A stretch of 59,470 bases of DNA from a bacterium (GTDB lineage Bacteria; Electryoneota; RPQS01), in contig JAHJDG010000127.1 in the NCBI GenBank assembly GCA_018812265.1, positions 1 to 59,470 of the forward strand, in the 5' to 3' direction. Below the pieces are notes generated by a model. The model searched no databases. It was not told where the DNA came from and was given only the letters and a program-made list of their open reading frames with translations. Shown in pieces: positions 1-59,470 of this stretch. A program made the position numbers and the translations under genes. Numbering within the stretch: position 1 is the first letter of the stretch; every line of letters starts with the position of its first letter.

Positions 1-2980
1 CACCGCCGGAACCGCTGACGCGGACGCGTCCCACGTACACGCCGCTCTCGACTCCGCCCACGTCCCACATCACCTCGAACGGTTCGGGAATCGCCGACTG
101 ATGGCTTAGTCTGGCGATCAAGCGGCCCGCCAGGTCGAACACCTTGATCTCCGCGCGAGCGATGTAGCCCACGGTAATCCGAAAATGACTTATGTCGGAC
201 GTGGGGTTGGGCCAGCAGTACAGCCAATCGGCGCGCGTGGTCACGCGGGGATTGAACAAGGGAACATTAATGATCGCACGGGATTCCGTATAATGGAAGC
301 GACTGTCGCCGTGCGCGTCAAGCAAACGGATCGGCGAAAAATACAAATCATCTCCCACGGATGTGAGTCGCATTACGTACAAACTGCGGTCGTTCGTCCA
401 TTCGAACGGAGTATGACTCGATTCCACGCCGGAAACCGCCCATGGGAATCCCCTGAACGCGCCTCCGTTGTGCGATACGGCAATGACTCGCGTATATAGC
501 GAGGATTCACTCGTTGAATCGAAAACGGGAGCGTCCAGACCCATAATATCCGGATCTCCACTGGCATTTAGATCCAGCGTCCACGTCAGTGGAGCGCCAA
601 TCCTCGGCGCATCTTCGCGCTCTACGGCGTTGCGGCCCAACCAGCCTCCCCCGTCGGGTATCCCGTTGCCGTCCCAATCTATACCGGGCGGACCGCAACT
701 CGGATGCTCGCAGAGGGACGTTCCCGTCGCGGCATTGACATATCCCATTCCATCGAAGAACACGGCGGTTGTATCCGGTCGGACGACAACGAGTATCGAG
801 TGCGACAGTCGCTCGTCCGCGATGGACCAGAGCGAGTCCATCGTTGTATCGCCTACCGAATAGCATACGGCCAGACCGTCCGTCACGAAGACAAACCGAT
901 GAGCCGGAAAGCTCTCCAGATTGAAGACCGCAACACTGTCATCAGCAAGGAAAGGCAGATCACGTTCGCTCAACCGGACCAATTCCGCGTCGTATAAAGT
1001 CGCAACATAGTTTGAGCGGGTTCGCCAGACCAATAGTCCGCGGCCATCGGCGCTATCGGATTGCGCCGGAAATGCCCGCGACGACCATTCGGAAGTGATC
1101 TCCCACCGCACGCGGGGATCGGTTCCCGACCAGTCCACCAAGCCGATGTATGCTCCTTCCAGGAGGATCTCGTCGCGACCGTCTCCGTCAACATCCACCG
1201 GATCGGTTGAAGAGAGACCGACTCCAGCGGGGAGCGAAGCCACAACGGATAGCACACCCTGATGAGAAATCTGATACAGTGAATCGCGGAGAATGAAGTA
1301 GATCTCGCGGAGGCTGTCGCCGTCGAGGTCTGCCACCGTCCATTCTGAAAGATCGGGTACTTGCACCGGAAAGCCGTCGGCCACACCTTCCATCCGGCAG
1401 ACAAAACTCATGACGCTGTCCACCGCCGAGAAATTGGAGAGACGCAATCGCGTGTACGACCCGTCATAAATACGGGCGGCGGGGAAGGAGTAATCCGCAA
1501 ACAACTCGTAATTCGCGCCACGGTTGGCGGCACGGTGTTGCGAATTATTCAAGTACCATGCGTCTTCCTGAATGCCGAGTTCGGTTCCGGACCCCGCCGA
1601 CGCGAAGCCGTACTCGCGTCCGATGTCCTGTGCGCCATCCGCCTCGACAAGATCCACTCCTCGATGATCGGGGTCGGCATTGACGGTGTTGTCATCGAGT
1701 CCCCGCACGATGACGTCCTCATCAATGTGCCAGATGAGAAGTCCACTGCCGGGAATTCCGAAATCATAGTGACTCGCTCCCACGGCAACTCCGAATCCCG
1801 GTTGATACTCAATGCGGCGGTCCCGCGACAGCAGGAATCCTTCCCGTGCCTGCGTACGTTCCTCGTAGTAGACATGCATCACATGCAGGCTGTCGCGATC
1901 CCACAGCGTAACACACTTGACGGAATCCGCGTCGGCATCGCGATTCTCGATTACGTAGTACTCACGAGCTGTGACGGGAATCTTCACGATTTGAGCAACA
2001 TCTCCCCCCCGGCCGAAGCGAGCCACATGAAGCGTATCGCCACGTCCCGACGGAAGATGAACCGCAGCCGCTTGCCATTCCATGTACACACGAGACCAGG
2101 CCGTAGGAAGCGACGGGACCAACGCCGACATATTACCCGATCCCTGATCCATCATTCCCCATCGCCCGACTCCGCTGTGTCCGGTTCGCGTGTCAAACAA
2201 ATCGGGCAGACCGAGCCAGTTGCCAAACAGCTTCACCATAATGCCATTAAGCGAGAGTTCCACGTCATAATCAAGCGCTTCCCGCTGGTTTTCCCCCTCC
2301 GGAAGAATCAGCCCCCGCTCGACTCCGCCTGGAATCTGAATGCTGCCCGAATAGCTCTGGACATCCCGCGCTGAGATGTAGGCCGAGGGAATGTCGAACG
2401 GCGTAGGGTCATAACCAAGATTGAAGTCCTTGCCGACTCCCGCATGAAATACCAGAATGGCGTTGTAGCGAGTGAAATCCAATTCGGGATCTTCCGATGC
2501 TTTGGCGCATGACTCTATGAACAGTTCGACCAGCCGGCGGTTAAGCAGCTCCGCATCCGAGTTGTAGTTGTAATGCCACATCGGATAATCGAGCCGGTAG
2601 GCGGAGCCTTCAATTAGCGGGAATACATCCATCATCGTCGTATCGAAGACGACTCCGCCCCGCGAAACCGTCTCGTAGTAGTGTCGGAGGAAGCGCAGAT
2701 GATCGCGAAAGTATTCGCGGTCGTGCGGAAGCGGATCAATTACGAGAGAGGAATCGAATCCCGTGCCTATGCGGCCCGTGCCCGTCGTGCCTTCAATACT
2801 ATCTTCCTGGAACTCCACGAGAATGGCACAGACGCGAATCGGATCGCCGACCGGCCATCGCTCGGAGAGTGAACACGTTCGCCCACTCTGCAACGCCACC
2901 GCGCCCACGGACGCGGCGAGCGCCGGAAGAGCAAACGTAACGGCAAGTAAGCCGGCGAGTAGAGTTCCTCGGATCGTCAC
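1..2980 (-). CDS. Exported M6 (immune inhibitor A)-like pseudo-metalloprotease with FG-GAP-like repeats and a T9SS-type C-terminal domain; 3' end runs off the window; absent from the ORF track
   Basis: Manual translation from GTG at 2980 stays open to position 2 (~993 codons). Signal peptide MTIRGTLLAGLLAVTFALPALAA. M6-like motifs VFHAGVGKD, LGLPDLFDT, GRWGMMDQGSG, YYVIENR, GLLIWHIDE, DLVEADG. DxDGD repeats DLDGDSLREI and DVDGDGRDEIL. CTD: WPNP...IKVFDLAGRLIA...WDVGGVESGVYVGRV. Confidence 0.85.
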   Translation of the reverse strand, partial: MTIRGTLLAGLLAVTFALPALAASVGAVALQSGRTCSLSERWPVGDPIRVCAILVEFQEDSIEGTTGTGRIGTGFDSSLVIDPLPHDREYFRDHLRFLRHYYETVSRGGVVFDTTMMDVFPLIEGSAYRLDYPMWHYNYNSDAELLNRRLVELFIESCAKASEDPELDFTRYNAILVFHAGVGKDFNLGYDPTPFDIPSAYISARDVQSYSGSIQIPGGVERGLILPEGENQREALDYDVELSLNGIMVKLFGNWLGLPDLFDTRTGHSGVGRWGMMDQGSGNMSALVPSLPTAWSRVYMEWQAAAVHLPSGRGDTLHVARFGRGGDVAQIVKIPVTAREYYVIENRDADADSVKCVTLWDRDSLHVMHVYYEERTQAREGFLLSRDRRIEYQPGFGVAVGASHYDFGIPGSGLLIWHIDEDVIVRGLDDNTVNADPDHRGVDLVEADGAQDIGREYGFASAGSGTELGIQEDAWYLNNSQHRAANRGANYELFADYSFPAARIYDGSYTRLRLSNFSAVDSVMSFVCRMEGVADGFPVQVPDLSEWTVADLDGDSLREIYFILRDSLYQISHQGVLSVVASLPAGVGLSSTDPVDVDGDGRDEILLEGAYIGLVDWSGTDPRVRWEITSEWSSRAFPAQSDSADGRGLLVWRTRSNYVATLYDAELVRLSERDLPFLADDSVAVFNLESFPAHRFVFVTDGLAVCYSVGDTTMDSLWSIADERLSHSILVVVRPDTTAVFFDGMGYVNAATGTSLCEHPSCGPPGIDWDGNGIPDGGGWLGRNAVEREDAPRIGAPLTWTLDLNASGDPDIMGLDAPVFDSTSESSLYTRVIAVSHNGGAFRGFPWAVSGVESSHTPFEWTNDRSLYVMRLTSVGDDLYFSPIRLLDAHGDSRFHYTESRAIINVPLFNPRVTTRADWLYCWPNPTSDISHFRITVGYIARAEIKVFDLAGRLIARLSHQSAIPEPFEVMWDVGGVESGVYVGRVRVSGSGG

Positions 2981-2987
2981 CGGCCGC

Positions 2988-4034
2988 CTACAGATCCACC
3001 GACAAAGAATACCGCATCGTGTCGGTCAACGGGTGATTGGTTCCGGCCGTCAGATAGCTGAAATCGAAACGGTAGCTGCTGTACCGGAGCGAAACCCCAA
3101 AGGTATAGGGGAAGACCTTTCCGAGATCATCATTCCAGTATCCGGCGCGCAAACCCACGAGGGTCGAGTACCAATACTCGACTCCGACGTTCCAGATCAG
3201 CGACTTGACGAGGTCGCCGTCGCTCCAGGCCGTGAAGAGCGCTTCATAGAATTCATCGGAACGCCCTTTGTCGTCGCGTTTCACGAGCTCCTTGTTCACG
3301 TCGGAGGCGATAGTGAGCTGGTTGTATTCCTGATCAATGATCTTGTAGGCAAATCCCATCTTGAGATTGGTAGGCAACGGATCGGCCTGCGCCCGGTCAA
3401 TGTAGGCGACTTTCGGCCCCATGTTGGACAGGTTCGCACCCAGTGACAATCCCCTTAGGAAGGCTGCCCGATGGAGGATCCCGACGTCGGCGGCAATTGC
3501 CGTAGCCGTTCCGCTTCCCTTTTCCTCACCGGCTCCTTGATCCGATAAGTGGCTGTAGGCAAGTTTGAGTCCGACACCCATTGCAAGATGCGGATTGATT
3601 TCCGCGCCATAGGTTCCGGTCAGGGCGATTTCATAGGATGAGAAGGTGCCTTCATTGCGACCTTGTTCATCGGTGCGCTGCGTCTCGCCTAAATTGAGGA
3701 AGATGAGGTTGCCGCCGAAGGTTCCCCATTCGGGGACTTCATGCGTCGCGCTCATGTAGGCATAGTACAGATCGGACAGATTGAACTGCGGGAGCCAGCG
3801 GACGTACATCATAGTGAACTCCTGTCCATGCTGAAATCCCAAGCCAGCAGGATTCCACCAGGTTGCGCTGGCGTCGTCGGAAATGGCGACAAACGCCTCT
3901 CCCATTCCGGCCGGTCGCGCCCCGGGTGCGATTTTCAAGAACAGAAGCGTCGCCTGGCTGACGCTGGCAGCCTGCACAACGGCAGTGCACAGCAAGGCTC
4001 CCAGAATCAGCAGGCCTGTCACCGCTCGCTTCAT
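2988..4034 (-). CDS. porV: PorV/PorQ-family outer-membrane beta-barrel (T9SS shuttle-like)
   Basis: LFLKIAPGARPAGMGEAFVAISDDASATWWNPAGL N-terminal motif; signal peptide; GGAGG RBS before ATG at 4034 (the ORF track starts 10 codons early). Confidence 0.85.
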   Translation of the reverse strand: MKRAVTGLLILGALLCTAVVQAASVSQATLLFLKIAPGARPAGMGEAFVAISDDASATWWNPAGLGFQHGQEFTMMYVRWLPQFNLSDLYYAYMSATHEVPEWGTFGGNLIFLNLGETQRTDEQGRNEGTFSSYEIALTGTYGAEINPHLAMGVGLKLAYSHLSDQGAGEEKGSGTATAIAADVGILHRAAFLRGLSLGANLSNMGPKVAYIDRAQADPLPTNLKMGFAYKIIDQEYNQLTIASDVNKELVKRDDKGRSDEFYEALFTAWSDGDLVKSLIWNVGVEYWYSTLVGLRAGYWNDDLGKVFPYTFGVSLRYSSYRFDFSYLTAGTNHPLTDTMRYSLSVDL

Positions 4035-4070
4035 AGGTCCTCCAGTAGATGTATGTTCATTCACGAAAGT

Positions 4071-7000
4071 TCAGCGCAGAATCACGAGCTTGCCGGTACT
4101 CTCGGCGGAATAGCCACCCGCATGCTCCGCTTTGATCTTGTAGAAATAAACGCCGTTGGCGAGGAGATGCCCCTCGCGATCGCGGCCGTCCCACGGGCGA
4201 TCGGAATTGCTGTTGAAAGCGGGACCGGCCGTCCCCAGTCCGTCCATCTCATAGACCAGTTTTCCCGAGAGCGTGAAGAGGCGCAGACGCACGCGGCGTG
4301 TATTTTCCTGTGTCAGATAGTACGTGAAATAGGTGACGTCATTCATCGGATTCGGCCAGTTGTAGACGTCACGGATGGCATATCCGGCCTCACCGGCCGC
4401 TCCCACGGTGAAGGTGAGCGTGGTTTGGTTCAGGTTGTTGAACGAGTCCCAGGCTTCGACGGTCAGGCGATGTTCACCTTCGGCGAGCGGGCCAATTATT
4501 TTATCGAGGCTTCCCGACCTGTGGCTGTCGAGTTCGTAGTTGAAGAACGGCGTCAGGTCCTCGGTTTGCGCATCGTCAATCCGAACCGTGATCTTGTGCC
4601 CGACTTCGCCTGAAAGATTGACGCCCGAGGCATCCGTAATGGCAACATGAAGTTTGGGCGTCGCGCTGACCAAGTCTCCCGGGCGGAAGGAAGCCGTCTC
4701 CAGCCACACGCGGATCTCAGGGGCAATCGTGTCGGTTTCCGACGAGGCTTGAGCGGCAATCGGAATATGCTCGCGGATACCGATGCCATCGGCCGAGTCG
4801 GATTCGCTGTCGGCCTTGCCGAAAAAGTAGAGACTGATCTTGGCGTTATTTCCACCATAGCGAACATCGCGGGGAACCCGGAAGGTCACTGAGTCAAATC
4901 TGCCATTTTGAACCGTCGCCCGACCACGGAAGATGGCGTTGCCGGGAAGCCCGACGTAGTATGGTGGAAGATTGGTGTTGTCGCACCAGTAGTAGGCAAG
5001 TGAGTCCTCGGTATCGAATACTCGGACTTCCACCACGCCCTGGAAATCCGACCATACGGGTCCGCCGGAGGATCGGGACACCTCCCCACTTAAGGTAAAC
5101 AAGGACAAAGCGCGCAGAGAATCGTCGGCGACGGTGACCTGGGCGAAGTACTCGGGGGTAGCAAGCCGGAGCACCGGATCGCCAAATAAATGGTAGAGAT
5201 TCACATTGCTTACGCGGGTTGCCTTTCCGACCAGCAGGGCATGGCCGAAGCTCTGGCGCGAGGCCAGACCTTGGCGGAACAGCTCGCTGTAGAAGGCAAT
5301 GGTAAACGTATTGTTGGGTGCGATGTACGTGAATCGCGTTGCCGCGACACAGGCCACCGCGCCGTCTCGGGGATCGGCCAGCAGCTCTTCCGGAAAGCAG
5401 CGGACGAGCGGTTTGTCGAAAGCGCCCCACGAGCAGGTTGCGGCCAAGAACAACGGCCACATCCGATAGTTGTTGAGCAGATTGCGGTCACGTTCCATGA
5501 CAAACAGCTGTTCATCGGACCAAATCCGCTCGTTACCATGACCCGCGTAGTTAATGATCAGAGTCCCGCGGTTGATAGCTTCAATCAGATCCCGCGTCGC
5601 GTCCGGTTTGACCGGACCGACGGGCGTATGCTTCATCGGATAGAATATCTCATATAGTTTGTTGAATGTGAAGTACTCAGGCAGCACGTCGTTAATGAGA
5701 TTTTCAGCCTGTTGCGTGTGCTGAGTCTCGCTGCCGGACGTCCAGCAGGTGACTTTATTCTCATCATCAGCGGCAAAACTCGCCGTATTCTTCCACGGAC
5801 CGTAGAGCGGGTGGGTGGCATAGGCGATGGTCTTCGAGACTGCGGTTTCGACCTCTGCCCGGCTCTGGGAAGGCCAGCGTCCCGCCAACAGCCACGGCAA
5901 TTGAGAACTGTTGCTGAACAGAGTGAAGAAGTCGTCGGTGCTGTTCGAGTTCGATTCCCACGGCGGCATCCAGTTGGCGTCAGCACTGGACTCGATGTTT
6001 CGGTAGTCATAGTCGCCGTCCCCCACGAACAACACGTATTTCACGGTGTCGGTTCCGTCCGAGCCGTGCCAATTGAAATAGGCGTACTTCAGGAAATTGC
6101 GGATCGCCACCGGATCGCGGACGCCCCAGCCGAACTCATCGAAGACGTCGCCCAGACGAACACGGACGGCGGACAGAGGCTCCTCACGATAGGATTCATG
6201 GAACTGCTTTAGGGAATCAAGAGCATCGTACCACTCGTCGTAGGTAAGCAGAATGATGCCGGCCCCGTTCAGCGGATCGCGCAGTTGGGAATAATCCAAG
6301 TCCGGCAGAGTTTTCGCTCCCCGAAAGACGGGATTGCGAATGCGATCCGGATTCGACGCGAAGTAACGACGCGGTACACTCATATAGGAAGAATCAACCA
6401 GAGTACTTCCAATGGCGCGGCGAGGTTGAAGGGGATTGCTGACATCGAGAATGAGAGCATTTTCGTTCAAGCCGCTGATCACATAGCGGAATTGTCCGGT
6501 CAGAGTTCGCGGCGCGAAGAATTCCAGCATGCCGTTATTGGCCGTCAGATCCCGGTCGAACTCGATCTCGACATAGTTGACGTAGACGGTGGCGGCGCTG
6601 GAAGGAAGGGTCAGATTCTGCATCCGGACGATATTGGCTCCGGGCTGCAGAACTCCGGCAGGGATCGGAACGCTATAGGGCGCGGTCGTATAGTGAGCGC
6701 TGTCCACCAGAGTGCTGCCGACATAGACGTTGAAGTTCTGGCCGACGTATTCCCGTGAATCGAAATCGAGACGGAGGGTGCCGGCAGTGCCAAGGGCGCC
6801 CGGCAGATTCAGGGAAAAGGTCCGTTCCTGCTGCGCGCCAAACGACGCCATGAACCAAATGAGACCGGATTCCCGGTAATCACCCGGCGCCCGGATAAAG
6901 ATATCCTGATCAACGTATTCGCGTACCCGGGTTCGATTGATTGGCGTGCCGCCGCCGGCCGCGGTGATCGGCGGCATTCGGAGGCCGTCGGAACCCATCG

Positions 7001-7976
7001 GATCCACGCCGACGAAATAGACGTTCTCGGTGGAGAACGGACTATGATGTGCCAGCGCGTTCAGGTACGTTTCATCACAGTAGTCCGCGCCCTTCAGTCC
7101 GCGTCCGAAAAAGAGAATGCGGTCTTCGGCGTCGAATACGCCGTCGCCGTCCACGTCTTCCATATGGATCGCGTTTTCCTTCAATTCCTCATCCACGGGA
7201 GTATCGGGCGACGTCGGAAGCAACCGGCCGCCGTTACCAAAAAGCTTGATCTTCGCCGCCGGCTGACCCACCAGACCCGCACCCGCCAAGGAAGAACCGG
7301 TAACCTGATAGATACCCGTCTCCGTCACCGCCAGACGATAGAGGGCGAAAGTAGGCCAGGAGAAGTAATCATCAAACGCTGTTTGGCGCGGATACGGCTG
7401 CCACCACGTCGAGGCAGTCAAGCCGTTCACGGCAATCGCCGACAGAATATCCCCTTCGCGTCCCACCGGCGCGGTTGACGTCGGCGTGCCCTCAAAGAGT
7501 ACGGACAGATCGGCGGACTCGAGAATCTGTGAGCGGCGAGCGTCACCAATCTGCAGAAAAACCACCACTTGGGCAAGGCGGAAGCCCTTCCACTCCTCAG
7601 TACGCTCAAGTATCGCCCAGGAGTGTCCTACCTGTTTCGCCGCATCCCCGACCAGAACGGGAGTACCCGGCAGACCGCCGTCGGTATTCCTTGTTCGAAC
7701 CGCGCCAATACGGAGATGCGGAGTGGTTCCGGGAGGCACCACGACGTAGAATGCCCGAACCGGCTGAACGAACTTCTCGGCAATCCAATAGTCCGCGTCG
7801 TCCCATCCGGTCAGGATACCGTACGGATTGACCGTATCGGGAACCTGAAATGCCGGATCGCCCGGAGCATACGTCCAAGTGCACTCACGGCTATCGGAGC
7901 GGGCAACGTGCACACCCGCGAACGTCCAAGATGTCAGAAAGACCCCCGCCAGAGTGATGGCTATTATAACTCTCAT
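4071..7976 (-). CDS. porU: PorU-like C25 (gingipain-family) T9SS sortase with FlgD-Ig-type CTD
   Basis: 1301 aa; signal peptide; FDEFGWG-RDPVAIRNFLKY and LFVGDGDYDYR; catalytic dyad NYAGHG and AATCSWG intact; C-terminus YNWPNP...WDGRDREGHLLANGVYFYKIKA; directly upstream of porV. Confidence 0.85.
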   Translation of the reverse strand: MRVIIAITLAGVFLTSWTFAGVHVARSDSRECTWTYAPGDPAFQVPDTVNPYGILTGWDDADYWIAEKFVQPVRAFYVVVPPGTTPHLRIGAVRTRNTDGGLPGTPVLVGDAAKQVGHSWAILERTEEWKGFRLAQVVVFLQIGDARRSQILESADLSVLFEGTPTSTAPVGREGDILSAIAVNGLTASTWWQPYPRQTAFDDYFSWPTFALYRLAVTETGIYQVTGSSLAGAGLVGQPAAKIKLFGNGGRLLPTSPDTPVDEELKENAIHMEDVDGDGVFDAEDRILFFGRGLKGADYCDETYLNALAHHSPFSTENVYFVGVDPMGSDGLRMPPITAAGGGTPINRTRVREYVDQDIFIRAPGDYRESGLIWFMASFGAQQERTFSLNLPGALGTAGTLRLDFDSREYVGQNFNVYVGSTLVDSAHYTTAPYSVPIPAGVLQPGANIVRMQNLTLPSSAATVYVNYVEIEFDRDLTANNGMLEFFAPRTLTGQFRYVISGLNENALILDVSNPLQPRRAIGSTLVDSSYMSVPRRYFASNPDRIRNPVFRGAKTLPDLDYSQLRDPLNGAGIILLTYDEWYDALDSLKQFHESYREEPLSAVRVRLGDVFDEFGWGVRDPVAIRNFLKYAYFNWHGSDGTDTVKYVLFVGDGDYDYRNIESSADANWMPPWESNSNSTDDFFTLFSNSSQLPWLLAGRWPSQSRAEVETAVSKTIAYATHPLYGPWKNTASFAADDENKVTCWTSGSETQHTQQAENLINDVLPEYFTFNKLYEIFYPMKHTPVGPVKPDATRDLIEAINRGTLIINYAGHGNERIWSDEQLFVMERDRNLLNNYRMWPLFLAATCSWGAFDKPLVRCFPEELLADPRDGAVACVAATRFTYIAPNNTFTIAFYSELFRQGLASRQSFGHALLVGKATRVSNVNLYHLFGDPVLRLATPEYFAQVTVADDSLRALSLFTLSGEVSRSSGGPVWSDFQGVVEVRVFDTEDSLAYYWCDNTNLPPYYVGLPGNAIFRGRATVQNGRFDSVTFRVPRDVRYGGNNAKISLYFFGKADSESDSADGIGIREHIPIAAQASSETDTIAPEIRVWLETASFRPGDLVSATPKLHVAITDASGVNLSGEVGHKITVRIDDAQTEDLTPFFNYELDSHRSGSLDKIIGPLAEGEHRLTVEAWDSFNNLNQTTLTFTVGAAGEAGYAIRDVYNWPNPMNDVTYFTYYLTQENTRRVRLRLFTLSGKLVYEMDGLGTAGPAFNSNSDRPWDGRDREGHLLANGVYFYKIKAEHAGGYSAESTGKLVILR

Positions 7977-8200
7977 GGGACATTCCCCTCAGAATGGACG
8001 ATATCCATGAGAAACGACCGAGCACACCCAGCGGGTGTACCCGGTCGGAAAACACTGCTCGAAAACCTTGAGTCATGCCCGGAGGCAAGAGGAATAGTCA
8101 ACAAAAGGGATCCTAAATCACCAAGCTGTCGGACTCTAAATCCTCTATCGAACGGGCATGCGTCTCCTGCGCTGTAAACCGATAGCGACCTTAACAACCT

Positions 8201-8229
8201 AATTTAACAATTCTTGGAACGGTTGTCAA
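8201..8229 (-). promoter_or_regulatory. Sigma70-type promoter for the porU operon
   Basis: TTGACA (8229-8224), 17-nt spacer ending TGn, TAAATT (8206-8201). Confidence 0.7.
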
Positions 8230-8292
8230 GCTCTCATGGTTCCGTAGGCGCGAGGCACATTCCTGTCGCCACGAACGATAAAGTATTGATTT

Positions 8293-9516
8293 TCAGCCAA
8301 ATAGGGTATTGATGTGGACAGGGTCAGATGCATTTCTAAGTACCAAGTACTCCTCCGAAGTCGGAGCCTCATCCTCGTTGGCCTGACCTTCAGCCGGGAA
8401 ATCGCCGCGGTTTTCCAATGACAGGATGAACGCCCCGACACACAACGGACAGAATTGGGTGCCTGACCCCGAGCGGAGTTCCTGCGCCGCCTCAGACGTG
8501 CTCATGGCCTTCCGGTATGCACGATGCGAACGCATGGCATCGAAAGCGTCTGCCACGGCAAGAATTCGGCCTTCCAGACTGATTTGGGTGCCCCGTAGGC
8601 CGTTGGGATAGCCACTGCCGTTGAAGCGCTCGTGGTGTTCGCGGACGATCCGCCGAATCTGAGTCAGAAACGGCAGTGATTTGAGGATATTATCGGTCAG
8701 AAAAATGTGGGATGCCATGATCCGGTGTTCATCAGGCAACAACGGACCGGGTTTGTTCAGGATCTGATCCGGCACGCCGATCTTGCCGAGGTCATGGAGG
8801 ACGCTGGCAAATCTCAGATCATGACGAGCCTCGTCGGAGAGACCCAGCACGTCGGCCATCAGAGAACAATAATAGAAGACCCGATCGCTGTGGCCTTTGG
8901 TGTAGGGATCTTTGGCCTCAACCGCCGCCGTCAGGGAGGTTACCATGTCCAAGTAGGCATTCTGTAATTCGGCCGACAGCGTTTCGATGCAGGCCTTTTG
9001 CTTCTCGACGGTCAGTTCCTCGCTGCGGATGCGGTCCCGGGCAGCCTGCAGCGAACGTTCCATCTCGGTGGCGGCAAGCTTCAGGCGGCGATTGTAGTCG
9101 AGAACGTCCTTGCGCAGATGGTCATGTTCGCAGAGCGATTCATAGTGCTCCAGCGCGCGGCGAATCGTAGAGACCAATGCCGCCAGATCCAGAGGTTTCG
9201 TGACAAACTTATATACGTTCCCTCGATTGATCGCTTCAACGGCCACGTTCAAGTCGGGGAGACCGGTCATGAGAATGGACACGATGCGTCGTCCGGAGCC
9301 CTGCATCTCCGCCAGCAGATCCACACCGCAACCGTCGGGCAGGTTGTGATCCGACAACACGACTCGGAAGGAGTGAACGGTCAATTCGGCCCGTGCCGCG
9401 GCAACCGTTTCTGCCGTCCGCAACGTGAAGCCTTCATCGGCCAACGTCTCGCGGAGAAGCTGCAGAACCGATGGATCGTCCTCGATGATTAGCAGATCGT
9501 GATCGTTATTGTCCAT
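8293..9516 (-). CDS. Response regulator receiver + coiled coil + HD-GYP cyclic dinucleotide phosphodiesterase
   Basis: REC domain (LLIIEDD, SDHNLPD, FVTKP); HDLGKIG and HHERFNGSGYP motifs; start placed at MDNND (9516). Confidence 0.9.
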   Translation of the reverse strand: MDNNDHDLLIIEDDPSVLQLLRETLADEGFTLRTAETVAAARAELTVHSFRVVLSDHNLPDGCGVDLLAEMQGSGRRIVSILMTGLPDLNVAVEAINRGNVYKFVTKPLDLAALVSTIRRALEHYESLCEHDHLRKDVLDYNRRLKLAATEMERSLQAARDRIRSEELTVEKQKACIETLSAELQNAYLDMVTSLTAAVEAKDPYTKGHSDRVFYYCSLMADVLGLSDEARHDLRFASVLHDLGKIGVPDQILNKPGPLLPDEHRIMASHIFLTDNILKSLPFLTQIRRIVREHHERFNGSGYPNGLRGTQISLEGRILAVADAFDAMRSHRAYRKAMSTSEAAQELRSGSGTQFCPLCVGAFILSLENRGDFPAEGQANEDEAPTSEEYLVLRNASDPVHINTLFG

Positions 9517-9613
9517 GCGCCCTTGACAAGCGGATACGCCGTCGTGAAGTCTGAACCGCGTAGAATCAACCGCTATAAGTGCGGCAAATACGGGGCCATG
9601 ATCCGTTGCGGGT

Positions 9614-10366
9614 CTACGACTGCAACTCGCCAATTGCGCGCAGAAAGACATCCTCCAGATCCGCTTGGTCGGTTTGCCGGCGCAGTTCATCGGGCGTACC
9701 CGAAGCACATACTCGTCCGCGATGGAGAATGATAAGGCGGTCACAGAGCTTCTCGGCCTCGCGCATCACGTGAGTCGAGAAAATAACGCACCGGCCGCGT
9801 CTGCGCGAGTCGTGAATGAATCGCACGATCTGCGCCGAGGCCAGGATGTCCAAACCTGACGTAGGCTCGTCGAAGATCAACACCGGCGGGTCATGCACAA
9901 TCGTTCGCGCGATGCTGACCCGCTGTTTCTGACCGCTGGAAAGTTTGTCACAGCGACGGGTGAGAAAATCCCCCATATCGAGCTGCTCGGAAATCTGCGA
10001 AAGGCGGGCGGCAATGGTCGGTTCCGAAAGCCCGTGCAAGCGTCCGAAATACTCGATCATCTCGCCGGCCGTGAGGCGACCATAGACTCCCGTATCCGAC
10101 GACAGGAATCCGATGGCGGAACGAACACGGTCCGGTTCGCTCCGCACGCTGTGGCCGGCGATCAATGCATCACCGCCCGTCGGTTTCAGTACCGTGGAAA
10201 GGATGCGGAGCGTGGTTGTTTTGCCCGCTCCATTGGTGCCCAGAACTCCAAAGACCTCGCCCGCCTGGGCATCGAAACACACGTCCATGCTCGCGCGTAC
10301 GATCTGTCCACCCGAATCGTGATAGTCTTTCGATAGACCTCGTACCGAGACCGCCACATTACTCAT
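9614..10366 (-). CDS. ABC transporter ATP-binding protein, NatA-like
   Basis: Walker A GTNGAGKTT, signature LSSGQKQR, Walker B LIFDEPT, H-loop STH; ATG at 10366 follows the GWxTD stop by 1 nt. Confidence 0.85.
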   Translation of the reverse strand: MSNVAVSVRGLSKDYHDSGGQIVRASMDVCFDAQAGEVFGVLGTNGAGKTTTLRILSTVLKPTGGDALIAGHSVRSEPDRVRSAIGFLSSDTGVYGRLTAGEMIEYFGRLHGLSEPTIAARLSQISEQLDMGDFLTRRCDKLSSGQKQRVSIARTIVHDPPVLIFDEPTSGLDILASAQIVRFIHDSRRRGRCVIFSTHVMREAEKLCDRLIILHRGRVCASGTPDELRRQTDQADLEDVFLRAIGELQS

Positions 10367-10367
10367 A

Positions 10368-11789
10368 TTATCGTCCCGGTGAGAACGGTCCGCTTGGGGA
10401 GAGCGTTTGATCGCGGGTTCGGAGTCGCTGTTCCCAGTTCGGATTGTAGATCTCGCCGCGTTTCGTGCTGTGAACGAGGTCAAGATCGCCAAAACCCTGA
10501 CGGTCCGCGAAGACGAAGAACACACCCCCTTCAAGCTGATCGTAGCCCCAGATCTCATGGTCAATGGTCTGCGGCATGGCGTAGTTGTTCTCCACGCGAT
10601 CCGGTTCGCCGTACAACACGAACACTCGACCTCGATCCGTCTTCCATCCCGGCCTTTGGAGATAGCTGTAGCGCCGGTTGGCTTCGACGATTCGGGCGAA
10701 ATAGCGGTTGCCGGCGCCGGGATCATCGCGTTCGCGTTTTTCCCAGAATTCCCTTATGAATTGCCGTTTTCCCTCGGGAGTCAGACGCCGAAGCCGGCGA
10801 TATTCATCTCGCGTAAGGATGTAGCGCATCCATCGCTCGGCACTGTCGGCATTCACGACCTCGAGGAAGTTCGGATCCACTTCCGCCAGGCGTGATCCGA
10901 ACTCGGGTTGATTCTGCAGATTCCTTCCGGCGGCAAGGTCTGCCGCCCGATACGTCCAGAATTTCTTGCGCATCGTGGCCGAGCGGCCGGATCGCAGCGA
11001 GATCACCGTCAGTTCGAGATAGTACGTTCCCGTCCGCAGAGTCGCCGTCGGAAAACCGTCTACGATAACGACCGAACTTCCGGTCGTCGGGCGAACCCCG
11101 GTCTGTTCGGGACGAACCGGCGCACCGGTTTCGGCGTCCAGCACCTTCCGAACAACCACGTGTGAATCCGCGCGTTGAGAATCGTAGTCCAATTCGTATG
11201 CTTCGGCGTAGAAATACAGAACCGGAATCTGCGTTCCATAGAATCCGGTCGCATTGGGTATCATGCGTACGCCGTGTTTCACAAACACCGATCCGTCGTC
11301 GGTATAGCTCAACTCAGTGCCGAGTTCGATTTGAGAAACGGACAAATCGCCGGTAGGCTGCGGCACCCGCAGGGAACAGGCGGCCGTCGCGACCGGCTGC
11401 GGATCCCAATGAAGCAGATGAGCCCGCAGAGCATAGCTCCCGGGCTTCATGATCAGGCGAAAGACGTGAGGATAGAAACTGCCTTGACCGTCTATCGGCT
11501 CGGTCTCGGTGCGAGCGTCCAGAGCGTGAAACGTGTCGGAGAGCACCACGTTCCCCGCTTGAAGCACGTCCAGCGAAACCTTGAACTCGGCAATCAAACT
11601 GTCGCCAACGACCTTGTAGCGAAGTCCGGCCTGTTGAACGGCGGTGTACACCTCAACGTAGCCGAGGGAATCGGCAGCACGGAAAGAGGCACAGTCCAGG
11701 TCCAGCGTGTAGTCGGCGCGGAGGGAGAAGGTCCCGATCAAGAGCGCCAACGCACAGGAAATCGAAAGGAAAGCGTCACGCATCGTCAC
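10368..11789 (-). CDS. Exported GWxTD domain protein
   Basis: Signal peptide; FWEKRE...YFARIVEANRRY...GWKTDRGRVFVLYGEP motif near the C-terminus. Confidence 0.85.
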   Translation of the reverse strand: MTMRDAFLSISCALALLIGTFSLRADYTLDLDCASFRAADSLGYVEVYTAVQQAGLRYKVVGDSLIAEFKVSLDVLQAGNVVLSDTFHALDARTETEPIDGQGSFYPHVFRLIMKPGSYALRAHLLHWDPQPVATAACSLRVPQPTGDLSVSQIELGTELSYTDDGSVFVKHGVRMIPNATGFYGTQIPVLYFYAEAYELDYDSQRADSHVVVRKVLDAETGAPVRPEQTGVRPTTGSSVVIVDGFPTATLRTGTYYLELTVISLRSGRSATMRKKFWTYRAADLAAGRNLQNQPEFGSRLAEVDPNFLEVVNADSAERWMRYILTRDEYRRLRRLTPEGKRQFIREFWEKRERDDPGAGNRYFARIVEANRRYSYLQRPGWKTDRGRVFVLYGEPDRVENNYAMPQTIDHEIWGYDQLEGGVFFVFADRQGFGDLDLVHSTKRGEIYNPNWEQRLRTRDQTLSPSGPFSPGR

Positions 11790-11810
11790 GTCCTTTCCGG
11801 ATTGACGAGA

Positions 11811-14800
11811 TCAAGCTACCGAGGAGAGCAACCGGACGGAGACCAGTTTGGAAATGCCTTCTTCCTCCATCGTGACCCCATAGAGGTTGTCGGCAATCTC
11901 CATGGTGCGCCGGTTGTGAGTTACAAGAATGAATTGCGTGTTTTCGCTGTGGGACCGGATCATCCGCGTGAAACGGTCAATATTCGCGTCGTCGAGCGGA
12001 GCGTCAACCTCATCGAATACGCAGAAGGGAGACGGCTTCACTTGATAGAGAGCGAACAAGAGAGCGTTCGCCGTCATGGTCTTTTCTCCGCCCGACATCA
12101 GCGAGAGCGATTTCAGCCGTTTGCCGGATGGATTAGCCCAAATCGTGATATCCGCCTCCAGCAGATCGGTTCCACTGAGAATCAAGTCCGCTTCCCCCGC
12201 CGGGAAAAATTCCTGGAAAAGCCGCTGGAAATGGCCGCGCACGGCTTCGAAGGTATGGAGGAACTGCGCCTGTGCCTTCTCGTTGATCCGCGCAATCGTA
12301 TCCTCGAGCGTTCGCTTCGCCTTGAGCAAGTCATCGCGTTGGGCAAGCATCATCTCCAAACGGGCGTTTTCCGTGGCATATTCCTCCACCGCCAGAGAGT
12401 TGATAGGTCCCAATCGTTCGATTTTCTGTTTCAACTCCTGAACGGATTCCGGCGAAGCATCAGCCTCGACAAGGTCGGGGTGAATATCTTCAAAATTCTC
12501 GTCCGCCAGATCAAGATTCCATTGTGCGCGGGCGCTGTTCACCACGGCGGCCAGCTCACCGCGCATTCGGGCAACTTCCGTCTCGATCCGGCGGCCTCCT
12601 TCCAGCTCACCGGCGTGGCTCTCGCGGAGATCCCGGAGCCGCTGCTCTTCCTCCGAGATGCGACCGCGAATCTCATCGAGCCGAACAGCCATCTTATCCA
12701 CGGCAGTCGCGCGCTCGTCCCTGAGCCGATACTTCTCAATCGAGAGCGCGTCAATCTCCTTCAGGCGGTTTTCAAACGTGACCAGCTCGTTGGCGGCCTG
12801 TTCAGCCGACTCATCGGCTTTCCTCAGGTTCGCTTCCATCTCGTGGATATCTTGTTCGAGACGCTCCTTTTCCGCTTGAGACAACTCCACCTTGTGATGG
12901 ATCGCATCCCGTTCTCGTTCAAACCCATGGAGCGTTTCACGATCCGCTATCGCCTGTCGCTGCACTTCGGAAAACGCATCCCCCACGGCGCGGCCGATCT
13001 GTTCGATGCCGTGCAGCTCCGTCTCCGCCGCGTGAACCGCTACCTCGGCTTCCCTCGATTGACGGTCACAATCGGTAATTTCTCGCGCCAGCGTCTCAAT
13101 TCTGGTTTGCGCGGATTGCTCGCGTTCTCCGAGTGCCGTCAAACGCGTCTCCCACTCCACCTGCTGTTCGCGGAGCGTTGTCCGCGCAACCAAAAGATGC
13201 GCGGTCTCACGTGAAAGTTCATCGAGTGTTCGTTTGACTTGATCCAACTTGTCACGCTGAGCCGCGGCGCGTGCGCCGACCGTTTCGCGTTCCCGCTCCG
13301 CCTCAACCAGACTCTGCTCGATCTCTTCAACTTGTTTCCGGAGTCCAATGTCGGCCGGTACGTCGGATTCTTCCGATCCGCCGTGCAGCAGACCCGTGTT
13401 GCCGATCCACTCCCCACCGAGCGTTATCAGCGTGCAGCGGTTGGTCTTTGCCCATTCTCCATATTCGAGCGCCGATTGCCAGTCGCGCACCAGAATGACG
13501 CGTCCCAGAAAATGCTCGAGGATCGAACTGCGGGTGTTTCCCTTAATCACCGACAACGCCGTTCCGATTGTACCCTCAGGCGGCACGACGGCCATTGAGG
13601 GCTCGACACGAAACGCGTCCATGGCCAGAAAAGTGGTTTGGCCGGCGTTCTCTCGTCGGAGCATCGCCATGGCAATCAGCGCCGCTTGGGTGGATTCGAC
13701 GAGGAAATAGTAGGCGGCCGGACCGAGCGCCACCTGCAGTGCGCGGCGATAGGGCTCCTCGACTTCGATGGTATCCCCCAGAATATCCAGCGCACCCTCG
13801 ATCGGATTTGTGCGCAACGCTCGCAGCGCGCTATGGGAGCGCGGTCCCTTCTCCTCCAACGTGGCCAGCAGGCGGAGACGCGCGCGGCCCGCCTCTATCA
13901 AACCTGCCAGTTGTCTATCCACTTCTTCAAGACGTCTGATCTCCTGCTCGACGGCGGTGCGTTCAGCCTGCGCAAGCGCCGTCTCCGATTCCTTGGCGCT
14001 TAGTTTCTCGCGCGCGGCGTCCGCCTGCACGGCCAGTTCAGCCAGTCGCGTTCTCAGTTCCTCGCACTCACCGCTCATGGAAACCAGTTCACCGGCAAGC
14101 AATTCCTTACGGCTTACAAATCCCGCATGAGATATCGCAAGACGTGCGGTCTCTTCGCGACACTGCGCGAATCGCCGTCTTAACACGTCAACCTTGTCGG
14201 AATGCTCCGCGGCAGCGGTCTCTGCGTCCCGCAACTTCCGCTCGCTCTCACTCAACCGCGCTTTCGCTTCACTTACCCTTCGCTCCGCTTCATCAAGTTC
14301 CGCTCGCACGGCGGCGAGATTCTCCTGGACGCCGGATAGCCTCACTTCGATCAGGCTGCGTTTGTCGGCAAGCAGCTGGCGTTCACGACGAGTACGCTCG
14401 ATCGTTTGACGAGCCGCTTGATCCCTGGCCCGCAAACCGGCTTCTTCCGCCTCCATGCCCGAGATCTGAGCCACAACTTCCGATAAGCTCCGGCGAAGCT
14501 CCGTGGCTTCTTTCTCGGCGTCGGTCTCAGAGCGTCGCAGTTCCAGCAGGCGAGCTTCTTCGAGTCGAATGGCGCTCTGAGCGCTATCGGTGGCGACGGA
14601 TGACTTGCTGAGGGCTTCTTCCAGCGGACGCAGATCCGCCTTGATCCGCCGATACTCTCGATAGATCAGAGCGGTTTCGGTCAGCCGGAGTTGCGCCGCA
14701 AACTCTCCATAGCGACGCGCTCGCATGGCTTGTCGCTTGAGGGACGCGACCTGCCGTTCGACTTCGGTCAGAACATCGGCCAGTCGCGCCAGATCCTCCT

Positions 14801-15353
14801 CGGTTTGCTTCAACTTGAGCAGAGCTTGCCGGCGGCGGATTTTATACTTGGCGACACCGGCGGCCTCCTCGAACAACATCCGTCGTCCTTCACCGTCCTC
14901 CCGAAGGATGTCTTCCACCATCTTGAGTTCGAGGATGGTGTATAGATTCGGTCCCATTCCGCTGTCGTGGAGCAGATCGGTGATGTCACGGAGTCTGCAT
15001 ACGTTTCCGTTGAGAAGGTACTCGCTGGTACCGTCGCGAAAAAGACGGCGGGCGATCTCGACCTCGGTGAACGGAGTGTCGAGCAAACCTTGACTATTAT
15101 CCAGAACGATTTTGACCTCGGCGGCGCCGGCCGGCTTGCGAATGACCGTCCCGTTGAAAATAACGTTCTCCATCCGTTCCCCGCGGAGCACGGAGGATCG
15201 CTGCTCGCCAAGCACCCAACGAAGAGCGTCCACGATATTCGACTTGCCGCAACCGTTCGGACCGACAACGGCGGTTACGCCGGGCGCAAAATCCAGAGTC
15301 GTCGTCTTCGCAAACGACTTGAAACCGGTAATGTTGAGGGAAAGCAGTTGCAT
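11811..15353 (-). CDS. smc: Chromosome segregation protein SMC
   Basis: GFKSF, GPNGCGKSN, long coiled coils with a hinge, MSGGEK, FDEVDAPLD; 1180 aa. Confidence 0.97.
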   Translation of the reverse strand: MQLLSLNITGFKSFAKTTTLDFAPGVTAVVGPNGCGKSNIVDALRWVLGEQRSSVLRGERMENVIFNGTVIRKPAGAAEVKIVLDNSQGLLDTPFTEVEIARRLFRDGTSEYLLNGNVCRLRDITDLLHDSGMGPNLYTILELKMVEDILREDGEGRRMLFEEAAGVAKYKIRRRQALLKLKQTEEDLARLADVLTEVERQVASLKRQAMRARRYGEFAAQLRLTETALIYREYRRIKADLRPLEEALSKSSVATDSAQSAIRLEEARLLELRRSETDAEKEATELRRSLSEVVAQISGMEAEEAGLRARDQAARQTIERTRRERQLLADKRSLIEVRLSGVQENLAAVRAELDEAERRVSEAKARLSESERKLRDAETAAAEHSDKVDVLRRRFAQCREETARLAISHAGFVSRKELLAGELVSMSGECEELRTRLAELAVQADAAREKLSAKESETALAQAERTAVEQEIRRLEEVDRQLAGLIEAGRARLRLLATLEEKGPRSHSALRALRTNPIEGALDILGDTIEVEEPYRRALQVALGPAAYYFLVESTQAALIAMAMLRRENAGQTTFLAMDAFRVEPSMAVVPPEGTIGTALSVIKGNTRSSILEHFLGRVILVRDWQSALEYGEWAKTNRCTLITLGGEWIGNTGLLHGGSEESDVPADIGLRKQVEEIEQSLVEAERERETVGARAAAQRDKLDQVKRTLDELSRETAHLLVARTTLREQQVEWETRLTALGEREQSAQTRIETLAREITDCDRQSREAEVAVHAAETELHGIEQIGRAVGDAFSEVQRQAIADRETLHGFERERDAIHHKVELSQAEKERLEQDIHEMEANLRKADESAEQAANELVTFENRLKEIDALSIEKYRLRDERATAVDKMAVRLDEIRGRISEEEQRLRDLRESHAGELEGGRRIETEVARMRGELAAVVNSARAQWNLDLADENFEDIHPDLVEADASPESVQELKQKIERLGPINSLAVEEYATENARLEMMLAQRDDLLKAKRTLEDTIARINEKAQAQFLHTFEAVRGHFQRLFQEFFPAGEADLILSGTDLLEADITIWANPSGKRLKSLSLMSGGEKTMTANALLFALYQVKPSPFCVFDEVDAPLDDANIDRFTRMIRSHSENTQFILVTHNRRTMEIADNLYGVTMEEEGISKLVSVRLLSSVA

Positions 15354-15386
15354 CGTGTCAAGTACTCTCGAAAATCTTCACATCAT

Positions 15387-16814
15387 CTATGCGTCAAGTA
15401 TCTCTCTAAGCAATCCGTTTACAATCTTAGGATTGGCCGATCCCTTGGTGACTTTCATGGCCTCACCCATGAAGAATCCGAGCAGGTTTTTCTTGCCGGA
15501 CTTGTATCGTTTCACTTCCTCAGGATGTCCGGCCAGAATCTGCTCCACAATCCGTCGCAGCTCATCGGTGTCCGTCGTTTGCGCAAGGCCCTCGCCTTCG
15601 ATGATTTCCCGAGCACTGCGACCGTCCTCGAGCATTTTCCAGAATACGTCCTTGGCGGCGGAAAGCGATACGATATCCGCCTGCACCGCTTGGATCAGTT
15701 CCGCCAACGCTGGCGGAGGAAGCGGGAACTCCCTCATCCCCCAGCCCCGTTCGGAGAGTGCGCGTCTCACTTCTCCCTGCATCCATGCCGCCGCTGATCG
15801 CGGATCAATTCCCCGGTGTATCAGCGTCTCAAAGTAGTCTCCCAAACCGCGATCTGACGCCAGCACGGATACCGCTTCCTCATGAAGCTTCAATTCCTCA
15901 CGGTACCGACGGCGACGCGCATCGGGCAGTTCGGGAAGTTGCCGTCGAATCCGCGCCAATTCCTCCTCCGACACCGCAACCTCGACGAGATCCGGCTCGG
16001 GGAAATACCGGTAATCATCCGATCCCTCCTTGCGGCGCATGGGACGAATCTCCTCCAGAGTTTCATCCCACAGTAGGGTCTGACGAATCACCGTTCCGGT
16101 GGAAGTATACAGTTGAATCTGGCGTTCCCGCTCGCTGCGAATTGCCCGCTCAACGGCACGAATGGAATTCAGATTCTTGATCTCCGTGCGCTCGTTTAGG
16201 GATTCCTGGTCCGATGGGCGTACGGAGATGTTCACGTCGCAACGCAGCGATCCCCGCTCCATGTTGCCGTCACAAACGCCGACGAAGCGCAATAGCCCAC
16301 GAATCGTTCCGACGAAGGCGCCTGCCTCAAGTTCCGTGCGGAAATCCGGTTCGGTGACAATCTCCACCAGGGGAACACCGCAGCGGTTCATGTCCACGAT
16401 AGTGGAGCCGTCATCCTGATGAAGAGACTTCCCGGCATCCTCCTCGATGTGGGCGCGGGTGATGCGAATCCGCTTGGTTCCCCACTCCCCCTCGATATCC
16501 ACCCATCCGCCGGTGCTGAACGGCTCGTCGTACTGTGAAATCTGATAGCCCTTGGGAAGATCAGGATAGAAATAATTCTTACGGTCGAATTTGCTGCGCG
16601 GATGAACTGTCGCGTTGAGAGCAAGAGCCAACAGTGCCGCTTGTTCCACTACGTTTCGATTCAGAACCGGTAAGGCTCCCGGCATTCCGAGACAAGTGGG
16701 ACAAGCCAACGTATTGGGCGATTCTCCGTAGCGATTCGGACAGCGGCAGAACGCCTTGGTCTCCGTCAGCAGTTGCGCATGAATCTCCAAACCGACAATC
16801 AGTTCGTAGTTCAC
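15387..16814 (-). CDS. gatB: Asp/Glu-tRNA amidotransferase subunit B
   Basis: GLEIHAQL, FDRKNYFYPDLPKGYQISQ, HIEEDAGK, RCDVNIS, EIKNLNS, YRYFPEPDL. Confidence 0.97.
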   Translation of the reverse strand: MNYELIVGLEIHAQLLTETKAFCRCPNRYGESPNTLACPTCLGMPGALPVLNRNVVEQAALLALALNATVHPRSKFDRKNYFYPDLPKGYQISQYDEPFSTGGWVDIEGEWGTKRIRITRAHIEEDAGKSLHQDDGSTIVDMNRCGVPLVEIVTEPDFRTELEAGAFVGTIRGLLRFVGVCDGNMERGSLRCDVNISVRPSDQESLNERTEIKNLNSIRAVERAIRSERERQIQLYTSTGTVIRQTLLWDETLEEIRPMRRKEGSDDYRYFPEPDLVEVAVSEEELARIRRQLPELPDARRRRYREELKLHEEAVSVLASDRGLGDYFETLIHRGIDPRSAAAWMQGEVRRALSERGWGMREFPLPPPALAELIQAVQADIVSLSAAKDVFWKMLEDGRSAREIIEGEGLAQTTDTDELRRIVEQILAGHPEEVKRYKSGKKNLLGFFMGEAMKVTKGSANPKIVNGLLREILDA

Positions 16815-18232
16815 GACGCAGCCTCAGCCTGTATTTTTTCAACTTCTTTCCCCAACTGAAGGAGAAGCGTTTCCGAGAAATGAGGTCCCATGATCTGCAG
16901 TCCGATGGGCAAACCCGAAGCATCCTTCCCTACGGGAACCGATATCGCGGGAATACCCGCCAGATTCGCCGGAACCGTATACACGTCGGAGAGATACATG
17001 GCCAACGGATCGTCGAGTTTCTCGCCGATCCGGAATGACGTCGTCGGGCTGGTGGGTGTGACGATTACGTCCACCTCGTCAAAGGCTCGCTGAAAGTCTT
17101 CCAGGATCCGTCGGCGGACCTGCTGGGCCTTCCGATAGTACGCATCGAAGTATCCGGCGGACAAGACAAACGTCCCCATCATGATTCGCCGCCGAACCTC
17201 GGGACCGAATCCTTCTCCCCGAGTCAACTCATAGACTTCGGCGAGTTCCTCCGCCTTTTCGTGCCGCCAGCCGTAGCGGGCACCATCGTAGCGCGCGAGA
17301 TTCGAGCTGGCCTCGGCCGTCGCCAGGATATAGTAGACGGGAATTGCATAGCGGGTATGGGGAAGCGAGATCGCCCGCACCGCATGCCCTCGATCTTTCA
17401 ACGAATGGATAGCGGATTCCACCGTGTTTCGAACGTCGGACGAAATCCCCTCGACGAAGTACTCGGATGGAACGCCCATTCGCAGCGAACGATTCAACGG
17501 CGGCAGACCGCCATTGCATTCGGGCGGAGGAACATGCGCGCTGCTCGAATCTCTTGCGTCCACTCCCGCCATCACACAAAGAAGATTAAACAGTCCTTCG
17601 CAGGAGATGGTCAACGCACCGATTTGATCGAGCGACGATCCATAGGCCACCAAACCGTAGCGTGACACTCGGCCATAGGTGGGTTTCAGCCCGGCCACGC
17701 CGCAGAACGAGGCCGGCAGACGAACACTCCCTCCCGTATCGCTACCGAGAGCCGCATGCACAACGCCCGAGGCGACGGCCACGGCGCTCCCGCCCGAGGA
17801 ACCGCCGGCCACGCGCTCGGTATCCAGCGGATTGCGAACGGCGCCGAAGATCGTGTTCTCGGACGAAGAACCCATCCCGAATTCGTCCAAGTTTGTTTTC
17901 CCGATAACGATCGCGCCCGCCTCCTCCAGTCTTTGTACGGCCGTTGCCGAAAAGCGACTCTCGAAATTCTCCAGCATTCGCGACGCGCAAGTAAGACGCA
18001 CGCCCTCGATGGCGATGTTGTCTTTCACGGCAAGAATCCATCCCCCGAGCGGCGGTGATTGTCCGCTGCGAAAAGCGTCACGGACATTGAGCGCAGCGCG
18101 GCGGGCGCGTTCCCGCATAATCGTCACGAACGCCCGCAAGGATTCCTTCTCATGCGCCAGCGATAATGCTCGCTCAACCGCCTCAGGAATCTGATTGGGG
18201 TGGCTCTGGAGATACTCTGGGCTGGGCAGCAT
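16811..18232 (-). CDS. gatA: Asp/Glu-tRNA amidotransferase subunit A
   Basis: Amidase signature [33 protein letters not shown]; start placed at MLPSP (18232). Confidence 0.95.
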
Positions 18233-18470
18233 CGTGAGGTTGTACGGTAACCGAAGTGCGTTCGCTTTCGGTGGATGACGTGGAACTCGGGTGGATCGGC
18301 GGTTTGTCTCCGCCGGCGTTTTCGACTCCCGCCCGAACCTCGTACATTGCCTGACGAAACATGGCGAGGCTCCTGCCGAAAGCGCGGGCGGCATCGGGAA
18401 GACGCTGGCCACCGAACAGCAGCAGAATCACCAACGCGACAATCAGCAGCTCCGACGCACCGATATTCAT
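18183..18470 (-). CDS. tatA: Twin-arginine translocase TatA/TatE subunit
   Basis: [25 protein letters not shown]: TM helix, FG hinge, amphipathic helix; ATGA overlap with the purQ stop. Confidence 0.85.
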
Positions 18471-19210
18471 GAATGTACCGAAGGAGAAATCGCAGCCGGC
18501 GACGGATTCGATCGCGGGGATCGCCGGATGTGACAAGCCATCGAGTGAAAGACAGCCGCACCGTCCGTAAGTCCGACCAGCGGATCGCAGGCCCGCTCGG
18601 GATGCGGCATCAGCCCAAGAACGTTACCTTCTTCGTTCACGATTCCGGCGATTCCGCGCGTGCTTCCGTTGGGATTGCCGTCGGGAACGTCGGGCCGGAC
18701 CGGGCCGGAATAGCGGAAGACGATACGTCCTTCGGACTCGAGGGCTTCAATCGTTGCGGGATCCGCCACGTAGCAGCCTTCGGCGTGAGCAATGGGAATC
18801 CGCAGTGTCTGTCCCAGTGAATACTCGGACGTGAATGCCGTACCGTTGTTCTCCACGCACAGCGAGACCACTCGCGACACAAACTTCAGCGAACGATTCC
18901 GAATCAAGGCTCCGGGAAGCAGACCCGCTTCACAAAGAATCTGGAATCCGTTGCAAATACCGATGACCAATCCACCGTGGCGGGCAAAGCGGCGGACATC
19001 GTCCATGATCGGGGACAGCTTGGCCAATGCGCCGGCCCGAAGGTAATCGCCATAGGAAAATCCACCGGGAATCACCACCGCGTCACATGGATCCAACATA
19101 CGTTCCTTATGGAACACGTTTCGCACTTCATAGCCAAGAACGCGACCGATCGAATCCAGCGCGTCGTGATCGCAATTTGAACCCGGAAACGTGATCACCG
19201 CACAGATCAC
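18467..19210 (-). CDS. purQ: FGAM synthase glutaminase subunit
   Basis: [32 protein letters not shown]. Confidence 0.96.
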
Positions 19211-19446
19211 GGAACCTCCACACGGTAGGTCTCGATCACGGGGTTGGCGAGCAACGTTCGACCGACGTCATCCAGCAGACGGGACGCCTCTTCGCGCGAC
19301 ATGTCGGACAGATCAAACTCCACGAGCTTGCCGATGCGTACGTTTCGCACTCGCGATTCGCCGCGGTTCTGCAGGAATCCACAAACGGTCTGGCCCTGCG
19401 GATCCAATACGCCCGGTTTGTAGGTGACGAAAACGGTGGCTTTCAA
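19207..19446 (-). CDS. purS: FGAM synthase subunit PurS
   Basis: KPGVLDPQG...VRIGK...LLANPVIETY; 79 aa; directly before purQ. Confidence 0.93.
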   Translation of the reverse strand: MKATVFVTYKPGVLDPQGQTVCGFLQNRGESRVRNVRIGKLVEFDLSDMSREEASRLLDDVGRTLLANPVIETYRVEVP

Positions 19447-20195
19447 CGCTGACCTCGAGATGTTGTTGCGGACTCCACTCCGGATTCTTCCGGACGACGG
19501 CTGAACGATCGCGCACGGGCAATGCGTACGGCACCGGCGATGAATCCGACCAAAGCAATAACGACGAAGACTGGAAACGTCAATAAACGCGGACTGACGG
19601 CCATCGCGATCAGAGCCGCAAACAAGAAGATCAATTTCGCAAGGTTGTGGCCCGGCTCACGTAGCGAAAGCCTCGGCAAGCCCGGCATCGGGAAACGGCT
19701 GATCATCAGCACACTGGTCACGATGACCAATAGAGTCAGCACAAAGACGTCTCCCACTCCGCCCCACAGGAACAGATTCATGATGACAAACGATGCGAGC
19801 AAACAGCCGTGCAGCGGAGCACTCAGACCGATAAAATCATGCTCGCCCACGGGAGCAGAAGCAGTGAACCGCGCCAATCGAATCGCCGCAAACAACGCTG
19901 AGATGAAAGCGATCAGAACTCCCCAGAACTCAAGACTGCTAAGCGCTGTCGTGTAGATGAGAACGGCCGGAGCCACTCCAAACGACATCATGTCGGCCAG
20001 AGAATCGAAATACACGCCAAACCGCGATCCGCTACCGAAGAAGCGCGCCGCCTTTCCGTCAAATGCATCGAAAACCGCAGCCAGAATAATCAACCAGGCG
20101 GCAAGATCGGGCCGCCCCGTGGTAGCGAGTAGGATCGAAAGCAAACCGCAAAAAGCATTGGCGGAAGTCAGTCCATCGGCGATGCGATTTTTCAC
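19443..20195 (-). CDS. pssA: CDP-diacylglycerol--serine O-phosphatidyltransferase
   Basis: CDP-alcohol phosphatidyltransferase motif DAFDGKAAR...FGVYFDSLADMMSFGVAP; follows psd. Confidence 0.9.
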   Translation of the reverse strand: MKNRIADGLTSANAFCGLLSILLATTGRPDLAAWLIILAAVFDAFDGKAARFFGSGSRFGVYFDSLADMMSFGVAPAVLIYTTALSSLEFWGVLIAFISALFAAIRLARFTASAPVGEHDFIGLSAPLHGCLLASFVIMNLFLWGGVGDVFVLTLLVIVTSVLMISRFPMPGLPRLSLREPGHNLAKLIFLFAALIAMAVSPRLLTFPVFVVIALVGFIAGAVRIARARSFSRRPEESGVESATTSRGQR

Positions 20196-20839
20196 GCTTC
20201 GTCTTCCATTCGTCTCAAGTGACCGATCACCGTCTCACCGGCCCTGACGCATGCTCCGCGCTTGATGGCGAGCTCACTGGCGGGCGGCATGAATACGTCC
20301 ATTCGCGATCCAAAATAGATGATACCGAAACGTTCGCCGCACGTCACGTCGTCTCCTCGTTGAATGCGACATGACAGTCGGCGAGCGAGGAGTCCTGAAA
20401 CCTGCCGCCATGACACCATGCCATGGGGCGTGCGGCTCACTACGTCAATGCGAGCGTTCTTGTCTGCGGCATGAGCCGTGAAAGCAGGCCGGTAGGAACC
20501 CTTGTGGGATACGACGGATTCGACCGTGCCCGACGCCGGAACGCGGTTGACGTGCACGTTGAGAATCGAGAGGAAGATCGCCACGTGCCATCGGCCGTCG
20601 TCCAGCTTCCCCGCCTCGATAACACGACCGTCGGCGGGCGCGACCACAAGATCGTCTCCGGAAGGCGGACAGCGCTCGGGATCGCGGAAAAACCACAACA
20701 AGCCAAGCGCAACAAGCACGGCCGCGCTTCCCATTCCACTGGCTATTCCACTTCCCCAAGTTGCGGAGATCGCGAATCCTGCAGCGGCCAGCAACAGAAC
20801 GGCTAACACGACCGGAATTCCTTCAGGTGCGAGGCGCAT
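20192..20839 (-). CDS. psd: Phosphatidylserine decarboxylase proenzyme
   Basis: FFRDPER, APADG, IFLSILNVHVNRVP, self-cleavage motif FGSR. Confidence 0.92.
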   Translation of the reverse strand: MRLAPEGIPVVLAVLLLAAAGFAISATWGSGIASGMGSAAVLVALGLLWFFRDPERCPPSGDDLVVAPADGRVIEAGKLDDGRWHVAIFLSILNVHVNRVPASGTVESVVSHKGSYRPAFTAHAADKNARIDVVSRTPHGMVSWRQVSGLLARRLSCRIQRGDDVTCGERFGIIYFGSRMDVFMPPASELAIKRGACVRAGETVIGHLRRMEDEA

Positions 20840-20864
20840 GAACTACTCCGCCACGACGTTCTTA

Positions 20865-21599
20865 CTACATCGCACGGGTAAGCCGATCATGCAATTCGCG
20901 GTAGGTCTTCTCGATTCCGGACAAATCCTGAAGATAGCGATCTTTGTCGAGGCGGCGATTCTTTCGTTTGTCCCAGATTCGGCACGTATCCGGTGAGATT
21001 TCGTCGCCGATGCAAACATGATCGTTGACGACTCCAAACTCGAGACTGAATTGCGCCAGTGACAGACCGCGACGGTCGAAGAGCGATTTCAGAATCGCAT
21101 TCGCTTTGGATGCCATGCGACAGATGGCTCGCACATCATCCATCTTTGCATATCCCAGAGCGAGTGCATGCGTCTCATTGATCTGCGGATTGCCCAGCTT
21201 GCGGTCCTTGAGATAATATTCTACGATGGGAAAGTCAAGGGACTGTCCATCTTCGAGCGCAAACTGCTCTGAGAGCGGTGGAGCCGCAATATTATGAACC
21301 ACCACTTCAATGGAAATCATTTTCAGTCGGCGAACCAACAGTTCGCCGTCGGAAAGCTGCTCGACAAAGTGAGTTGGCACGTGATAGTTTTCGAGGTACT
21401 GCAGCAGGAATCCGGAAATCGAGGCATTGACACTGCCCTTTCCCGACACCCGCGCTTTCTTGGATCCGCCCCAATCGAGGAAGTCATCCTTGAACTCGAG
21501 GATCGCAAGGTTGTCGCGGTCCGTCGCATACAAGCGCTTCGTACGACCTTCAAACAACAACTCGCGCTTTTCCAAGTTCGCCCTTTCCGTTTCAATCAC
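20865..21599 (-). CDS. purC: SAICAR synthetase-like protein with several degenerate active-site motifs
   Basis: ELLFEGRTKRLY, FKDD, GKG, LEFG, DEISPDTCRIWD, LDKD; directly after purB. The fold call is secure, activity is not (see findings). Confidence 0.8.
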   Translation of the reverse strand: MIETERANLEKRELLFEGRTKRLYATDRDNLAILEFKDDFLDWGGSKKARVSGKGSVNASISGFLLQYLENYHVPTHFVEQLSDGELLVRRLKMISIEVVVHNIAAPPLSEQFALEDGQSLDFPIVEYYLKDRKLGNPQINETHALALGYAKMDDVRAICRMASKANAILKSLFDRRGLSLAQFSLEFGVVNDHVCIGDEISPDTCRIWDKRKNRRLDKDRYLQDLSGIEKTYRELHDRLTRAM

Positions 21600-21602
21600 G
21601 TA

Positions 21603-22904
21603 TCAGTCTTCGAGAATATCCAACCGACGCAGAACCTTCTCCGCCATGTCGTATCGCGGTTCAACTCGAACCAGCTCCCCCATACGCTCGGCACCGAGAG
21701 CCTCCCGGACTTCCGAATCGTTCAGCAACTCGTCGAGGAATTTCGTCTTCGTGTCGAGCACTTTGTGGGCGGCCGCCTGCACGTGCGAGTAGGCCCGTTC
21801 GCGCGTCCATCCGGTCTCCGTCAACGCCAAGAGCACGCGTTCCGATGCCAGAAGCCCGTGCGTCATGTCAAGATTCTCCTGCATGCGCTCCGGGCGTACA
21901 TCCAAGCCGTCCAAGACCCGAATCAGAATATGCAGCATGTAGTCGAGAGCGATACAGGCATCCGGAAAAACTACTCGCTCAGCCGAGGAGTGCGAAATGT
22001 CTCGTTCGTGCCACAGCGATACGTTTTCCAGTCCCACCATCGCGTAGCCGCGCAGCAGTCGCGCCATCCCGCACAATCGCTCGCAGAGAATCGGATTTCG
22101 CTTGTGGGGCATCGCCGAAGAACCCTTCTGCTTCTTCCCGAACGGCTCGAAGGCTTCAGCAACCTCGGTACGCTGCAGGTGGCGCACTTCAGTGGCGATT
22201 CGCTCCACGGTGGACGCGATCAGCGCAAGCAAACTCAGAAACTCGGCATGACGTTCACGAGCCACGATCTGAGTGGAGATCGGTGCAGCGCCCAATCCTA
22301 GGCGTTTCATCACCGCCTCTTCCAGCTCGGTATCGGTATGGGCATAGTTCCCGACGGCGCCGGAGAGCTTTCCAACCAGCACTCGTTCCAACGTCTGCCA
22401 CATGCGCGTCTCGTGCCGCGCAAATTCATCTTCCCAAAGCGCGAACTTGAGGCCGAACACCGTCGGTTCCGCATGGATGCCGTGCGTTCGACCCACCGTC
22501 GGAGTGTGACGGAATTCGCGGGCTCGCCGCGTCAAGATCAACCGAATCGCCGCCATATCATCGAGCAGCAACGCCGCCGCATCCTTAATCTGCAGCGCGA
22601 AGGCGGTATCGAGAACGTCGGACGACGTCAGTCCTTGATGGATGTATCGCGAGTTCGGCCCCACGTACCGTGCGATCACCGTCAGAAACGCGATGACGTC
22701 ATGCTGGACGTCGGCTTCGACTTCGGCGATCTCATCGGGCGAGAACCGCGCCGTGTTTCGGATGTGAGCGCAAACATCGGCGGGAATGCCACTGCGCTCC
22801 GCCCTTGCTTCGAGAACGGCAAGCTCAACTTTCCACCAAGCCTCGAAACGGGCTTGATCCGTCCATAGTCGAGCCATCGGTTCACGGGAGTATCGAGTGA
22901 TCAT
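21603..22904 (-). CDS. purB: Adenylosuccinate lyase
   Basis: MITRYSREPM, HDVIAF, GRTHGIHAEPT, signature SSAMPHKRNP. Confidence 0.96.
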   Translation of the reverse strand: MITRYSREPMARLWTDQARFEAWWKVELAVLEARAERSGIPADVCAHIRNTARFSPDEIAEVEADVQHDVIAFLTVIARYVGPNSRYIHQGLTSSDVLDTAFALQIKDAAALLLDDMAAIRLILTRRAREFRHTPTVGRTHGIHAEPTVFGLKFALWEDEFARHETRMWQTLERVLVGKLSGAVGNYAHTDTELEEAVMKRLGLGAAPISTQIVARERHAEFLSLLALIASTVERIATEVRHLQRTEVAEAFEPFGKKQKGSSAMPHKRNPILCERLCGMARLLRGYAMVGLENVSLWHERDISHSSAERVVFPDACIALDYMLHILIRVLDGLDVRPERMQENLDMTHGLLASERVLLALTETGWTRERAYSHVQAAAHKVLDTKTKFLDELLNDSEVREALGAERMGELVRVEPRYDMAEKVLRRLDILED

Positions 22905-24178
22905 CGTTGCGCCTCGGATTCGTCCGGCGGGAGCGGTGCCAATGTCACCTTCACTTCATAAACCTTTTGCTTCCGATAGATCTTGATGATCAGCGTGTCA
23001 CCAACCCGCAAATCTGTGCTGCGCAGGATCTCCTTGGCCGCGCGGGCCGAATCCACCGGACGTCCGGCGATCTCGACAATCACATCTTCGATGTGGATTC
23101 CGGCCTCGGCCGCCGGACTACCCGGCTCGACGCCCGTCACTTCCGCGCCATGCGGTTGATCCAAACCGTGGATGCGGGCTCGCGTCCACGTCAGATCGCG
23201 AGCGCGAATGCCGATCCAATAGTTGCGGTTAACTCCGCCCTTGAGAAGATCGTCAATCGCCGCCGAAATCCGGTTGGAGGGAATCGCAAACCCGATTCCC
23301 ACCGATCCGCCGGACTCCGAAAAGATCAGGGTGGTCATGCCGACGGCTACTCCTTCGGCATTGAGCAGCGGACCGCCCGAGTTGCCGCGATTGATCGCCG
23401 CGTCCGTCTGAATCATCTCGGAGTAGATTCGGCCGTCAATCTCGCTCTTGAAGTCGCGTCCCAGTGCCGATATCACTCCCACCGACACCGACGGTTGATC
23501 GTTCACGTTGAACAGTCCGTACGGATTTCCCAGGGCGATCACCCACTCTCCGACAATACTCTCATCACTATTCCCGAGCGGGATCACCGGCAGGTCTTGC
23601 GCGTCAATTTTGAGCAAGGCCATATCGAGCAGCGGGTCCGTTCCCACCACCTTCGTTACGTATCGCTGACGAGAAGTGGTCGTAACCACCACCTCCGTGG
23701 CATTCCGCACGACGTGTTCATTGGTAACGATGTAACCGTCGGAACTGATGAGGAATCCGGATCCCAGGTTCTCTACGCGACGCTTGATCGTGCGCGGCCA
23801 CATTCGTTCATCGAACAGCATCCAACTCAAGGGATCGGAAGGCAACCAGGGATTACGAACCTCCCGCACTTGAACGACGTTGATACCCACTACCGCATCG
23901 GACGTCCGGGCAATGGCGCGAGTGATGGCATTCGTTCGATGGTCGGCGATTTCTTCCTGAAGAAGAACTCGACGGTCGAACTCCTCCGGGGAAAGCGAAG
24001 GAATAGCCATTTCCGAGTCAGCCCTCTGCGACGCGGACTGCTCCGAGGCGATATCCGTATGCGTCATCGCCTTGAGCGATTCGATGTCCCGCTCTAAATC
24101 TCGATTGCGGTTGAACTGGTAAATAACCAGCAGTCCGGCAATCAGACCGACGATGAAAAAATTAAGGAACTTCCACAT
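22901..24178 (-). CDS. HtrA/DegP-family S1C serine protease with one PDZ domain
   Basis: N-terminal TM helix; GSGFLIS, TNEHVV, IQTDAAINRGNSGGP; C-terminal PDZ. Confidence 0.92.
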   Translation of the reverse strand: MWKFLNFFIVGLIAGLLVIYQFNRNRDLERDIESLKAMTHTDIASEQSASQRADSEMAIPSLSPEEFDRRVLLQEEIADHRTNAITRAIARTSDAVVGINVVQVREVRNPWLPSDPLSWMLFDERMWPRTIKRRVENLGSGFLISSDGYIVTNEHVVRNATEVVVTTTSRQRYVTKVVGTDPLLDMALLKIDAQDLPVIPLGNSDESIVGEWVIALGNPYGLFNVNDQPSVSVGVISALGRDFKSEIDGRIYSEMIQTDAAINRGNSGGPLLNAEGVAVGMTTLIFSESGGSVGIGFAIPSNRISAAIDDLLKGGVNRNYWIGIRARDLTWTRARIHGLDQPHGAEVTGVEPGSPAAEAGIHIEDVIVEIAGRPVDSARAAKEILRSTDLRVGDTLIIKIYRKQKVYEVKVTLAPLPPDESEAQR

Positions 24179-24971
24179 AACTCCGCCACACCCTCTCCAG
24201 ACGGGCGCGGACCTCTTCCGACCATGATTCGTATCCCACGGCCATGAGGGTCAATCCGTGTGCGGGAGCCTTGGGTCCCGCTTGCCGGACGTCTTCGGCC
24301 AAGAGAATTCTCTCAATATCCTGCGGATCCCGGCGACCGCGACCCACCTCTACAAACGTTCCCACCAGTAGCCGAACCATCCCGTGAAGAAAGCGATTGG
24401 CTGCGATACGGAACTCGAGGTGTGGACCGTGTTCCCGCCATTCCGCGTGATGCACCGTGGAGAGATAGTGAAGCTCTTTCTCGCTTTCATGCGCGAACGA
24501 TCGGAAAACTCGCTCTCCGACGATCAAGCCGGCAGCACGCTGCATCGGGACCGGATCCAGTCGAAATGGACACCACCACGAATACGAGCGACCGACGGCC
24601 AAGGGACGAAGTGCAATCCGATAGCGATAGGCTCGCCACTGCGCGCTATAGCGCGCATGGAAACGATCGTCCGCGATCCGGGTATCGGTAATTCGCACAT
24701 CCGGCGGCAGGAGGGAGTTTAGCGCCTTCGTGATGACTTCCGGCGGGCGCTCTCGATGAACCGTGAAGTGTGCCACTTGACCGAGCGCATGAACTCCGGT
24801 ATCCGTTCGCCCCGCCGCCATCACAACCGTCGGTTCGCCGAAAAGTTGGAGAACGGCGTTCTGCAAACAACCCTGCACCGTCCGCACGTCCGGTTGAACC
24901 TGCCAGCCGGCGAAGTCGGCTCCATCGTATTCGAGGTTGAGCCGGTATCGGGTTACAGCTCGCGAATGCAT
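24162..24971 (-). CDS. truA: tRNA pseudouridine(38-40) synthase
   Basis: EYDGADFAGWQ, AGRTDTGVHA, FHARYSA, RFLHGMVR; start uncertain (ATG 24971 chosen). Confidence 0.93.
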   Translation of the reverse strand: MHSRAVTRYRLNLEYDGADFAGWQVQPDVRTVQGCLQNAVLQLFGEPTVVMAAGRTDTGVHALGQVAHFTVHRERPPEVITKALNSLLPPDVRITDTRIADDRFHARYSAQWRAYRYRIALRPLAVGRSYSWWCPFRLDPVPMQRAAGLIVGERVFRSFAHESEKELHYLSTVHHAEWREHGPHLEFRIAANRFLHGMVRLLVGTFVEVGRGRRDPQDIERILLAEDVRQAGPKAPAHGLTLMAVGYESWSEEVRARLERVWRSYVEVP

Positions 24972-24991
24972 GGCCGGGCCGTGCTCACCGA

Positions 24992-25762
24992 CTACATCCA
25001 CGGTGCAATGGCACAAGTCAATACAAATATAACTGTTACAATAAGTTCGGCAGGCATCACCGGATGAGTGTGAAGCGCCGTTCGGACAATTCGAGGATCG
25101 TAGCCGCGTGCCTCCAGAGCGAAAGTCACATGATCTGCCCGTCGGAAGGCGGTCATGAGAAGGGAAAACAGCACTGTACGGACCTGCCGCAGTCGCGCAA
25201 CTCTCCCCCCCATCCGGTCAAGTCCCCGCGCTGCATGGGCCAATCGGATACGACGATACTCCTGCTCGAGAAATGGCACAAATCTAAGGGCCAGCGTTAC
25301 CACTAGTTCGGTCTGGGTCAAGGCGGAACGGCCGAGCTTCATACGACCGAGAAGCCGACCCACAGCCTTCCCGTACTGCTGAGGTGAATGCAAGTCGAAT
25401 AGTACAACCGTAACCGAGAGAATAAAAGCCAAACGCAGAGTGAAAAACACCGCCGCAAGAATACTCTCGGACGTAATTCCAATTCGAGGAAATTCTGCTA
25501 AACCAACCGAATCATGGCCACTTAGAAAGACATGGAATAGTCCGGTCAGCAGCAGAAATGGCCATAGGCGAAGAACCCCCCGTGTCACATTCCATACCGA
25601 AACTCTCATTGTGACAATAGCCAGCAACCATATTCCGGCCAGAAGAGTAAGCCCCTCAGCCCGGCTTATCAGAACCAAGCTCACGAGGAAAGCGATCCCG
25701 CCTCCGAGAAGACATAATGGATGGGGAGCCCGGCGCCGTCGCTGAGTAACTTGTGAGTTCAT
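24992..25762 (-). CDS. ecfT: Energy-coupling factor transporter transmembrane component T (CbiQ/EcfT family)
   Basis: Multiple TM helices; ALRFVP and both cytoplasmic ARG coupling motifs (HAARG, LEARG); directly upstream of truA. Confidence 0.8.
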   Translation of the reverse strand: MNSQVTQRRRRAPHPLCLLGGGIAFLVSLVLISRAEGLTLLAGIWLLAIVTMRVSVWNVTRGVLRLWPFLLLTGLFHVFLSGHDSVGLAEFPRIGITSESILAAVFFTLRLAFILSVTVVLFDLHSPQQYGKAVGRLLGRMKLGRSALTQTELVVTLALRFVPFLEQEYRRIRLAHAARGLDRMGGRVARLRQVRTVLFSLLMTAFRRADHVTFALEARGYDPRIVRTALHTHPVMPAELIVTVIFVLTCAIAPWM

Positions 25763-25780
25763 ATCTCTTTAAATCTATCT

Positions 25781-25809
25781 AATATACACATCCCACGTGC
25801 GAGAGTCAA
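25781..25809 (-). promoter_or_regulatory. Sigma70-type promoter for ecfT-truA and downstream genes
   Basis: TTGACT (25809-25804), 17-nt spacer ending TGTG, TATATT (25786-25781). Confidence 0.7.
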
Positions 25810-25834
25810 GCGAACCCTCTCAGTTACACAAGGG

Positions 25835-25865
25835 AGAAAATCGCCCCGAACAGAGCTCGGGGCGA
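25835..25865 (-). terminator. Intrinsic terminator after ndk
   Basis: 9-bp stem TCGCCCCGA/TCGGGGCGA, 7-nt loop, followed by TTTTCT on the minus strand. Confidence 0.7.
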
Positions 25866-25893
25866 ATGTCATCAGGGTGTGTTTCGACTGCAA

Positions 25894-26292
25894 TCAGGCA
25901 AAGAAAAAGTCTGTTTCGATTACTCCATTTTCAGGCGAGTCGGAACCGTGAACCGCATTGGTTTCGATGTTTGTTCCATATTGTCTGCGAATGGTTCCCG
26001 TATCGGCTTTTTTGGGGTCCGTGGAACCGATTACCTTTCGCCAATGTTCAACGGCGTTCTCACGTTCCAAACGTCCCACAACCACCGGGCCGCTGGTGAT
26101 GTACTTGATCAGCGCGGGGAAAAACGGCCGTTCCTTGTGAACGGCATAGAAAGACCCTGCTTGCTCAGAGGTCAATTGCAGCATTCGTAACCCGGTGATC
26201 GCGAAGTTCTCCTTTTCAACCCGCGCGATAATGTCACCTACATGGTGCGCCGCCACCGCATCGGGCTTGATAATCATCAGTGTCTTTTCCAT
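25894..26292 (-). CDS. ndk: Nucleoside diphosphate kinase
   Basis: MEKTLMIIKPDAV, FYAVHKERPFF, active-site NAVHGSDS. Confidence 0.97.
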   Translation of the reverse strand: MEKTLMIIKPDAVAAHHVGDIIARVEKENFAITGLRMLQLTSEQAGSFYAVHKERPFFPALIKYITSGPVVVGRLERENAVEHWRKVIGSTDPKKADTGTIRRQYGTNIETNAVHGSDSPENGVIETDFFFA

Positions 26293-26320
26293 GAGTCGGG
26301 TGTGCTGTCCTGTAGCGTTG

Positions 26321-27196
26321 CTATCGTTTCAGAGCTTTAGCCATCGTGGCGCCGATATCTCCGGGCGAATCAGCCACGAAAATTCCGGCATCCCGCAGAG
26401 CCTTGATTTTTTCGGTTGCGGTGCCTTTCCCCCCCGCGATAATCGCTCCGGCATGTCCCATGCGACGGCCGGGAGGAGCGGTCAAGCCAGCGATGAACGC
26501 CGCCACCGGCTTGCGGAATTCCTTCTGGATGTATGCCGCCGCTTCCTCTTCCGCGGAGCCGCCGATCTCACCGATCATCACCACGGCTTCGGTCTGCGGA
26601 TCATCCTTGAAGAGTCTCAGTGCGTCCATGAACGAAGTGCCGTTGACGGGATCACCGCCGATTCCGATACAGGTGGATTGTCCCAGCTTGCGGTCGCTGA
26701 GTTGTTTCACCGCTTCGTAGGTAAACGTACCCGAACGGCTGATGACGCCGCACTTGCCCGGCTGGTGGATGAACGCGGGCATGATGCCCATCTTGCCGAT
26801 TCCGGGAGAAATCACTCCGGGACAATTGGGACCCACCATCCGGCAGGCGGATTTGTTCAGAGCGTTCTTGACTCGCACCATGTCCCGCACCGGCACTCCC
26901 TCGGTAATCGCAACGATTATTTTCAATCCGGCGTCAATCGCTTCGAGCATCGCGTCGGCGGCGAAGGCCGGCGGAACGAAGATCACCGAGGCATTGGCGC
27001 CGGTTTCGCGAGCGGCTCGTTCGACGGTGTCAAAGATGGGGAGTTTACCTTCCCATTTCTGGCCGCCCTTGCCCGGCGTGACTCCGGCAACCACCTTAGT
27101 ATTGTATTCGAGCATCTGAGTAGTGTGGAAGGTTCCCTCGCCGCCCGTGATGCCCTGAACGAGGATGCGAGTATCTTCCGTAAGTAGTATGGCCAT
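26321..27196 (-). CDS. sucD: Succinyl-CoA synthetase alpha subunit
   Basis: VQGITG, GPNCPG, SRSGT, GIGGDP, phospho-His RMGHAGA. Confidence 0.97.
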
Positions 27197-27250
27197 GAAA
27201 CGGCTCCAATCAGCAGATTATCGTGTAACGTTTTCCGGTCGCGACCTGTA

Positions 27251-28414
27251 TTATGCCTTCACCGCCGCGACGGCTTTCTTGGCAGCATCGGTGAGATCCG
27301 TAGCGACAACAAAGCTCAAGCCGGATTCACTCAGCATCTTGGCGGCGACGTCCGCGTTTGTTCCTTCGAGACGGATGACGACCGGCACGGAGATCTTGGT
27401 CTTTTTCACGGCTTCGATTACGCCGCCCGCTACGCGGTCACAGCGGACGATTCCGCCGAAAATGTTGATGAGTACGGCGCGAACGTTTTTATCGGAAAGA
27501 ATGATGCGGAAACCTTCGGCAGTCGTCTCGGCGCTGGCCGTGCCACCCACATCAAGGAAATTGGCGGGCATTCCGCCGTGCAGTTTGATGATATCCATCG
27601 TCGCCATCGCCAAGCCCGCACCGTTGACCATGCAGCCGACGTTTCCGTCGAGTTTGATGTAGTTGAGATTGGACTTGGACGCTTCGACTTCGGCCGGATC
27701 CTCTTCGGTCAGATCGCGCATCGCCACCACGTCCGGGTGACGGAACAGCCCGTTGTCGTCCAGATTCACCTTTGCATCCAATGCGATGATCCGCCCGTCG
27801 CCCGTTTCCACCAGCGGATTGACCTCTACCAAACTGGCATCGGCATCCTCAAAGGCTCGATACATGGCGGTGAAACAATGGATCGCGCTTTTAAAAGCCG
27901 CTCCCGACAGTCCGAGTGCGAATGCCAGACGGCGCGCATGAAATGCTTGGAATCCGGTCGCCGGATTGACGTGCACCTTGACGATTTTCTCGGGCGTTTC
28001 GGCGGCGACCTTCTCGATTTCCATACCGCCTTCGGTGGAAACCATGAAAACGTTTTGTGCGACGGCCCGATCGAGCAGGAGTCCCGCATATAACTCGCGG
28101 CGGATATCCACACCTTCCTCGATCAGGAGACGCAACACCTTCTTCCCTTCCGGTCCGGTCTGGTGAGTAACGAGTTGCATGCCGAGAATCTGCGCGGCAT
28201 ACTGCCGGACTTCTTGCTCGTTCTTCGCGAGTTTCACTCCCCCGCCCTTGCCGCGTCCGCCCGCGTGAATCTGGGCCTTCACCACCACCGGAAACTTGCC
28301 GAGGCCGCGAGCGATGTCGAGAGCTTCGTCCACCGAGAACGCCACCTTGCCTTTCGGCACCGGCACGTCATGGCGGGCCAGAATCTCCTTGGCCTGATGT
28401 TCGTGAATCTTCAT
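27251..28414 (-). CDS. sucC: Succinyl-CoA synthetase beta subunit
   Basis: [45 protein letters not shown]. Confidence 0.97.
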
Positions 28415-28465
28415 CTTGACTCCACGCCCTTATCTGAAAACTCCACGTCGCCGCCGGATCAAGTG

Positions 28466-29470
28466 TCAGTCCGGGACGATGGTGGTACCACTTTTTCCAT
28501 CCAGACTTTCGACGAATTTCGACAAATCGCAAATAATGATGCGCTGTCCACCCGATTTCAAGAAAGAGATCGCCGCTTCGATCTTGGGTCCCATGCTTCC
28601 CGGCGGGAAGTGACCTTCGGCAAGATATTGCTCCGCTTCCCGGAGTGTCATTCGAGAAAGGTTGCGCTGGTCGGGCTTGCCGTAGTTCACAGCCACGAAT
28701 TCCGTATCGGTCAGGATGAACAGTTCCTGTGCACCGATATCGCGCGCCAGAACCGCCGAGGCTCGATCCTTGTCAATCACCGCATCCACACCTTCCAGCC
28801 AACCGTCGGATTCACGGTACACCGGAATTCCTCCCCCGCCGGCGGCAATCACGATTTCGCCGCGTCCCACCAGTCGAGCAAGGGTAGATCCGTTGAGAAT
28901 CTGCAGCGGCTGTGGGCTTCCCACCACTCGTCTCCAGCCGCGCGAACCATCCTGCTTGACCACCCACCCTTCCGTCTCCGACAACTTGCGCGCTTCGTCC
29001 TCACCGTAAAACTGGCCGATGTATTTCGTCGGATTCCGCAGCGCCGGGTCTTCGGGATCCACCACGACCTGCGTGACGATGGTGACCACTTGCCGCTCAA
29101 CACCCCGACGCAGCAGCACATTCTGAAGGCATTGCTCGATCATGTAGCCCATGCCGCCTTCCGTGTCGGCCACGATAATCCCAAGCGGAAGAATCGGCGC
29201 TCGTCCTTTGGTAAGCTCAACCCTCAGAAGGGCATTGCCGACCTGCGGACCGTTGCCGTGGGTGATCGCCAAGCGATAGCCCCGTTGGATCAGTTCAGCA
29301 ACTCCCGTCAACGCTTCGCGTGTGTGGCGGAATTGGTTGGGGATCGTATCAGGCTCTTTCGGGCTGGAAATCGCATTTCCGCCCAAAGCCACGACCGCAA
29401 TGGGTGATTTGTCTTGCCCTTGGGGCTGCAAATGTTCCTCTATCCGAGTCTGCTTTGTACCAGTCGTCAC
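28466..29470 (-). CDS. arcC: Carbamate kinase
   Basis: ALGGNAI, THGNGPQVG, GGGGIP, VIDKD, PPGSMGPK; alternative TTG start at 29431 after GAGG. Confidence 0.92.
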   Translation of the reverse strand: MTTGTKQTRIEEHLQPQGQDKSPIAVVALGGNAISSPKEPDTIPNQFRHTREALTGVAELIQRGYRLAITHGNGPQVGNALLRVELTKGRAPILPLGIIVADTEGGMGYMIEQCLQNVLLRRGVERQVVTIVTQVVVDPEDPALRNPTKYIGQFYGEDEARKLSETEGWVVKQDGSRGWRRVVGSPQPLQILNGSTLARLVGRGEIVIAAGGGGIPVYRESDGWLEGVDAVIDKDRASAVLARDIGAQELFILTDTEFVAVNYGKPDQRNLSRMTLREAEQYLAEGHFPPGSMGPKIEAAISFLKSGGQRIIICDLSKFVESLDGKSGTTIVPD

Positions 29471-29484
29471 AAAGAAGAGCTTTT

Positions 29485-29513
29485 AATATATCAGACTGCC
29501 ACAAGAATGTCAA
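29485..29513 (-). promoter_or_regulatory. Sigma70-type promoter for arcC-sucC-sucD-ndk
   Basis: TTGACA (29513-29508), 17-nt spacer ending TGA, TATATT (29490-29485). Confidence 0.75.
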
Positions 29514-29514
29514 G

Positions 29515-31509
29515 TTAGCCGTCGGTGGTACGCAGCTCACGCAACTCCTTTTCCCTGCGTACTTCCAGTTCCTCAAGCCGAAGCGCCGCCTGCTCCCAGA
29601 GCTCGATGAGAGAGGGCAATTCCTTCCGAATCCGATCATATTCCGCCATCAGCGACCGGCACCGTTCCGGGTCCCGATAGAGACTCTCATCGGCAAGTAC
29701 GGGTTCGATCTCAAGCTTACGGGACTCGTGGCGATCAATGTTTCGTTGAATCTTCTCCAGTTCCTTGCGCGCTTGTCGGATTCCCTCGGAGTGGCGGTTT
29801 CTCACGTCCGCTTCGAGGCGCTTACGTTCCCGTTTCTGATATCGTCCATCGGGAACCGGTTGCTCGGTTGCTTCGTGGAGACGACCTTCCCCCGATTGCA
29901 GAGCGTCTCCCGCCAAACCCTTCCGCTCGAGGTACTCCGACAAGCTCCCCGGATAATCCTGCAATCGTCCACCTTCCAACTCCATAATCCGTTCCACCAA
30001 ACGGTCAAGGAAATACCGATCGTGACTGACAACGATCAGGGTTCCGTCATACTCCTTGAGGGCACTCAGCAGCACGTCCTGTGAAGTCATGTCCAGATGA
30101 TTCGTCGGCTCATCAAGAATCAGCAGATTGGCCGGACGGAGAAGCATCTTGGCCAGGGCCAACCGAGCCTTCTCGCCGCCCGACAGAACCGATACTTTCT
30201 TGAGAACGTCGTCGCCGGAAAAGAGAAACGCGCCCAGAAGCTTCCGGAGTTCATTCTGGGTCGGTCCGTGCGATTCGGATTCCATCTCCTCAAGCACGGT
30301 GCGGCGGGGATCAAGGTGGAAGTCGGCTTCCTGAGCGAAATAATTAACCTCCACGTTGTGCCCGAGCTTGACGCTGCCGCCGGTCGGTTGCTCAATACCC
30401 GTAATCAGCCGGCAGAGCGTGGACTTGCCGGCCCCGTTGACGCCGACCAGAGCGACCTTCTGACCTCGCGCAAGCACCAGGTCCAGTTCGCTGAACACCG
30501 GAATGGAACCGTAGTGGTGATGCAGGCCGATGAATTCGAGAACGATTCGGCCGCTGGGCGGCGCGGGTGGAAAACGAAACCGAACTTGGCGGGCTGAACT
30601 GCTCAGCCTGACCTGTCCGAGTTTTTCGAGGGTCTTAATCCGGCTTTGTACTTGACTGGCCTTGGTCGCCTTGTATCGGAATCGTTCGACGAATCGCTCG
30701 ATCCGCTTGCGTTCGTCCGCGATTCGAGCCGCCTCCGCCTCCAACTGCTCCTCCCGCAGCGCGCGCGCCTTCTCGTAGGCCGAGTAATTCCCCTCGTAGA
30801 GGATCAGTTCCCCGTGGTCAATCTCGGCGATACCATCCGTAACGCTGTTCAGGAAACGGCGGTCATGGCTGACGACGATCAGCGCGCCATCGTAGCGAGT
30901 CAGATAGCCTTCCAACCACAACAGGGCGGGCAAGTCAAGATGATTCGTCGGTTCGTCGAGTAGGAGGAGATCGGGATCTTGCAGAAGAAGCTTGGCCAGA
31001 GCGATGCGCATCTGCCAGCCGCCGGAAAACTCTTCCACGCGACGTCCGTGGTCGGTATCGCGAAAGCCTAATCCCTTCAGCACCCGAGCCACTTTCGCTT
31101 CCGCCCGATAGCCCTCGAGATCCTCCCACCGGTGTTGAACCACGCCCAAACGTTCGATCAAATCCACGTCATCGGGAGTCCGGTCGAGTCTTCCGTGAAG
31201 CTCGGAAAGTTCAGATTCGAGTCGCGGCAAGTCCGGAAGACCGTTCCAGGCTTCGGCGAACAGCGTTCGACCGGAGTGAGTTACTCCTTCTTGAGGAAGA
31301 TATCCGGCGGCAAGATCGCGGGTTCGCTCCACCCGGCCGTCCGTAGGCTCAGTGACACCGAGCATGATCCTGAGTAGGGTGGTTTTGCCCGCTCCATTGG
31401 GACCGATGAGTCCGAATCGTTGACGCCGGAAGATGGACCACGACAGGGGTTTCAGCAGTATCTTCCCCGGTAAAACAAGGGCGACTTCATGAAGATGCAG
31501 CAGCCTCAT
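29515..31509 (-). CDS. ABC-F family ATP-binding protein
   Basis: Two ABC domains (GPNGAGKTT, FSGGWQMR, LLDEPTNHLD; GVNGAGKST, LSGGEK), no TM segments, C-terminal coiled coil. Confidence 0.93.
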   Translation of the reverse strand: MRLLHLHEVALVLPGKILLKPLSWSIFRRQRFGLIGPNGAGKTTLLRIMLGVTEPTDGRVERTRDLAAGYLPQEGVTHSGRTLFAEAWNGLPDLPRLESELSELHGRLDRTPDDVDLIERLGVVQHRWEDLEGYRAEAKVARVLKGLGFRDTDHGRRVEEFSGGWQMRIALAKLLLQDPDLLLLDEPTNHLDLPALLWLEGYLTRYDGALIVVSHDRRFLNSVTDGIAEIDHGELILYEGNYSAYEKARALREEQLEAEAARIADERKRIERFVERFRYKATKASQVQSRIKTLEKLGQVRLSSSARQVRFRFPPAPPSGRIVLEFIGLHHHYGSIPVFSELDLVLARGQKVALVGVNGAGKSTLCRLITGIEQPTGGSVKLGHNVEVNYFAQEADFHLDPRRTVLEEMESESHGPTQNELRKLLGAFLFSGDDVLKKVSVLSGGEKARLALAKMLLRPANLLILDEPTNHLDMTSQDVLLSALKEYDGTLIVVSHDRYFLDRLVERIMELEGGRLQDYPGSLSEYLERKGLAGDALQSGEGRLHEATEQPVPDGRYQKRERKRLEADVRNRHSEGIRQARKELEKIQRNIDRHESRKLEIEPVLADESLYRDPERCRSLMAEYDRIRKELPSLIELWEQAALRLEELEVRREKELRELRTTDG

Positions 31510-33263
31510 GATCGTCTTGCCAAAGCTACCGGTCGTTTTGCCGATTGCATGCGCGTGCCGCCCTTGCCCAGCGCTTCGAGGTACACGATGTATAGACCGG
31601 TCGGAACGAATTGCCCTCCATCGTCGCGGCCATCCCAGAGTATTTCGCCGGAAAAACCCGCCGCCGCGTTGTTGGCAAGTCTTCTCACCGCACGACCGCG
31701 AACGTCGTAAATCTTGACATCAATCCGAGAATCGCCATGTTCGAGCCGAAAGCGAATGAAGAGTACGTCTTCGTGTCCGTCTCCATCGGGCGAGAACGGA
31801 TTCGGCTCCAGTACAAGGAGTTGTCGAGGCATGCCCGTGGATGGCAGAGTCCGCGAGTTCGTTCGGCCCAGAGTCGAGCCTGTGCTGTCCAGCGATGCCG
31901 CCCAATTGAGGGGATCGTTGGACGCCGAGTACGCGGAGATGCGTTCGATGCTGACTCCCGCCTCACCGTTTCCCCACGATGGCCGATAGTCCACCCGGTC
32001 CACAAGCTGATGATGGGAGTCGAACAACACCAGTGAATCGCCGCTGTTGTTCAAGGTCACTTCGCCGGAATTCCAGATCATTACCGGCACGGTCGGCGGA
32101 ATGTTCTCGAACAACACTTGCGAATCGGCGGCCAACACGATGAATTGCATCGGCGGCAGTACAATCTCCGGCAGGAGCTGCAACCGCGACGTATCGAGCA
32201 GCGCCGTTCCGTCGCCGAACCGCCAACCTGCGAGATTCCACGACAGTACGCTCGCATTGTAGAGCTCGATCCACTCGCTCCGTTGGGACTCGGGCTGATA
32301 CATGATCTCGTTGATAACCAGCCAACTCTGAGCACCGGATGTACCGATGGCAATTGCCCACTCATCATTGCTGTGGCGATCATCCCGCCCGGACAGTTTC
32401 GCCACAAACGTGTGAATGGATTCATCAGGCAATGTCCAGTCGCGGCGAAACTCCTCCGAGTCACCGGGAGACAGAATCGCCGTAAGCCACCGATTCAGCA
32501 CGTGGAGCGAGTCCGTTGTTCCACTGGGCTCTATCCGTTCGTAGAGAAATAAGGAATCTCGCATCGGTTGGAGTCCGACGTTTTCCACTCGCACGGTAAT
32601 CTCGATTGTCTCCCCCACGCGCGCGTCAACAGGTGCGTAGGTCAGGGATGTAATCGCCAAGTCTTGTTCGGGAGGCGTTACGCTGTTTCGCCCTCCCGGA
32701 GTTCCCCCCAGAGTCACGGCTTCCGTCCAGTTGGAGCTGCCGTCTCCGGCAGTCGGCAGAATCTTTTCCTCTGATTGACCTTGCTCATTACCGAGAGTGT
32801 AGGTGTACGAAGAGACCGTCTGTCCTTGCGGACTGATCAGCGACACCGTCTCGGCCGTGCTGTTGGATAGACCACGGCTGCCAAACGTCGAGTTGTCTAT
32901 GGTAACGACGAGCGCGTTCTCCGGAATGCGACCGTCATAGGTCGTGCTTCCATTCTCGAAATAGTCCGGGTCGAGAATGAGAACGTACCGATTGGACTGC
33001 ACGAGAAGACCGTGCTCGAGGGCGATAACTCGATCCGTATCCGCTCCATCAGTTACCCGCCATCCGTCCAAGTTCACTGCATGGGGGCTATTATTGAAGA
33101 GCTCGATGTACTCATCATCGTTCTCATCGCCGCTCGGATTGTACATGATCTCATTCAGCGTCAGCCCCGGCGCCTCACTGGATAGCAATAGAAAACCGAT
33201 GATCACAGAGATCGCAATACTACGCAAGTGATATATCCTCGATGTGACGGACTTTCGGTTCAT
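31506..33263 (-). CDS. Exported protein with two lamin-tail domains, a CARDB-like Ig domain and a T9SS-type CTD
   Basis: Signal peptide; LNEIMYNP..EYIELFN and INEIMYQP..EWIELYN; DLAITSL...TITVRVENVG; PNPFSPDGDGHED...WDGRDDGG..VPTGLYIV. Confidence 0.8.
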   Translation of the reverse strand: MNRKSVTSRIYHLRSIAISVIIGFLLLSSEAPGLTLNEIMYNPSGDENDDEYIELFNNSPHAVNLDGWRVTDGADTDRVIALEHGLLVQSNRYVLILDPDYFENGSTTYDGRIPENALVVTIDNSTFGSRGLSNSTAETVSLISPQGQTVSSYTYTLGNEQGQSEEKILPTAGDGSSNWTEAVTLGGTPGGRNSVTPPEQDLAITSLTYAPVDARVGETIEITVRVENVGLQPMRDSLFLYERIEPSGTTDSLHVLNRWLTAILSPGDSEEFRRDWTLPDESIHTFVAKLSGRDDRHSNDEWAIAIGTSGAQSWLVINEIMYQPESQRSEWIELYNASVLSWNLAGWRFGDGTALLDTSRLQLLPEIVLPPMQFIVLAADSQVLFENIPPTVPVMIWNSGEVTLNNSGDSLVLFDSHHQLVDRVDYRPSWGNGEAGVSIERISAYSASNDPLNWAASLDSTGSTLGRTNSRTLPSTGMPRQLLVLEPNPFSPDGDGHEDVLFIRFRLEHGDSRIDVKIYDVRGRAVRRLANNAAAGFSGEILWDGRDDGGQFVPTGLYIVYLEALGKGGTRMQSAKRPVALARRS

Positions 33264-33624
33264 GCTCGTCCCACCAAATGGATATCACGTCCACTCGACA
33301 GGGAGCGTTGATCGAATGACTCTTCGTATACGCGCGCACCAGAGCGTTCAACTTGCGCCGTTTTGCCGTATGCACGCGCGACTCGGGCGGAAGTGATCCT
33401 TGTGCACGAGCCGATTTCACTTCCACGAATACGTACATGTCTCCGCGGCGGCAAACGATATCGAGTTCGCCAAGCGGACACCGCCAGTTTCGTTCGACTA
33501 TCCGATAGCCGCTGCGATGCAGATAATCGGTTGCCGCATCCTCGCCGGCTGCGCCAATCTCCGCATCGGTTGGCGGTGCTCCGCTACTGCGCGTCCGCCG
33601 CCGTTTGAAGAAGTTCCCGAACAC
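33220..33624 (-). CDS. yraN: YraN family putative endonuclease
   Basis: GAAGEDAATDYL..GYRIVERNWR...GELDIV..FVEVK; follows rnhB; start placed at GTG 33624. Confidence 0.85.
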   Translation of the reverse strand: MFGNFFKRRRTRSSGAPPTDAEIGAAGEDAATDYLHRSGYRIVERNWRCPLGELDIVCRRGDMYVFVEVKSARAQGSLPPESRVHTAKRRKLNALVRAYTKSHSINAPCRVDVISIWWDEHEPKVRHIEDISLA

Positions 33625-34255
33625 CTTTGAACGTCCGCCGATGAATTGGGCAAGGTCCAAGCCGTTTGAGAGCGGTGCGATGCTGCTCCGTTGGATATCC
33701 CATATGACGCGCAAAACCGTAGCCGGGGTATACGCGATCAAACTCCTCCATAATTCGATCGCGATGCACTTTGGCCACGATGGAGGCCGCGCCGATCGTA
33801 GCCACCAGGGCGTCACCCTTGCGAATCGGCTTGACCAAACCACAGGCTTTGGGTGCATGAATGCCGTCTACTAAAATCATTTTCGGCACGTTATCGAGAC
33901 CGGCAATCGCCCGCGTCATTGCAGCAAGTGACGCCTGCAATATGTTGAGTTCGTCAATTTCTTCGTGGGAACAGACGCCTACTGCATACTGGAGCGACTC
34001 TGTGATCGCGCGATAGCACGTTTCCCTTCTGCGTTTCGTCAGCGTCTTTGAATCTCGTGCCGACCAGACAGCTTCGCAATCGCGAAAGATCACCGCCGCC
34101 GCCACCACCGGACCCGCGAGCGGACCACGACCCGCCTCATCCACACCGCAAATCGGCGACAAACCGGCCTTCGTCAAGATGATCTCCAGCGGTTCGTCAG
34201 TCACCGAGAATCCCAAATCCGATAGGACAAGTGAAGTGGATTGGCTATGTACCAT
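33584..34255 (-). CDS. rnhB: Ribonuclease HII
   Basis: GVDEAGRGPLAGPVVAAAV, RDSKTL, VDG, KGDA...AASIVAKVHRD, HMGYPT, IHRRTF; start uncertain (34255 or GTG 34204). Confidence 0.93.
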   Translation of the reverse strand: MVHSQSTSLVLSDLGFSVTDEPLEIILTKAGLSPICGVDEAGRGPLAGPVVAAAVIFRDCEAVWSARDSKTLTKRRRETCYRAITESLQYAVGVCSHEEIDELNILQASLAAMTRAIAGLDNVPKMILVDGIHAPKACGLVKPIRKGDALVATIGAASIVAKVHRDRIMEEFDRVYPGYGFARHMGYPTEQHRTALKRLGPCPIHRRTFKGVRELLQTAADAQ

Positions 34256-36683
34256 ACAATCCCCACAAACGCGCGAATCTGCGAGCGGGTGATTCAATGT
34301 ACTCCCAACGTCCGTCAACCGAGCGAAAATTCAACGACCCCTGTTCCGCGGTGGAATAAACCGTTGCTCCAATCCTCTGCAAGCGGTTGAGCACCGAAGG
34401 GTCGGGATGACCGAAACGATTGCCAACGCCGGCTGAGACAACGGCGATGCGTGGCGACGTCGCGCGTAGAAAATCAAGACATGAGGACGATTTGCTTCCG
34501 TGATGAGCGATCTTGAGCAGCTCGACGTTCAACGATTCTCCCCAACCAAGCAGATTCTTTTCGGTCATGCTGTCAATATCGGCGACCAGTAATGCCGTCG
34601 CACCTTCACATTCGAGTCGCAAGACGAGAGACTTTGCATTGTCGCTACGGGATTCATTCAGCGTCATCGAATCCGGCGAAAGCACCGTGAGAACCGTTCC
34701 CGGAGTCAGTTGAATCCGTTCGCCGATGCGTAGTTCCTGCCAGTTCACACCCTCTGCTTCCGCCGTCAGTCGAGTCTCCAGAAAGGTGCGAGTCTCTCCG
34801 GAGTCACGATTCGTAAGCACTCTTCCGACGGGAATCAGCCCCAGGATATCCGAGGTTCCCCCGATGTGATCATTATCGGGATGGGTCAGCACGACCGCAT
34901 CGAGCCGCCGCACGTTGTTCTCTGCGAGAAAGGGAAGAATGCGATCGGCAGCCGACCAATCACCGTAGGCGGGGCCGGTGTCAATGAGCACGGCTTTCCG
35001 TCCGGCAGTTACGAGAATCGCGTCACCGTTGCCAACCGATAGGAAGGAAATCTCGGGATTGGGTGCGGCACCGTGAAAGACCGATCCCCAGGCAACAAGA
35101 TTCGCCGACAGTAGAATCCCGGTGAGAATCCACTTGCCTCGCTGCATCGCAGCTCCCACGACAAATAGTCCCACACACGCGTAGAAAAACACCAGCAGTA
35201 CCGTGGAAAACGAGGGAACCGCAGTGCTGGCAAGCGGCAAAGCGGCGAAGAATTCAACTGACTTGCCGAGAAGATAGGACAAGCCATCCAATGAAGCCGC
35301 AACGATTCGCGAAAATCCGGGAACAACGGCTTCTGTGAGCAAAAGCAGAACCGCCCATAGCAGCAGCACCGCAAATCCCGGAACGGCGATCAGATTGCCG
35401 AGCGCACCGATGAGTGGTACGCGATGAAACAAGAAACCCACCAGCGGTAGAGTCCCGACCTGTGCGCCAAGTGTAGCCGATCCCAGACTGACGACTCCGT
35501 GAACCCATGTTACCCGCGATCCGCCGATCACTCGCAGCATGTTCGTCCGCAGAAACGTAAAGCCGCCCACGATCCCCACAACCGCAAGATAGGAGAGCAG
35601 AAATCCGGCATCCAGAATATCGAGCGGCCGCCACAGAAGTTCAACAAGGGCGGCAGCGGCCACGGTGTTCAAAATTTCATATCTTCGATAGAGCAGATTG
35701 CCCAGAACAATGAAACCCGCCATCAGCGATGCACGGATCAGAGATGGCGCTTCTCGGCCCAGTTCCATGTAGAGCAAAACGGCCGTAAGAAGAAGCGCAA
35801 GGCGGAGTCCGCGGGGCAGACAGAGCGCGCCGGCCGCCGCCCAGATCATGGCGATCAGAAAACCGACGTTCATTCCGCTCAATGCGAAGACGTGACTGAG
35901 TCCGGTCAGGCGAAGCCGGTCTGAGAATTCCGGACTGAAGTCGCGGCGTTCTCCAAGAACAAGCGCCTTGCTCAGTGCGGCGGCATCGGGTGACAGTCTT
36001 CGATCGAAGGTCGCAACGATGAATGCGCGAATATCATCAACGATCCGGCGCACACTGAAACCCGGTGCCGGTTGACAAAGAACATCGGTCGCTTCGCAGC
36101 GGAGCACCGCCACCTCCTGTCGCACGAGGATTCCGATCATCCGGCCCATGCTCCCGGCAGCATAGGTGGCGCTCGAACGAAGCTCTCCCGCCGCATCCAC
36201 TTGGTCGCCATAGCGAAAAGCGGATAGCGCGGCCGAATCGCCGAGAACTCGCACGGTCAGCGGCGCGCAGCGAACGATATGAGTATCGCCGAACAGCAGA
36301 GCGCGGTGCAACGTTACGCTTTGAACGTCGCCCCGTCCCTCCAGCGGGAACAAGACGCGACCGCTGACTCGTACCGGGGTGCTCTCGCCTTCAAGACGTT
36401 CCACCTCGCCTCGCACGTCTCTACCGATGGCGTCGGTGGCTCTCAGGCAGGCAAGCGACGCAACCGCGAGCATTCCCAAGACGATGGGAACGGCAAGCGG
36501 CAAACGTACAACCGCCGCCGCACCGGCCAGCACGAATAATCCGATGCAGACAGCGAGGAGCGGTAGTGGCGGCCAGATAAGGTACAGCCCCGCGGCAACG
36601 CCCGCGATCACCGACAGCATGAAGGGAAGAATCGGAACCTTGCGGAGCGTCCACGTTTCCCAAAGCCGCATCGCTTGCCTCAC
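34245..36683 (-). CDS. comEC: ComEC/Rec2 DNA uptake competence protein
   Basis: GLSHVFALSGMNV, GFLLSY in the competence domain; metallo-beta-lactamase domain VGNGDAI, THPDNDHIGG, KIAHHGS, FGHP. Confidence 0.92.
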   Translation of the reverse strand: MRQAMRLWETWTLRKVPILPFMLSVIAGVAAGLYLIWPPLPLLAVCIGLFVLAGAAAVVRLPLAVPIVLGMLAVASLACLRATDAIGRDVRGEVERLEGESTPVRVSGRVLFPLEGRGDVQSVTLHRALLFGDTHIVRCAPLTVRVLGDSAALSAFRYGDQVDAAGELRSSATYAAGSMGRMIGILVRQEVAVLRCEATDVLCQPAPGFSVRRIVDDIRAFIVATFDRRLSPDAAALSKALVLGERRDFSPEFSDRLRLTGLSHVFALSGMNVGFLIAMIWAAAGALCLPRGLRLALLLTAVLLYMELGREAPSLIRASLMAGFIVLGNLLYRRYEILNTVAAAALVELLWRPLDILDAGFLLSYLAVVGIVGGFTFLRTNMLRVIGGSRVTWVHGVVSLGSATLGAQVGTLPLVGFLFHRVPLIGALGNLIAVPGFAVLLLWAVLLLLTEAVVPGFSRIVAASLDGLSYLLGKSVEFFAALPLASTAVPSFSTVLLVFFYACVGLFVVGAAMQRGKWILTGILLSANLVAWGSVFHGAAPNPEISFLSVGNGDAILVTAGRKAVLIDTGPAYGDWSAADRILPFLAENNVRRLDAVVLTHPDNDHIGGTSDILGLIPVGRVLTNRDSGETRTFLETRLTAEAEGVNWQELRIGERIQLTPGTVLTVLSPDSMTLNESRSDNAKSLVLRLECEGATALLVADIDSMTEKNLLGWGESLNVELLKIAHHGSKSSSCLDFLRATSPRIAVVSAGVGNRFGHPDPSVLNRLQRIGATVYSTAEQGSLNFRSVDGRWEYIESPARRFARLWGLYGT

Positions 36684-36696
36684 TGACGGTTGAGAG

Positions 36697-37416
36697 CTAC
36701 GGCTTCTCCACTACGAATAATGTGGCGATTCCCGCCGACAGACGGATTTGTTTGCGACACGTAAGTCCGACTCCGGCGAATACGTGCGCCAGTTCCTCGG
36801 CGCTCAAGAAACCGGCCACCGTATTCGTAAGATAGGCGTAGGCCACGGCGTTCCGGGAGATTCGCGCGCCGATCGGAATCAACACTCGCTGCATGTACCC
36901 GCGGAATATTCGATCAATCCACCTCGAACGATCCGGTGTGAATTCCAGTATTACTCCCCGCCCGCCCGGTTTGAGAGTCCGACACAACTCCGACATTCCA
37001 CCCGGCAGGTTCTCGAAATTGCGAATGCCGAAAGCGACCATGAAACCATCAAACGACGCATCGGCAAACGGAAGCCGCTCGGCCACGCCGCGCATCAGCA
37101 GGAACTGGCAGGGCTTGATGCATCCCGCTTTGGCATCGGCGCGAGTCAACATGGCCAACGCCGGGTCCACGAGAACGGTACGGATGTGGGGATTCACTTC
37201 GTGCGCGGTCAGAGACATATCCCCCGTGCCCGCGCCGCAGTCAAGAATCGTTTCTCCCGTTTGCGCGGCCAGATGCTTAATGGCCGTGCGTCGCCATCGC
37301 CGATCCACGCCTAATGACAAGAGATGATTGAGAAGATCATAAGTCGGAGAGATGCGGTCGAACATCTCCGCAACTTCACGTGCTGGAGTGCCGCTCACGG
37401 GATTCTCGGACTCCAT
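36697..37416 (-). CDS. ubiE: UbiE/MenG-family quinone C-methyltransferase
   Basis: MFDRISPTYDLLNHLLSLGVDRRWR, SAM motif LDCGAGTGD, AFGIRN, LKPGG. Confidence 0.88.
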   Translation of the reverse strand: MESENPVSGTPAREVAEMFDRISPTYDLLNHLLSLGVDRRWRRTAIKHLAAQTGETILDCGAGTGDMSLTAHEVNPHIRTVLVDPALAMLTRADAKAGCIKPCQFLLMRGVAERLPFADASFDGFMVAFGIRNFENLPGGMSELCRTLKPGGRGVILEFTPDRSRWIDRIFRGYMQRVLIPIGARISRNAVAYAYLTNTVAGFLSAEELAHVFAGVGLTCRKQIRLSAGIATLFVVEKP

Positions 37417-37459
37417 TTCGTATTCATCGAGCGTGGGTACGGGATGGCCACCGAAAGTA

Positions 37460-38272
37460 TCAAGCCGCAGTTGCCGCGAGGTAGGCGAGGAAAAGGGGAG
37501 CGGAAATCAATAGGGAATCGAAACGATCGAGAAGTCCGCCGTGACCGGGCAAGATTGCCGACGTGTCTTTGAGGCTGGACTCTCTTTTCATGAGAGATTC
37601 GAGTAGATCACCCGCCTGTCCTCCCAAACCGACGATGATCGGAAGCATGACGTAGTCCAGAGGCAAGGGAGAAACCCAGCCCAAACCAGCCAGGGCGGGC
37701 AGAATCAGCGAAGACCCGACAAAACCGCCCACAAATCCCTCCACCGTCTTATTCGGGCTTGCCTGAGTGAACAGCGGACGCCTTCCCGCATATCGGCCCA
37801 CGAAGTAGGCGGCGGAATCACACATCCATGTCGCTACGAAAAGAATCACCAGAGCACCGGCCGGCTCCAGACGGACGAACCGGTTCACCGTGGCGAGGGG
37901 AATCCAGAACGCAAGGGGCAAAGCTATATAGAAGACATAGAGAGCCACGCCACTCAGGACGGCGAGGGGACGTCGCTTTGAAAAAAACAACCCCGCAATA
38001 AGCAGAATCCCCAGCACCGCTGCTGCGACGATCGTTGCCAGTTTGGAATCAGGAGCGATCAACAGAAAATCAACGGCGAGCGCCGCCAGAATCATGGCGG
38101 GCACAAGTGAGCGAATGCCGTCGGATCGCCACAGACGCAGCCACTCGGGCAGAATAGCGAGTTGCAGCGCCAGCACCAGCGCCACGACGTACCATTTGCC
38201 CAATCGAGCCACCGCCAGCAGAAGGGGGATGCCGACCGCGGCAATCAGGACTCGTTTGGCCAGATTACGCAC
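37460..38272 (-). CDS. cdsA: Phosphatidate cytidylyltransferase
   Basis: DSAAYFVG, SPNKTVEGF, GDLLES..KR...KD...LPGHGGLLDRFDS; GTG overlaps the upstream TAG. Confidence 0.92.
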   Translation of the reverse strand: MRNLAKRVLIAAVGIPLLLAVARLGKWYVVALVLALQLAILPEWLRLWRSDGIRSLVPAMILAALAVDFLLIAPDSKLATIVAAAVLGILLIAGLFFSKRRPLAVLSGVALYVFYIALPLAFWIPLATVNRFVRLEPAGALVILFVATWMCDSAAYFVGRYAGRRPLFTQASPNKTVEGFVGGFVGSSLILPALAGLGWVSPLPLDYVMLPIIVGLGGQAGDLLESLMKRESSLKDTSAILPGHGGLLDRFDSLLISAPLFLAYLAATAA

Positions 38273-40494
38273 TAATGGAATCGGCGTCCTCTGAGGGATT
38301 CTTCGGAGGGAGGCCAACCGGTTTCATCGGGCTCCTCTTCGAGAAGGTCTTCAACCGGCGCGCGTGAACCCAAGAGCTGCGCATCGGTGAGAAGAAAGCA
38401 CGAAACCGAATCCGGTGGACCAAGTTTGCGCCGCAGCCGTTCGGCGAAAGACGAGTCGGGAAACAGCGCCAGCAGGCGGGTATAAATGACACGCGCGGAG
38501 TCGAAACGAGCAAATTCCTCCTCGTAGATATGCGCCTTGGCGAAAAGAGCCGTTTGTCCGGCGGTCGAAGTGGAATCGGTGGCGATAACCGCCGAGTACA
38601 GCTTCAAAACCGAATCCAACGGTGCTTCACTTTGAAAACGCGCGTACTCCGCCGCCTGGAGAGCCTCGACTTGCGGCGAAACCGGAATCACGATAAGGGG
38701 CAGACCCAATGCCTGCCGCGCGACATTGGCGGCGTCAGCGGAAACGCTATCGTCATCTACCACCGCCTGATAGTATTGCCGCGCTCGTTCGCTTATACCG
38801 CTGTCCTGCTCTGCACAGTAACTCGCGAGGTACAGATTTGCCTTCCAGCGAACTCGAGAATCAAAGGGAAAGTCGGCGGCAAGCCGGTAATAGTGCATCG
38901 CACTGTCCGGCTCTATCAGATTGTATTGATAGAACTCGGCCACGTGAAGGTATGCCAACTGAAGTTCTCTAAGGAGAGTCTCGCGGCGATCTTCACTGAG
39001 CGGAATCGGCGGCGAGGGTTGACCAACGGAGGGCGGTAATCCGACCTCTTCGCCGAGTTCAGAGGATTCCTCCGTCGAATCGGTTTCCGTACTGTCAGAT
39101 GCCGCGCGCGCCGGCTGAATCGAATCGGGAACCGCCGTAGTCGTACTCCTCGGCTCCCCTGCCAAAGCGCTGTCGGCGGGCAAATCCGGTTCACCAAAGT
39201 GCAGGGATTCTCCGGTTTGAACGGAATCCAACGTACGGACTTCATCTTGTTCCGTCGGGATTTCCCCCGTCGGCTCCACGGGCGCTTCGGGTTGCGTTGA
39301 GTCTGCGGAAGTGGAGTCCCCCGACGGGGGCGCTTCCAATTCGGCGCGAATCTCGCTAATGCGTTCAATTGCCAACAGACCCTTCGAGATCAGCGCCAGC
39401 GCCGCGCGAGCCGAATCGGCGATTTCCGCCGCTGCTCCCGATTTGATGGTGCTGTCGAGGTGCGCCTTCGCTTCGGGCAAATTGGCAAGATGATCGCGAT
39501 AGACCATCGCCATGCGGAAATGCGCCAATGCCCGCTGCTCACCGGTCGGATGCCGACGAACGTAGTCCGTGTAAAGTGCGATGGATTCGTCTATCCGCCC
39601 CGATTGAAGAGTCAAGTCGGCCAACTCAAGAGGGATGTCATCCGCGTGACTCAGAAATCGCGGGTTAGCCGACAGCTTTCTCAAGATCGTTCCGGCCTGC
39701 TCGTAATTCTGGATCCTCATCTCCGCGCGCGCCCAATAGACGAACGCGTTGTAAGCCTGCTCCCAATCCGTGGTTTGCTGAGTGACGCGGACGAAGGCAT
39801 CCCGCGCCTCTTCATAGCGCCGTTGCGAGAATCTGCATAATCCGTAGTGATACATCGCATTCATCGCCTCGGCTCTGGGAGGACGCAACTGATACGCGGC
39901 ATTGAACTGCTCCGCAGCGTCGTCCCACCGCTTCTGGTCCCGATAGAGAACACCCAACTGATAATGGAGAGCGGCGAGATCCGTATCGCGCTTGGCTTTG
40001 GGCAGACCATTCACGAGCAGTTCGATCGCTTGATCACGATTGGTCTGCTCCGCGAGCGTGCGCGCCCGGAAGAGAATCGCGGAGGGAATGTGCTTGCTCT
40101 TCGGGAACAGCGTCGTTAGCTCAGTGAACTTCCGGTCCGCCCGACCGAGTTCACCCAACCGATAGTACGAAACGCCCATCAGATACAACGCATCATCCAC
40201 CCAGCGACTCTTCGGATAGAGTTCGAGGAGCTTCGCACAGGTCTCGAGCACTTTGCGATATTTCTCTGGCGACCGTACATCCCGTTGAACACCGGCGCCT
40301 TGCGGATTTGCCGGAGTCCGTGGCGGAGACGGTTGTTGCGTCTGTGCTGGTTGCGGTTGATTGCGGTTGTCCCGTTCCGCCTCCGCAAACTTCCGCTTGG
40401 CATTATAGAACGTGTTGTAGTAGGCACAGCCCGCCGTGAGCAGCGCCAGACCCATGACCGCCAACAGGAGGAGAGGTAGAATCCGTCGTCTCAT
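38272..40494 (-). CDS. TPR-repeat lipoprotein with an acidic Pro/Ser-rich linker
   Basis: Lipobox LTAG|C followed by AYYNTFYNA; TPR helices (YPKSRWVDDALYLMG, FPKSKHIPSA); low-complexity linker at ~39001-39335. Confidence 0.8.
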   Translation of the reverse strand: MRRRILPLLLLAVMGLALLTAGCAYYNTFYNAKRKFAEAERDNRNQPQPAQTQQPSPPRTPANPQGAGVQRDVRSPEKYRKVLETCAKLLELYPKSRWVDDALYLMGVSYYRLGELGRADRKFTELTTLFPKSKHIPSAILFRARTLAEQTNRDQAIELLVNGLPKAKRDTDLAALHYQLGVLYRDQKRWDDAAEQFNAAYQLRPPRAEAMNAMYHYGLCRFSQRRYEEARDAFVRVTQQTTDWEQAYNAFVYWARAEMRIQNYEQAGTILRKLSANPRFLSHADDIPLELADLTLQSGRIDESIALYTDYVRRHPTGEQRALAHFRMAMVYRDHLANLPEAKAHLDSTIKSGAAAEIADSARAALALISKGLLAIERISEIRAELEAPPSGDSTSADSTQPEAPVEPTGEIPTEQDEVRTLDSVQTGESLHFGEPDLPADSALAGEPRSTTTAVPDSIQPARAASDSTETDSTEESSELGEEVGLPPSVGQPSPPIPLSEDRRETLLRELQLAYLHVAEFYQYNLIEPDSAMHYYRLAADFPFDSRVRWKANLYLASYCAEQDSGISERARQYYQAVVDDDSVSADAANVARQALGLPLIVIPVSPQVEALQAAEYARFQSEAPLDSVLKLYSAVIATDSTSTAGQTALFAKAHIYEEEFARFDSARVIYTRLLALFPDSSFAERLRRKLGPPDSVSCFLLTDAQLLGSRAPVEDLLEEEPDETGWPPSEESLRGRRFH

Positions 40495-41258
40495 TGTGCT
40501 ACGCTTCCGGAAGATGAATCCCGACGTCCGCGTTCGAATATTTCCACAAGTTCCGGCAGGATCGTGCCGGCAGGTCCCAACAGATGGTAGGTCACCGAAC
40601 CGCTGAGCGGAGTTTCCTCCATATTTACCTCTATGACGGGGATCCCCCGTGATAGAGCGATTTCGGGCAGAGACGCCGCCGGGTAGACCACTGCCGAGGT
40701 TCCGATCGTCAAGAAGAGATCGCAGCGCTGAGAGGCTTCAGCCGCAGCCTCAAAGACTCCCGGCGGAAGCATCTCGCCAAACCAGACCACCCCCGGCCTG
40801 AGCATCCCTCCACAGGGGCACATAGGGACTTTCCCGGCAAAGGTGATCTCTTCCATCGAGCTTTCGGATCCGCAGCGATTGCATCTATTAATTCTAATAT
40901 TACCATGAAGTTCAAGAACGTTTCGACTCCCCGCCATGAGATGAAGTCCGTCCACGTTCTGGGTCACTAAAGTAAATTTCGGAGCGAGTTCCTCCCACCT
41001 CGCGAGCGCCATATGGCCGGGATTGGGCTTGACGGTTGTGAGGATATCCCGGCGGTGCTGATACCATTCCCAAACTAAGTCAGGATTAGCCATGAAAGCG
41101 TCCATGTTGGCCAGCTCCTGTGGCTTAAACTTCGACCACAGCCCTTCCTTTCCCCGAAAGGTGGCCACACCGGATTCGGCTGAGATTCCGGCACCCGTTA
41201 GGACACATATATGTGAAGCATTTTTAATGTCTTGCACGAGCCGAGTGCCGATTTCCAT
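40491..41258 (-). CDS. cobB: NAD-dependent protein deacylase (class III sirtuin)
   Basis: TGAGISAESGVATFRG, TQNVDGLH, zinc-binding Cys pairs, RPGVVWFGE, IGTSAVVYPAA; start 41258 or GTG 41273. Confidence 0.93.
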   Translation of the reverse strand: MEIGTRLVQDIKNASHICVLTGAGISAESGVATFRGKEGLWSKFKPQELANMDAFMANPDLVWEWYQHRRDILTTVKPNPGHMALARWEELAPKFTLVTQNVDGLHLMAGSRNVLELHGNIRINRCNRCGSESSMEEITFAGKVPMCPCGGMLRPGVVWFGEMLPPGVFEAAAEASQRCDLFLTIGTSAVVYPAASLPEIALSRGIPVIEVNMEETPLSGSVTYHLLGPAGTILPELVEIFERGRRDSSSGSVAQ

Positions 41259-41273
41259 GCGAGGTTTTCCCAC

Positions 41274-41302
41274 TTGACATTGGATATCCCATTGAGTATA
41301 TT
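41274..41302 (+). promoter_or_regulatory. Sigma70-type promoter for rpsT
   Basis: TTGACA (41274-41279), 17-nt spacer, TATATT (41297-41302). Confidence 0.75.
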
Positions 41303-41380
41303 AGGCTACTCAAAGGAAGGGTGTTGCCGATTCCGAATTCAAGCGGCAACATCGTCTGATAATCTCAAAGAATCCATCGT

Positions 41381-41638
41381 ATGGCGCAACATAAATCTTG
41401 CGAGAAGAGGATGAAGACGGCCGCCGCCGCCCGGCTTCGCAACCGTCGGGATCGCGCACGCTGCCGCGCCGCCGAAAAACACGTTCTGAATGCGACCGAT
41501 ATCGCAGCGGCTCGGACCGCCCTGATGGAAGCGTACGCCTTGATGGACCGCATGGTTCACAAAGGGCTATTCCATCGCAATGCGGCGGCCCGGCGAAAGG
41601 CAGCTTTGGCACACCGCGTAAACCGAATGCAAGCGTAG
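41381..41638 (+). CDS. rpsT: 30S ribosomal protein S20
   Basis: MAQHKSCEKRMKT...RNRR...KGLFHRNAAARRKAAL; 85 aa, basic. Confidence 0.93.
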   Translation: MAQHKSCEKRMKTAAAARLRNRRDRARCRAAEKHVLNATDIAAARTALMEAYALMDRMVHKGLFHRNAAARRKAALAHRVNRMQA

Positions 41639-41667
41639 CTGCTCTTCTCAGACGGGATTCCCCCGCC

Positions 41668-41732
41668 GAGCCGGTGTTACTCTGGCGCTCCTCCCCCTCC
41701 AGCCAGAGTCGGAACACCGGCTCTTCTTTTTT
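41668..41732 (+). terminator. Long hairpin plus U-tract after rpsT
   Basis: GAGCCGGTGTT-ACTCTGGC pairs with GCCAGAGT-cgg-AACACCGGCTC (19 bp, 3-nt bulge, 15-nt loop), then TTCTTTTTT. Confidence 0.75.
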
Positions 41733-41748
41733 CGATCTCTTCAGCGAT

Positions 41749-43221
41749 TCAGCGCGGCCGCTCGTAATTGGGAGCTTCCCGCGTGATAATCACGTCATGG
41801 GGATGGCTCTCACGATAACCGGCTGACGAGGCTTGAACAAGCCGCGCGTTCCGGTGCAACTCTGCGATGTCGCGAGCCCCGCAATACCCCATCGCCGCTC
41901 GCAATCCCCCCACGAGTTGGAACACCGTGTCCGCCAGCTTCCCCTTGTAGGGGACGCGGCCTTCGATTCCCTCGGGAACAAACTTGCCACTGGCATCGGC
42001 CGCCGACTGGAAATAACGGTCGGCGCTGCCTTGCTTCATGGCTCCCACCGAACCCATTCCCCGGAACTGCTTGTAGCTGCGGCCCTCCAGAAGAATCATC
42101 TCGCCCGGACTCTCCTCCGTACCCGCGAAGAGGCTGCCGATCATCACCGAATCCGCTCCGGCGGCAATGGCCTTGGCGATGTCGCCCGAATAGCGAATCC
42201 CGCCATCGGCAACGGCCGGAATGCCTCGCTCGCGGGTCGCGCGAATCACCTCAAGAATCGCCGTGACCTGCGGCATTCCCACTCCCGCCACGACCCGGGT
42301 GGTGCAGATCGAACCCGGTCCCACGCCGATTTTCACCGCATCCGCTCCCGCCTTGACAAGTGCCTCCGCCCCATCGGCCGTTACGACGTTGCCGGCGATG
42401 AGGTCCGGGGCCGGGAACTCCGCCCGCAGTCGTTCCACCATGCGGATGACGTTGACGGAGTGTCCGTGAGCCGTATCCACGACCAGAGCGTCCACTCCGG
42501 CTTCCACGAGCGCATGGGCACGATCCATTGTGTCCTCTCGCACTCCCACGGCCGCCGCCGCGCGAAGCCGGCCCTCTTCGTCCTTGCAGGCATTGGGAAA
42601 CAGTGATCGCTTCAGAATGTCCTTGGCCGTGACCAGTCCCGCCAGTCGTCCCTGACCATCTACCAGCAGCAATTTCTCGATCCGATGCTTCTGCAGGATC
42701 CTTTTGGCCGTGTCCAGGTCGGTCCCGAGTGGCGCGGTAATCAAACGATCTCGCGGAGTCATGATGTCGCGCAAGGGCCGAGCATAGTCTTCCTCGAAAC
42801 GCAGGTCGCGGTCGGTCACGATTCCATGCAGTTCTTCGCCGCTGACGACCGGGATCCCGCTGATTCCCTTGTCACGCATTAATTTCAGAGCGTCTCCCAC
42901 TCGGGCATTGGGAGGCAACGTATGCGGCTTGAGAATCGTTGCCGATTCACTCCGCTTGACTCGCGTGACCTCGGCCGCTTGCGCTTCCACCGACATGTTC
43001 TTGTGGACAACACCGATACCGCCTTCGCGGGCCAGCGCAATACACAGAGCCGCCTCGCTGACCGTATCCATGGCCGCCGAAACGAGCGGAATGTTGAGAG
43101 CGATTCGACGGCTGAAGCGAGTGCGAACAATGGCCTGCGAGGGGATCACTTCGGAATAGGCCGGGAGCAGCAGAACGTCGTCAAAGGTGATCCCGAGACA
43201 TTCGATTTTTTCGTGAGCCAA
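41749..43221 (-). CDS. guaB: IMP dehydrogenase
   Basis: [19 protein letters not shown] pair, [28 protein letters not shown]; TTG start. Confidence 0.97.
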
Positions 43222-43254
43222 GTTTCGTCCCTCGAATGGAGAACCGGCCTTCCG

Positions 43255-45828
43255 TCAGCCGGCCATGAACGTCGAATAGAAATACTGGAAATAGGTGAGC
43301 GTCCCTAAGCGGTTCTCGAGAACCGCCAGAGCAATCGCGGTCAGCGCACCCGCCAATACCATCACCACCGCGTATACCCGCAATCGAGTCGTCCCGAATC
43401 CCTCGCAGAGTGTGCTCATCAGCCGCAATCCTCCCCACACGATGCCTGCGACAACCGCAATCAAGACGGCGGTCGAGATCGTGGGAATCTGCACGGCTCG
43501 ATGGAAGACCACCGATACCGGAAGCAGGAACAACACGGCTGCGAACGACCAGACGACGTAGTTCCACGCCTGCCGGGTGTCTACGCGGCTCCGCAGAATG
43601 GCGGATACAAACCGAATCAGCATCGCCTTGAGTACGATGAGGAGCGCGAAAAGCACCGAACAATACAAGAGCAACCGAACGGGATCGAGTATGAGTTCAA
43701 TCACCCAAGCCTTGATATGAGCACCCGTCAAAAAGTGAGTGAGAGCATAGTCGAGCGCAAGGTTATCCTTCAAACTGTATAAACCCGCAGCCATCAGGAG
43801 ACCCAGGGATACCGATTCGAGCGCCCACAAGAGCAGCGGCTGTCCGGGGTGCAGGAACCGGCGATGTCGCAGGTCGCTGCAGAATCCGTGCGCATGCAGG
43901 AAGGTGCGCTTGAGATTCTGTCGGAATACGTTATTGCGGCGCAATTCGATGGACAGCGCAAAGATCGCGATGAGTCCGGCCACCGGAAACACCAATGGCG
44001 GAGCGGTTGTTGAACTGATCGGTACCGGAGGAGATGCCTGCCCCGTCCGAACGAGATCCCGGAGCTTGGCATAGGCAAGACGTTCCTGACGATTCCAATC
44101 CACCAATCCGAAAGCGTAGAGATGGGGATCGTCGGCGGCCGGTTGACCGAGAAGCGGACTGCTTCCGTAATAATCACTCAGCGAGTGAATCAGGAAACCG
44201 TCCACGTCGGTCCGGTCTTCAACTGCGAGCACGCTGCGGGTCAGGAACTCCGCTTGATTCACGATGCCGGCGAAAGCCCGTTCGTCCGCACCTTCACTCC
44301 AAGCCGAACGTCGAATGCCGGAGAAGATCACCGGGACAACCGTCGTGGTCAGATCGTTCAACCGATTGCTCTGCGAATCCCACGCCATCAGGATGAAATC
44401 CGCAGGAATCGAACCCGCATTCGCGTTCCGGAGTTCCACGTAGCAGGGCCGTTCGTCAAGCTGTTTCACGTGCTGTCTGAGCCATCCCGCGAAATCCGCC
44501 GTCGCCGGATTTTTCCAATCCAATCCCGTTCCCAAACCCCAGGCCAGAACACAGGGATGCTGTTGAAAGGCTTCGATCTCCTGCGTGACGGCCTGCCCGA
44601 CCAGCGCTCGATAGCTCGCTTGCTCCAGCAGCTTTCCCGGAATCCTGTCCACTCCGGTCTCCACAAGAACGGAAAGCCCCAGCTCGTCGGCAAGATCGAG
44701 CAGTAGCGGCGGCGGAGGATCGGAAGGAACTCGGATCACGTTCATTCCCAGATCACGAATCGAAATCAGATCCTGCCGCAGCCGAGTCGGCGACACGACC
44801 CGCCGTCCGATAGCGTATTCCGGAACGAAATCCACGCCGCGCACATAGAAAGGCTGTCCGTTGAGAAACAACGCGCCCTCGCGCACCTCCACCGTGCGGA
44901 AACCGAACGTCCGCTCAAACCGGTGAAGCGTATCGGAACCTGCGATTAGCGTCGCGGCAAGGGTATAAAGATGCGGCTGTGCCGGCGACCACAGATTCGC
45001 ATGGAAAGGCGGCAGGGTGATGACGGCTTGATAGTCGTTCGCGCGACCCTGTCTCAAGACATCGTTTCGCCCCGATGCAACCGCTTGCCCCATCGAATCG
45101 TACACACTCACAAGAACGAGAACATCGGACTTGCGGCCACTGCTGTCGAGAGTGGTTTTCATCGGTCCATACTGTGCAATCCGTACTTGCGCCGTGCCGC
45201 TGATGACCGACAATTCGCTATTGGATTCCCTCATGAAGCGAGCGTCTTCAATGGACCACGAAGGCACTCCCCGAAGGTAAACGCCCGAGAAGCATCCTCC
45301 ATAGTCCTGCGACTGCAGAAGCTGTCGCCGCACCGGAAACGTCCCTTTGGGCGTCAAATGATGCGTAATCCGCAGCTCGATTTCATTGGTTGTGCCGAAT
45401 CGAAGCTGATCGGAGGCCAGGTCACAGACGAATCCAAGATGAAATCCGGTGAGCGAAGCCACCAGCCGACCGTTGATGCGAACCTCACAGGAATGGCTGA
45501 TTTCCGGCAAGTGAAGCTGGAAATGTAGCGGGCGGAGTGAATCGGCAAGATAGAACGAACGCCGAAAAACCACCGGAGCGGCATCGCCTTCGAAACACCC
45601 CGGAATGAACGCCGATTGCGACTCGTCCTGCTCTCCGCGCTGCAATTCCCACGTGCCGCGCAGATCCAGCACCACTTGATGCGGATTCTCCTGAAGACGG
45701 GGAGTCGGCGGAGCCATCGCTTCCCGCTGATCGTAATACACGAAACCCTCGGCCGGGCGCACGAATACCACCAGCACGAGGGTCAGCAATGTGAGAAACG
45801 GAAAATGAACCTGATTGCGCACACTCAT
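43255..45828 (-). CDS. GH2-fold protein lacking the catalytic glutamates, with about six C-terminal TM helices
   Basis: Signal peptide; GH2 sugar-binding/Ig/TIM architecture (LWSPAQPHLY, FGFRTVEV, LNGQPFYVRG, DELGLSVLVE, HPCVLAWGLG, GLVDWNRQERLAY); hydrophobic C-terminal segments. Confidence 0.8.
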   Translation of the reverse strand: MSVRNQVHFPFLTLLTLVLVVFVRPAEGFVYYDQREAMAPPTPRLQENPHQVVLDLRGTWELQRGEQDESQSAFIPGCFEGDAAPVVFRRSFYLADSLRPLHFQLHLPEISHSCEVRINGRLVASLTGFHLGFVCDLASDQLRFGTTNEIELRITHHLTPKGTFPVRRQLLQSQDYGGCFSGVYLRGVPSWSIEDARFMRESNSELSVISGTAQVRIAQYGPMKTTLDSSGRKSDVLVLVSVYDSMGQAVASGRNDVLRQGRANDYQAVITLPPFHANLWSPAQPHLYTLAATLIAGSDTLHRFERTFGFRTVEVREGALFLNGQPFYVRGVDFVPEYAIGRRVVSPTRLRQDLISIRDLGMNVIRVPSDPPPPLLLDLADELGLSVLVETGVDRIPGKLLEQASYRALVGQAVTQEIEAFQQHPCVLAWGLGTGLDWKNPATADFAGWLRQHVKQLDERPCYVELRNANAGSIPADFILMAWDSQSNRLNDLTTTVVPVIFSGIRRSAWSEGADERAFAGIVNQAEFLTRSVLAVEDRTDVDGFLIHSLSDYYGSSPLLGQPAADDPHLYAFGLVDWNRQERLAYAKLRDLVRTGQASPPVPISSTTAPPLVFPVAGLIAIFALSIELRRNNVFRQNLKRTFLHAHGFCSDLRHRRFLHPGQPLLLWALESVSLGLLMAAGLYSLKDNLALDYALTHFLTGAHIKAWVIELILDPVRLLLYCSVLFALLIVLKAMLIRFVSAILRSRVDTRQAWNYVVWSFAAVLFLLPVSVVFHRAVQIPTISTAVLIAVVAGIVWGGLRLMSTLCEGFGTTRLRVYAVVMVLAGALTAIALAVLENRLGTLTYFQYFYSTFMAG

Positions 45829-45846
45829 GTCACGTGCGGGAATCCG

Positions 45847-47010
45847 TCAACCTGCCAGTTCATGATTCTTGGCGACAATCATCAAGCATAAACTCGTACT
45901 CAATTCCAGATCCTTGACGTACACATGCTCGGACGTGGTATGTTCATTCCTCATCCCGCATCCGATTACGACGGCCGGAAGGCCCTTCTCGTTGTACACG
46001 TTGGCGTTCGTGCCGCCTCCGATTGCCATGGGCTGCATGTTCAGCCCCAGTGTCGTCCCCGCCTCTGCCACCAAGCGATAAACGGGGCTGTCAAACGGAA
46101 CACTCATGGCGTCGTACTCGCGACGGATGTCGGCATGGAACTTCGGTGCGATCACCTTGCCGTTCACGGATCGGGTGAATTGAGCGACGGCTTGCTCGAA
46201 ACACTCGGACATGTGTTGGGTCTGCGCTTCGAGAGCGTTCTTGGAATGGCTGCGTGCTTCCGCCGTAGCCGTCAGCTTGTCGGCAACGATGTTCGTGGCG
46301 CGCCCGCCGCTTACCGTGCCGATATTCGCGGTGGATTCCTCGTCGAGGCGACCCAACCGCATGTTTGACACGGCCCGCGCGAACACTTCGATCGCGGACA
46401 CGCCCTTTTCCGGCGCCATTCCCGCATGCGCGGCAATCCCGTCAATCTCGTAGGTCATGCGATTCGCACTTGGCGCACGAAAGACAATCCGATCCAATTC
46501 CTCTCCATCCAGGACGAACGCATACTTCGCCTCAACCGCCGAAAGATCCACATGGTTGGCGCCCAAGAGTCCAATTTCCTCCGATACGTCGAAAATCGCC
46601 TCGACCGGTCCGTGAGGCATGTTGGACTCATGAAGGCAACGAAGTAGTTCCACCACGGCGGCCACTCCCGCCTTGTCGTCCGCACCCAACACGGTTGTGC
46701 CGTCCGATCGAATCACACCGTCCTGAAGCTGTGGTTTGATCCCGATACATGGCATAACGCTATCCAAATGCGCCGAGAACAATACGGCCGGCGCCTTCGA
46801 ATTGCGAGCCGCCATGCGCACGTGCAGGTTTCCGCAGTTGCCGCCGATCTTCTCGCCCGCGTTGTCGCGCCAGTATCGAACTCCCAGCGGACGGAGCAGA
46901 CTCTCCAGATAATCGGCCACGGCGGCCTCCTGCAAGGATGGAGTGTCAATCCGTACCAAATCCATAAACGTGCGAACCAGCCGATCGGAATTCAGTCGTG
47001 GAATGGTCAT
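45847..47010 (-). CDS. M20 family peptidase T-like metallopeptidase
   Basis: SAHLDSV, GADDKAG, SEEIGLLG, GGTNAN, HTTSE. Confidence 0.88.
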   Translation of the reverse strand: MTIPRLNSDRLVRTFMDLVRIDTPSLQEAAVADYLESLLRPLGVRYWRDNAGEKIGGNCGNLHVRMAARNSKAPAVLFSAHLDSVMPCIGIKPQLQDGVIRSDGTTVLGADDKAGVAAVVELLRCLHESNMPHGPVEAIFDVSEEIGLLGANHVDLSAVEAKYAFVLDGEELDRIVFRAPSANRMTYEIDGIAAHAGMAPEKGVSAIEVFARAVSNMRLGRLDEESTANIGTVSGGRATNIVADKLTATAEARSHSKNALEAQTQHMSECFEQAVAQFTRSVNGKVIAPKFHADIRREYDAMSVPFDSPVYRLVAEAGTTLGLNMQPMAIGGGTNANVYNEKGLPAVVIGCGMRNEHTTSEHVYVKDLELSTSLCLMIVAKNHELAG

Positions 47011-48380
47011 GACGATGATGGTCCTTCATTCATTGTGCGTCCGATGACGCCGTTTGGGTGTGGAGCAATGACCTCCACCGAACAAATCATGCCTGCAAAA
47101 CCGTCTGGCATGTCTGCGTACACATCCAAATAGTCTGAAGCGTGTCCGGCGAGCAATCCACCGACGCGCCGGCTCTCAAACAACACGGATTCAATGCAAC
47201 CGATATGTTGTTCCCTGAATCGTCGCCGCAGATCCGCGTCGAGATCCTTCATGATTCGAACTCGCGTGCGAGTCTCGCTTTCCGGCACGGGATCGGGCAG
47301 GCGAAGCGCCGGCGTACCGGGACGCGGACTGTAGGGAAACACGTGCAGGTAGGAAACGGGAGAATCGTCCAGAAACTCTCGAGTGGCTTTAAAACTCCGG
47401 TTTGACTCGCCGGGGAAGCCCACGATGACGTCCGCTCCGAAACCCCACCGATTATGGATACGGGCAGACCGGTCAAAGATCCGTTCGATGTCGCGCACCG
47501 TGTATCGCCGGTTCATGCGACGAAGAATCTCATCGTCGGCAGTTTGCAGCGGCAGATGAAGATGCGGACAAATCACTTCCGACTCGGCCATCACGCGAAG
47601 CAATCGGTCACTGATCGCCCACGGTTCCACGCTGCCGAGCCGCAATCGTCGCAGACCCTCAACTTCGCGAAGCGATTCCAATAGCAGGGACAAGCCGTCG
47701 TTCAGACCGAGATCTCGACCATAAGTGCCGAGCGCCACTCCGGTCAGGACGATCTCCGCAAATCCCTCGCCCACAAGCCGTTGAATCTCCGCAACGGCGT
47801 CCGCAATCGGCAGGCTTCGCCCGCGACCGCGTAATCGCGGGATAATGCAGTACGTGCAACTCTGGGAACAACCGTCCTGAATCTTGAGAAAAGTCCGGGT
47901 TCTCCCCAACAGACTCGTCACGACCGCTGACGGTTCGAATCGAGCGGCCCGATGGACTCCCCCGACGTGAACTCCGGTTGGACCCGCTGTAAGCCCCGGC
48001 GTGACGTAGTCGAGTACGCGACCTTTCTCGCGGTTCCCAATCACTACTCTCACACCGTCCATGGCAGCCAGTGTGTCGGGAGTCCGCTCAGCCATACATC
48101 CCGCCGCCACGATCAGAGCGGTCGGATGTTGCCGACGATACGAGCGCAGAAGTGTTCGTGCTTTTCGTTCCGCGTTGGCGGTGACGGCACACGTGTTGAC
48201 GACGAAGATGTCCGCCTGCGTTGCCCGATCAACGACGTCGTAGCCCGCCGCGCGAAACTGAGCGAGAATCTGTTCGCTCTCGTACTGATTCAACTTGCAG
48301 CCGAGTGTAGCGACCGATGCCGTTCGCGGAGGAGATGGGTTCTCCTCTACGTCACCGAAATGCTCGGATACGGCTTGCAT
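47007..48380 (-). CDS. mtaB: tRNA threonylcarbamoyladenosine methylthiotransferase
   Basis: TLGCKLNQYE, NTCAVT, radical SAM KIQDGCSQSCTYCIIP, DVIVGFPGE, TRAM tail; AAGGAG RBS before ATG 48380. Confidence 0.9.
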   Translation of the reverse strand: MQAVSEHFGDVEENPSPPRTASVATLGCKLNQYESEQILAQFRAAGYDVVDRATQADIFVVNTCAVTANAERKARTLLRSYRRQHPTALIVAAGCMAERTPDTLAAMDGVRVVIGNREKGRVLDYVTPGLTAGPTGVHVGGVHRAARFEPSAVVTSLLGRTRTFLKIQDGCSQSCTYCIIPRLRGRGRSLPIADAVAEIQRLVGEGFAEIVLTGVALGTYGRDLGLNDGLSLLLESLREVEGLRRLRLGSVEPWAISDRLLRVMAESEVICPHLHLPLQTADDEILRRMNRRYTVRDIERIFDRSARIHNRWGFGADVIVGFPGESNRSFKATREFLDDSPVSYLHVFPYSPRPGTPALRLPDPVPESETRTRVRIMKDLDADLRRRFREQHIGCIESVLFESRRVGGLLAGHASDYLDVYADMPDGFAGMICSVEVIAPHPNGVIGRTMNEGPSSS

Positions 48381-48399
48381 GCTCCTTGTGGCGGATCCT

Positions 48400-50295
48400 C
48401 TACTCGCGAGGCTCGCCGCCTTCTTCACCCTCCTCGCCTTTCGTGGGAGATTCTTCAGGGGGAGTTATTTCTTTCCCAGAGGACGGTTGATCCACTGTCG
48501 GCGGCAACGGAGTCGGCGGCTCATCCATGTCGCTGCCGATAATATACTGCTGGTAGGCATCGTCCTCCGGCTCTTCGGCGGCCGACTCCTCCGCCGGCGC
48601 CTGGGCCGCCAAAATGATCTTCTTCGACTCCTTGTCGAACTCAATCACCTCGAGCTGCAATTCCTCACCGACCGAGATCGCTTGCTTGCCGCCGCGAGTA
48701 ACGCGCTTCAGTTGGCTGTTGGGAGCGAAGCCCTCCACGTCCTTCGGCAATTCGACGACCACGCCTTTTTCGAGAACGCGCGCAACTTTGCCGGTGGTTC
48801 GCGTTCCCACCGCATAGAGCTGCGCGAACTCATCCCACGGATTCGCCTGTGCCTGTTTGAGTCCAAGCGCAATGCGACGTTCATTCCGATCGAAACCGAG
48901 GACGACGATCTCGACCTCTTCTCCTTTCTTCAGAATCTCACCGGGGTGACGCACGCGCTTCGTCCACGACAGATCGGAAATGTGAACGAGACCGTCAATG
49001 CCGTCTTCCAGTTCGACGAACGCCCCAAACGGTACGAGATCGCGAACCCGTCCGACGTGGCGCGTTCCCACCGCGTATTTGATTTCGAGGTTCTCCCACG
49101 GATCCGGCTCCACCTGCTTCAGTCCCAAAGAGATCTTGCGATTCTCCTTGTCAATACTGAGGACGACCACGTCAATTTCATCGCCCACCGATAGAAGGGC
49201 CGAGGGATGCTTGATATGCTGAGTCCAGCTCATTTCACTGATGTGAACCAGCCCTTCGAGACCTTTCTCGAGCTCAACGAATGCTCCGTAGCGGGCAATC
49301 GAAACGACGCGCCCATGCACTTTCGCTCCCACCGGATACTTCTCTTCCACTCCTTCCCAGGGATGAGGCTGGAGTTGTTTCAGCCCGATGGAGATGCGCT
49401 GGCGCTCCTTGTCGTAGTCGAGAACCTTGACGGTGATCTTCGAATCGAGTTGAACCAGCTCGGACGGATGACTGACGCGTCCCCAGGAGAGATCGGTGAT
49501 GTGCAGCAAACCGTCCACACCCCCGAGATCAACAAAGACGCCGAAATCGGTGATGTTCTTCACGCTACCGGTCATCACGTCGCCGACCTTGAGCTCGCCG
49601 AGCACCTTCTCGCGGATTCCGGCCAGGCTCTCTTCGACGATCACTTTTCGCGAAACCACGATATTCTTGCGCATATCGTTCAGCTTCACGATCCGAAATT
49701 CCATTTCGTTTCCGACGAGGGCGTCAAAGTCCCGCACCGGATGCACGTCAATCTGTGAACCGGGAAGGAACGCGTCTATCGAGAGGACGTCCACCACGAA
49801 ACCGCCCTTGATGCGACGCATGACCTTGCCGCGGATAATCTCCTGATCGCGATAGATCGCTCCAATGCGCTCCCAAATCTTGAGGAAGTCCGCCTTTCTC
49901 TTGGAAAGGATCAACTGTCCTTCAGCATCTTCCACACGATCAAGATAGACCTCGACGTCATCGCCGACGTTGAACGATTCACCGGGCGCGAATTCCTCAA
50001 TGGCAACCGTGCCCTCGGACTTGAATCCAATGTCAATCGAGATTTCTTTCTCGCCGACGGCGATAATCTTGCCCTTGATGATTTCGCCCTCGCGGAACTC
50101 CATAATCATCTTCTCATAGAGTGCCGCCAAGTCCTGAGTCTCATGGGACTCGGTCTTGCTTTCGGGCAGTTCCTCCGGGCGGACCTTGCGACCGCGAAAA
50201 CGCACTTCTTCGACGATTCTCTGAGGCTCAACGGACGCCGGCACAGGTTCGCCGGCGGGTGTCGGCTCAGGAGATGGGTTTGGGGTTTGATTCAT
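48400..50295 (-). CDS. rpsA: 30S ribosomal protein S1
   Basis: Six S1 repeats (DIGFKSEG, FLPGSQ, FGVFVDLGGVDGLLHITD, GLVHISEMSW); acidic Pro-rich termini. Confidence 0.97.
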   Translation of the reverse strand: MNQTPNPSPEPTPAGEPVPASVEPQRIVEEVRFRGRKVRPEELPESKTESHETQDLAALYEKMIMEFREGEIIKGKIIAVGEKEISIDIGFKSEGTVAIEEFAPGESFNVGDDVEVYLDRVEDAEGQLILSKRKADFLKIWERIGAIYRDQEIIRGKVMRRIKGGFVVDVLSIDAFLPGSQIDVHPVRDFDALVGNEMEFRIVKLNDMRKNIVVSRKVIVEESLAGIREKVLGELKVGDVMTGSVKNITDFGVFVDLGGVDGLLHITDLSWGRVSHPSELVQLDSKITVKVLDYDKERQRISIGLKQLQPHPWEGVEEKYPVGAKVHGRVVSIARYGAFVELEKGLEGLVHISEMSWTQHIKHPSALLSVGDEIDVVVLSIDKENRKISLGLKQVEPDPWENLEIKYAVGTRHVGRVRDLVPFGAFVELEDGIDGLVHISDLSWTKRVRHPGEILKKGEEVEIVVLGFDRNERRIALGLKQAQANPWDEFAQLYAVGTRTTGKVARVLEKGVVVELPKDVEGFAPNSQLKRVTRGGKQAISVGEELQLEVIEFDKESKKIILAAQAPAEESAAEEPEDDAYQQYIIGSDMDEPPTPLPPTVDQPSSGKEITPPEESPTKGEEGEEGGEPRE

Positions 50296-50355
50296 AGAAG
50301 ATTCCCGATTGCTTTGCGCCCGCCCGGGAACTTGACGGGGTTGAGTTGAAACAGA

Positions 50356-51036
50356 TTATCTGAGACGTTCATCATCAATCACACTTCGCTCATAGACCGG
50401 TCCCCTGGACGGCGATGGATCCTGAGCGAAAACCAGCGACAGATCGCGAATGCGCTCCACGACGGCGTCCGACACGGCCTGATAGAGCTCCCGTCCCCGA
50501 AGACCCTCCGGCATCAGTTCCGAGGCCGGGATCGAATGCCCGAACGTAACCGCCACTCCCGGTCGGCCTCGCAATCTCGGTGATGCTTGGGCCGTCCCGT
50601 GAAGATAGGCCGGAATGACCGGCGCGCCCGAAAGACACACGACCCAACCCAGACCCAGCTTCGGCTTCAGGAATCCATCTTCCGGCGCGCGGGTGCCCTC
50701 GGGGAAAAACGCCAGAGCTCCATTCTGCCGGAGGACGTCCAAACATTTAGCCAGTGCCGTACGGTCAAACTCACCGCGGCGGACGGGAAAGGCATTCAGA
50801 TAACGGAGGAATCGCCCGAGCAGCGCGTTGCGAAAAAGTTCCTCCTTGGCAAAGTAGTGAAGTTCACGCCGGACCACCGCTCCCAGCAGCGGCGGATCGT
50901 AGTTCGAGCGATGGTTCGACGCGACGATAATCGGGCCGGACTCGGGAATGTTCTCAACGCCGTGAATGGAGATTCCGCATCCCAAACGGAATAGTCCCTG
51001 AGCCAATCCCCGAACCAGGGCATACCCCTGACGCAT
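50356..51036 (-). CDS. plsC: 1-acyl-sn-glycerol-3-phosphate acyltransferase
   Basis: HX4D motif NHRSNYD, FAKEEL, FPEGTR. Confidence 0.88.
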   Translation of the reverse strand: MRQGYALVRGLAQGLFRLGCGISIHGVENIPESGPIIVASNHRSNYDPPLLGAVVRRELHYFAKEELFRNALLGRFLRYLNAFPVRRGEFDRTALAKCLDVLRQNGALAFFPEGTRAPEDGFLKPKLGLGWVVCLSGAPVIPAYLHGTAQASPRLRGRPGVAVTFGHSIPASELMPEGLRGRELYQAVSDAVVERIRDLSLVFAQDPSPSRGPVYERSVIDDERLR

Positions 51037-51039
51037 GGA

Positions 51040-51735
51040 TCAACCTTTGCGCCGCGCGGCCATCACCTTCCTGGCCATTTCCACCACATGCTCGACCTGA
51101 TCCCCGATCGTGAGATGTGTCGTGTCAAGCTCGATGGCATCTTGCGCCTTGCGAAGAGGACTGTGCGCGCGCGTTGAATCCCGATCATCGCGAGTCCGAA
51201 TGGCGGATTCAACCTCGTCAAGGCTCTGCTCGATGCCACGACCAAGCATCTCCTTGCGTCGCCGCTTCGCGCGCGTCTTGACGTCCGCGACCAAGAATAT
51301 CTTCACGTCGGCGTCGGGAAAAACCACCGTGCCGATGTCCCGGCCGTCCAACACGATCCCGCCCGACTTGCCGAGTTCGCGTTGCCATCCGACGAGGTGC
51401 TCGCGAACGCTCGGATCTTCCGACACCGGACCCACCCACAGCGATACTTCGGGCGAACGGATCTCATCGGTCACGTCTTCATCGTCGAGAAGGATTCTTG
51501 TTTGTGACCGATCTTCCTTCTGGCTGACCGTCGTCGCACGCAGAAGGGCAGCCACTTTGCCCGCGTCGGTCAATTCGATTCCGCAACGGAGCATCTTGAG
51601 AGCGACGGCACGATACATCGCACCCGTATCCACGTGCATGTATCCGAGCCGTTGAGCGACCAACTTGGCGGTCGAGGATTTCCCGCTGCTGGCCGGGCCG
51701 TCTATGGCGATCACTAATCCGGACGACCGACTCAC
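51040..51735 (-). CDS. cmk: Cytidylate kinase
   Basis: IAIDGPASSGKSS, DTGAMYR, DGRDIGTVVFPDA, RDDRD. Confidence 0.96.
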   Translation of the reverse strand: MSRSSGLVIAIDGPASSGKSSTAKLVAQRLGYMHVDTGAMYRAVALKMLRCGIELTDAGKVAALLRATTVSQKEDRSQTRILLDDEDVTDEIRSPEVSLWVGPVSEDPSVREHLVGWQRELGKSGGIVLDGRDIGTVVFPDADVKIFLVADVKTRAKRRRKEMLGRGIEQSLDEVESAIRTRDDRDSTRAHSPLRKAQDAIELDTTHLTIGDQVEHVVEMARKVMAARRKG

Positions 51736-53435
51736 GATTTGATTCGACCACCCTTCTCTTCTTCGATGAAGATGTGCGTGACGATCTTTCCGGCAAAGAA
51801 CTCTTCTCCCTCACCCAACATGCACCGTTCCCACGGAAAGGCGGACGAAGTGTCTTCCGCCGCTTCGCCCGTGGTAGCCGCGTAGAAGTCGGCGATGCGC
51901 TGCTGCCACTTCTTCATGTTGGACGGTCGCAGATCCAGCCAGCCCTTGTCCGCCCATTCATCTATGCAGCCGTCCCACATCGGAATTTCATTGCTGCCGG
52001 AGTAGGCCGGGATTTTCACTTCCGGGCCACGCAGAATGCTCTTGCCGTCGGGAAGAAGAATGGGAACGCCGATCGAGATTATCGTGGCCCGCAGCTTCGA
52101 ATCCTTCCGGAGAATGCTCCAAAGCTCTTCGGAGACGACCTCCGGTCTGATGTTCACCGACGACGACGGATCCGGATACGCCCGTTTGATCAGGTGCGCC
52201 TCATAAAGCAGTTTGGAAAGGTGCGGCGGGCCGAGCATTTCAAACGCGACACTCGAAATCCCGTGTTCATGCTCGAGACGTTGCATCTCTCCCAAGGCTG
52301 CGCCCCGCAGAATGGCGGCTCGATACGACGGCCCCATCGCGACCGCGTCCAACGCTCCCACGACGTCGAAACCGCTGTTGCCGCCCTCGATTTCCCACAA
52401 CACGGCATCGGCGATTTCCTCGGGAGTTACGAACTCCATTTGCTGTGCCGCCGTGATCGTGAAAAACTCCCCGGCCGAGAAGATTCCGTTTTCTCCCGTG
52501 TCAATAAACACCGATTTCAGATTATCTCCCGTTGATTCGCCGCTGTCGGGGTGATTCCTTACGAACGTTCCGCCCAGAAGCTCGGGCTTCTCGGGACTGC
52601 AATCGTAGAGCGGAATGGGACGGCCGCCCCGAAGCACTTCGCCGTACGCGATTCTCTTCCAGGCGATTGCCGCCGCCGGTTTGACCTCCTTGACGTACGG
52701 ACAACCCGGTGTGCGCGCCATCAGAAACAGCAACATGGTATGCGCGCCGGCCATGGAAGATTTGGCGAGGAGTTGCGCCGACGGCTTTTCTTCGGAATGT
52801 GTGTACGGAATATTGAAACCCATGCCGCCGGTGCCGGTCGTCCCCACTTTAATGTACGTGTGAACCCCCGTCTGACTGGACGATTCCGCCAAGACCTGAA
52901 TGTGGCGGATCAGCTGCGGGACATAGACCGTTCCGCAAAAACGCTCCATCCGGTCAAGGATAGAATCGTCCACCGGAGTCCGCTTGGCGTGCATTTCGAA
53001 GATACTCTTCACGTCGTAGTACGCCGAATAGATGTCCTGATAGGCGAATCCCGTTGCGGCATTCACGCAATCCACGATAACGTCGGGACGGTGCTCCGCA
53101 ATAAGACGATGCAGGAAGAACACCTTCAGCCGTTCGGGCGTCAGCTTCTCGAAAACGTCTTCGATGAATTGCCGTCGAAGCTGCGGTTTGCTCATAACTT
53201 CGCGACGAGGAATGTCTTTGAAATCCTCGCGTACGAAGATGTCTCCCCACGCCGGGGTCATGGTGACCTTGGGAAACTCGGCTTCGAGCTCGCGGACCGC
53301 CTCCTCGGCCTCCGACTGTCGAAGCGAAAGCACGATAATCTTCGACGGCCCGCGCGAAAGAATTCGACGACAGACCGCCATGCCAACAAGCCCCCACCCG
53401 CCCAGCACCATCACGGTTGAATTTCTCAGCATCAT
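51732..53435 (-). CDS. Uncharacterised 567-aa protein with an N-terminal NAD(P)-binding Rossmann (atypical SDR-like) domain
   Basis: VLGGWGLVG (GxxGxxG), PDVIVDCVNAA, KVGTTGTGG; overlaps the scpB stop and the cmk start. Confidence 0.7.
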   Translation of the reverse strand: MMLRNSTVMVLGGWGLVGMAVCRRILSRGPSKIIVLSLRQSEAEEAVRELEAEFPKVTMTPAWGDIFVREDFKDIPRREVMSKPQLRRQFIEDVFEKLTPERLKVFFLHRLIAEHRPDVIVDCVNAATGFAYQDIYSAYYDVKSIFEMHAKRTPVDDSILDRMERFCGTVYVPQLIRHIQVLAESSSQTGVHTYIKVGTTGTGGMGFNIPYTHSEEKPSAQLLAKSSMAGAHTMLLFLMARTPGCPYVKEVKPAAAIAWKRIAYGEVLRGGRPIPLYDCSPEKPELLGGTFVRNHPDSGESTGDNLKSVFIDTGENGIFSAGEFFTITAAQQMEFVTPEEIADAVLWEIEGGNSGFDVVGALDAVAMGPSYRAAILRGAALGEMQRLEHEHGISSVAFEMLGPPHLSKLLYEAHLIKRAYPDPSSSVNIRPEVVSEELWSILRKDSKLRATIISIGVPILLPDGKSILRGPEVKIPAYSGSNEIPMWDGCIDEWADKGWLDLRPSNMKKWQQRIADFYAATTGEAAEDTSSAFPWERCMLGEGEEFFAGKIVTHIFIEEEKGGRIKS

Positions 53436-54205
53436 GGGTTGGCGTCCTTCTCGGGATCAGTTACTTCAACCGGTGGGATCGGCCACCGGCCATTATCCGT
53501 TTCCTCCGTGGGATCAATCGTATGTGGATCGGAGGATGATTCGTCGGTACCGAGCTCCATTTGGGCGTGCTCCTCTTCGCGTCGCTGGCCCCACTCGCGC
53601 AACAGCTCGGAATCTCTCGGCAAATCAGACAGGTCGGACAGTCCGAAATGCTTCAGGAAGTCCGGCGTGGTCTCGTACAACAAGGGTCGCCCCAGCACGT
53701 TGGCTCGACCGCGCACCGCGATCAAGCGGCGGTCCAGCAGCGTCCGCAGAACACCGCCGCAATCCACGCCGCGAATTTCGTCAATCTCCGTCCGCGTGAC
53801 CGGACCGCGAAAGGCAATGACGGCCAGCGTCTCGAGAGCCGCCCGTGACAGGCGAGAACGAGCCCGCTCGGCAAACAGTTTGCGCAGAACTCCGGAGTAG
53901 TCCCGGCGCGTGAAAAACTGGTAGCCGCCGGCGACGTGCAGAATCTCGAAAGCGCGTCCTTCCCGCTCATAATCCATGTTCAGCTCACGCACGAGATCGG
54001 GCAGCTTCGTAGCGTGCCGCTTGCCAACCGCCGCCGTAAACTGGCTCTCCGTCAGCGGTTCGGTACTGGCGAAAATCAAAGCCTCGGCCGCCGCCTTGAG
54101 AAACGATCCGTCGCGTTCCGGCTCCTCCGCTTCCACGGGATCGTTCTCCACCATCGAATCGTGCAGCTCGTCCCGGTTCTCTTCTGGCTCACTCATGATT
54201 GTCAT
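53432..54205 (-). CDS. scpB: SMC-Scp complex subunit ScpB
   Basis: EALIFAS, VAGGYQF, LSRAALETLAVIAFRGPVTR, IRGVD, GRPLLYETT..FLKHFGL. Confidence 0.96.
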   Translation of the reverse strand: MTIMSEPEENRDELHDSMVENDPVEAEEPERDGSFLKAAAEALIFASTEPLTESQFTAAVGKRHATKLPDLVRELNMDYEREGRAFEILHVAGGYQFFTRRDYSGVLRKLFAERARSRLSRAALETLAVIAFRGPVTRTEIDEIRGVDCGGVLRTLLDRRLIAVRGRANVLGRPLLYETTPDFLKHFGLSDLSDLPRDSELLREWGQRREEEHAQMELGTDESSSDPHTIDPTEETDNGRWPIPPVEVTDPEKDANP

Positions 54206-54942
54206 GCCGCCTGCAACTCCGGAACGTGCGCGCGGCTTAGAAAGATCTCGGAGAACGTCTCATTCTGCTCGACGCGTACCTGCTGCCGCTTCGCCAACTC
54301 AAGCACGGCCAGGAATGTCACGATAAACACCATGCGCTCCAGGTCGCGATCGAGTTGCTTCAAGAGCCCAAATCGTCCCAGTCTCTCGATGAGCGCAAAC
54401 ACCCATCTCATCCGCTCCTCAAGGCTCACCTTGTGAAGTCGCACCTGATGGAACAACCGGCTTTCCTTGCGACGCAAGACGTCCTCAATCGCGCACGTAA
54501 GGTCATAGATCGTCATCGGAAAAAGGTACTCGGTCGGCTCGGGTCGCGCGGAATCGGGAACGGGCGACCGTCCGGTCTCCCAGCGCTCCAGCATATCCGC
54601 TTCGTGATGTCCAAACCGCTCCGCTTCTTCCTTCGTCTTTTGATAGAGCAGGAGACGCTCGATAAGCTCGCGGCGCGGGTCCTCGACTTCCTCCATCTCC
54701 TCAACTTCGGGTCGCGGCAGCATCAATTTCGCCTTGATGGCGATCAGCGTGGCCGCCATCACCAGATAGTCGCCGGCCTCTTCCAGATTCTCAACGCCCA
54801 TCGCTTCGACCACCGCCAAGTACGAATCCGTGATCTCGGCCATCGGAAGGTCCAGAATGTCGTATTCCTTCCGCGCCACCAAGAACAGCAGCAGATCCAG
54901 CGGTCCCTCGAAGCGGGGTAGTTTCACCTGCCACACGCTCAT
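54202..54942 (-). CDS. scpA: Segregation and condensation protein A (kleisin)
   Basis: FEGPLDLLLFLV, YLVMAATLIAIKAKLMLP, FLAVLEL. Confidence 0.96.
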   Translation of the reverse strand: MSVWQVKLPRFEGPLDLLLFLVARKEYDILDLPMAEITDSYLAVVEAMGVENLEEAGDYLVMAATLIAIKAKLMLPRPEVEEMEEVEDPRRELIERLLLYQKTKEEAERFGHHEADMLERWETGRSPVPDSARPEPTEYLFPMTIYDLTCAIEDVLRRKESRLFHQVRLHKVSLEERMRWVFALIERLGRFGLLKQLDRDLERMVFIVTFLAVLELAKRQQVRVEQNETFSEIFLSRAHVPELQAA

Positions 54943-55955
54943 CCGAACCCCATTACGTCGTGGACTTCACGCATGGTGGCTTCGGCGGTCCGGCCGGCGC
55001 GAGCCGTGCCGTCCGCAATGATCTCTTCGACCTCGCCGGGATGAGATTCGTAGTGTTGTCGCCGCTCGCGAACCGGAGCCAGATGCTCGATGATACTCGC
55101 CGCGCAGCGTTGTTTACAGTCCACACATCCCAAAGCTCCGCTCTCGCAGCCCTGCCGGATCTCGGGAACGATGTCGCCGTTAAATCGGTTTTGGTAGGCA
55201 AACACCAGACAGATATCGGGATGGCCCGGATCATTGCGGCGAATCTTCTGTGGATCGGTTACGGCCTGCCGCATCTTCTTCTGAATTTCTTCCGGCGAGT
55301 CGGAAATGAGAATGGTGTTGCCCAGCGACTTCGACATGCGCCGTCCGTCCAGTCCGGGCAATCGCGGAAAGTTCGAGAGCACGCCTTCCGGTTCGGGAAA
55401 GACCGGCCGGTCGGGCGAAAAAACGTTGTTGAAGCGGCGGGCGATTTCGCGGGTCACCTCGATATGCGGGAGCTGATCTTCTCCCACCGGAACGGCTTCG
55501 CCCTTGTACATGAGAATGTCGGCGGCCTGAAGAACCGGATAGCCCAAGTGACCGTAGGTAACGCGGGCTTCAAGTTCGAGATCGCGAATTTGTTCTTTCA
55601 ATGTCGGATTTCGTTCGAGGCGGGCCGTCGTGATCAGCATGGAAAGCAGCAGATGGAGTTCTGCGTGCTGTTTCACCTGAGATTGGATGAAGAACGGACT
55701 CTTCCGGGGGTCGAGACCGGCCGCCAGCCAGTCCGTAACCATCTCCAACGTGTTCCCGCGGATGAGTCGGGTGTGTTCGTAGTCCGTGGTCAGGGTATGC
55801 CAGTCGGCGACGAAATGATAGCTCTCGTATTCATCCTGCAAACCAACCCAGTTTTCAAGCGCCCCCACGTAGTTTCCCAGATGGAGTCGTCCGGTCGGCC
55901 GCATGCCCGAAAGAAGGCGTTTTTTTCGTGGACTTTTTGAAGCTGATTCTGGCAT
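54939..55955 (-). CDS. trpS: Tryptophan--tRNA ligase
   Basis: SGMRPTGRLHLGN, YPVLQAADI, VPVGEDQ, MSKS. Confidence 0.97.
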   Translation of the reverse strand: MPESASKSPRKKRLLSGMRPTGRLHLGNYVGALENWVGLQDEYESYHFVADWHTLTTDYEHTRLIRGNTLEMVTDWLAAGLDPRKSPFFIQSQVKQHAELHLLLSMLITTARLERNPTLKEQIRDLELEARVTYGHLGYPVLQAADILMYKGEAVPVGEDQLPHIEVTREIARRFNNVFSPDRPVFPEPEGVLSNFPRLPGLDGRRMSKSLGNTILISDSPEEIQKKMRQAVTDPQKIRRNDPGHPDICLVFAYQNRFNGDIVPEIRQGCESGALGCVDCKQRCAASIIEHLAPVRERRQHYESHPGEVEEIIADGTARAGRTAEATMREVHDVMGFG

Positions 55956-55968
55956 ACGATTAAACCGG

Positions 55969-55997
55969 AAGATACAATATTCTCACGAAAATAGCAA
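55969..55997 (-). promoter_or_regulatory. Candidate sigma70 promoter for trpS-scpAB
   Basis: TTGCTA (55997-55992), 17-nt spacer, TATCTT (55974-55969). Confidence 0.45.
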
Positions 55998-56020
55998 CCG
56001 GATCGCCGCTGGCGATCCGG
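55988..56020 (-). terminator. Intrinsic terminator after the propeller gene
   Basis: Perfect 10-bp stem CCGGATCGCC/GGCGATCCGG with a 3-nt loop, then TTGCTATTTT. Confidence 0.65.
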
Positions 56021-56031
56021 GCCAAATTCGA

Positions 56032-57330
56032 CTATTTCATCAGCACAATGGGGTAGGCTCGGCCCCCCCGACCATCATCCAAGATTGCATAATAAGTTCC
56101 GGTTGCCAATGGATTTACTCGATCTCGATCCCACTGCCACCCTACTTCTTGCCGGCCCGTTCCCACAGGTAGGCGTGCCACAATCTGTCCTATGCTGTTA
56201 TATATTAAGATGATAGATGGTTCTGTCAGGCTCGCAGAAAGCCGAAACCTCACGCTGCCATTCGACGGGTTTGGATAGGCCTCACGGATGGCACTTTCAC
56301 GGGCTACGAGGCGAGGTACAACTGGCTGAATCGGACTCTCACCGCCGTAAAGTACCATCTGTCCGGGTCCATCGGAAACCGGATAACGGTTAAAAAGAGC
56401 GCCCGCGTTACTCCGATGTTCGACCTCATCCGTCATCGCGCAAGACACGAAGAACGATCCGTCCGCCAATGCCTCAACGTCGGTGGCGCCACTGCCCACT
56501 CGAATCGGTGACGCCTGATCGTTCAGAACGGTAAGATCGTCGAGCCGATAGCGGTAGACCTCGCCGTGATCTCCCCAACCGCCCGCCGCCAGCAGCGCCT
56601 GCCCGCCGCCGAAACTGATGTTGCTGGGGGATCCTCCGACTTCCACCACCGCTTCCGTCTGCCGATTCCCCAAGTCCACGACGTGAATCTCCCCGCCCAC
56701 CGTTCCGTAGTTTCCCGTGCACACCACGTGCAGACGATCCCATTCGTCCACCGCCGCCGTCTGCGGATTCATTCCCACTCTAAGGCTGTCGAGTAGATGA
56801 AAATCGCCGCGATTATAGATCATCACCACGCCCGGCCCATACTGGCCAGACGGCAAATAGCGCGTGAGACAAACGTACACGCGATCCCCATGAGCGACGA
56901 TTCCCTGGGGAGCGACGCCTACGTAGACATTACCCACAACTTGCCCACTTGATAGTCGGATGAGCAAGACGTTATTCGAAATCCAGTTCGTAACCGCCAG
57001 CGTGTCAGAGTTGAGCGTCGCCGCCGAATGGGGATTCACTCCGCCGGTCGTGGGAATGTCCCGCAGCGTCACATCGGTTTCAGCGTCAATCTCTTGAACG
57101 GTATTGAGCAGGGAATTGGTGACGAACAGACGGCTGCCGTGCGCGATGATATCGTTGCAGCCGTATCCCAGATCGAGCACGTGCGGATTCACCGCGCCCG
57201 TTTCCAAGCGGATTTCGGCCAGGGATTCGTCTCCATATTGCACAACGTACAACCGATCCTGCCCGTCGGCCATCGAGACGATCAGCAGCAGGAAAAGAAG
57301 CGTCCGGTGCAGTCTGATCTCGCAAGTCAT
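56032..57330 (-). CDS. YncE/BtuG-like beta-propeller with T9SS type A CTD
   Basis: ATGA overlap with the TonB receptor stop; signal peptide without a lipobox; propeller repeats (GVAPQGI, GMNPQTA, GGSPSNI, GSGATDV); CTD AYPNPSN...IYNSIGQIV...LATGTYY...IVLMK. Confidence 0.78.
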   Translation of the reverse strand: MTCEIRLHRTLLFLLLIVSMADGQDRLYVVQYGDESLAEIRLETGAVNPHVLDLGYGCNDIIAHGSRLFVTNSLLNTVQEIDAETDVTLRDIPTTGGVNPHSAATLNSDTLAVTNWISNNVLLIRLSSGQVVGNVYVGVAPQGIVAHGDRVYVCLTRYLPSGQYGPGVVMIYNRGDFHLLDSLRVGMNPQTAAVDEWDRLHVVCTGNYGTVGGEIHVVDLGNRQTEAVVEVGGSPSNISFGGGQALLAAGGWGDHGEVYRYRLDDLTVLNDQASPIRVGSGATDVEALADGSFFVSCAMTDEVEHRSNAGALFNRYPVSDGPGQMVLYGGESPIQPVVPRLVARESAIREAYPNPSNGSVRFRLSASLTEPSIILIYNSIGQIVARLPVGTGRQEVGWQWDRDRVNPLATGTYYAILDDGRGGRAYPIVLMK

Positions 57331-59470
57331 GATACCGTCGCGCGAATACCGCCGTACCATTGCCGAAGCGGCATCGGTGCGTGCCGTACGATTCGATAAT
57401 TCGAGTCGAGCGCGTTCTCGCAGCCGACCGTGGATTGAAGCTCGACGGAACCGATTTGGAAAGTATAGGAACTCTGGAGGTCCATTACTTCGTACTTGCT
57501 GAGCCATTTCGAATTCGTTTCAAGGATCGGCCGCGCGGCTACCCAGCGATAGGTGGCGACGACGTGAATGCCTGTATGATCGAATACAAAGCCTGCGCGA
57601 TGAGTTCGCGGAGCACGGTAGGTGAGGTATTTGCCGCCCGTGTTGCGATCATCCGTGTCATCGCGCGCTTCCGTCCAGTTGACGCCCGTGTTCAGGCGAA
57701 ACCTGCCCTGCCAGAGACTCTGCTCAAAGAATAGGTCCAGCGTCTGAATGTGCGCTTGATGGAGATTGAATGGCTTCCAGTAGTTGTCGAAGGTTCGTCG
57801 CCAGACGATCAGGTCCCGCACGCGCTGTTCCGAAGCCGACGCCTCGCAACGGGTGACGTTGGACGTGGCGGTCTCAAACGTGAGCCGCCCCGTCCATTCA
57901 TCCGAGGTCTCCGCCTCAAGATCGGGATTCCCGCGCGTGGCCATGTCATCCAACCAGAACAGCGAATACAACGAGGGCGCGCGATACGATTTGCCCCGCG
58001 AAGCGAATCCGGCGATTCGGTAGGATGGGCGATATTCCGCCGTCAGTCCCACTCGCGGCAGAAGTACGCGATCTTCCCCGAACGTCTCCCATCGCAGACC
58101 GGACTCCAGCACCAGTGAAGAGAAGTTGCTTCTCGTCGCGAGCAATCGCACGTCGGTCTTGCACCAGAGCGCTCCGCTCGCTCGCTCCGCCGTTCCTCCG
58201 GCAATCTGAATACCCGCGAGGCGATCTTCTCCGGCGGAAGCGCCCCCTTGAACCCTCGTTCGCGGCAGTTCGACGAACGCGGAGAATTCGCCGCTCCAAC
58301 GCTGCGACCTCTCATCCGTCCTTAGCACACGGCCATAGCCGTCGTCGTTCGTGTACTCTCGCCGGCTTCGATCATACCCGCCGTTTCCCCGAATCGTTAC
58401 GGAAGAAAAATGACGCACAGCCCGCAACGCAATCGCTTCCTGCTGGCTGCTCTGCCGCGCGCGCGGTGTGAGTTGCGGCGCAAGATAGCCGGGCATGCCG
58501 CGGGCCTGCCGATCGGCCAGACCGGTGAGCTCGACGGATCCGGCCGCACTCGATCCTGTTTGTGCCTTGATTAGGAGCTGATCGCGCGTAACGTCATTGT
58601 TAACTCGATGACAGGTCTGGCCAAGATCGGGCGTAAACGATCCCGTGCCGTCATCCTCCGATATCCGGTACTCGAAATCACCGGGGCCGTTCGTGCGAGC
58701 AAAACTCAGCAAACTCGCGAGTGGGCCGGTTTGACCGGAACCGAAAAAACTCGTCCGCCCGTACGTGGAGTGCATTTCCGCCTCGGCAGAATAGGTGGCA
58801 GTGTTTTGCGGACGCCGAGTCGTGACGTCAATTACACCCCCGATAGCCTCACCGCCGAGTTCGGTCTGACCGCCCCGATAAACCGCCACGTTCTCCACCC
58901 ACTCCAGAGGAACCGACGACAGATCCGCCTCGCCGCTCCCCGCATTTTGAATTCGCCTTCCATCCACTCGCACCAGAACCTGTCCCGGCTGCGATCCGCC
59001 GATACTCGCGGTCACCGGCGATCCGAGAGTCCCGTCGCTCCGCACATCGAGGCCAACCTCCGAATGCAGAAAACCCGCCAAGTCGCGCGCGGAGCTTGTC
59101 TCAATATCACGACGATGAAAGATTCTTGTCGGCGCGGACAATGACAGTCCTTCGACAGTTACCTCGGGTAGTACTGCGGCTAAACGATGGAGTGTCAACA
59201 ACAATTGCAGTTGCTCACCGCTCGCAAGATCGAACGTTGTGTCACGTGAAACACACCGATTCGCCGACACTTCGAGACGATACCTGCCGCACGTCAGTCC
59301 GTCAAACGAGACGCAACCGCCCGCATCCAACGACTGAGCAATGCCTACCGGCCACAACACGGCCGTTCCGCCGGGAGGGACCGCTTGCCGATCACTCGTG
59401 ACGCGAACGAATACCGCGCCGCCCGTCTGTGCCACCGACGACGCCACGAGCAGAAACACCCATAGAAACG
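57327..59470 (-). CDS. TonB-dependent receptor, BtuB (cobalamin)-like; 5' end outside the window
   Basis: Frame open to the edge (..FLWVFLLVASSVAQ). Ig-like N domain, LPEVTV TonB box, plug ASIGGSQPGQVLVRVDG...DLSSVPLEWVENVAVYRGG..GEAIGGVIDVTT, RGNPDLEAETS, C-terminal ENALD..Y...PMPLR. Confidence 0.85.
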   Translation of the reverse strand, partial: FLWVFLLVASSVAQTGGAVFVRVTSDRQAVPPGGTAVLWPVGIAQSLDAGGCVSFDGLTCGRYRLEVSANRCVSRDTTFDLASGEQLQLLLTLHRLAAVLPEVTVEGLSLSAPTRIFHRRDIETSSARDLAGFLHSEVGLDVRSDGTLGSPVTASIGGSQPGQVLVRVDGRRIQNAGSGEADLSSVPLEWVENVAVYRGGQTELGGEAIGGVIDVTTRRPQNTATYSAEAEMHSTYGRTSFFGSGQTGPLASLLSFARTNGPGDFEYRISEDDGTGSFTPDLGQTCHRVNNDVTRDQLLIKAQTGSSAAGSVELTGLADRQARGMPGYLAPQLTPRARQSSQQEAIALRAVRHFSSVTIRGNGGYDRSRREYTNDDGYGRVLRTDERSQRWSGEFSAFVELPRTRVQGGASAGEDRLAGIQIAGGTAERASGALWCKTDVRLLATRSNFSSLVLESGLRWETFGEDRVLLPRVGLTAEYRPSYRIAGFASRGKSYRAPSLYSLFWLDDMATRGNPDLEAETSDEWTGRLTFETATSNVTRCEASASEQRVRDLIVWRRTFDNYWKPFNLHQAHIQTLDLFFEQSLWQGRFRLNTGVNWTEARDDTDDRNTGGKYLTYRAPRTHRAGFVFDHTGIHVVATYRWVAARPILETNSKWLSKYEVMDLQSSYTFQIGSVELQSTVGCENALDSNYRIVRHAPMPLRQWYGGIRATVS
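59238..59253. other. parS centromere-like site inside the TonB receptor gene
   Basis: TGTGTCACGTGAAACA, a 15/16 match to the parS palindrome TGTTTCACGTGAAACA. Confidence 0.7.

Follow-up and report, generated by a model that had tools for sequence, protein, structure and literature searches.

The locus at the start of the 59,470-nucleotide window (the whole stretch of DNA that was analyzed) is, as read from its sequence, a genuine T9SS sorting operon that comprises porU, porV and a gene for an M6-like protease that is dead and carries a secretion tail. Because this third gene, hereafter M6i, always follows porV, in a block common to many related phyla, we think it probable that its product belongs to the surface-attachment machinery as an undescribed component. 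Our leading explanation, which we judged moderately probable, is that of a T9SS cell-surface sorting locus in which M6i acts as a PorV-associated, non-catalytic binding subunit and the operon is subject to leader attenuation. That is, M6i would be exported via the T9SS by its CTD, and, once at the surface, would remain there with PorV, to bind rather than to catalyze. Its dead protease cleft and propeller would hold a ligand, either cargo or the anchor glycan, that would serve PorU and/or the downstream HExxH/TolB/Omp85-like outer-membrane protein, whereas transcription of the operon would be gated by the leader. The features of the window were as follows.

8201–8229, minus strand: sigma-70-like promoter (TTGACA, 17 nt, TAAATT), the −10 box being preceded by TG
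8073–8167, minus strand: conserved structured 5′ leader (alignment, independent folds, pair counts)
8008–8047, minus strand: intrinsic-terminator-like hairpin and T-run, in the leader, ~40 nt before the porU ATG
4071–7976, minus strand: porU, C25-family sortase of the T9SS that itself ends in a CTD (NF033707, Peptidase_C25, alignment with 6za2)
2988–4064, minus strand: porV, outer-membrane beta-barrel of the PorV/PorQ family (NF033709, Pfam PorV, match to 6h3i)
1–2980, minus strand: M6i, the third gene, with a GTG start at 2980 and its 3′ end cut by the window edge
31506–33263, minus strand: ordinary T9SS cargo candidate with two lamin-tail domains and a CTD (CTD HMM, E = 6e-12)
56032–57507, minus strand: weak CTD-bearing cargo candidate (CTD HMM, E = 5e-5)

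The operon, its host and its leader

The original prediction of porU, porV and a third CTD-bearing gene was confirmed for all three, which lie on the minus strand in the order porU (7976–4071), porV (4064–2988) and M6i (from 2980). The intergenic gaps were 6 and 7 nt; thus, the three genes are operon-like. The further claim that the operon is self-contained did not hold, since M6i is cut at the window edge and the block in relatives runs on with three more conserved genes. Translocon and motor genes (SprA/Sov, PorK/L/M/N) were looked for, as were PorQ and PorZ, and none was found within the 59-kb window, a point against our leading explanation.

PorU (1301 aa) scored 654 bits on NF033707, which has a cut-off of 420, and matched Peptidase_C25 with an E-value of 2.8e-77. 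It could be aligned to P. gingivalis PorU (6za2), where its His813 (AGHG) and Cys848 (ATCS) fell opposite NYAGHG and ATCDF, respectively. Both residues were invariant across 29 orthologues, and the His/Cys dyad was intact as predicted. By these matches the porU product is a canonical C25 sortase, with predicted activity. PorV (358 aa) scored 285 bits on NF033709, the PorV/PorQ family model (cut-off 90), 85.7 bits on Pfam PorV (cut-off 27), and matched F. johnsoniae PorV (6h3i) with an E-value of 7.5e-27. On the equivalog model NF033710 it reached 206 bits, under the cut-off of 250, and its orthologues in loci L043 and L083 cleared that cut-off (270). Its scores fell in the order PorV (206), PorQ (97) and PorV2 (40), by which the barrel is nearer PorV than PorQ or PorV2. 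An identity as PorU2 and PorV2 was considered and rejected, since the NCBIfam models of those names misfit the window proteins and their relatives.

The host had been predicted to lie outside the Bacteroidota, and placement by RpsA bore this out. The best named matches were KSB1-labelled proteins (78–79% identity) and Calditrichaeota-labelled proteins (75%), not classical Bacteroidota. As placed by this protein, the locus host is an uncultured FCB-group bacterium near KSB1/Calditrichota. Some carriers of the block bear the MAG titles ‘uncultured Alphaproteobacteria’, ‘Cytophagia’ or ‘Puniceispirillum’; these titles were left out of the taxonomy because they are at odds with the gene content that the MAGs so titled have in common with KSB1- and Calditrichaeota-labelled ones. 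An exact-sequence look-up of the window PorU and PorV matched no contig, and a 49-nt query from the window’s first bases had no exact match among metagenome contigs.

A leader and an intrinsic terminator sit between the promoter and porU. The promoter, predicted to be strong, was found as a promoter-like site at 8229–8201. Sites of the TTGACA-17-TAAATT type were no more numerous in the region than in shuffles, but the −35 and −10 boxes of this one kept their position and spacing in 14 relatives. Within the leader, the near-invariant block GGAG-N5-ATG-NCC-NTT-CGN-TAG-AGG can be read as a ribosome-binding site and a putative 4-codon mini-ORF. Its pairing partner, CCTCT...GGNCAT, lies 60–80 nt downstream, and the long helix recurred across independent folds of 14 sequences. 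The block occurs once in the window and once, in the matching place, in each of 17 relatives. The terminator hairpin has 15 pairs in the window; RNAalifold and pair counts gave 13 pairs, with compensatory double changes in nine, and 90.7% of the cells were paired. A search of Rfam with the leader gave no match. The conserved leader is a candidate new cis-regulatory RNA of a secretion operon. A neighbouring gene encodes an HD-GYP-domain response regulator, which makes c-di-GMP and pGpG candidate ligands of the leader.

The third gene and the secretion tails

The M6i open reading frame exits the window start, leaving a visible product of at least 993 aa. A signal peptide for Sec export precedes an M6/InhA-like domain, after which come a seven-bladed FG-GAP-type propeller and a type-A CTD. 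The AlphaFold model (pLDDT 82.4) shows an N-terminal domain, ~27 strands and a CTD sandwich, and the strand count is consistent with a seven-bladed propeller. A Foldseek search of the PDB with the whole model yielded nothing but generic beta-propellers at low TM-scores, and was uninformative on PorZ and InhA.

As predicted, M6i is a pseudoprotease with a CTD. When M6i was aligned to InhA (4yu5), HAFGHDLGLPDEY stood opposite KLFGNWLGLPDLF, and the HExxH site has become KLFGN in the window protein. The HExxH motif was absent from the window protein and from 69 of 69 relatives examined. Every member lacked the catalytic Glu as well as the first of the zinc-binding His residues, and the Asp ligand was gone in many. 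On TIGR03296 the protein scored 52.6, short of the cut-off of 110.8. M6i does not qualify as an active InhA-type M6 metallopeptidase, since HExxH with its catalytic Glu is absent. Many invariant residues were retained beyond the dead site, as expected of a retained binding surface.

CTDs were detected by running a locally built HMM on the window ORFs. Four ORFs were found to bear a CTD: porU, M6i (E = 4e-23, with a weak Por_Secre_tail match), 31506–33263 and 56032–57507. Two CTD proteins beyond the operon had been predicted; the first was upheld (E = 6e-12), but the second was weak only (E = 5e-5), and its product had no Pfam match at 1e-5. The window proteins fell just under the cut-offs of the type-A CTD models TIGR04183 and PF18962 (20.5 and 17 vs. 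23; 19.7 vs. 27), and a precomputed PF18962 match was present in most relatives. The description of the tails as ‘FlgD-Ig-type’ was not sustained: that match was a weak cross-hit, the tails also match Por_Secre_tail and CHU_C, and PF18962 is what the relatives have. In sequence searches of the PDB, the M6i CTD matched best to those of PorU and PorZ. The idea of a special ‘retained-CTD’ class was dropped after separate CTD HMMs were built, because the PorU CTD (28.5) scored no better than the CTD of ordinary cargo (31.8). The M6i CTD is no nearer to the PorU CTD than to that of ordinary cargo, an observation that counts against the explanation we prefer.

The gene block in relatives

The block order in relatives was (porU)-porV-M6i-C3-C0-C0. 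Of 80 loci, all taken from different assemblies, 77 had porV immediately before M6i, and the remaining three had no upstream DNA. C3 lay downstream of M6i in 64 of the 67 loci with sufficient downstream sequence, and the C0 genes (two DUF5683-like genes) were then present in 53 of 53. Median gaps within the block were 31–91 nt. The block was found in KSB1, Calditrichota, Zixibacteria, LCP-89, Marinimicrobia, CLD3 and Ignavibacteria, and the M6i family also in Caldithrix MAGs. Genes flanking the block were unrelated housekeeping genes that differed among loci, and an RmlD-like sugar reductase gene was frequently the last gene of the block. The third gene is kept beside porV across several phylum-level groups, and on this point the original prediction survives its own refutation test. 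The extent of three genes was too short, given C3 and the two C0 genes in relatives. The view of a local ‘variant sorting module’ also had to be given up, as the block is widespread in FCB bacteria and occurs in the Ignavibacteriaceae too. PorU and PorV are of canonical type.

The M6i family already bears a name at NCBIfam, NF052323, “T9SS-dependent M6-like inactivated metalloprotease”. The 3′-truncated window M6i scored 399 bits on this model, below the cut-off of 600, and is therefore an NF052323 homologue and not an equivalog by the NCBI cut-off. Relatives in KSB1, LCP-89 and Marinimicrobia scored 500–590 bits, likewise under 600. An Ignavibacteriaceae contig carries the same gene block with a full member of the family (1030 bits), and because this third gene is a bona fide NF052323 member, the family is already named. 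By these scores, the window, KSB1, LCP-89 and Marinimicrobia proteins are diverged sister clades, not equivalogs. Scores of window proteins under equivalog cut-offs (PorV 206 vs. 250; NF052323 399 vs. 600) are among the observations that speak against our preferred explanation. We found no paper on the linkage of M6i/NF052323 to porV or on the gene block, and secretion goes unmentioned in the Zhuqueibacterota (KSB1) paper.

M6i might instead be a plain, abundant and conserved T9SS cargo, such as an adhesin or binding protein, that is co-transcribed with porV and has no sorting role. The NCBI naming, which treats NF052323 as merely T9SS-dependent (i.e., as cargo), points this way and away from a binding subunit. 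So does the generic type-A CTD of M6i, whose score resembles that of the window’s ordinary cargo CTD. The protein also evolves faster than PorV among the closest relatives (54–61% identity vs. 88–90%), as exposed cargo would. However, porV adjacency was kept in every checkable locus across phyla while the neighbours changed, each assembly had a single M6i among the 80 retained loci, and the dead active site speaks against an enzymatic cargo role. We considered a plain cargo rather unlikely.

A second alternative arises from C3, a protein of ~1020 aa that keeps an invariant, intact HExxH alongside a TolB-like propeller (3e-22) and ends in a TamA/Omp85-like barrel. M6i and C3 could form a pseudoenzyme–enzyme pair within an outer-membrane proteolytic or biogenesis complex, with PorV there solely to export and dock M6i, and PorU incidental. 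PorU adjoins the block in only ~32 loci and is non-adjacent in ~45 of 80; M6i is thus linked most tightly as porV-M6i-C3 and less so to porU, which also weighs against our preferred explanation. The conserved core porV-M6i-C3-C0-C0 and the median gap of 31 nt between M6i and C3 agree with such a pair. Set against it, the Omp85 match of C3 is weak (E about 2e-3), and porU adjacency persists in several separate phylum-level groups, Ignavibacteria among them. Such a complex with PorU incidental seemed unlikely to us, and a binding subunit associated with PorV remained our preferred explanation.

We also entertained a bolder proposal, which is speculative and in our estimation doubtful. The block could be an undescribed, probably ancestral T9SS attachment machine of Ignavibacteria and the FCB candidate phyla, in which M6i, C3 and the two DUF5683-like proteins take the place of PorZ and PorQ, and which in the window’s clade would be switched by a new attenuator RNA. 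Furthermore, M6i may be active through another metal site built from invariant His, Glu and Asp residues, for which H86, H179, E228 and D278 are candidates. T9SS attachment is known almost wholly from Porphyromonas and Flavobacterium. The constant association of a gene block with porV in at least seven further FCB lineages suggests that there are components or steps which these model organisms lack or have replaced, and makes cargo anchoring by the T9SS in non-Bacteroidia a testable question. Since the Ignavibacteriaceae and Caldithrix groups include cultured members, knockouts and pull-downs look feasible.

Comparison with known systems

The locus resembles the attachment complex of P. gingivalis and F. 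johnsoniae in having a C25 sortase, with a His/Cys dyad and its own CTD, beside a PorV-type barrel, and in having genes for cargo with type-A-like CTDs near porU-porV in the window. It differs in that the host belongs to an FCB candidate phylum and the operon carries the extra gene M6i; operons of relatives add C3 and two DUF5683-like genes. NF052323 and the window M6i are alike in domain order, in the lost HExxH and in the type-A CTD, whereas the name of the model is silent on the porV linkage seen here. InhA (MEROPS M6; PDB 4yu5) was the sole PDB sequence match of the M6i N-terminal domain. The two have in common GxxLGLPDxY around the active-site helix, and TIGR03296 matches occur in the window and in relatives. 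Unlike in InhA, VEG and MAM domains were undetected in M6i, which has a propeller and a CTD instead.

Lastly, PorZ has two seven-bladed propellers, an uncleaved CTD, PorQ as its partner, and the ability to bind A-LPS (PMC8545088). M6i, with export predicted, would be like it a T9SS-exported surface protein with a beta-propeller and a CTD, serving as a component and not an enzyme. We hypothesize on this ground that M6i could replace PorZ: with its CTD uncleaved, it would bind the anchoring glycolipid and pass it to PorU. This partial architectural echo is joined by the position of M6i within the porU-porV operon, by the sugar reductase gene that often closes the block, and by the lack of a PorZ or PorQ gene within the window. 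In contrast, M6i has one FG-GAP-type propeller and a protease-like domain where PorZ has two propellers and no protease-like domain, and the barrel here is PorV-like, not PorQ. Only the CTD of M6i matched PorZ (5m11; E = 1.5e-3), and PorZ was absent from the best 50 Foldseek matches of the model, which had low TM-scores. The resemblance to PorZ thus appears to be that of a generic CTD, and we regard a PorZ substitute as quite improbable.

The porU, porV and M6i genes and their leader

Three closely spaced minus-strand genes encode PorU, PorV and M6i, the last an M6/InhA-like protein with a propeller and a C-terminal sorting domain (CTD). The features of this region are:

7976-4071, minus strand: porU, 1301 aa
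4064-2988, minus strand: porV, 358 aa, 6 nt downstream of porU
GTG start at 2980, running off the window start (1-2980), minus strand: M6i, at least 993 aa, beginning 7 nt past the porV stop
8229-8201, minus strand: promoter, TTGACA, 17 nt, TAAATT, with TG in front of TAAATT
8167-8139, minus strand: near-invariant leader block, GGAG-N5-ATG-NCC-NTT-CGN-TAG-AGG, between the promoter and the porU ATG
8047-8008, minus strand: terminator-like hairpin and U-run, between the promoter and the porU ATG

PorU scored 654 bits against NF033707, the curated T9SS sortase model (cut-off 420), matched Peptidase_C25 at 2.8e-77, and aligned over nearly its full length with the P. gingivalis PorU structure 6za2 (1.6e-61). 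Its His813 (in NYAGHG) and Cys848 (in ATCS) were both invariant among 29 orthologues. PorV scored 285 bits on the PorV/PorQ family model (cut-off 90) and also passed Pfam PorV. Its 206 bits on the PorV equivalog model fell below the cut-off of 250, and far exceeded its scores for PorQ (97) and PorV2 (40). F. johnsoniae PorV (6h3i) was matched at 7.5e-27.

PorV (2988-4064) was 88-90% identical to its closest relatives (L001, L019), whereas the best matches of ribosomal protein S1 (48400-50295) reached only about 83%; the corresponding values were 68-71% for PorU and 54-61% for M6i. Compared with these identities, the constraint on PorV is unusual. In one metagenome-assembled genome (MAG; L026:499-8700), porU was present upstream of porV as a pair of full-length paralogues, of 1351 and 1339 aa.

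Promoter-type sites in the region were no more numerous than expected by chance. The site at 8229-8201 was itself conserved in 14 relatives, and we regard it as real. The leader block reads as a ribosome-binding site (SD-like GGAG) followed by a putative four-codon mini-ORF, M-x-x-R-stop, in which variation at the Arg codon was synonymous. In independent folds of 14/14 sequences, both halves of the block paired with CCTCT...GGNCAT at 8092-8075, forming a long-range helix. Covariation in the hairpin was strong, with double changes in 9 of 13 pairs. The leader motif had a single copy in the window, and each of 17 relatives had one copy at the corresponding position; the arrangement of promoter, leader and intrinsic terminator was kept in 14-17 relatives. 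Rfam gave no match in the porU leader. The region 8008-8229 looks like an undescribed attenuator or riboswitch candidate for the porU operon.

Directly upstream of porU (8293-11789, minus strand) lie genes for a response regulator carrying a phosphodiesterase domain of the HD-GYP type, for an ABC ATPase and for a protein with a GWxTD domain. Their order (neighbor clusters C9, C12, C10) holds in the window's clade; other phyla do not share it. The response regulator may have a part in controlling the operon.

M6i and the conserved block

M6i has a Sec signal peptide and, judged against relatives, lacks just the final few CTD residues in the window. Its top family was NCBIfam NF052323, "T9SS-dependent M6-like inactivated metalloprotease" (399 bits, cut-off 600), with weaker matches to TIGR03296 (an M6 domain model), FG-GAP and Por_Secre_tail. 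For the profile of its N-terminal 550 residues, the sole PDB sequence match was immune inhibitor A (InhA; 4yu5, E 1.5e-3), in which InhA HAFGHDLGLPDEY aligned opposite M6i KLFGNWLGLPDLF. None of the 69 aligned family members had the first His or the Glu of HExxH; the Asp ligand was frequently lost as well, and many other positions remained invariant. An AlphaFold model (27 input sequences; pLDDT 82.4, pTM 0.78) comprised an alpha/beta domain (about residues 40-530), some 27 strands at 536-884 that fit a seven-bladed propeller, and a beta-sandwich CTD. The motif loss and the domain model together bear out the original prediction of a pseudoprotease with a CTD.

Invariants across the family, whose members are about 30% identical, include H86, H179, E228, D278 and an EADGxQDIG motif. 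They persist although the canonical zinc site is lost, and could mark either a cleft for binding or another metal site.

Among the scored candidates, 809 database sequences were related to M6i at E<=1e-10, and a profile search at E<=1e-30 returned 1,827 sequences, each representing a cluster at 50% identity. We scanned a single genome for each GTDB species; of the 417 loci encoding an M6i relative, 80 were kept. By tblastn with the window proteins, porV stood immediately 5' of M6i in 77 of the 80, the other three having no upstream DNA; the third gene is thus conserved, as predicted. About 32 of the 80 had porU upstream of porV (the window's clade, the LCP-89/Zixibacteria type, Tariuqbacter, CLD3 and others); in KSB1 proper and Marinimicrobia porU was not adjacent.

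Clustering of neighboring ORFs extended the block to two further families, C3 and C0:

L001:12982-16068, L081:12964-16071 and L083:13073-16195: C3, about 1020 aa
L001:16065-17777 and L043:16192-17920: C0 pair, two secreted paralogues of 220-350 aa

Of the 67 loci whose downstream DNA was long enough, 64 had C3 after M6i. One or two C0 paralogues (about 220-350 aa) followed C3 in 53/53, often with an RmlD-like reductase next. Median gaps were 91 nt (porU-porV), 69 nt (porV-M6i) and 31 nt (M6i-C3). C3 carries an invariant, Peptidase_MA_2-like HExxH (H126-E127-x-x-H130 in L001), a TolB-like propeller (PDB TolB, 3e-22) and a C-terminal barrel with a weak TamA/Omp85-like match; no NCBIfam model spanned the whole protein. 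The C0 proteins have a signal peptide, a weak DUF5683 match, and shared motifs PGxGQ/E and NHxLSAxHA.

Because the flanks varied with lineage and were housekeeping genes (accBC, gcvH/P, der, ftsZ, glyA, nrdR), we consider the block a module of its own. In a close relative, an independent JGI contig kept the window's order from SMC through M6i and continued with C3, C0, C0 and the RmlD-like gene. The window therefore stops mid-operon, and, contrary to the original proposal, the operon is not self-contained.

Host lineage

The remaining window genes are housekeeping (SMC, GatA/B, purine genes, RpsA, ScpA/B, TrpS and others). Between cmk and scpB lies an ORF of 567 aa (51732-53435, minus strand) with no Pfam match at 1e-5. 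RpsA shared 78-79% identity with proteins carrying the candidate division KSB1 label, 75% with Calditrichaeota-labelled ones, and about 60-65% with Zixibacteria and FCB-group proteins and a single one labelled Bacteroidetes. KSB1 is Candidatus Zhuqueibacterota of the FCB group (PMC11683472). The source genome is neither classical Bacteroidia nor Flavobacteriia, in keeping with the predicted non-Bacteroidota host.

For L007, a close relative of the same synteny class, the isolate name HK-STAS-AABM5-4 hints at a separate candidate lineage. Fifteen MAGs (L001, L005, L006, L009, L010, L012, L014, L015, L017, L018, L033, L043, L051, L064, L075) are titled 'uncultured Alphaproteobacteria', 'Candidatus Puniceispirillum' or 'uncultured Cytophagia', yet have the T9SS block and flanks in common with KSB1- and Calditrichaeota-labelled MAGs. 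These titles look like placeholders or errors.

Comparison with known T9SS components

In P. gingivalis, PorV holds PorU and PorQ holds PorZ; PorZ, built from two seven-bladed propellers and a CTD that stays uncleaved, delivers A-LPS to PorU (PMC8545088; PMC12365241). M6i was suggested as a possible stand-in for PorZ; the two share only the general plan of propeller plus CTD. In sequence, the M6i CTD alone matched PorZ or PorU, generically by CTD-specific HMMs; Foldseek with the M6i model returned generic propellers only; and the adjoining barrel resembles PorV rather than PorQ, the partner of PorZ. These results add nothing to synteny, from which a PorZ-like role is possible. The tightest conserved run, porV-M6i-C3, suggests with equal strength that the partner of M6i is the HExxH/Omp85-like C3.

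Among the cluster representatives, the Ignavibacteriaceae protein P0369 scored 1030 bits on NF052323, and its locus runs porU (930 bits), porV (270 bits, above the equivalog cut-off), M6i, C3 and a DUF5683-like gene. From this score and the shared order we concluded that NF052323 is the family orthologous, in Ignavibacteria, to the third gene of the window; that gene therefore does not represent an undescribed family. The KSB1, LCP-89, Marinimicrobia and window M6i proteins (399-590 bits) are diverged relatives under the NF052323 equivalog cut-off. GTDB places Ignavibacteria within Bacteroidota. If they belong there, the block is better called FCB-wide than non-Bacteroidota, and absent or undescribed in model Bacteroidia. 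A scan by two peptide patterns found the M6i family in only 417 of 185,579 species, from which we infer that it cannot be general in T9SS-bearing Bacteroidia.

The spread of T9SS across the FCB superphylum has already been stated in reviews (PMC11205867), and our literature search found no paper on the M6i pseudoprotease or its linkage to porV. The observation behind the original prediction was largely right, while its variant CTD type was unsupported.

Follow-up and report, generated by a model that had tools for sequence, protein, structure and literature searches.

An M6-like protein with a degenerate zinc site encoded beside porV, a candidate accessory component of type IX sorting

The window analysed here is the whole stretch of 59,470 nucleotides of contig JAHJDG010000127.1 (assembly GCA_018812265.1), from a bacterium of the Electryoneota. 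At its left edge, porU, porV and a long open frame, here called M6i (M6-like inactivated metalloprotease gene), follow each other on the minus strand. The M6i frame begins with a GTG at position 2980, with no earlier start between it and the in-frame stop at 3026-3028, and stays open for 993 codons down to window position 2 with no stop. Comparison with the ortholog of locus L001 places the true 3' end about 12 codons and a stop past the left edge. The program-made list of open reading frames omits M6i because the frame runs off the window end. Thus, the original prediction of an unlisted gene of about 990 codons, overlooked for having its stop outside the window, was right on both counts, and the strand, which it did not give, can be added. 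In the junction sequence, 7 nucleotides lie between the end of porV and the GTG of M6i. Rfam gave no RNA in the window from which taxonomy could be read. Elsewhere in the window, positions 31506-33263 hold another gene for a cargo with a C-terminal sorting domain (CTD). The features of the locus are as follows.

4071..7976, minus strand: gene for the PorU T9SS sortase (C25 peptidase), first of the cluster (NF033707, 654 bits, cutoff 420; Peptidase_C25, 260.9 bits)
2988..4064, minus strand: gene for a PorV-family outer-membrane beta-barrel (NF033709 PorV_fam, 284.8 bits, cutoff 90; PF19572)
1..2980, minus strand: M6i (open frame; NF052323, 399 bits; length of the L001 ortholog)
2915..2980, minus strand: probable Sec signal peptide of M6i, aa 1-22, VTIRGTLLAGLLAVTFALPALA followed by AS (sequence reading; model helix at aa 6-17, then a stretch of low pLDDT)
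1361..2863, minus strand: M6 (InhA-like) peptidase-fold unit, aa ~40-540, a degenerate catalytic domain with attached beta domains (NF052323, TIGR03296, AF2, Foldseek)
2198..2236, minus strand: degenerate zinc motif VKLFGNWLGLPDL, aa 249-261 (InhA alignment; family column entropy)
2138..2158, minus strand: GMMDQGS, aa 275-281 (opposite LMS in the InhA alignment)
266..1360, minus strand: FG-GAP-type beta-propeller region, aa ~541-905 (FG-GAP_3, all-beta model, Foldseek, profile matches)
2..229, minus strand: probable T9SS type A CTD, aa ~918-993, truncated at the window edge (PF18962, TIGR04183, profile, BLASTP)

As modelled, the M6i protein consists of an InhA-like M6 fold in its N-terminal half, then an FG-GAP beta-propeller and a probable T9SS CTD. 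The M6 kinship lies far beyond chance: the TIGR03296 domain aligns over aa 91-349 with an E-value of 6e-14, at 52.6 bits (cutoff 110.8), and PF05547 reaches 17.8 bits, below its cutoff of 22. A single-sequence phmmer search of the PDB sequences with the M6-like domain gave no match, and the profile of the M6i family was needed to reach InhA (E 5e-8). When the full-length model was searched with Foldseek, eukaryotic beta-propellers dominated and the result was silent on the peptidase unit; a model of the M6-like domain by itself (AF2, pLDDT 91.7, pTM 0.93) resolved the fold. Its only significant PDB match is InhA2, 4yu5_B (E 1.6e-12, probability 1.00, TMq 0.54), and no other match fell below an E-value of 0.1. 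The predicted structure thus agrees with the M6-like identity originally assigned to the protein.

The original prediction also placed FG-GAP repeats and a CTD behind the M6 domain, and both are supported, at HMM scores below the curated cutoffs. FG-GAP_3 matches aa 551-606 at 24.2 bits (E 5e-5; cutoff 26.9). The model of aa 540 to 905 is all-beta, mostly with pLDDT above 85, and a beta-sandwich closes the protein model at its terminus. For the full-length model, Foldseek ranks beta-propellers highest, among them the FG-GAP protein ITFG2, and the family profile matches 6mlt and integrin alpha-V. For the CTD, which is cut by the window edge, Por_Secre_tail (PF18962) scores 19.7 bits at aa 923-986 (cutoff 27) and TIGR04183 scores 17 bits (cutoff 23); the complete CTD of the L001 ortholog scores 24.4 bits. 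Additionally, profile positions 805-903 match the CTD of PorZ (5m11, E 2.9e-4, the best PDB match for the CTD of the family), the CTD chain 8glj_D is matched as well, and BLASTP aligns the M6i CTD to that of the PorU of the window (E 7e-9). PF18962 is carried by most M6i homologs.

The protein is not of an unrecognised kind, as NCBIfam already names a family of this type, NF052323.1 (T9SSA_dep_M6i), the 'T9SS-dependent M6-like inactivated metalloprotease'. Judged by sequence, M6i is a divergent member of it. Like M6i, the family has an M6-like unit lacking HExxH in a protein of about 1000 residues, and its terminal type A CTD has a probable counterpart in M6i. NF052323 aligns to aa 40-529 and to the CTD with an E-value of 3.6e-119 and 399.3 bits, below the cutoff of 600 bits, a shortfall that the missing C-terminal residues, about 12, cannot explain. 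The alignment does not extend over the propeller half in the middle of the protein. Members above the cutoff occur in Bacteroidota (L068, 874 bits), Ignavibacteriales (L046, 803), KSB1 (L008, 659) and Calditrichia (L016, 606), and occupy the same porV-adjacent position as M6i here. The clade of the window (L004, 437 bits), Marinimicrobia (401) and Delongbacteria (413) fall below it too. A literature search for the family, its synteny and the HMM names found no paper on NF052323, which is represented by its curated name only.

The M6 zinc-binding and catalytic motif is HEXXHXXGXXD (PMC3890501). At this place M6i reads KLFGNWLGLPD, so that the Gly and the Asp alone remain. In the alignment with 4yu5, whose corresponding segment is HAFGHDLGLPDEYDT (the deposited chain has A at the Glu position), K250, L251 and N254 take the places of His, Glu and His in InhA, and D260 that of the third-ligand Asp. 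Replacement of both His ligands and of the catalytic Glu within a retained M6 scaffold, as originally read from the sequence, is therefore confirmed by this alignment, with FHAG at aa 178, LGLPD at aa 256, ENR at aa 345 and GLLIWHIDE at aa 413. Two details of that reading need adjustment. The motif, given as lying at about 2198-2248, ends at 2236, and LGLPD, said to be kept, is indeed kept within the clade of the window, whereas the Asp ligand varies over the family as a whole (D in 87 of 298). InhA (MEROPS M6; 4yu5/4yu6; PF05547, TIGR03296) and M6i have the same fold and have in common FHAGxG, GxxLGLPD, the Met of LM(S/D), ENR, LIWHID and EADG. Unlike InhA, M6i has its His-Glu-His triad replaced and its Asp ligand unconstrained, scores below the Pfam and TIGR cutoffs, and adds the propeller and the T9SS CTD. 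Moreover, its host belongs to the FCB superphylum and has an outer membrane, unlike Bacillus.

The loss of the zinc site is ancient and not specific to this strain. The family is large: at E<=1e-30 it comprises 544 clusters (50% identity), and species genomes contribute more than 526 relatives. Of 301 relatives, only 3 keep H-E-H, and dozens of different triplets occur in the others. The former catalytic and ligand columns are among the most variable of the family alignment (2.72, 2.36, 2.45 and 2.75 bits of entropy at H, E, H and D), and their commonest replacements are hydrophobic (L, M, F). Entropy is 0.03-0.6 bits at the flanking G246, G253, G257, P259, L261, G272, M277 and D278; M277 is near-invariant (297/300). 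The triad and the third-ligand Asp thus drift freely across the family, and purifying selection acts on the rest of the protein, in which conservation reaches 90% or more at about 60 columns. The structural selection proposed for the fold is visible in these nearly invariant scaffold columns. The nearest ortholog is 54% identical, and synonymous sites are saturated. Had an active protease only lately begun to decay in this one strain, as a nascent pseudogene, the missing motif itself would be explained and nothing further; the frame open for 993 codons, the strongly conserved scaffold and the same loss in 298 of the 301 relatives across phyla refute this explanation.

Two of the relatives that keep the motif, P0103 and P0116, resemble M6i in length, in FG-GAP and CTD architecture and in the same scaffold residues, at 30-33% identity. 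Unlike M6i, they retain HEFGH or HEMLH and have Gly in place of D278. Going by their sequences, they probably represent the still-active state. The genes that follow them differ from those at M6i loci (218-222 aa and 390-555 aa), and a fragment of 24 residues upstream of P0116 ends in ...NTKFSLDVQF, resembling the PorV C-termini ...NTMRFSLxxxF. P0115 (TA06) adjoins Omp85/TamB, not PorV; the PorV link is thus not common to every active relative.

M6i might still be a hydrolase acting through other ligands or catalytic residues, with D278 and conserved His and Glu elsewhere as candidates. D278 is family-specific, being present in 297 of 300 members and replaced by Gly in P0103 and P0116, and H179, H418, E340, E345, E446 and D448 are near-invariant. 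Furthermore, the second His of the motif is retained in about 22% of members, and some 10 members retain HQxxH. Nearly all of the highly conserved columns are, however, common to the HExxH-keeping relatives, and every conserved His, Glu or Asp apart from D278 is kept equally there; these residues therefore look structural rather than like a new catalytic set. The former site is mostly occupied by L, M or F, and the label chosen by the NCBI curators for the family is inactivated. Residual hydrolysis is accordingly considered very improbable, and the replaced residues point to a loss of catalysis.

The association with PorV and PorU, part of the original prediction, is real and conserved. Eighty loci on 80 different contigs were compared, spanning KSB1, Calditrichia, Marinimicrobia, Ignavibacteria, Zixibacteria, Delongbacteria and metagenome-assembled Bacteroidota. 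The porV gene lies directly upstream of M6i in all 71 informative loci; 70 of these have both genes on one strand, and in the 71st the two overlap by 64 nt. The porU gene lies upstream of porV in 21/80 loci only. A paralogous PorU2/PorV2 sorting system was considered, as NF052323-5 are numbered consecutively, and was rejected since the adjacent genes are canonical PorU and PorV. Gene neighbourhood by itself is no proof that M6i has a role in the machinery. The protein may instead be an ordinary T9SS cargo, an adhesin or ligand-scavenger built on a dead protease scaffold, for which the neighbouring porV means convenient co-expression and no sorting role. Such cargos are typically built as M6i is, with functional domains between a signal peptide and a type A CTD, FG-GAP propellers are common in adhesins (compare the integrin and 6mlt matches), and the gene at 31506-33263 is a second CTD-bearing cargo in the same window. 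A fixed position beside PorV, and beside the downstream gene described below, over several phyla and 80 contigs would be unexpected for a cargo of this kind, which makes the explanation rather unlikely.

In relatives, the gene directly downstream of M6i encodes an HExxH-peptidase/PD40/Omp85-barrel protein in 65 of 67 informative loci, often with an overlapping stop and start. In this genome its expected place lies beyond the left edge of the window, and the partner is known from the loci of relatives. Its motif V-[IV]-T-H-E-[FY]-x-H is conserved in all ten proteins examined, and matches to Peptidase_MA_2, PD40 and Omp85 pass the Pfam cutoffs in several members. This pattern would also suit a pseudoenzyme that recruits, regulates or anchors the live downstream peptidase (an MA-clan domain with a PD40 propeller and an Omp85-type barrel) and depends on PorV for delivery only. 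The peptidase domains of the two proteins are not closely paralogous, though, and the downstream gene is no more strictly adjacent to M6i than porV is; with the partner gene also lying outside this window, such a pairing is regarded as quite unlikely.

The sorting machinery of Porphyromonas gingivalis offers a parallel. Both PorU and PorZ are T9SS cargos that carry a CTD and are retained on barrels, PorV for PorU and the dedicated barrel PorQ for PorZ; PorZ, a subunit of the attachment complex, consists of propellers and an uncleaved CTD and delivers an anchor glycolipid to PorU (PMC8545088, PMC12365241). PorZ (5m11) and M6i are alike in being CTD-bearing surface proteins (predicted for M6i) with a beta-propeller, encoded or functioning with PorU and PorV. 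While PorZ sits on the PorQ barrel, the relatives of M6i encode a barrel-containing protein next door, which is of the Omp85 type with an HExxH domain and not of the PorQ/PorV type. Homology between the two is limited to the CTD: PorZ has two seven-bladed propellers and no peptidase-like domain, whereas the model of M6i has one propeller and a peptidase-like unit.

The reading favoured here, with slightly more confidence than doubt, is that M6i would be a catalytically dead, T9SS-exported surface binding subunit coupled to the PorV/PorU sorting module. From an M6 (InhA-type) zinc metallopeptidase ancestor, a secreted protein with its triad replaced would have arisen, co-transcribed with porU and porV. 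After export by the T9SS to the cell surface it may act as a non-enzymatic binding subunit, with the old substrate cleft and the propeller as its binding surfaces, and it may be coupled, physically or functionally, to the PorV and PorU sorting step. It would form, with the HExxH/PD40/Omp85-barrel protein, an arrangement analogous to, and not homologous with, PorZ-PorQ beside PorU-PorV. Synteny and architecture together suggest the surface location, the binding and a partner in PorV, PorU or the protein encoded downstream. The roles originally proposed, peptide binding, adhesion or presentation of cargo to PorU, may fit the same synteny and architecture. A bolder extension, drawn from the PorZ-PorQ analogy and considered doubtful, is that porU, porV, M6i and the downstream gene might form the core T9SS sorting operon in FCB lineages outside the well-studied Bacteroidia. 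M6i and its downstream partner would then make up the second half of the attachment complex, as the functional counterpart of PorZ-PorQ, the cleft holding the C-terminal linker of cargo or the anchor molecule for PorU.

Knowledge of the attachment step of the T9SS comes almost wholly from Porphyromonas and Flavobacterium. The M6i family itself is already known as NF052323, and what is added here is its synteny with PorV, PorU and the downstream gene. The NF052323 cutoff misses whole syntenic clades, namely that of the window, Marinimicrobia and Delongbacteria, and the proteins missed are now labelled hypothetical or merely 'T9SS sorting domain-containing'. M6i represents a clean natural case of a protease scaffold that appears to have been repurposed after loss of its metal site. 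Being large and tied to porV in many uncultured phyla of the FCB group, the family is a candidate accessory component of type IX sorting.

The leftmost 2980 nt of the window hold a single open frame by six-frame translation, on the minus strand, encoding an M6-like inactivated metalloprotease (M6i). Its start codon is GTG 2980, the first one past an in-frame TGA (3026-3028), and it remains stop-free for 993 codons up to the left window edge. The nearest full-length ortholog, in the related locus L001 (54% identity), extends about 12 residues further, and thus almost the entire protein is visible here. As originally predicted, the gene is unlisted since its stop lies outside the window, the ORF listing leaving out frames that run off the sequence. 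Additionally, all the motifs quoted in the original prediction are found in the translation.

Motifs in the M6i translation (minus strand)
aa 178, minus strand: FHAG
aa 249-261 (window 2198-2236), minus strand: degenerate zinc motif VKLFGNWLGLPDL
aa 275, minus strand: GMMDQGS
aa 345, minus strand: ENR
aa 413, minus strand: GLLIWHIDE

The kinship to M6 peptidases is borne out by NF052323.1, the NCBIfam family 'T9SS-dependent M6-like inactivated metalloprotease' (E 3.6e-119, 399 bits versus a curated cutoff of 600), and by the generic M6 domain TIGR03296 of NCBIfam (E 6e-14, 52.6 bits versus 110.8). In Pfam, FG-GAP_3, Por_Secre_tail and Peptidase_M6 all match below threshold, the last with 17.8 bits versus a cutoff of 22. 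The full-length AlphaFold2 model, with 71 family sequences as input, reached a pLDDT of 88.4 and a pTM of 0.85, and a domain-only model (aa 35-540) reached 91.7 and 0.93. The sole significant PDB match of the domain model is 4yu5_B, the Bacillus anthracis InhA2 zymogen (E 1.6e-12, probability 1.00, TMq 0.54), the second-best lying at E 0.16. This structural comparison supports a relation of the modelled peptidase unit to M6, and InhA is also reached by the family profile at the sequence level (E 5e-8). M6 peptidases, placed in subclan MA(M), are defined by the motif HEXXHXXGXXD (PMC3890501). In the profile alignment, HAFGHDLGLPDEYDT of InhA, whose deposited chain has A at the Glu position, faces the family pattern xxFGxxLGLPxLFxT; K250, L251 and N254 of M6i thereby fall at the His, Glu and His positions, and D260 at the third-ligand Asp.

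The FG-GAP and sorting domains predicted to follow the peptidase unit are likewise recovered, their Pfam scores being sub-threshold. Residues ~541-905 are all-beta, with beta-propeller matches including the FG-GAP proteins ITFG2, integrin alpha-V and 6mlt. Residues ~918-993 form a probable T9SS type A C-terminal sorting domain (CTD) with sub-cutoff scores, in part owing to its truncation at the window edge. It resembles the CTD of the PorU encoded in the window (E 7e-9) and, by family profile, solved CTDs including that of PorZ. The N-terminus (VTIRGTLLAGLLAVTFALPALA/AS), read by eye, looks like a Sec signal peptide.

A word-indexed search with M6i retrieved 174 homologs, and an exhaustive search retrieved 544 clusters (50% identity) at E<=1e-30 and 3615 at E<=1e-3. 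HExxH was missing from nearly all homologs in the first alignment, and H-E-H is retained in only 3 of 301 relatives with a locatable motif, namely the most distant matches P0103, P0115 and P0116. The replacing triplets are very varied: L-M-F in 60, K-L-N in 28 (the window's clade), L-L-S in 17, A-S-S in 15, H-Q-H in 10, and dozens more. Across 300 near-full-length family sequences, column entropy is 2.72 bits at 250 (first His), 2.36 at 251 (Glu), 2.45 at 254 (second His) and 2.75 at 260 (Asp ligand), L, M and F being commonest at the old zinc site. In the scaffold it is 0.03 bits at G246, 0.47 at G253, 0.33 at G257, 0.62 at P259, 0.32 at L261, 0.03 at G272, 0.10 at M277 and 0.08 at D278. About 60 further peptidase-unit columns are at least 90% conserved, almost all common to the HExxH-keeping relatives. 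Thus, loss of the zinc site dates far back and was followed by drift, while strong purifying selection acts on the scaffold, as had been proposed. The loss of all four catalytic and ligand residues from this InhA-type fold is ancient and family-wide, the rest being strongly conserved; the alternative of recent decay in the window's strain is refuted by this drift. The claim that LGLPD is kept holds in the window's clade only; family-wide, just 87 of 298 sequences have D at this Asp position.

A single residue stands out as clearly family-specific: D278, next after the Met aligned to the LMS segment of InhA. Of 300 sequences, 297 have Asp here; P0103 and P0116 have Gly, and InhA has Ser. Third among the rival readings is residual activity by way of other residues, D278 for example. 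A subset of relatives, namely P0120 (Candidatus Syntrophosphaera), P0065 and about 10 sequences among the 301 with a locatable motif, reads HQxxH, with both His retained and only the catalytic Glu changed to Gln. These could represent an intermediate state, still capable of binding metal and catalytically dead. The fragment upstream of the HExxH-keeping P0116 ends in NTKFSLDVQF, compared with the PorV consensus NTMRFSLxxxF, and P0116 appears to follow a PorV-like gene. These 24 residues suggest that the ancestor may have been an active, PorV-linked M6 peptidase. P0115 (candidate division TA06, loci L082/L083), which keeps HEFGH, lies directly after Omp85 and TamB genes, not PorV.

M6i is the last visible gene of a same-strand cluster, beginning 7 nt from the porV stop.

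Genes upstream of M6i in the window
2988-4064, minus strand: PorV-family barrel (PorV_fam 285 bits, cutoff 90)
4071-7976, minus strand: PorU sortase (NF033707 654 bits, cutoff 420; Peptidase_C25)
8293-9744, minus strand: response regulator with HD domain
9614-10726, minus strand: ABC ATPase
10368-11789, minus strand: GWxTD-domain protein
11811-15353, minus strand: SMC

A one-genome-per-species scan yielded more than 526 relatives, of which 80 loci were retained; their MAGs bear the labels KSB1, Calditrichia, Marinimicrobia/Neomarinimicrobiota, Ignavibacteria, Zixibacteria, Delongbacteria and Bacteroidota. In 70 of the 71 loci whose upstream flank is long enough, the gene immediately upstream on the same strand is a PorV homolog; in the 71st, L039, it overlaps M6i by 64 nt. 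PorU precedes PorV in 21 of the 80 loci, among them those of the window's clade, Ignavibacteria and Bacteroidota; KSB1 and Marinimicrobia loci carry PorV without a preceding PorU. The neighbours are canonical PorU (980-996 bits) and PorV by NCBIfam, which rules out PorU2/PorV2 paralogs.

The block upstream of porU (8293-15353, minus strand) is syntenic in the closest relatives L001, L002, L004 and L070. The ABC ATPase and response regulator calls overlap by 131 nt, and the true start of the latter probably lies later, since its domain matches begin only at about aa 77-84. L001 (CAYUIF010000033.1) and L003 (CAZGVT010000156.1), the window's closest relatives, are titled 'uncultured Alphaproteobacteria bacterium'; these labels look wrong, as both MAGs contain a complete PorU-PorV-M6i T9SS cluster of the kind typical for the FCB superphylum.

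Across the window (1-59470), the minus strand holds the long ORFs with family matches and most of the longest listed ORFs, including PorU/PorV/M6i, SMC, GatB, a GatA-like amidase, ABC-F, ComEC, a TPR protein, a GH2 glycosidase, ribosomal protein S1 and a TonB-dependent receptor. A 585-aa ORF (31506-33263, minus strand) is likely another T9SS cargo, given its Lamin Tail Domain repeats and CHU_C-type T9SS C-terminal signal. GC is even (0.56-0.59), GC skew falls below zero in 10 of 11 5-kb bins, and an Rfam search of the window gave no match.

The same porV-adjacent slot is occupied by all ten proteins scored against NF052323, whose trusted cutoff is 600 bits.

Scores against NF052323
Bacteroidota L068: 874 bits
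Ignavibacteriales L046: 803 bits
KSB1 L008: 659 bits
Calditrichia L016: 606 bits
Zixibacteria L033: 566 bits
L070: 556 bits
L004: 437 bits
Delongbacteria L054: 413 bits
Marinimicrobia L061: 401 bits
M6i of the window: 399 bits

By this synteny and its domain order, M6i of the window is an ortholog, though a divergent one, of the NF052323 members; it falls below the cutoff because its propeller half fails to align to the model.

In relatives, M6i is directly followed in 65 of 67 informative loci by a gene, X, of ~1000-1050 aa, often overlapping the M6i stop (L001:12988-16074; L004:12904-16011; L008:13054-16104; L061:12665-15607; L068:12987-16136). X comprises a signal peptide, a Peptidase_MA_2 region, a PD40/TolB-like propeller and a C-terminal Omp85-type barrel, several of its domain matches exceeding Pfam cutoffs; no dedicated family was found for it in NCBIfam. 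Its motif V-[IV]-T-H-E-[FY]-x-H is intact in all 10 examined. As the whole block from SMC through PorU and PorV to M6i is common to L001 and the window, X very probably adjoins M6i here too, immediately beyond the left window edge. Exceptions to the operon pattern occur: in L025, a 409-aa ORF without family match (13081-14310) is inserted between M6i and X. L059 and L076 ('uncultured Bacteroidota') have no X, and their PorV C-terminus differs, reading SQFYSIGxxF. Linkage of M6i to porV and to this HExxH-intact PD40/Omp85 gene is strict, and a pseudoenzyme partner of the peptidase X is the second most likely of the rival readings.

The foremost rival is that M6i is plain co-expressed cargo or an adhesin. 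The export signals of M6i are the signal peptide read by eye and the sub-threshold CTD. For the leading reading, a binding subunit at the sorting step, the precedent is the attachment complex of P. gingivalis, in which the PorV and PorQ barrels hold two surface proteins with CTDs, PorU and PorZ; PorZ, composed of propellers and an uncleaved CTD, passes the anchor glycolipid to PorU (PMC8545088, PMC12365241). The M6i operon also encodes two surface and two barrel-containing proteins; however, the CTD is the sole region that M6i has in common with PorZ, and the likeness is therefore one of analogy, not membership.

The family is already named in NCBIfam and hence known; a search of the accessible literature on it, its synteny or function found no paper. 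New here are how widely and how strictly the porV-M6i-X synteny is conserved, the measured drift of the old zinc site with the family-specific Asp after Met, and the finding that the NF052323 cutoff misses entire syntenic clades. The original picture of a dead, structurally constrained, T9SS-linked protein is supported; cargo presentation to PorU, suggested at the outset as well, is a conjectural role. Most likely, M6i would be unable to hydrolyse peptides, would reach the cell surface via T9SS, and would serve as a binding subunit using its former cleft and propeller, within or beside the PorV/PorU sorting step.

What the first reader, a model, noticed from the sequence alone, without database searches (positions are those of the whole stretch)
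20865..21599. PurC homolog with systematic loss of substrate-binding residues
Seen versus canonical SAICAR synthetases: TAF becomes LDW, VVRN..AGS becomes VVHN..APP, GDP becomes GNP, DFKLEFG becomes QFSLEFG, and DKDxFR becomes DKDRYL. The nucleotide-side motifs (EGxxK, EFG, DEISPD..R) remain. Established: the lost Arg/Ser/Asp/Lys residues bind CAIR, Mg and aspartate. Inference: a pseudo-enzyme scaffold or a ligase with changed specificity, kept in frame between purB and psd.
Basis: partly seen in the sequence, partly recalled or inferred. Interest (0 to 1): 0.6.

Follow-up and report, generated by a model that had tools for sequence, protein, structure and literature searches.

The report
Dead PurC copy kept beside psd
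This gene is the ancestral purine enzyme PurC of its operon, which lost its substrate and metal contacts once a second intact purC was present, yet has been kept under strong selection in many uncultured lineages, always next to phospholipid genes, so it probably now does a non-catalytic job.

Summary
Window 20865-21599 (-) encodes a short-form PurC homologue. It folds like PurC (pLDDT 91.7, TM 0.92-0.96) but fails NCBI's PurC cut-off. It has replaced R94, S100, D175, D129, T33/A34 and R215 (E. coli numbering) and keeps K13, K123, E179 and D191.

The genome has a second, fully canonical long-form purC on contig C140 and an otherwise present purine pathway.

Synteny (ecfT-truA-htrA-purB-purC-psd-pssA-purS-purQ) is conserved in all nine families of the phylum. 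The degenerate gene is therefore the positional orthologue of the ancestral purC. It is degenerate only in the window's own order, where 27 of 30 genomes carry both copies.

It is not decaying: omega is 0.05-0.07 and ORFs are intact. The former substrate-side positions have become the most variable, while the ATP-side positions stay invariant.

A profile search found many further degenerate lineages (KSB1, Kryptonia, Bacteroidota MAGs). These nearly always have a canonical PurC elsewhere, and psd and/or pssA always follows directly.

Best reading: a PurC-derived pseudoenzyme that still binds nucleotide. Its role is unknown and may be tied to Psd/PssA. I found no description of it, and databases annotate it as PurC.

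The parts
20865..21599 (-). Degenerate short-form PurC homologue (PurC'). 244 aa from GTG 21599; the probable true start is TTG 21575, giving 236 aa. Replaced sites: L41-D42-W43 (21471-21479), H102 (21294-21296), P107-P108 (21276-21281), N137 (21189-21191), Q183/S185 (21045-21053), L223 (20931-20933).
21603..22904 (-). purB (adenylosuccinate lyase), directly upstream. Its stop lies 3 nt before the GTG and 27 nt before the TTG start of PurC'.
   Evidence: PF00206 + PF10397
20192..20839 (-). psd (phosphatidylserine decarboxylase), 25 nt downstream of PurC'. psd and/or pssA followed directly in every degenerate lineage whose downstream DNA was available.
   Evidence: PF02666
19443..20195 (-). pssA-type CDP-alcohol phosphatidyltransferase; overlaps the psd stop.
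   Evidence: PF01066
19207..19446 (-). purS (FGAM synthase small subunit)
18467..19210 (-). purQ (FGAM synthase glutaminase subunit)
   Evidence: PF13507
22901..25762 (-). Upstream genes of the same conserved super-operon: htrA (22901-24178), truA (24162-25016), ecfT/CbiQ (24992-25762). A promoter-like site lies at 25809-25781, behind a terminator-like hairpin at 25865-25841.

Best explanation
The gene is the ancestral, operon-resident short-form purC of this phylum. In the common ancestor of the window's order, a second fully canonical long-form PurC (here on contig C140:11153-12037) was present and carries SAICAR synthesis.

Freed from that job, the operon copy lost the contacts for the CAIR phosphate and ribose (R94H, S100P, D175Q), for two of the three Mg ions (D129N; E90 is also lost in half of the family) and for aspartate/SAICAR (T33L, A34D, R215L). 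It can no longer make SAICAR in the canonical way (inferred).

It kept the PurC fold and the ATP/MgA half-site (K13, K123, E179, D191 are invariant). It has been held under purifying selection as strong as that on its enzyme neighbours. It is therefore a pseudoenzyme that most likely still binds a nucleotide and serves a non-catalytic (regulatory or scaffolding) role (inferred).

The same fate befell the operon copy in many other lineages, with different replacement PurCs, and in all of them psd and/or pssA follows the dead copy directly, even where purB, purS and purQ have left. The retained role is therefore probably an older second function of this operon-type PurC, possibly exerted on or with the Psd/PssA phospholipid module (speculative).
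For: Second copy
- G000 has a second PF01259 gene. It is canonical at all key residues and passes two PurC equivalog models.
- purF, purL, purM, purH, purE, purS, purQ and purB are present.

Orthology
- The same 9 to 11-gene synteny occurs in all nine families of the phylum.

Phyletic pattern
- 27 of 30 genomes of the own order carry degenerate short plus long form; the three exceptions are 56-88% complete.
- Six families carry only a canonical short form.
- Family f6 carries both copies, both canonical.
- The long-form tree for f1+f2 (98 support) mirrors the short-form tree, so both copies are native.

Loss of function
- Three of the four CAIR contacts reported as fully conserved, plus R215 and Mg ligand D129, are replaced (PMC3261824, PMC9376930).
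- The 16 substrate-side positions have entropy 0.14 in canonical orthologues but 1.36 in f1 (P=0.0005) and 1.08 in f2 (P=0.0004). ATP-side positions have entropy 0.0.

Selection
- Omega is 0.05-0.07 in the three pairs with measurable dS. dN is at or below that of purB and the long purC.
- The rate relative to PurB is 1.28 (f1) against 0.53-0.63 for canonical short forms (f5, f6) and about 1.2 for the long form.
- All ORFs are intact except one frameshift in G062.

Fold
- pLDDT 91.7, TM 0.92-0.96 to solved short PurCs.

Generality
- 68 of the best 150 representatives have lost 3 or more key residues.
- 10 of 12 other genomes with a degenerate copy have a second PF01259 gene, against 1 of 9 genomes with a canonical copy. 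Seven of the nine second copies fetched (eight from degenerate-bearing genomes, one from G095) are canonical at all 16 sites and two more over the part aligned; they are long forms in some genomes and a different short type in others.
- psd and/or pssA follows the degenerate gene in every lineage with downstream DNA, while purB or purS/purQ are absent from the locus in several.
- Residues specific to this operon type (R153, A160, R168, R169 on the long helix, and F28) stay invariant even in forms that lost 13 of 16 key residues and still fold as PurC.
Against: - No activity, binding or expression data exist. Loss of catalysis is inferred from residues only.
- The reaction needs substrate positioning and Mg rather than a catalytic side chain (PMC9376930), so weak residual activity cannot be ruled out.
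- Some replaced positions are well conserved within family f1 (E175 in 18/20, N129 in 17/20, L215 and P125 in 16/20, Y/H94). This could mark a new ligand site rather than decay.
- One MAG (G087, 6.7 Mb, completeness unknown) has purM, purH, purB, purS and purQ, but only a degenerate PurC was found.
- The link to psd/pssA could be inherited gene order with no functional meaning. The canonical copies show the same adjacency, and psd is absent from the locus in some lineages.
- dS is saturated for most pairs, so omega rests on three pairs.
- The substrate-side position list was assembled partly after seeing the data.
Confidence: 0.6

Rival explanations
1. It is an ATP-dependent ligase or kinase with new substrates. 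The ATP/MgA half-site is kept because the protein still activates something with ATP, and the remodelled pocket (S11, S12, Y/H94, P125, N129, E175, L215 in family f1) binds a less anionic acceptor and/or another amine.
For: - ATP-side residues are invariant in 25 genomes and about 40 metagenomic relatives.
- Several pocket replacements are conserved within f1.
- Selection is strong.
- There is precedent: SAICAR-synthetase homologues are core genes of the pentostatin, coformycin, adechlorin and pyrazomycin clusters in Actinomycetota (PMC13055916).
Against: - The pocket is the most variable part of the protein within f1 and f2, and it differs between f1, f2 and the other degenerate lineages.
- Mg ligands D129 and, in half of f1, E90 are gone. 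E90K pairs with K177E in one subclade.
- More degenerate relatives in the same operon slot have also lost E179 and D191, yet are retained.
- No biosynthetic cluster surrounds the gene.
Confidence: 0.2
2. It is still a SAICAR synthetase: a divergent, perhaps low-activity or differently regulated isozyme that backs up the long form.
For: - Family f6 and G095 keep two apparently intact PurCs, so two isozymes can coexist.
- G087 shows only a degenerate copy beside purM and purH.
- Catalysis relies on Mg and positioning rather than on a catalytic side chain (PMC9376930).
Against: - R94, S100 and D175 are conserved in all archaeal PurCs surveyed (PMC3261824) and in all 38 canonical orthologues here, and they are replaced.
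- Position 129 takes N, S, R, G, H or Y among relatives.
- The protein fails the PurC equivalog cut-off.
- The degenerate copy is the sole PurC only in incomplete genomes.
Confidence: 0.08
3. It is a decaying relic with no function of its own. It is kept only because its reading frame or DNA is needed to express the downstream psd-pssA genes (polarity, coupling, internal signals).
For: - The gene lies inside a tightly packed operon with short or overlapping junctions.
- One relative (G062) has a frameshift.
Against: - Omega of 0.05-0.07 and dN at or below that of purB show selection on the amino-acid sequence.
- About 60 orthologues keep intact 236-238 aa ORFs across an order.
- The fold is predicted with high confidence even in the most degenerate forms.
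- Bacterial deletion bias would have removed a useless 0.7 kb gene.
Confidence: 0.04

Closest known systems
Short-form bacterial/archaeal SAICAR synthetase PurC (EC 6.3.2.6; PF01259, TIGR00081; e.g. PDB 2GQR/2GQS E. coli, 3NUA, 2YWV)
   Same: Homologous over the full length (35-40% identity, TM 0.92-0.96). Same operon slot as the canonical purC of sister families. Keeps K13, H69, K123, E179-F-G, D191-E, D196 and R199.
   Different: Lacks R94, S100, D175, D129, T33/A34 and R215. Scores below the equivalog cut-off. Coexists with a canonical PurC. The substrate half-site evolves freely.
Catalytically dead enzyme paralogues that persist as partners or regulators (e.g. the AdoMetDC prozyme of trypanosomes, PMC5201418; HisZ, the HisRS-like subunit of ATP-PRT, from my own knowledge)
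   Same: An enzyme homologue that has lost catalytic or substrate residues, is under purifying selection, and sits beside an active homologue in the same genome.
   Different: No partner has been identified here. The active homologue is a different PurC subtype (long form, or a second short type), not a recent duplicate. The conserved neighbours are phospholipid genes, not the active homologue.
SAICAR-synthetase homologues recruited into nucleoside-antibiotic clusters (adeA and the homologues in pentostatin, coformycin and pyrazomycin BGCs; PMC13055916)
   Same: PurC-family proteins that no longer serve primary purine synthesis.
   Different: Those sit in Actinomycetota biosynthetic clusters and are enzymes. 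This one sits in a housekeeping super-operon of FCB-type uncultured phyla, and its pocket is not refixed. Sequence relationship was not tested here.

Membership tests
SAICAR synthetase PurC (EC 6.3.2.6) | PF01259 homology and PurC fold | tested here: met
   196.6 bits; PDB PurCs at E 1e-58 to 1e-33; AF2 pLDDT 91.7, TM 0.92-0.96
SAICAR synthetase PurC (EC 6.3.2.6) | Passes a curated PurC equivalog model (NCBIfam) | tested here: not met
   TIGR00081 163.6 bits against a cut-off of 189.9; the other PurC models score far below their cut-offs. The long-form copy passes.
SAICAR synthetase PurC (EC 6.3.2.6) | CAIR contacts R94, S100, D175, R199 (reported fully conserved, PMC3261824), plus R215 | tested here: not met
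   H102, P108, Q183 and L223 replace R94, S100, D175 and R215; only R199 (R207) is kept
SAICAR synthetase PurC (EC 6.3.2.6) | Ligands of the second and third Mg ions (E90, D129; human E97/D137, PMC9376930) | tested here: not met
   D129 is N137 in the window protein. E90 is kept here but is K/I/V/Q in half of family f1.
SAICAR synthetase PurC (EC 6.3.2.6) | Aspartate/SAICAR loop [ST]33-A34 and K211 | tested here: not met
   L41-D42-W43 replaces T-A-F. K211 is kept in the window protein but is R/Q/V/M/F in relatives.
SAICAR synthetase PurC (EC 6.3.2.6) | ATP/MgA site: G10-K11-A12-K13 loop, K123, E179, D191 | tested here: met
   G18, K21, K131, E187 and D199 are present and invariant in f1+f2; K11R and A12T are changed. 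Binding itself was not tested.
SAICAR synthetase PurC (EC 6.3.2.6) | Catalyses CAIR + Asp + ATP -> SAICAR | not testable with these tools
   Needs complementation or an enzyme assay
Pseudoenzyme (dead enzyme homologue retained by selection) | Loss of residues needed for the ancestral reaction | tested here: met
   10 of 16 key positions replaced; the substrate-side positions are now the most variable
Pseudoenzyme (dead enzyme homologue retained by selection) | Purifying selection on the protein and intact ORFs across species | tested here: met
   Omega 0.05-0.07; dN at or below that of purB; about 60 intact orthologues
Pseudoenzyme (dead enzyme homologue retained by selection) | An active enzyme for the same step is present in the same genome | tested here: met
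   Canonical long form on C140; both copies in 27 of 30 genomes of the order
Pseudoenzyme (dead enzyme homologue retained by selection) | Demonstrated lack of activity and a defined non-catalytic role | not testable with these tools
   Needs biochemistry, genetics and interaction mapping
Nucleoside-antibiotic SAICAR-synthetase homologues (adeA / pentostatin / coformycin type) | Located in a nucleoside-antibiotic biosynthetic gene cluster | tested here: not met
   The neighbours are purB, psd, pssA, purS, purQ, htrA and truA

The most novel reading that the evidence does not exclude
The short PurC encoded in the FCB-type super-operon has a second, non-catalytic job on the adjacent phosphatidylserine synthase/decarboxylase module. 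One possibility is a nucleotide-sensing or membrane-docking subunit that acts through the operon-specific basic face of its long helix (R153, K157, R168, R169). That job, not purine synthesis, would be what keeps dozens of independently 'killed' copies alive. It would be an undescribed link between purine/ATP status and phosphatidylethanolamine synthesis.
Probability: 0.2. Interest if true: 0.8.

Novelty: new variant of a known kind. Interest (0 to 1): 0.62.

Why it matters
PurC is treated as a single-function housekeeping enzyme, and public pipelines (NCBI, JGI) label all of these proteins as SAICAR synthetase.

Here the operon-resident PurC has been replaced catalytically, by different PurC types in different lineages. 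It is nonetheless retained under strong selection across KSB1, Calditrichota-like, Kryptonia and Bacteroidota MAG lineages.

Three things follow:
- It points to a hidden second function of a core purine enzyme.
- It gives a natural series of increasingly 'dead' variants with which to find that function.
- It warns that pathway reconstructions in these phyla should not count this gene as PurC.

It is also a clean example of gene displacement captured at three stages: one copy; two intact copies (family f6); and one intact plus one dead copy.

Tried and rejected
1. PurK replacement. G000 has a class-I-like PurE (SAHR motif) and no PurK. But PurK is absent from almost the whole phylum, including families with only a canonical PurC. 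There is no correlation, so the idea was dropped.

2. Fusion partners. The longer proteins among the best 150 representatives are canonical PurCs fused to PurH, PurF, PurB, PurS or RibB. No degenerate form is fused to anything.

3. dN/dS across the family. Synonymous sites are saturated in most pairs, and only three pairs gave a usable dS. I used dN relative to neighbouring genes and protein distances normalised to PurB instead.

4. One or two acquisitions of the long form. Outsiders fall between the f6 clade and the f1+f2 clade with only 85 support. This is unresolved.

5. A wide alignment of degenerate forms (A4) was too diverse for the genome scan, so I used four sequences (A5).

6. Finding the long-form locus of G087 by DNA similarity to its relative G090 returned only a dispersed palindromic repeat.

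7. Literature searches for a PurC pseudoenzyme or a purC-psd-pssA link found nothing relevant. The E. coli PurC structure paper (PubMed 16687397) is not held, so residue roles come from PMC3261824 and PMC9376930. The careful tree did not finish; the quick tree was used.

Full report
**1. What is there**

Window 20865-21599 (- strand) is an open frame of 244 codons starting at GTG. The likelier start is the TTG at 21575, which is preceded by GGAAAGGG. It gives the 236 residues that all relatives have.

The protein matches Pfam SAICAR_synt at 196.6 bits and solved short-form PurCs at E 1e-58 to 1e-33. It falls below NCBI's PurC equivalog cut-off (TIGR00081: 163.6 against 189.9). An AlphaFold2 model is confident (pLDDT 91.7). 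It superposes on short PurC structures at TM 0.92-0.96 and rmsd 1.3-1.9 Å.

**2. The substitutions**

Alignment with E. coli K-12 PurC has no internal gaps, so E. coli number = residue number minus 8.

Replaced positions:
- K11R, A12T
- T33L, A34D, F35W
- R94H, S100P
- D125R, D129N
- D175Q, K177S
- R215L

Kept positions: G10, K13, H69, E90, N95, K123, E179-F-G, D191-E192, D196, R199, K211.

According to PMC3261824, S100, R94, R199 and D175 contact CAIR and are fully conserved in archaeal PurCs. R215 contacts CAIR, and E179 contacts ADP. According to PMC9376930, human E97 and D137 bridge two of the three Mg ions. By motif mapping these correspond to E. coli E90 and D129. In the same paper the G-K-x-K loop binds ATP, and T40-A41-G42-N43, K191, K228 and R232 line the SAICAR site.

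**3. A second, intact purC**

The genome is 97.5% complete. It has a second PF01259 gene on contig C140. This is a 294-aa long form that passes NF010568 (405 against 251 bits) and TIGR00081 (231 against 190). It has canonical residues at 14 of the 16 key positions; position 13 is R and position 125 is T, and R13 is shared by all the long forms aligned.

purF, purL, purM, purH, purE, purS, purQ and purB are all present. The organism therefore looks like a purine prototroph that does not need the short copy.

**4. Evolutionary history**

Pfam scan of the phylum:
- Families f1 and f2 (the window's order) carry a long form (230-255 bits) plus a low-scoring short form (165-223 bits) in 27 of 30 genomes. 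The three exceptions are 56-88% complete.
- Family f6 carries both forms, and its short form scores as canonical.
- The other six families carry only a canonical short form (265-294 bits).

Synteny:
- I fetched 60 short-form loci.
- The order ecfT-truA-htrA-purB-purC-psd-pssA-purS-purQ(-tatA-gatA) holds in all nine families.
- The degenerate gene is therefore the positional orthologue of the ancestral purC.

Motifs:
- All f1/f2 copies are degenerate, but not identically so.
- f1 has EGSSK, VV[HY]N, EF[STKE]LEFG and DRFL.
- f2 keeps EGKAK but has [GS]F[KHR][IV]EFG and variable residues at 199, 211 and 215.

Trees:
- In the short-form tree, f1+f2 form a clade (97 support) that is sister to f6 (94).
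- The long forms of f1+f2 form a clade (98) with the same internal groupings, so both copies are native.
- Whether f6 obtained its long form in the same event is unresolved.

**5. Selection**

The gene is not decaying.
- dN within genera is 0.03-0.16. That is no higher than for purB (0.12-0.17) or the long purC (0.11-0.17).
- In the three pairs with unsaturated dS, omega is 0.05, 0.06 and 0.07.
- Normalised to PurB distances, the degenerate copy evolves at 1.28 (f1) and 1.57 (f2). Canonical short forms evolve at 0.53-0.63 in f5 and f6, and 1.11 in f4 on six pairs. The long form evolves at about 1.2 and PurQ at about 1.3.
- Constraint is therefore roughly halved, but it remains that of an ordinary enzyme gene.

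The relaxation is local.
- The 16 substrate- and Mg-side positions have mean entropy 0.14 in canonical orthologues.
- In f1 they have 1.36 against a protein mean of 0.78 (P=0.0005). In f2 they have 1.08 against 0.52 (P=0.0004).
- The ATP-side positions have entropy 0.0 in both families.
- The position list was partly fixed after seeing the data, which weakens this test somewhat.
- In one subclade E90K co-occurs with K177E. This looks like a charge swap filling the old site, but that is inference.

**6. The phenomenon is wider than this order**

Profile search:
- I searched a profile of the degenerate clade against 1.84 billion representatives. Of the best 150 hits, 68 have lost 3 or more of the 16 key residues.
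- About 45 of these lie on long branches outside f1/f2. Some have also lost E179 and D191.
- Named members come from KSB1 and from Kryptonia (Ca. Chrysopegis, Ca. Thermokryptus).

Contexts:
- Kryptonia: purC'-psd-pssA-purS.
- P0253: purB-purC'-psd-pssA.
- P0356 and P0362: htrA-purC'-psd-pssA-tatA, with no purB, purS or purQ in the locus.

Scan of species genomes:
- The scan gave 23 loci with the same super-operon. Thirteen of them are degenerate and nine canonical.
- Ten of the 12 distinct genomes with a degenerate copy have a second PF01259 gene, against 1 of 9 genomes with a canonical copy.
- Nine second copies were fetched, eight from degenerate-bearing genomes and one from G095. Seven are canonical at all 16 sites. 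Two were aligned only over the C-terminal seven sites, where they are canonical. One shows differences at positions 125 and 129 that may be an alignment effect. Three of the copies are long forms and three are a different short type, which argues for several independent displacements.

Adjacency:
- psd and/or pssA follows the degenerate gene in every lineage for which downstream DNA was available.
- psd itself is missing in one KSB1 group, where pssA follows directly.

Fold and retained residues:
- The most degenerate form tested (P0356, 13 of 16 lost) still folds as PurC, with pLDDT 94.8 and TM 0.87-0.90.
- Residues specific to this operon type stay invariant through all stages of degeneration. 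They are R153, A160, R168 and R169 on the long helix, together with F28.

**7. Reading**

Shown:
- The gene is a displaced ancestral PurC.
- The substrate and Mg half-site has been lost.
- The fold and the ATP half-site are retained.
- Purifying selection is strong.
- The pattern recurs in other lineages.
- Adjacency to psd/pssA is constant.

Inferred:
- The protein no longer makes SAICAR.
- It still binds nucleotide.
- It has a non-catalytic role.

Speculative:
- That role predates the loss of catalysis and concerns the Psd/PssA module.

**8. Caveats**

- G087 (6.7 Mb, completeness unknown) has purM and purH, but only a degenerate PurC was found.
- The statement that the L136 genome (G090) has a long-form second copy rests on an unpublished genome.
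- There are no experimental data of any kind.

**9. Known or new**

Pseudoenzymes are a known kind, and PurC homologues with other roles exist in nucleoside-antibiotic clusters (PMC13055916). I found no description of a PurC-derived pseudoenzyme or of a purC-psd-pssA link. Public records name these proteins SAICAR synthetase.

The scan had already noted the super-operon on this window and in another genome, but not the degenerate PurC.

Noticed in passing
G000 C121 (L104:1492-1950) and the whole phylum: PurE carries the class-I-like SAHR motif. A PurK (TIGR01161) is found only in family f7 and one f1 genome; the rest of the phylum appears to run a PurE without PurK.
   Followed up: partly
L105 (G062:C1:456678-459351), around 1522-1528: The degenerate PurC of one g6 species has a single frameshift between EF(182) and AGD(185). 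Both halves are 97-98% identical to orthologues, so this is a very recent break or an assembly error.
   Followed up: partly
Family f6 loci L027-L042 and L085-L097; G095 (L123, L148): These genomes keep two apparently intact PurCs (short in the operon, long elsewhere). In f6 only S100 of the short form drifts (to T/N). This looks like the intermediate stage of the displacement.
   Followed up: partly
L119, L122, L125, L126: In one KSB1-like group psd is missing from the operon, and pssA directly follows the degenerate PurC.
   Followed up: partly
L149:2878-2937 and more than 70 places in G087 (e.g. L150-L152): A palindromic element of about 55 bp is dispersed in more than 70 copies, matching on both strands. 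It is shared by two related large MAG genomes (one of them unpublished).
   Followed up: no
G000 C178:25640-26107 and C97:3-455: purH is split across two contig ends, so the assembly breaks inside the gene.
   Followed up: no
P0384 (MGP8330195.1): A strongly degenerate bacterial operon-type PurC is deposited in a MAG labelled Methanosarcinaceae archaeon. This is probably a binning error.
   Followed up: no
window 18183-18536 / 16811-18412: The tatA reading frame overlaps the start region of gatA at the end of the same operon. Pfam did not match the short TatA stretch at 1e-5.
   Followed up: no

Follow-up and report, generated by a model that had tools for sequence, protein, structure and literature searches.

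Selected enrichment of a Bacteroidota-type O-glycosylation sequon in exported proteins, including a PorW/SprE-like lipoprotein, encoded by a bacterium bearing type IX secretion genes

[quoted passage not shown] PorU, PorV, and three CTD-bearing proteins form the T9SS context of the lipoprotein in this window. The open reading frame of the M6-like protein runs past the left window edge, its C-terminus lying beyond; the protein matches NF052323 with 399 bits, under the cutoff of 600, and a Por_Secre_tail domain is present. SprA/Sov and PorKLMN were not found in the window, none of the SprE partners SprA, SkpA, and PorD were seen in it, and a tRNA scan of it revealed no tRNA genes.

Table 1. Coordinates of the features in the window that are discussed in the text
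Feature	Coordinates	Strand	Length	Remarks
PorW/SprE-like TPR outer membrane lipoprotein	38272..40494	-	740 aa	Most sequon-loaded protein of the window
Lipoprotein signal peptide and lipobox LTAGC, residues 1-23	40426..40494	-		Read from the translation
N-terminal TPR scaffold, residues 76-387, ~8 helix pairs	39334..40269	-		Pfam TPR_6/TPR_2/YfiO matches
Disordered Pro/Ser/Thr-rich loop, residues 388-500	38995..39333	-		Seven sequons; SprE Finger Region counterpart
C-terminal helical domain, residues 501-740	38275..38994	-		Six sequons; helices from AF2 model
M6-like inactivated metalloprotease, T9SS-dependent cargo with C-terminal sorting domain	2..2980	-		14 sequons
PorV outer membrane beta-barrel	2988..4064	-		NF033709, 285 bits; 1 sequon, no excess
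PorU T9SS sortase	4071..7976	-		NF033707, 654 bits; Peptidase_C25; 9 sequons
Lamin-tail-domain T9SS cargo	31506..33263	-		4 sequons versus 2.5 expected
Signal-peptide GH2-like protein fused to DUF4271 membrane domain	43255..45828	-		3 sequons versus 2.1 expected

The best NCBIfam match of the lipoprotein is NF052312 (PorW/SprE; E = 2.5e-34), which scores 119 bits, under the curated cutoff of 250, and covers residues 24-351, equivalent to model positions 25-356 of 716, that is, the N-terminal half only. A profile search of the PDB returned SprE (8gl8_I) as the sole long colinear natural match, aligning the TPR scaffold with SprE residues 118-439, and the same chain was the top Foldseek match (E = 7.9e-10, TM 0.46/0.53). 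In the AF2 model (mean pLDDT 81.8), the TPR scaffold exceeds 90, and residues 392-494, which lie between long helices at residues 356-387 and 501-526, fall below 50. The profile match stops at SprE residue 439, directly before the Finger Region (residues 445-550), a disordered loop of ~100 residues that in SprE is likewise situated between two long helices (PMC10994853). Cys23 is invariant in 40 orthologues, and the YYNTFYNA motif that follows it is invariant or nearly so. These profile and model matches identify the protein as a PorW/SprE homologue, so that an unnamed "TPR protein" of this clade can now be annotated as a T9SS PorW/SprE component with predicted modified residues.

We counted the sequon as D-(S/T)-(A/I/L/V/M/T) and obtained the expectation for each protein by shuffling its composition. 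The lipoprotein contains 15 such motifs (residues 347, 360, 393, 398, 423, 441, 457, 467, 472, 530, 582, 627, 640, 665, and 695) versus 2.3 +/- 1.5 by shuffling (P ~2e-8), and none of 20,000 shuffles gave 15. The sequence-only reading had arrived at the same number, all of them inside positions 38272-39470; it had also assigned them all to the C-terminal half, which is correct for 13, the motifs at 347 and 360 being slightly N-terminal of the midpoint. All 15 are D-S motifs, and an allowed third residue is present in 15 of the 18 D-S-x tripeptides of the protein (binomial P = 1.3e-4). The N-terminal TPR scaffold holds only the two sequons at 347 and 360 and none up to residue 340. The linker alone contains 7 versus 0.76 expected from its own composition, and every one of the motifs previously listed for it (GDST, ADST, LDSV, ADSA, PDSI, SDST, and TDST) was found. 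Residues 500-740 contain 6 versus 0.75 expected, which the AF2 model places at helix N-termini and in inter-helix loops. The linker is 41% Pro/Ser/Thr, and 7 of its 29 Ser/Thr residues are in sequons. No tandem repeats were found in it, which rules out tandem duplication as the origin of its sites; these are independent, because a tandem repeat is lacking.

The excess is also seen when the exported proteins of the window are taken as a class. Ten exported proteins contain 54 motifs versus 23.7 expected (2.3-fold), or 39 versus 21.4 without the lipoprotein, whereas 27 cytoplasmic proteins contain 21 versus 25.0 expected (conditional binomial P = 3.5e-5 for the contrast, and 2.5e-3 without the lipoprotein). 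Five control motifs stay flat in the exported proteins: E[ST]h (0.91-fold), D[ST]non-h (0.79-fold), N[ST]h, D[AG]h, and the sequon read in reverse. Individually, the M6-like protein has 14 sequons versus 4.1 expected, PorU has 9 versus 4.6 (P = 0.044, marginal by itself), and SMC has 3 versus 2.9. The manual counts of about 14, 9, and 3 for these proteins were accurate, and the chance rate then assumed, 2-3 per 1,000 aa, is close to the computed 2.4-3.5 per 1,000 aa. LTD, GWxTD, and HtrA are not significant individually; the TonB-dependent receptor has a single sequon, and the beta-barrels, with PorV, show no excess. The lone cytoplasmic outlier is IMPDH, with 6 motifs versus 1.3 expected; only one of the six is common to E. 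coli GuaB, and we rejected family-intrinsic motifs as the source of this excess.

The enrichment of exported over cytoplasmic proteins relative to shuffled controls, on which the sequence-only reading depended, is present not only in the window but also in 80 related FCB loci. These comprised ~20 kb per relative, with PorW homologues removed; genes were called with a codon-usage model, and signal peptides were assigned by a strict heuristic rule. The 89 signal-peptide proteins of these loci contain 169 motifs versus 84.3 expected (P = 3e-16), and the cytoplasmic proteins contain 406 versus 387. The share of proteins above expectation is 76% for signal-peptide proteins versus 39% for cytoplasmic proteins (Mann-Whitney P = 9e-14), and the signal-peptide excess is 1.74-fold once the ten top proteins are removed. 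Ratios for the third residue in signal-peptide proteins are L 2.9, T 2.3, V 2.0, I 1.6, M 1.6, A 1.3, and S 1.3, with G, N, D, Y, and W depleted, and cytoplasmic proteins are without such a pattern. The order determined by experiment in Bacteroidota is L/I/V/T/A/S/M (PMC12871550). A 200-kb E. coli control was flat (signal-peptide proteins, 12 versus 10.4 expected; single-TM proteins, 23 versus 21.9; cytoplasmic proteins, 78 versus 84.7). From Bacteroidota itself, the 150-kb plasmid pSLIN01 of Spirosoma linguale, which carries accessory genes (for metal resistance, TonB receptors, and conjugation), gave 19 versus 16.6 (1.14-fold) in signal-peptide proteins, and five loci labelled by their submitters as Bacteroidota or Ignavibacteriales gave 4 versus 3.8 in only five signal-peptide proteins.

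Sequon positions are kept across 40 orthologues of the lipoprotein at 22-58% identity. Between 26 and 36 of the 40 retain the sequons at 347, 360, 423, 441, 457, 530, and 640, and 20 to 22 retain the ones at 582 and 627; for the C-terminal sites 530, 582, 627, 640, and 665, conservation ranges from 17 to 36. D530-S531 is invariant in all 40, down to 22% identity, and site 695 is D-[ST] in 34 orthologues, a complete sequon in only 11. Where a sequon is conserved, its third position is occupied by allowed residues only. The family as a whole contains 596 sequons versus 100 expected, and its linkers, at only 18% sequence identity, contain 264 versus 37.7 (7-fold). Among 46 orthologues of the M6-like protein, we counted 441 sequons versus 170 expected, with sites 304, 341, 510, and 555 conserved, and the clade orthologues of the Lamin-tail-domain cargo and the GH2-like/DUF4271 protein contain 24 versus 9.2 and 24 versus 11.8, respectively. 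Judged from these comparisons of sequences, the sequon enrichment is a real, selected signal.

Several other explanations of the motifs can be considered. Chance together with observer selection, in which the most loaded proteins of a small window were picked and the contrast stems from few outliers, would accommodate the marginal P value of PorU alone, the nonsignificance of LTD, GWxTD, and HtrA, and the six motifs of cytoplasmic IMPDH. It is nevertheless highly improbable: the class-level tests were set independently of the counts and are significant even without the lipoprotein, the excess is replicated in signal-peptide proteins from other loci, also minus the top ten contributors, and the sites are conserved among orthologues. 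The motifs could also be structural by-products, arising from helix N-caps in TPR-like repeats, DxDxDG calcium loops (FG-GAP/beta-propeller), or an acidic, Ser-rich disordered composition. Against this, the TPR scaffold is free of motifs up to residue 340. In its favor, TPR_6/YfiO repeats often start a helix with P-x-S (PKSR and PKSK in the N-terminal half), and the AF2 model puts sites 360, 530, 627, and 665 in the opening turn of helices, where D-S could be a capping box. The invariance of D530-S531 even in distant orthologues and the location of M6-like site 544 within a DLDGDS loop would suit such an origin as well. However, the linker excess was measured against the linker's own composition, in the lipoprotein and in its orthologues, the third position is confined to the sequon set, reversed and E/N-substituted motifs are flat, and unrelated signal-peptide proteins are enriched while cytoplasmic proteins and E. 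coli are not. We consider structural by-products an unlikely source of the signal.

Slightly less unlikely, in our estimation, is that the motifs are real O-glycosylation sites used by an unrelated, convergent enzyme (e.g., of the PglL/Wzy_C or PMT type) that belongs to neither the system of Bacteroidota nor an ancestral form of it. To our knowledge, the transferase, core flippase, and ligase of Bacteroidota O-glycosylation are still unknown, the transferase having gone unidentified for >15 years; YfhO has been proposed for this role as a prediction only and is absent from P. gingivalis. This leaves room for a convergent enzyme, as does the position of the nearest labelled relatives of the host outside Bacteroidota. 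Yet the preference profile at all three positions coincides with the Bacteroidota one, the PorW/SprE family is loaded in both groups, and the signal occurs in several T9SS-bearing FCB phyla, for which shared ancestry is simpler.

The reading that we favor, and regard as probable, is that the motifs are selection-kept acceptor sites of a Bacteroidota-like general periplasmic, lipid-linked O-glycosylation in a T9SS-bearing FCB bacterium near KSB1/Calditrichota. Sec-exported proteins, among them T9SS cargo awaiting its second export step as well as lipoproteins and periplasmic proteins, would meet an oligosaccharyltransferase of the inner membrane, which would move a preassembled glycan to Ser/Thr after Asp and before a small or hydrophobic residue. 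Cytoplasmic proteins would never encounter the transferase, and their motifs would therefore drift at chance frequency. As a PorW/SprE homologue, the lipoprotein would hang beneath the T9SS translocon, and if F. johnsoniae SprE is a guide, its glycosylation would stabilize it and protect its exposed loop. We infer attachment of glycans, and the machinery attaching them, from a signal that is envelope-, D-, S/T-, and orientation-specific, with matching third residues, conserved sites, and SprE homology. The earlier proposal that a Bacteroidota-type or ancestral system operates here is thus supported in part and indirectly; the suggested search for an oligosaccharyltransferase and glycan locus found none in the window or the scanned flanks. 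No genes for glycosyltransferases, a wzx flippase, or YfhO-like or PglL/Wzy_C-like proteins were detected by Pfam/NCBIfam among the ~42 genes of the window, and no glycosylation machinery was present among the conserved neighbors of PorW-like genes in KSB1 loci (~20 kb per relative). These searches, which also covered the large multi-TM proteins of the 80 loci, yielded only proteins such as ComEC, GH2-DUF4271, a cyclase, and transporters of the OPT and SNF families, and no transferase, flippase, or glycosyltransferase cluster.

The closest labelled relative of the uncultured host belongs to candidate division KSB1, with 76-80% identity in S1 and IMPDH and full synteny, and the closest labelled relatives of the M6-like protein are from Calditrichota or KSB1. 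Within the FCB superphylum, KSB1 forms a phylum of its own (PMC11683472). We assign the host to a lineage outside the phylum Bacteroidota with moderate confidence, because the labels come from MAG submitters and are unreliable. A search of the literature for the motif in lineages other than Bacteroidota (FCB, Ignavibacteria, Zixibacteria, and Calditrichaeota) found nothing relevant. The sequon signal probably extends the known system to a new lineage. Among the related loci, it appears in several T9SS-bearing FCB phyla. This raises the possibility, to which we give somewhat less than an even chance, that sequon-directed O-glycosylation is an ancestral trait of T9SS-bearing FCB bacteria (KSB1, Zixibacteria, WOR-3, and relatives), inherited with PorW/SprE, and not an invention of Bacteroidota. 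Latescibacteria are possibly a lineage without sequon enrichment. If the sequon is selected in KSB1-like bacteria, Zixibacteria, and WOR-3, the system would be older and wider than the phylum that names it. O-glycosylation would then appear to travel with the T9SS, and its phylogenetic depth could narrow the candidate machinery; enriched versus non-enriched deep phyla would offer a phylogenetic-profiling handle on the oligosaccharyltransferase, for example in testing the YfhO prediction.

Among known systems, mucin-type PTS domains resemble the linker in its Pro/Ser/Thr content, predicted disorder, and multiple candidate O-glycosites, features that agree with the mucin-like glyco-spacer proposed in the sequence-only reading. 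In contrast to PTS domains, the linker lacks tandem repeats, only its seven Asp-preceded Ser residues would be acceptors, and it forms an internal loop within a TPR scaffold, not a stalk or spacer. Its location matches that of the Finger Region in SprE, so it is not simply a spacer; by analogy, it is likely an interaction loop rather than a passive one. In F. johnsoniae, the Finger Region binds PorD and points across the translocon pore, O-glycans have been seen on SprE by cryo-EM, and mutation of eight sites reduces SprE stability (PMC10994853). In P. gingivalis, PorW and PorE have the most sites among outer membrane-associated proteins (PMC8729774). SprE (F. johnsoniae, 8gl8 chain I) and PorW (P. 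gingivalis PGN_1877) are proven or predicted multi-site O-glycoproteins, and they share with the protein described here a lipoprotein with a TPR scaffold, a disordered insertion of ~100 residues between two long helices near the eighth/ninth repeat, a C-terminal domain after it, and co-occurring genes for PorU, PorV, and CTD cargo. Differences from SprE include an identity of only ~12% in the structural alignment and a length of 740 versus 870 aa.

General O-glycosylation in Bacteroidota is essential in Bacteroides and modifies hundreds of envelope proteins. Neither a locus of the LFG type (metG-wzx-glycosyltransferases) nor a candidate transferase was seen in the DNA examined here, and the nearest labelled relatives of the host lie outside Bacteroidota. 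In P. gingivalis, there is a bias against glycosylation of outer membrane beta-barrel proteins (PMC8729774), and here, too, beta-barrel proteins are spared; in both cases, the load falls on periplasmic lipoproteins and on components of the T9SS. Our results otherwise agree with the Bacteroidota system in the three-residue sequon, in its restriction to non-cytoplasmic proteins, in the order of preference for the third residue, and, at the level of enrichment, in that Glu is not tolerated in place of Asp.

Our counts establish that the sequence-only reading was correct in reporting the D-[ST]-[AILVMT] sequon, and that its frequency is far beyond chance. The TPR lipoprotein, to which the span 38272-39470 contributes the 3' part of the gene (residues 342-740), carries exactly the 15 sequons claimed for it, at residues 347, 360, 393, 398, 423, 441, 457, 467, 472, 530, 582, 627, 640, 665, and 695, and all 15 are D-S. 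Shuffling gave 2.3 +/- 1.5 motifs, and 15 was reached in 0 of 20,000 shuffles. Seven lie in the disordered Pro/Ser/Thr-rich linker (residues 388-500; 0.76 expected from its own composition), where all seven tetrapeptides previously listed are present, and six in residues 500-740 (0.75 expected likewise). Among the 18 D-S-x tripeptides of the protein, 15 have an allowed third residue (background frequency, 0.385; P = 1.3e-4). Together with the counts of 14 in the M6-like protein (4.1 expected), 9 in PorU, and 3 in SMC (2.9 expected), this confirms the observation as written. The linker harbors no tandem repeat, and its sequons thus do not derive from recent duplication. In the AlphaFold model, several sequons of the C-terminal folded domain are situated at helix N termini, where D-S could double as a cap.

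The signal is not confined to this protein. Window proteins were classified by domain content and N termini, independently of motif counts. The 10 exported or outer-membrane proteins contain 54 sequons against 23.7 expected from shuffling (2.27x; reached in 0 of 1000 shuffles), and the 9 that remain without the lipoprotein contain 39 against 21.4 (1.82x), whereas the 27 cytoplasmic proteins contain 21 against 25.0 (0.84x). The 6 multi-pass inner-membrane proteins have 7 against 3.9 (1.8x), and the beta-barrels PorV and the TonB-dependent receptor have one apiece. A conditional binomial test on the exported share gave P = 3.5e-5 (2.5e-3 without the lipoprotein). Five control motifs (E[ST]h, N[ST]h, the reversed motif, D[ST] plus a non-allowed residue, and D[AG]h) were not enriched in the exported window proteins (ratios, 0.76-0.98). 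Among cytoplasmic proteins, the reverse sequence, [AILVMT]-[ST]-D, is in excess in the window (42 versus 25.1 by shuffling) and in related FCB loci (492 versus 387) and not in Escherichia coli (90 versus 84.7); exported proteins show no such excess. IMPDH can be described only as an outlier among the 27 cytoplasmic proteins, and we offer no other explanation for its excess; the enzyme should never meet a periplasmic transferase. Only one of its six sequons, DTV, is common to E. coli GuaB, which has no other, and clade relatives carry 3-6.

In order to examine generality, species-representative genomes were scanned with the family profile, which provided 80 loci, mostly from MAGs and mostly labeled KSB1, Zixibacteria, Calditrichota, Latescibacteria, Ignavibacteria, Cloacimonadota, or WOR-3. 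Genes were called with a codon-usage model and N termini assigned by a conservative signal-peptide rule, a procedure that reproduced the manual window annotation; all PorW-like homologues were excluded from the class counts. Signal-peptide proteins contain 169 sequons versus 84.3 expected (2.0x; P = 3e-16), and 110 versus 63.1 after removal of the ten largest contributors, whereas cytoplasmic proteins contain 406 versus 387 (1.05x). The enrichment of exported over cytoplasmic proteins relative to shuffled controls is thus borne out in the window and in the loci. Multi-pass membrane proteins have 137 versus 74.9. Counts exceed expectation in 76% of signal-peptide and 39% of cytoplasmic proteins (Mann-Whitney P = 9e-14). 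In the signal-peptide proteins, the control motifs lie at or below expectation. The excess is seen in the envelope classes of the window's syntenic clade (129 versus 57.2), in KSB1-labeled loci (35 versus 15.2), in signal-peptide proteins of Zixibacteria-labeled loci (48 versus 22.7), and in WOR-3-labeled loci (16 versus 5.0). The few Latescibacteria-labeled loci (L036, L051, L055, L056, and L076) show none in envelope-class proteins (5 versus 11.6), and the general signal may be weak in this lineage, the sample being small. At least two Latescibacteria PorW-like homologues have many sequons (L051, 7 versus 1.3; L055, 9 versus 1.5). The same pipeline applied to 200 kb of E. coli K-12 gave flat results (signal-peptide, 12 versus 10.4; single-TM, 23 versus 21.9; cytoplasmic, 78 versus 84.7). 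Of two positive controls meant to represent Bacteroidota DNA, a Spirosoma plasmid of accessory genes has 19 versus 16.6 in signal-peptide proteins, and the five loci labeled Bacteroidota or Ignavibacteriales by their submitters have 4 versus 3.8 in only five signal-peptide proteins; the PorW-like homologues of these five loci are as loaded as elsewhere.

Conservation points in the same direction. In an alignment of 40 full-length relatives of the lipoprotein (22-58% identity), sequons 347, 360, 423, 441, 457, 530, and 640 are retained in 26-36, whereas 20-22 retain 582 and 627. Variation at the third position stays within the allowed set (DST/DSA/DSV at 347; DSV/DST/DTT/DSM/DSL/DSI at 423). 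Every member of the family is loaded, with a total of 596 sequons versus 100.2 expected. Mean identity to the window protein is 18% in the linker and 43% in the TPR part, and none of the 40 linkers has fewer than two sequons (sum, 264 versus 37.7 expected from their own composition). The linkers stay dense in sequons while their sequence turns over, as would be expected if the motif itself is selected. The 46 orthologues of the M6-like protein contain 441 versus 170 expected; four columns (304, 341, 510, and 555) are conserved and the remaining sites turn over.

The lipoprotein begins with a lipoprotein signal peptide, MRRRILPLLLLAVMGLALLTAGC, followed by Pfam TPR_6, TPR_2, and YfiO-type repeats at residues 77-335. 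Plus-strand open reading frames overlapping the region have no family matches and were rejected by the codon-usage-trained caller. Among NCBIfam families, the lipoprotein matches NF052312 best ("type IX secretion system periplasmic lipoprotein PorW/SprE"; E = 2.5e-34). The score of 119 bits falls short of the curated cutoff of 250, and the match is limited to the N-terminal half. With a profile of 40 orthologues, the only natural protein to align colinearly over a long stretch was Flavobacterium johnsoniae SprE (PDB 8gl8 chain I), whose residues 118-439 pair with profile positions 96-404. Foldseek likewise ranked SprE of the T9SS Extended Translocon first in the PDB (E = 7.9e-10). The AlphaFold model from the same alignment is confident (mean pLDDT, 81.8); in it, roughly eight TPR pairs are followed by a long helix (356-387), disorder (392-494), a second long helix (501-526), and a further helical domain. 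Based on these matches, and on the PorU, PorV, and sorting-domain cargo in the window, the lipoprotein is best interpreted as this organism's PorW/SprE homologue. SprE of F. johnsoniae has 13 TPR units, the ninth broken by a 160-residue Finger Region in which about 100 unresolved residues lie between two helical fingers directed across the pore of SprA. The disordered part, to which PorD binds, is not needed for secretion (PMC10994853). Like SprE, our model has a TPR scaffold with a disordered stretch between two long helices. The linker corresponds to the Finger Region, and the mucin-like glyco-spacer proposed earlier gives way to this reading.

Features of the window discussed in the text
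Feature	Coordinates	Strand	Remarks
T9SS-dependent M6-like inactivated metalloprotease (pseudo-M6), cargo	2..~2980	-	NF052323; frame and C-terminal sorting domain run over left window edge
PorV	2988-4064	-	beta-barrel; 1 sequon
PorU sortase	4071..7976	-	9 sequons versus 4.6 expected, marginal by itself
TPR lipoprotein (PorW/SprE-like)	38272..40494	-	740 aa
Sir2-family deacetylase	40491-41273	-	directly upstream of PorW-like gene, 4-base overlap
IMPDH	41749-43221	-	cytoplasmic; 6 sequons versus 1.3 expected, P = 0.002; five are D-T-x
GH2/DUF4271 protein	43255-45828	-	signal peptide, GH2-like (beta-galactosidase/glucuronidase-type) domain, C-terminal multi-TM DUF4271
567-aa protein	51732-53435	-	weak Rossmann/KR-like N terminus, no other family match

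PorU, PorV, and the M6-like cargo form a T9SS attachment-complex operon (2-7976, minus strand), and two further window proteins have C-terminal sorting domains. The GH2/DUF4271 gene lies upstream of the PorW-like gene, separated from it by two genes, IMPDH and Sir2, and this synteny recurs in several loci of the clade (L001, L004, L005, L007, and L008). Loci of KSB1 and Calditrichota (L001-L010, L017, L018, L048, and L060) preserve the adjacency of the Sir2 and PorW-like genes; one gene intervenes in the Zixibacteria locus L045. P0009, a relative of 1018 aa, combines Sir2 domain PF02146 with TPR families, and the two proteins may be fused there. The gene of the 567-aa protein adjoins cmk and scpB, and the protein has 62% identity in L019. 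The approximately 42 credible genes are all on the minus strand and GC skew across 1-59470 is negative in nearly every 2-kb bin, consistent with a long run of co-directional genes within a single replichore. A tRNA scan found no tRNA genes in the window.

The gene order S1-MiaB-M20-GH2/DUF4271-IMPDH-Sir2-PorW-CdsA-UbiE-ComEC is common to the window, L001-L008, L019, and L021. L004, titled candidate division KSB1, is 76-80% identical to the window in S1 and IMPDH, and the best named matches of the M6-like protein are from Calditrichota (55%) and KSB1 (52%). KSB1 (proposed Zhuqueibacterota) is a monophyletic FCB phylum apart from Bacteroidota (PMC11683472). The metagenomes holding the contig are from biofilm and groundwater. 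Titles of TPA assemblies such as "uncultured Alphaproteobacteria/Ignavibacteria/Cytophagia" clearly cannot be relied on. The Alphaproteobacteria title is borne by the relatives closest to the window in synteny. L001, L002, L003, L005, L006, and L008, all TPA MAGs titled "uncultured Alphaproteobacteria bacterium," have the PorW-like gene in the window's gene order and IMPDH 67-81% identical. Their titles are contradicted by this synteny, by PorU and PorV in the window, and by the KSB1-labeled L004, and look like placeholders.

For Bacteroidota, the sequon, its confinement to non-cytoplasmic proteins, and the biosynthetic logic are all established; the oligosaccharyltransferase, core flippase, and ligase are undiscovered. 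YfhO has been predicted to be the transferase in a 2026 preprint, which notes its absence from Porphyromonas gingivalis. The search for an oligosaccharyltransferase and glycan locus that the sequence-only reading had suggested found no glycosyltransferase cluster, flippase, YfhO-like gene, or Wzy_C-like gene in the window or examined flanks. Our literature search yielded no paper describing this motif for KSB1, for Zixibacteria, or for phyla related to them. We consider it rather probable that putative Bacteroidota-type O-glycosylation acceptor sites are under selection in envelope proteins of this KSB1-like FCB bacterium, with the PorW/SprE homologue as the most loaded substrate and the linker as a glycosylated Finger Region instead of a mucin-like spacer. 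The main interest of the case is a wider phylogenetic base for finding the missing transferase.

Glycans are seen in the SprE map, and the stability of SprE is affected when eight glycosylated residues are mutated (PMC10994853). Of the outer-membrane-associated proteins of P. gingivalis, PorW and PorE have the most O-glycosylation sites, found or predicted (PMC8729774). Third-residue ratios in signal-peptide proteins of the loci (L 2.9, T 2.3, V 2.0, I 1.6, M 1.6, A 1.3, and S 1.3; depletion of G, N, D, Y, and W) reproduce the experimentally derived preference order in Bacteroidota (L, I, V, T, A, S, M; PMC12871550), and cytoplasmic proteins have no such pattern. The sequence-level features that define general O-glycosylation in Bacteroidota are thus present here, and the difference lies in the host, which its closest labeled relatives place outside Bacteroidota; as far as sequence features indicate, the present case behaves as the same system.
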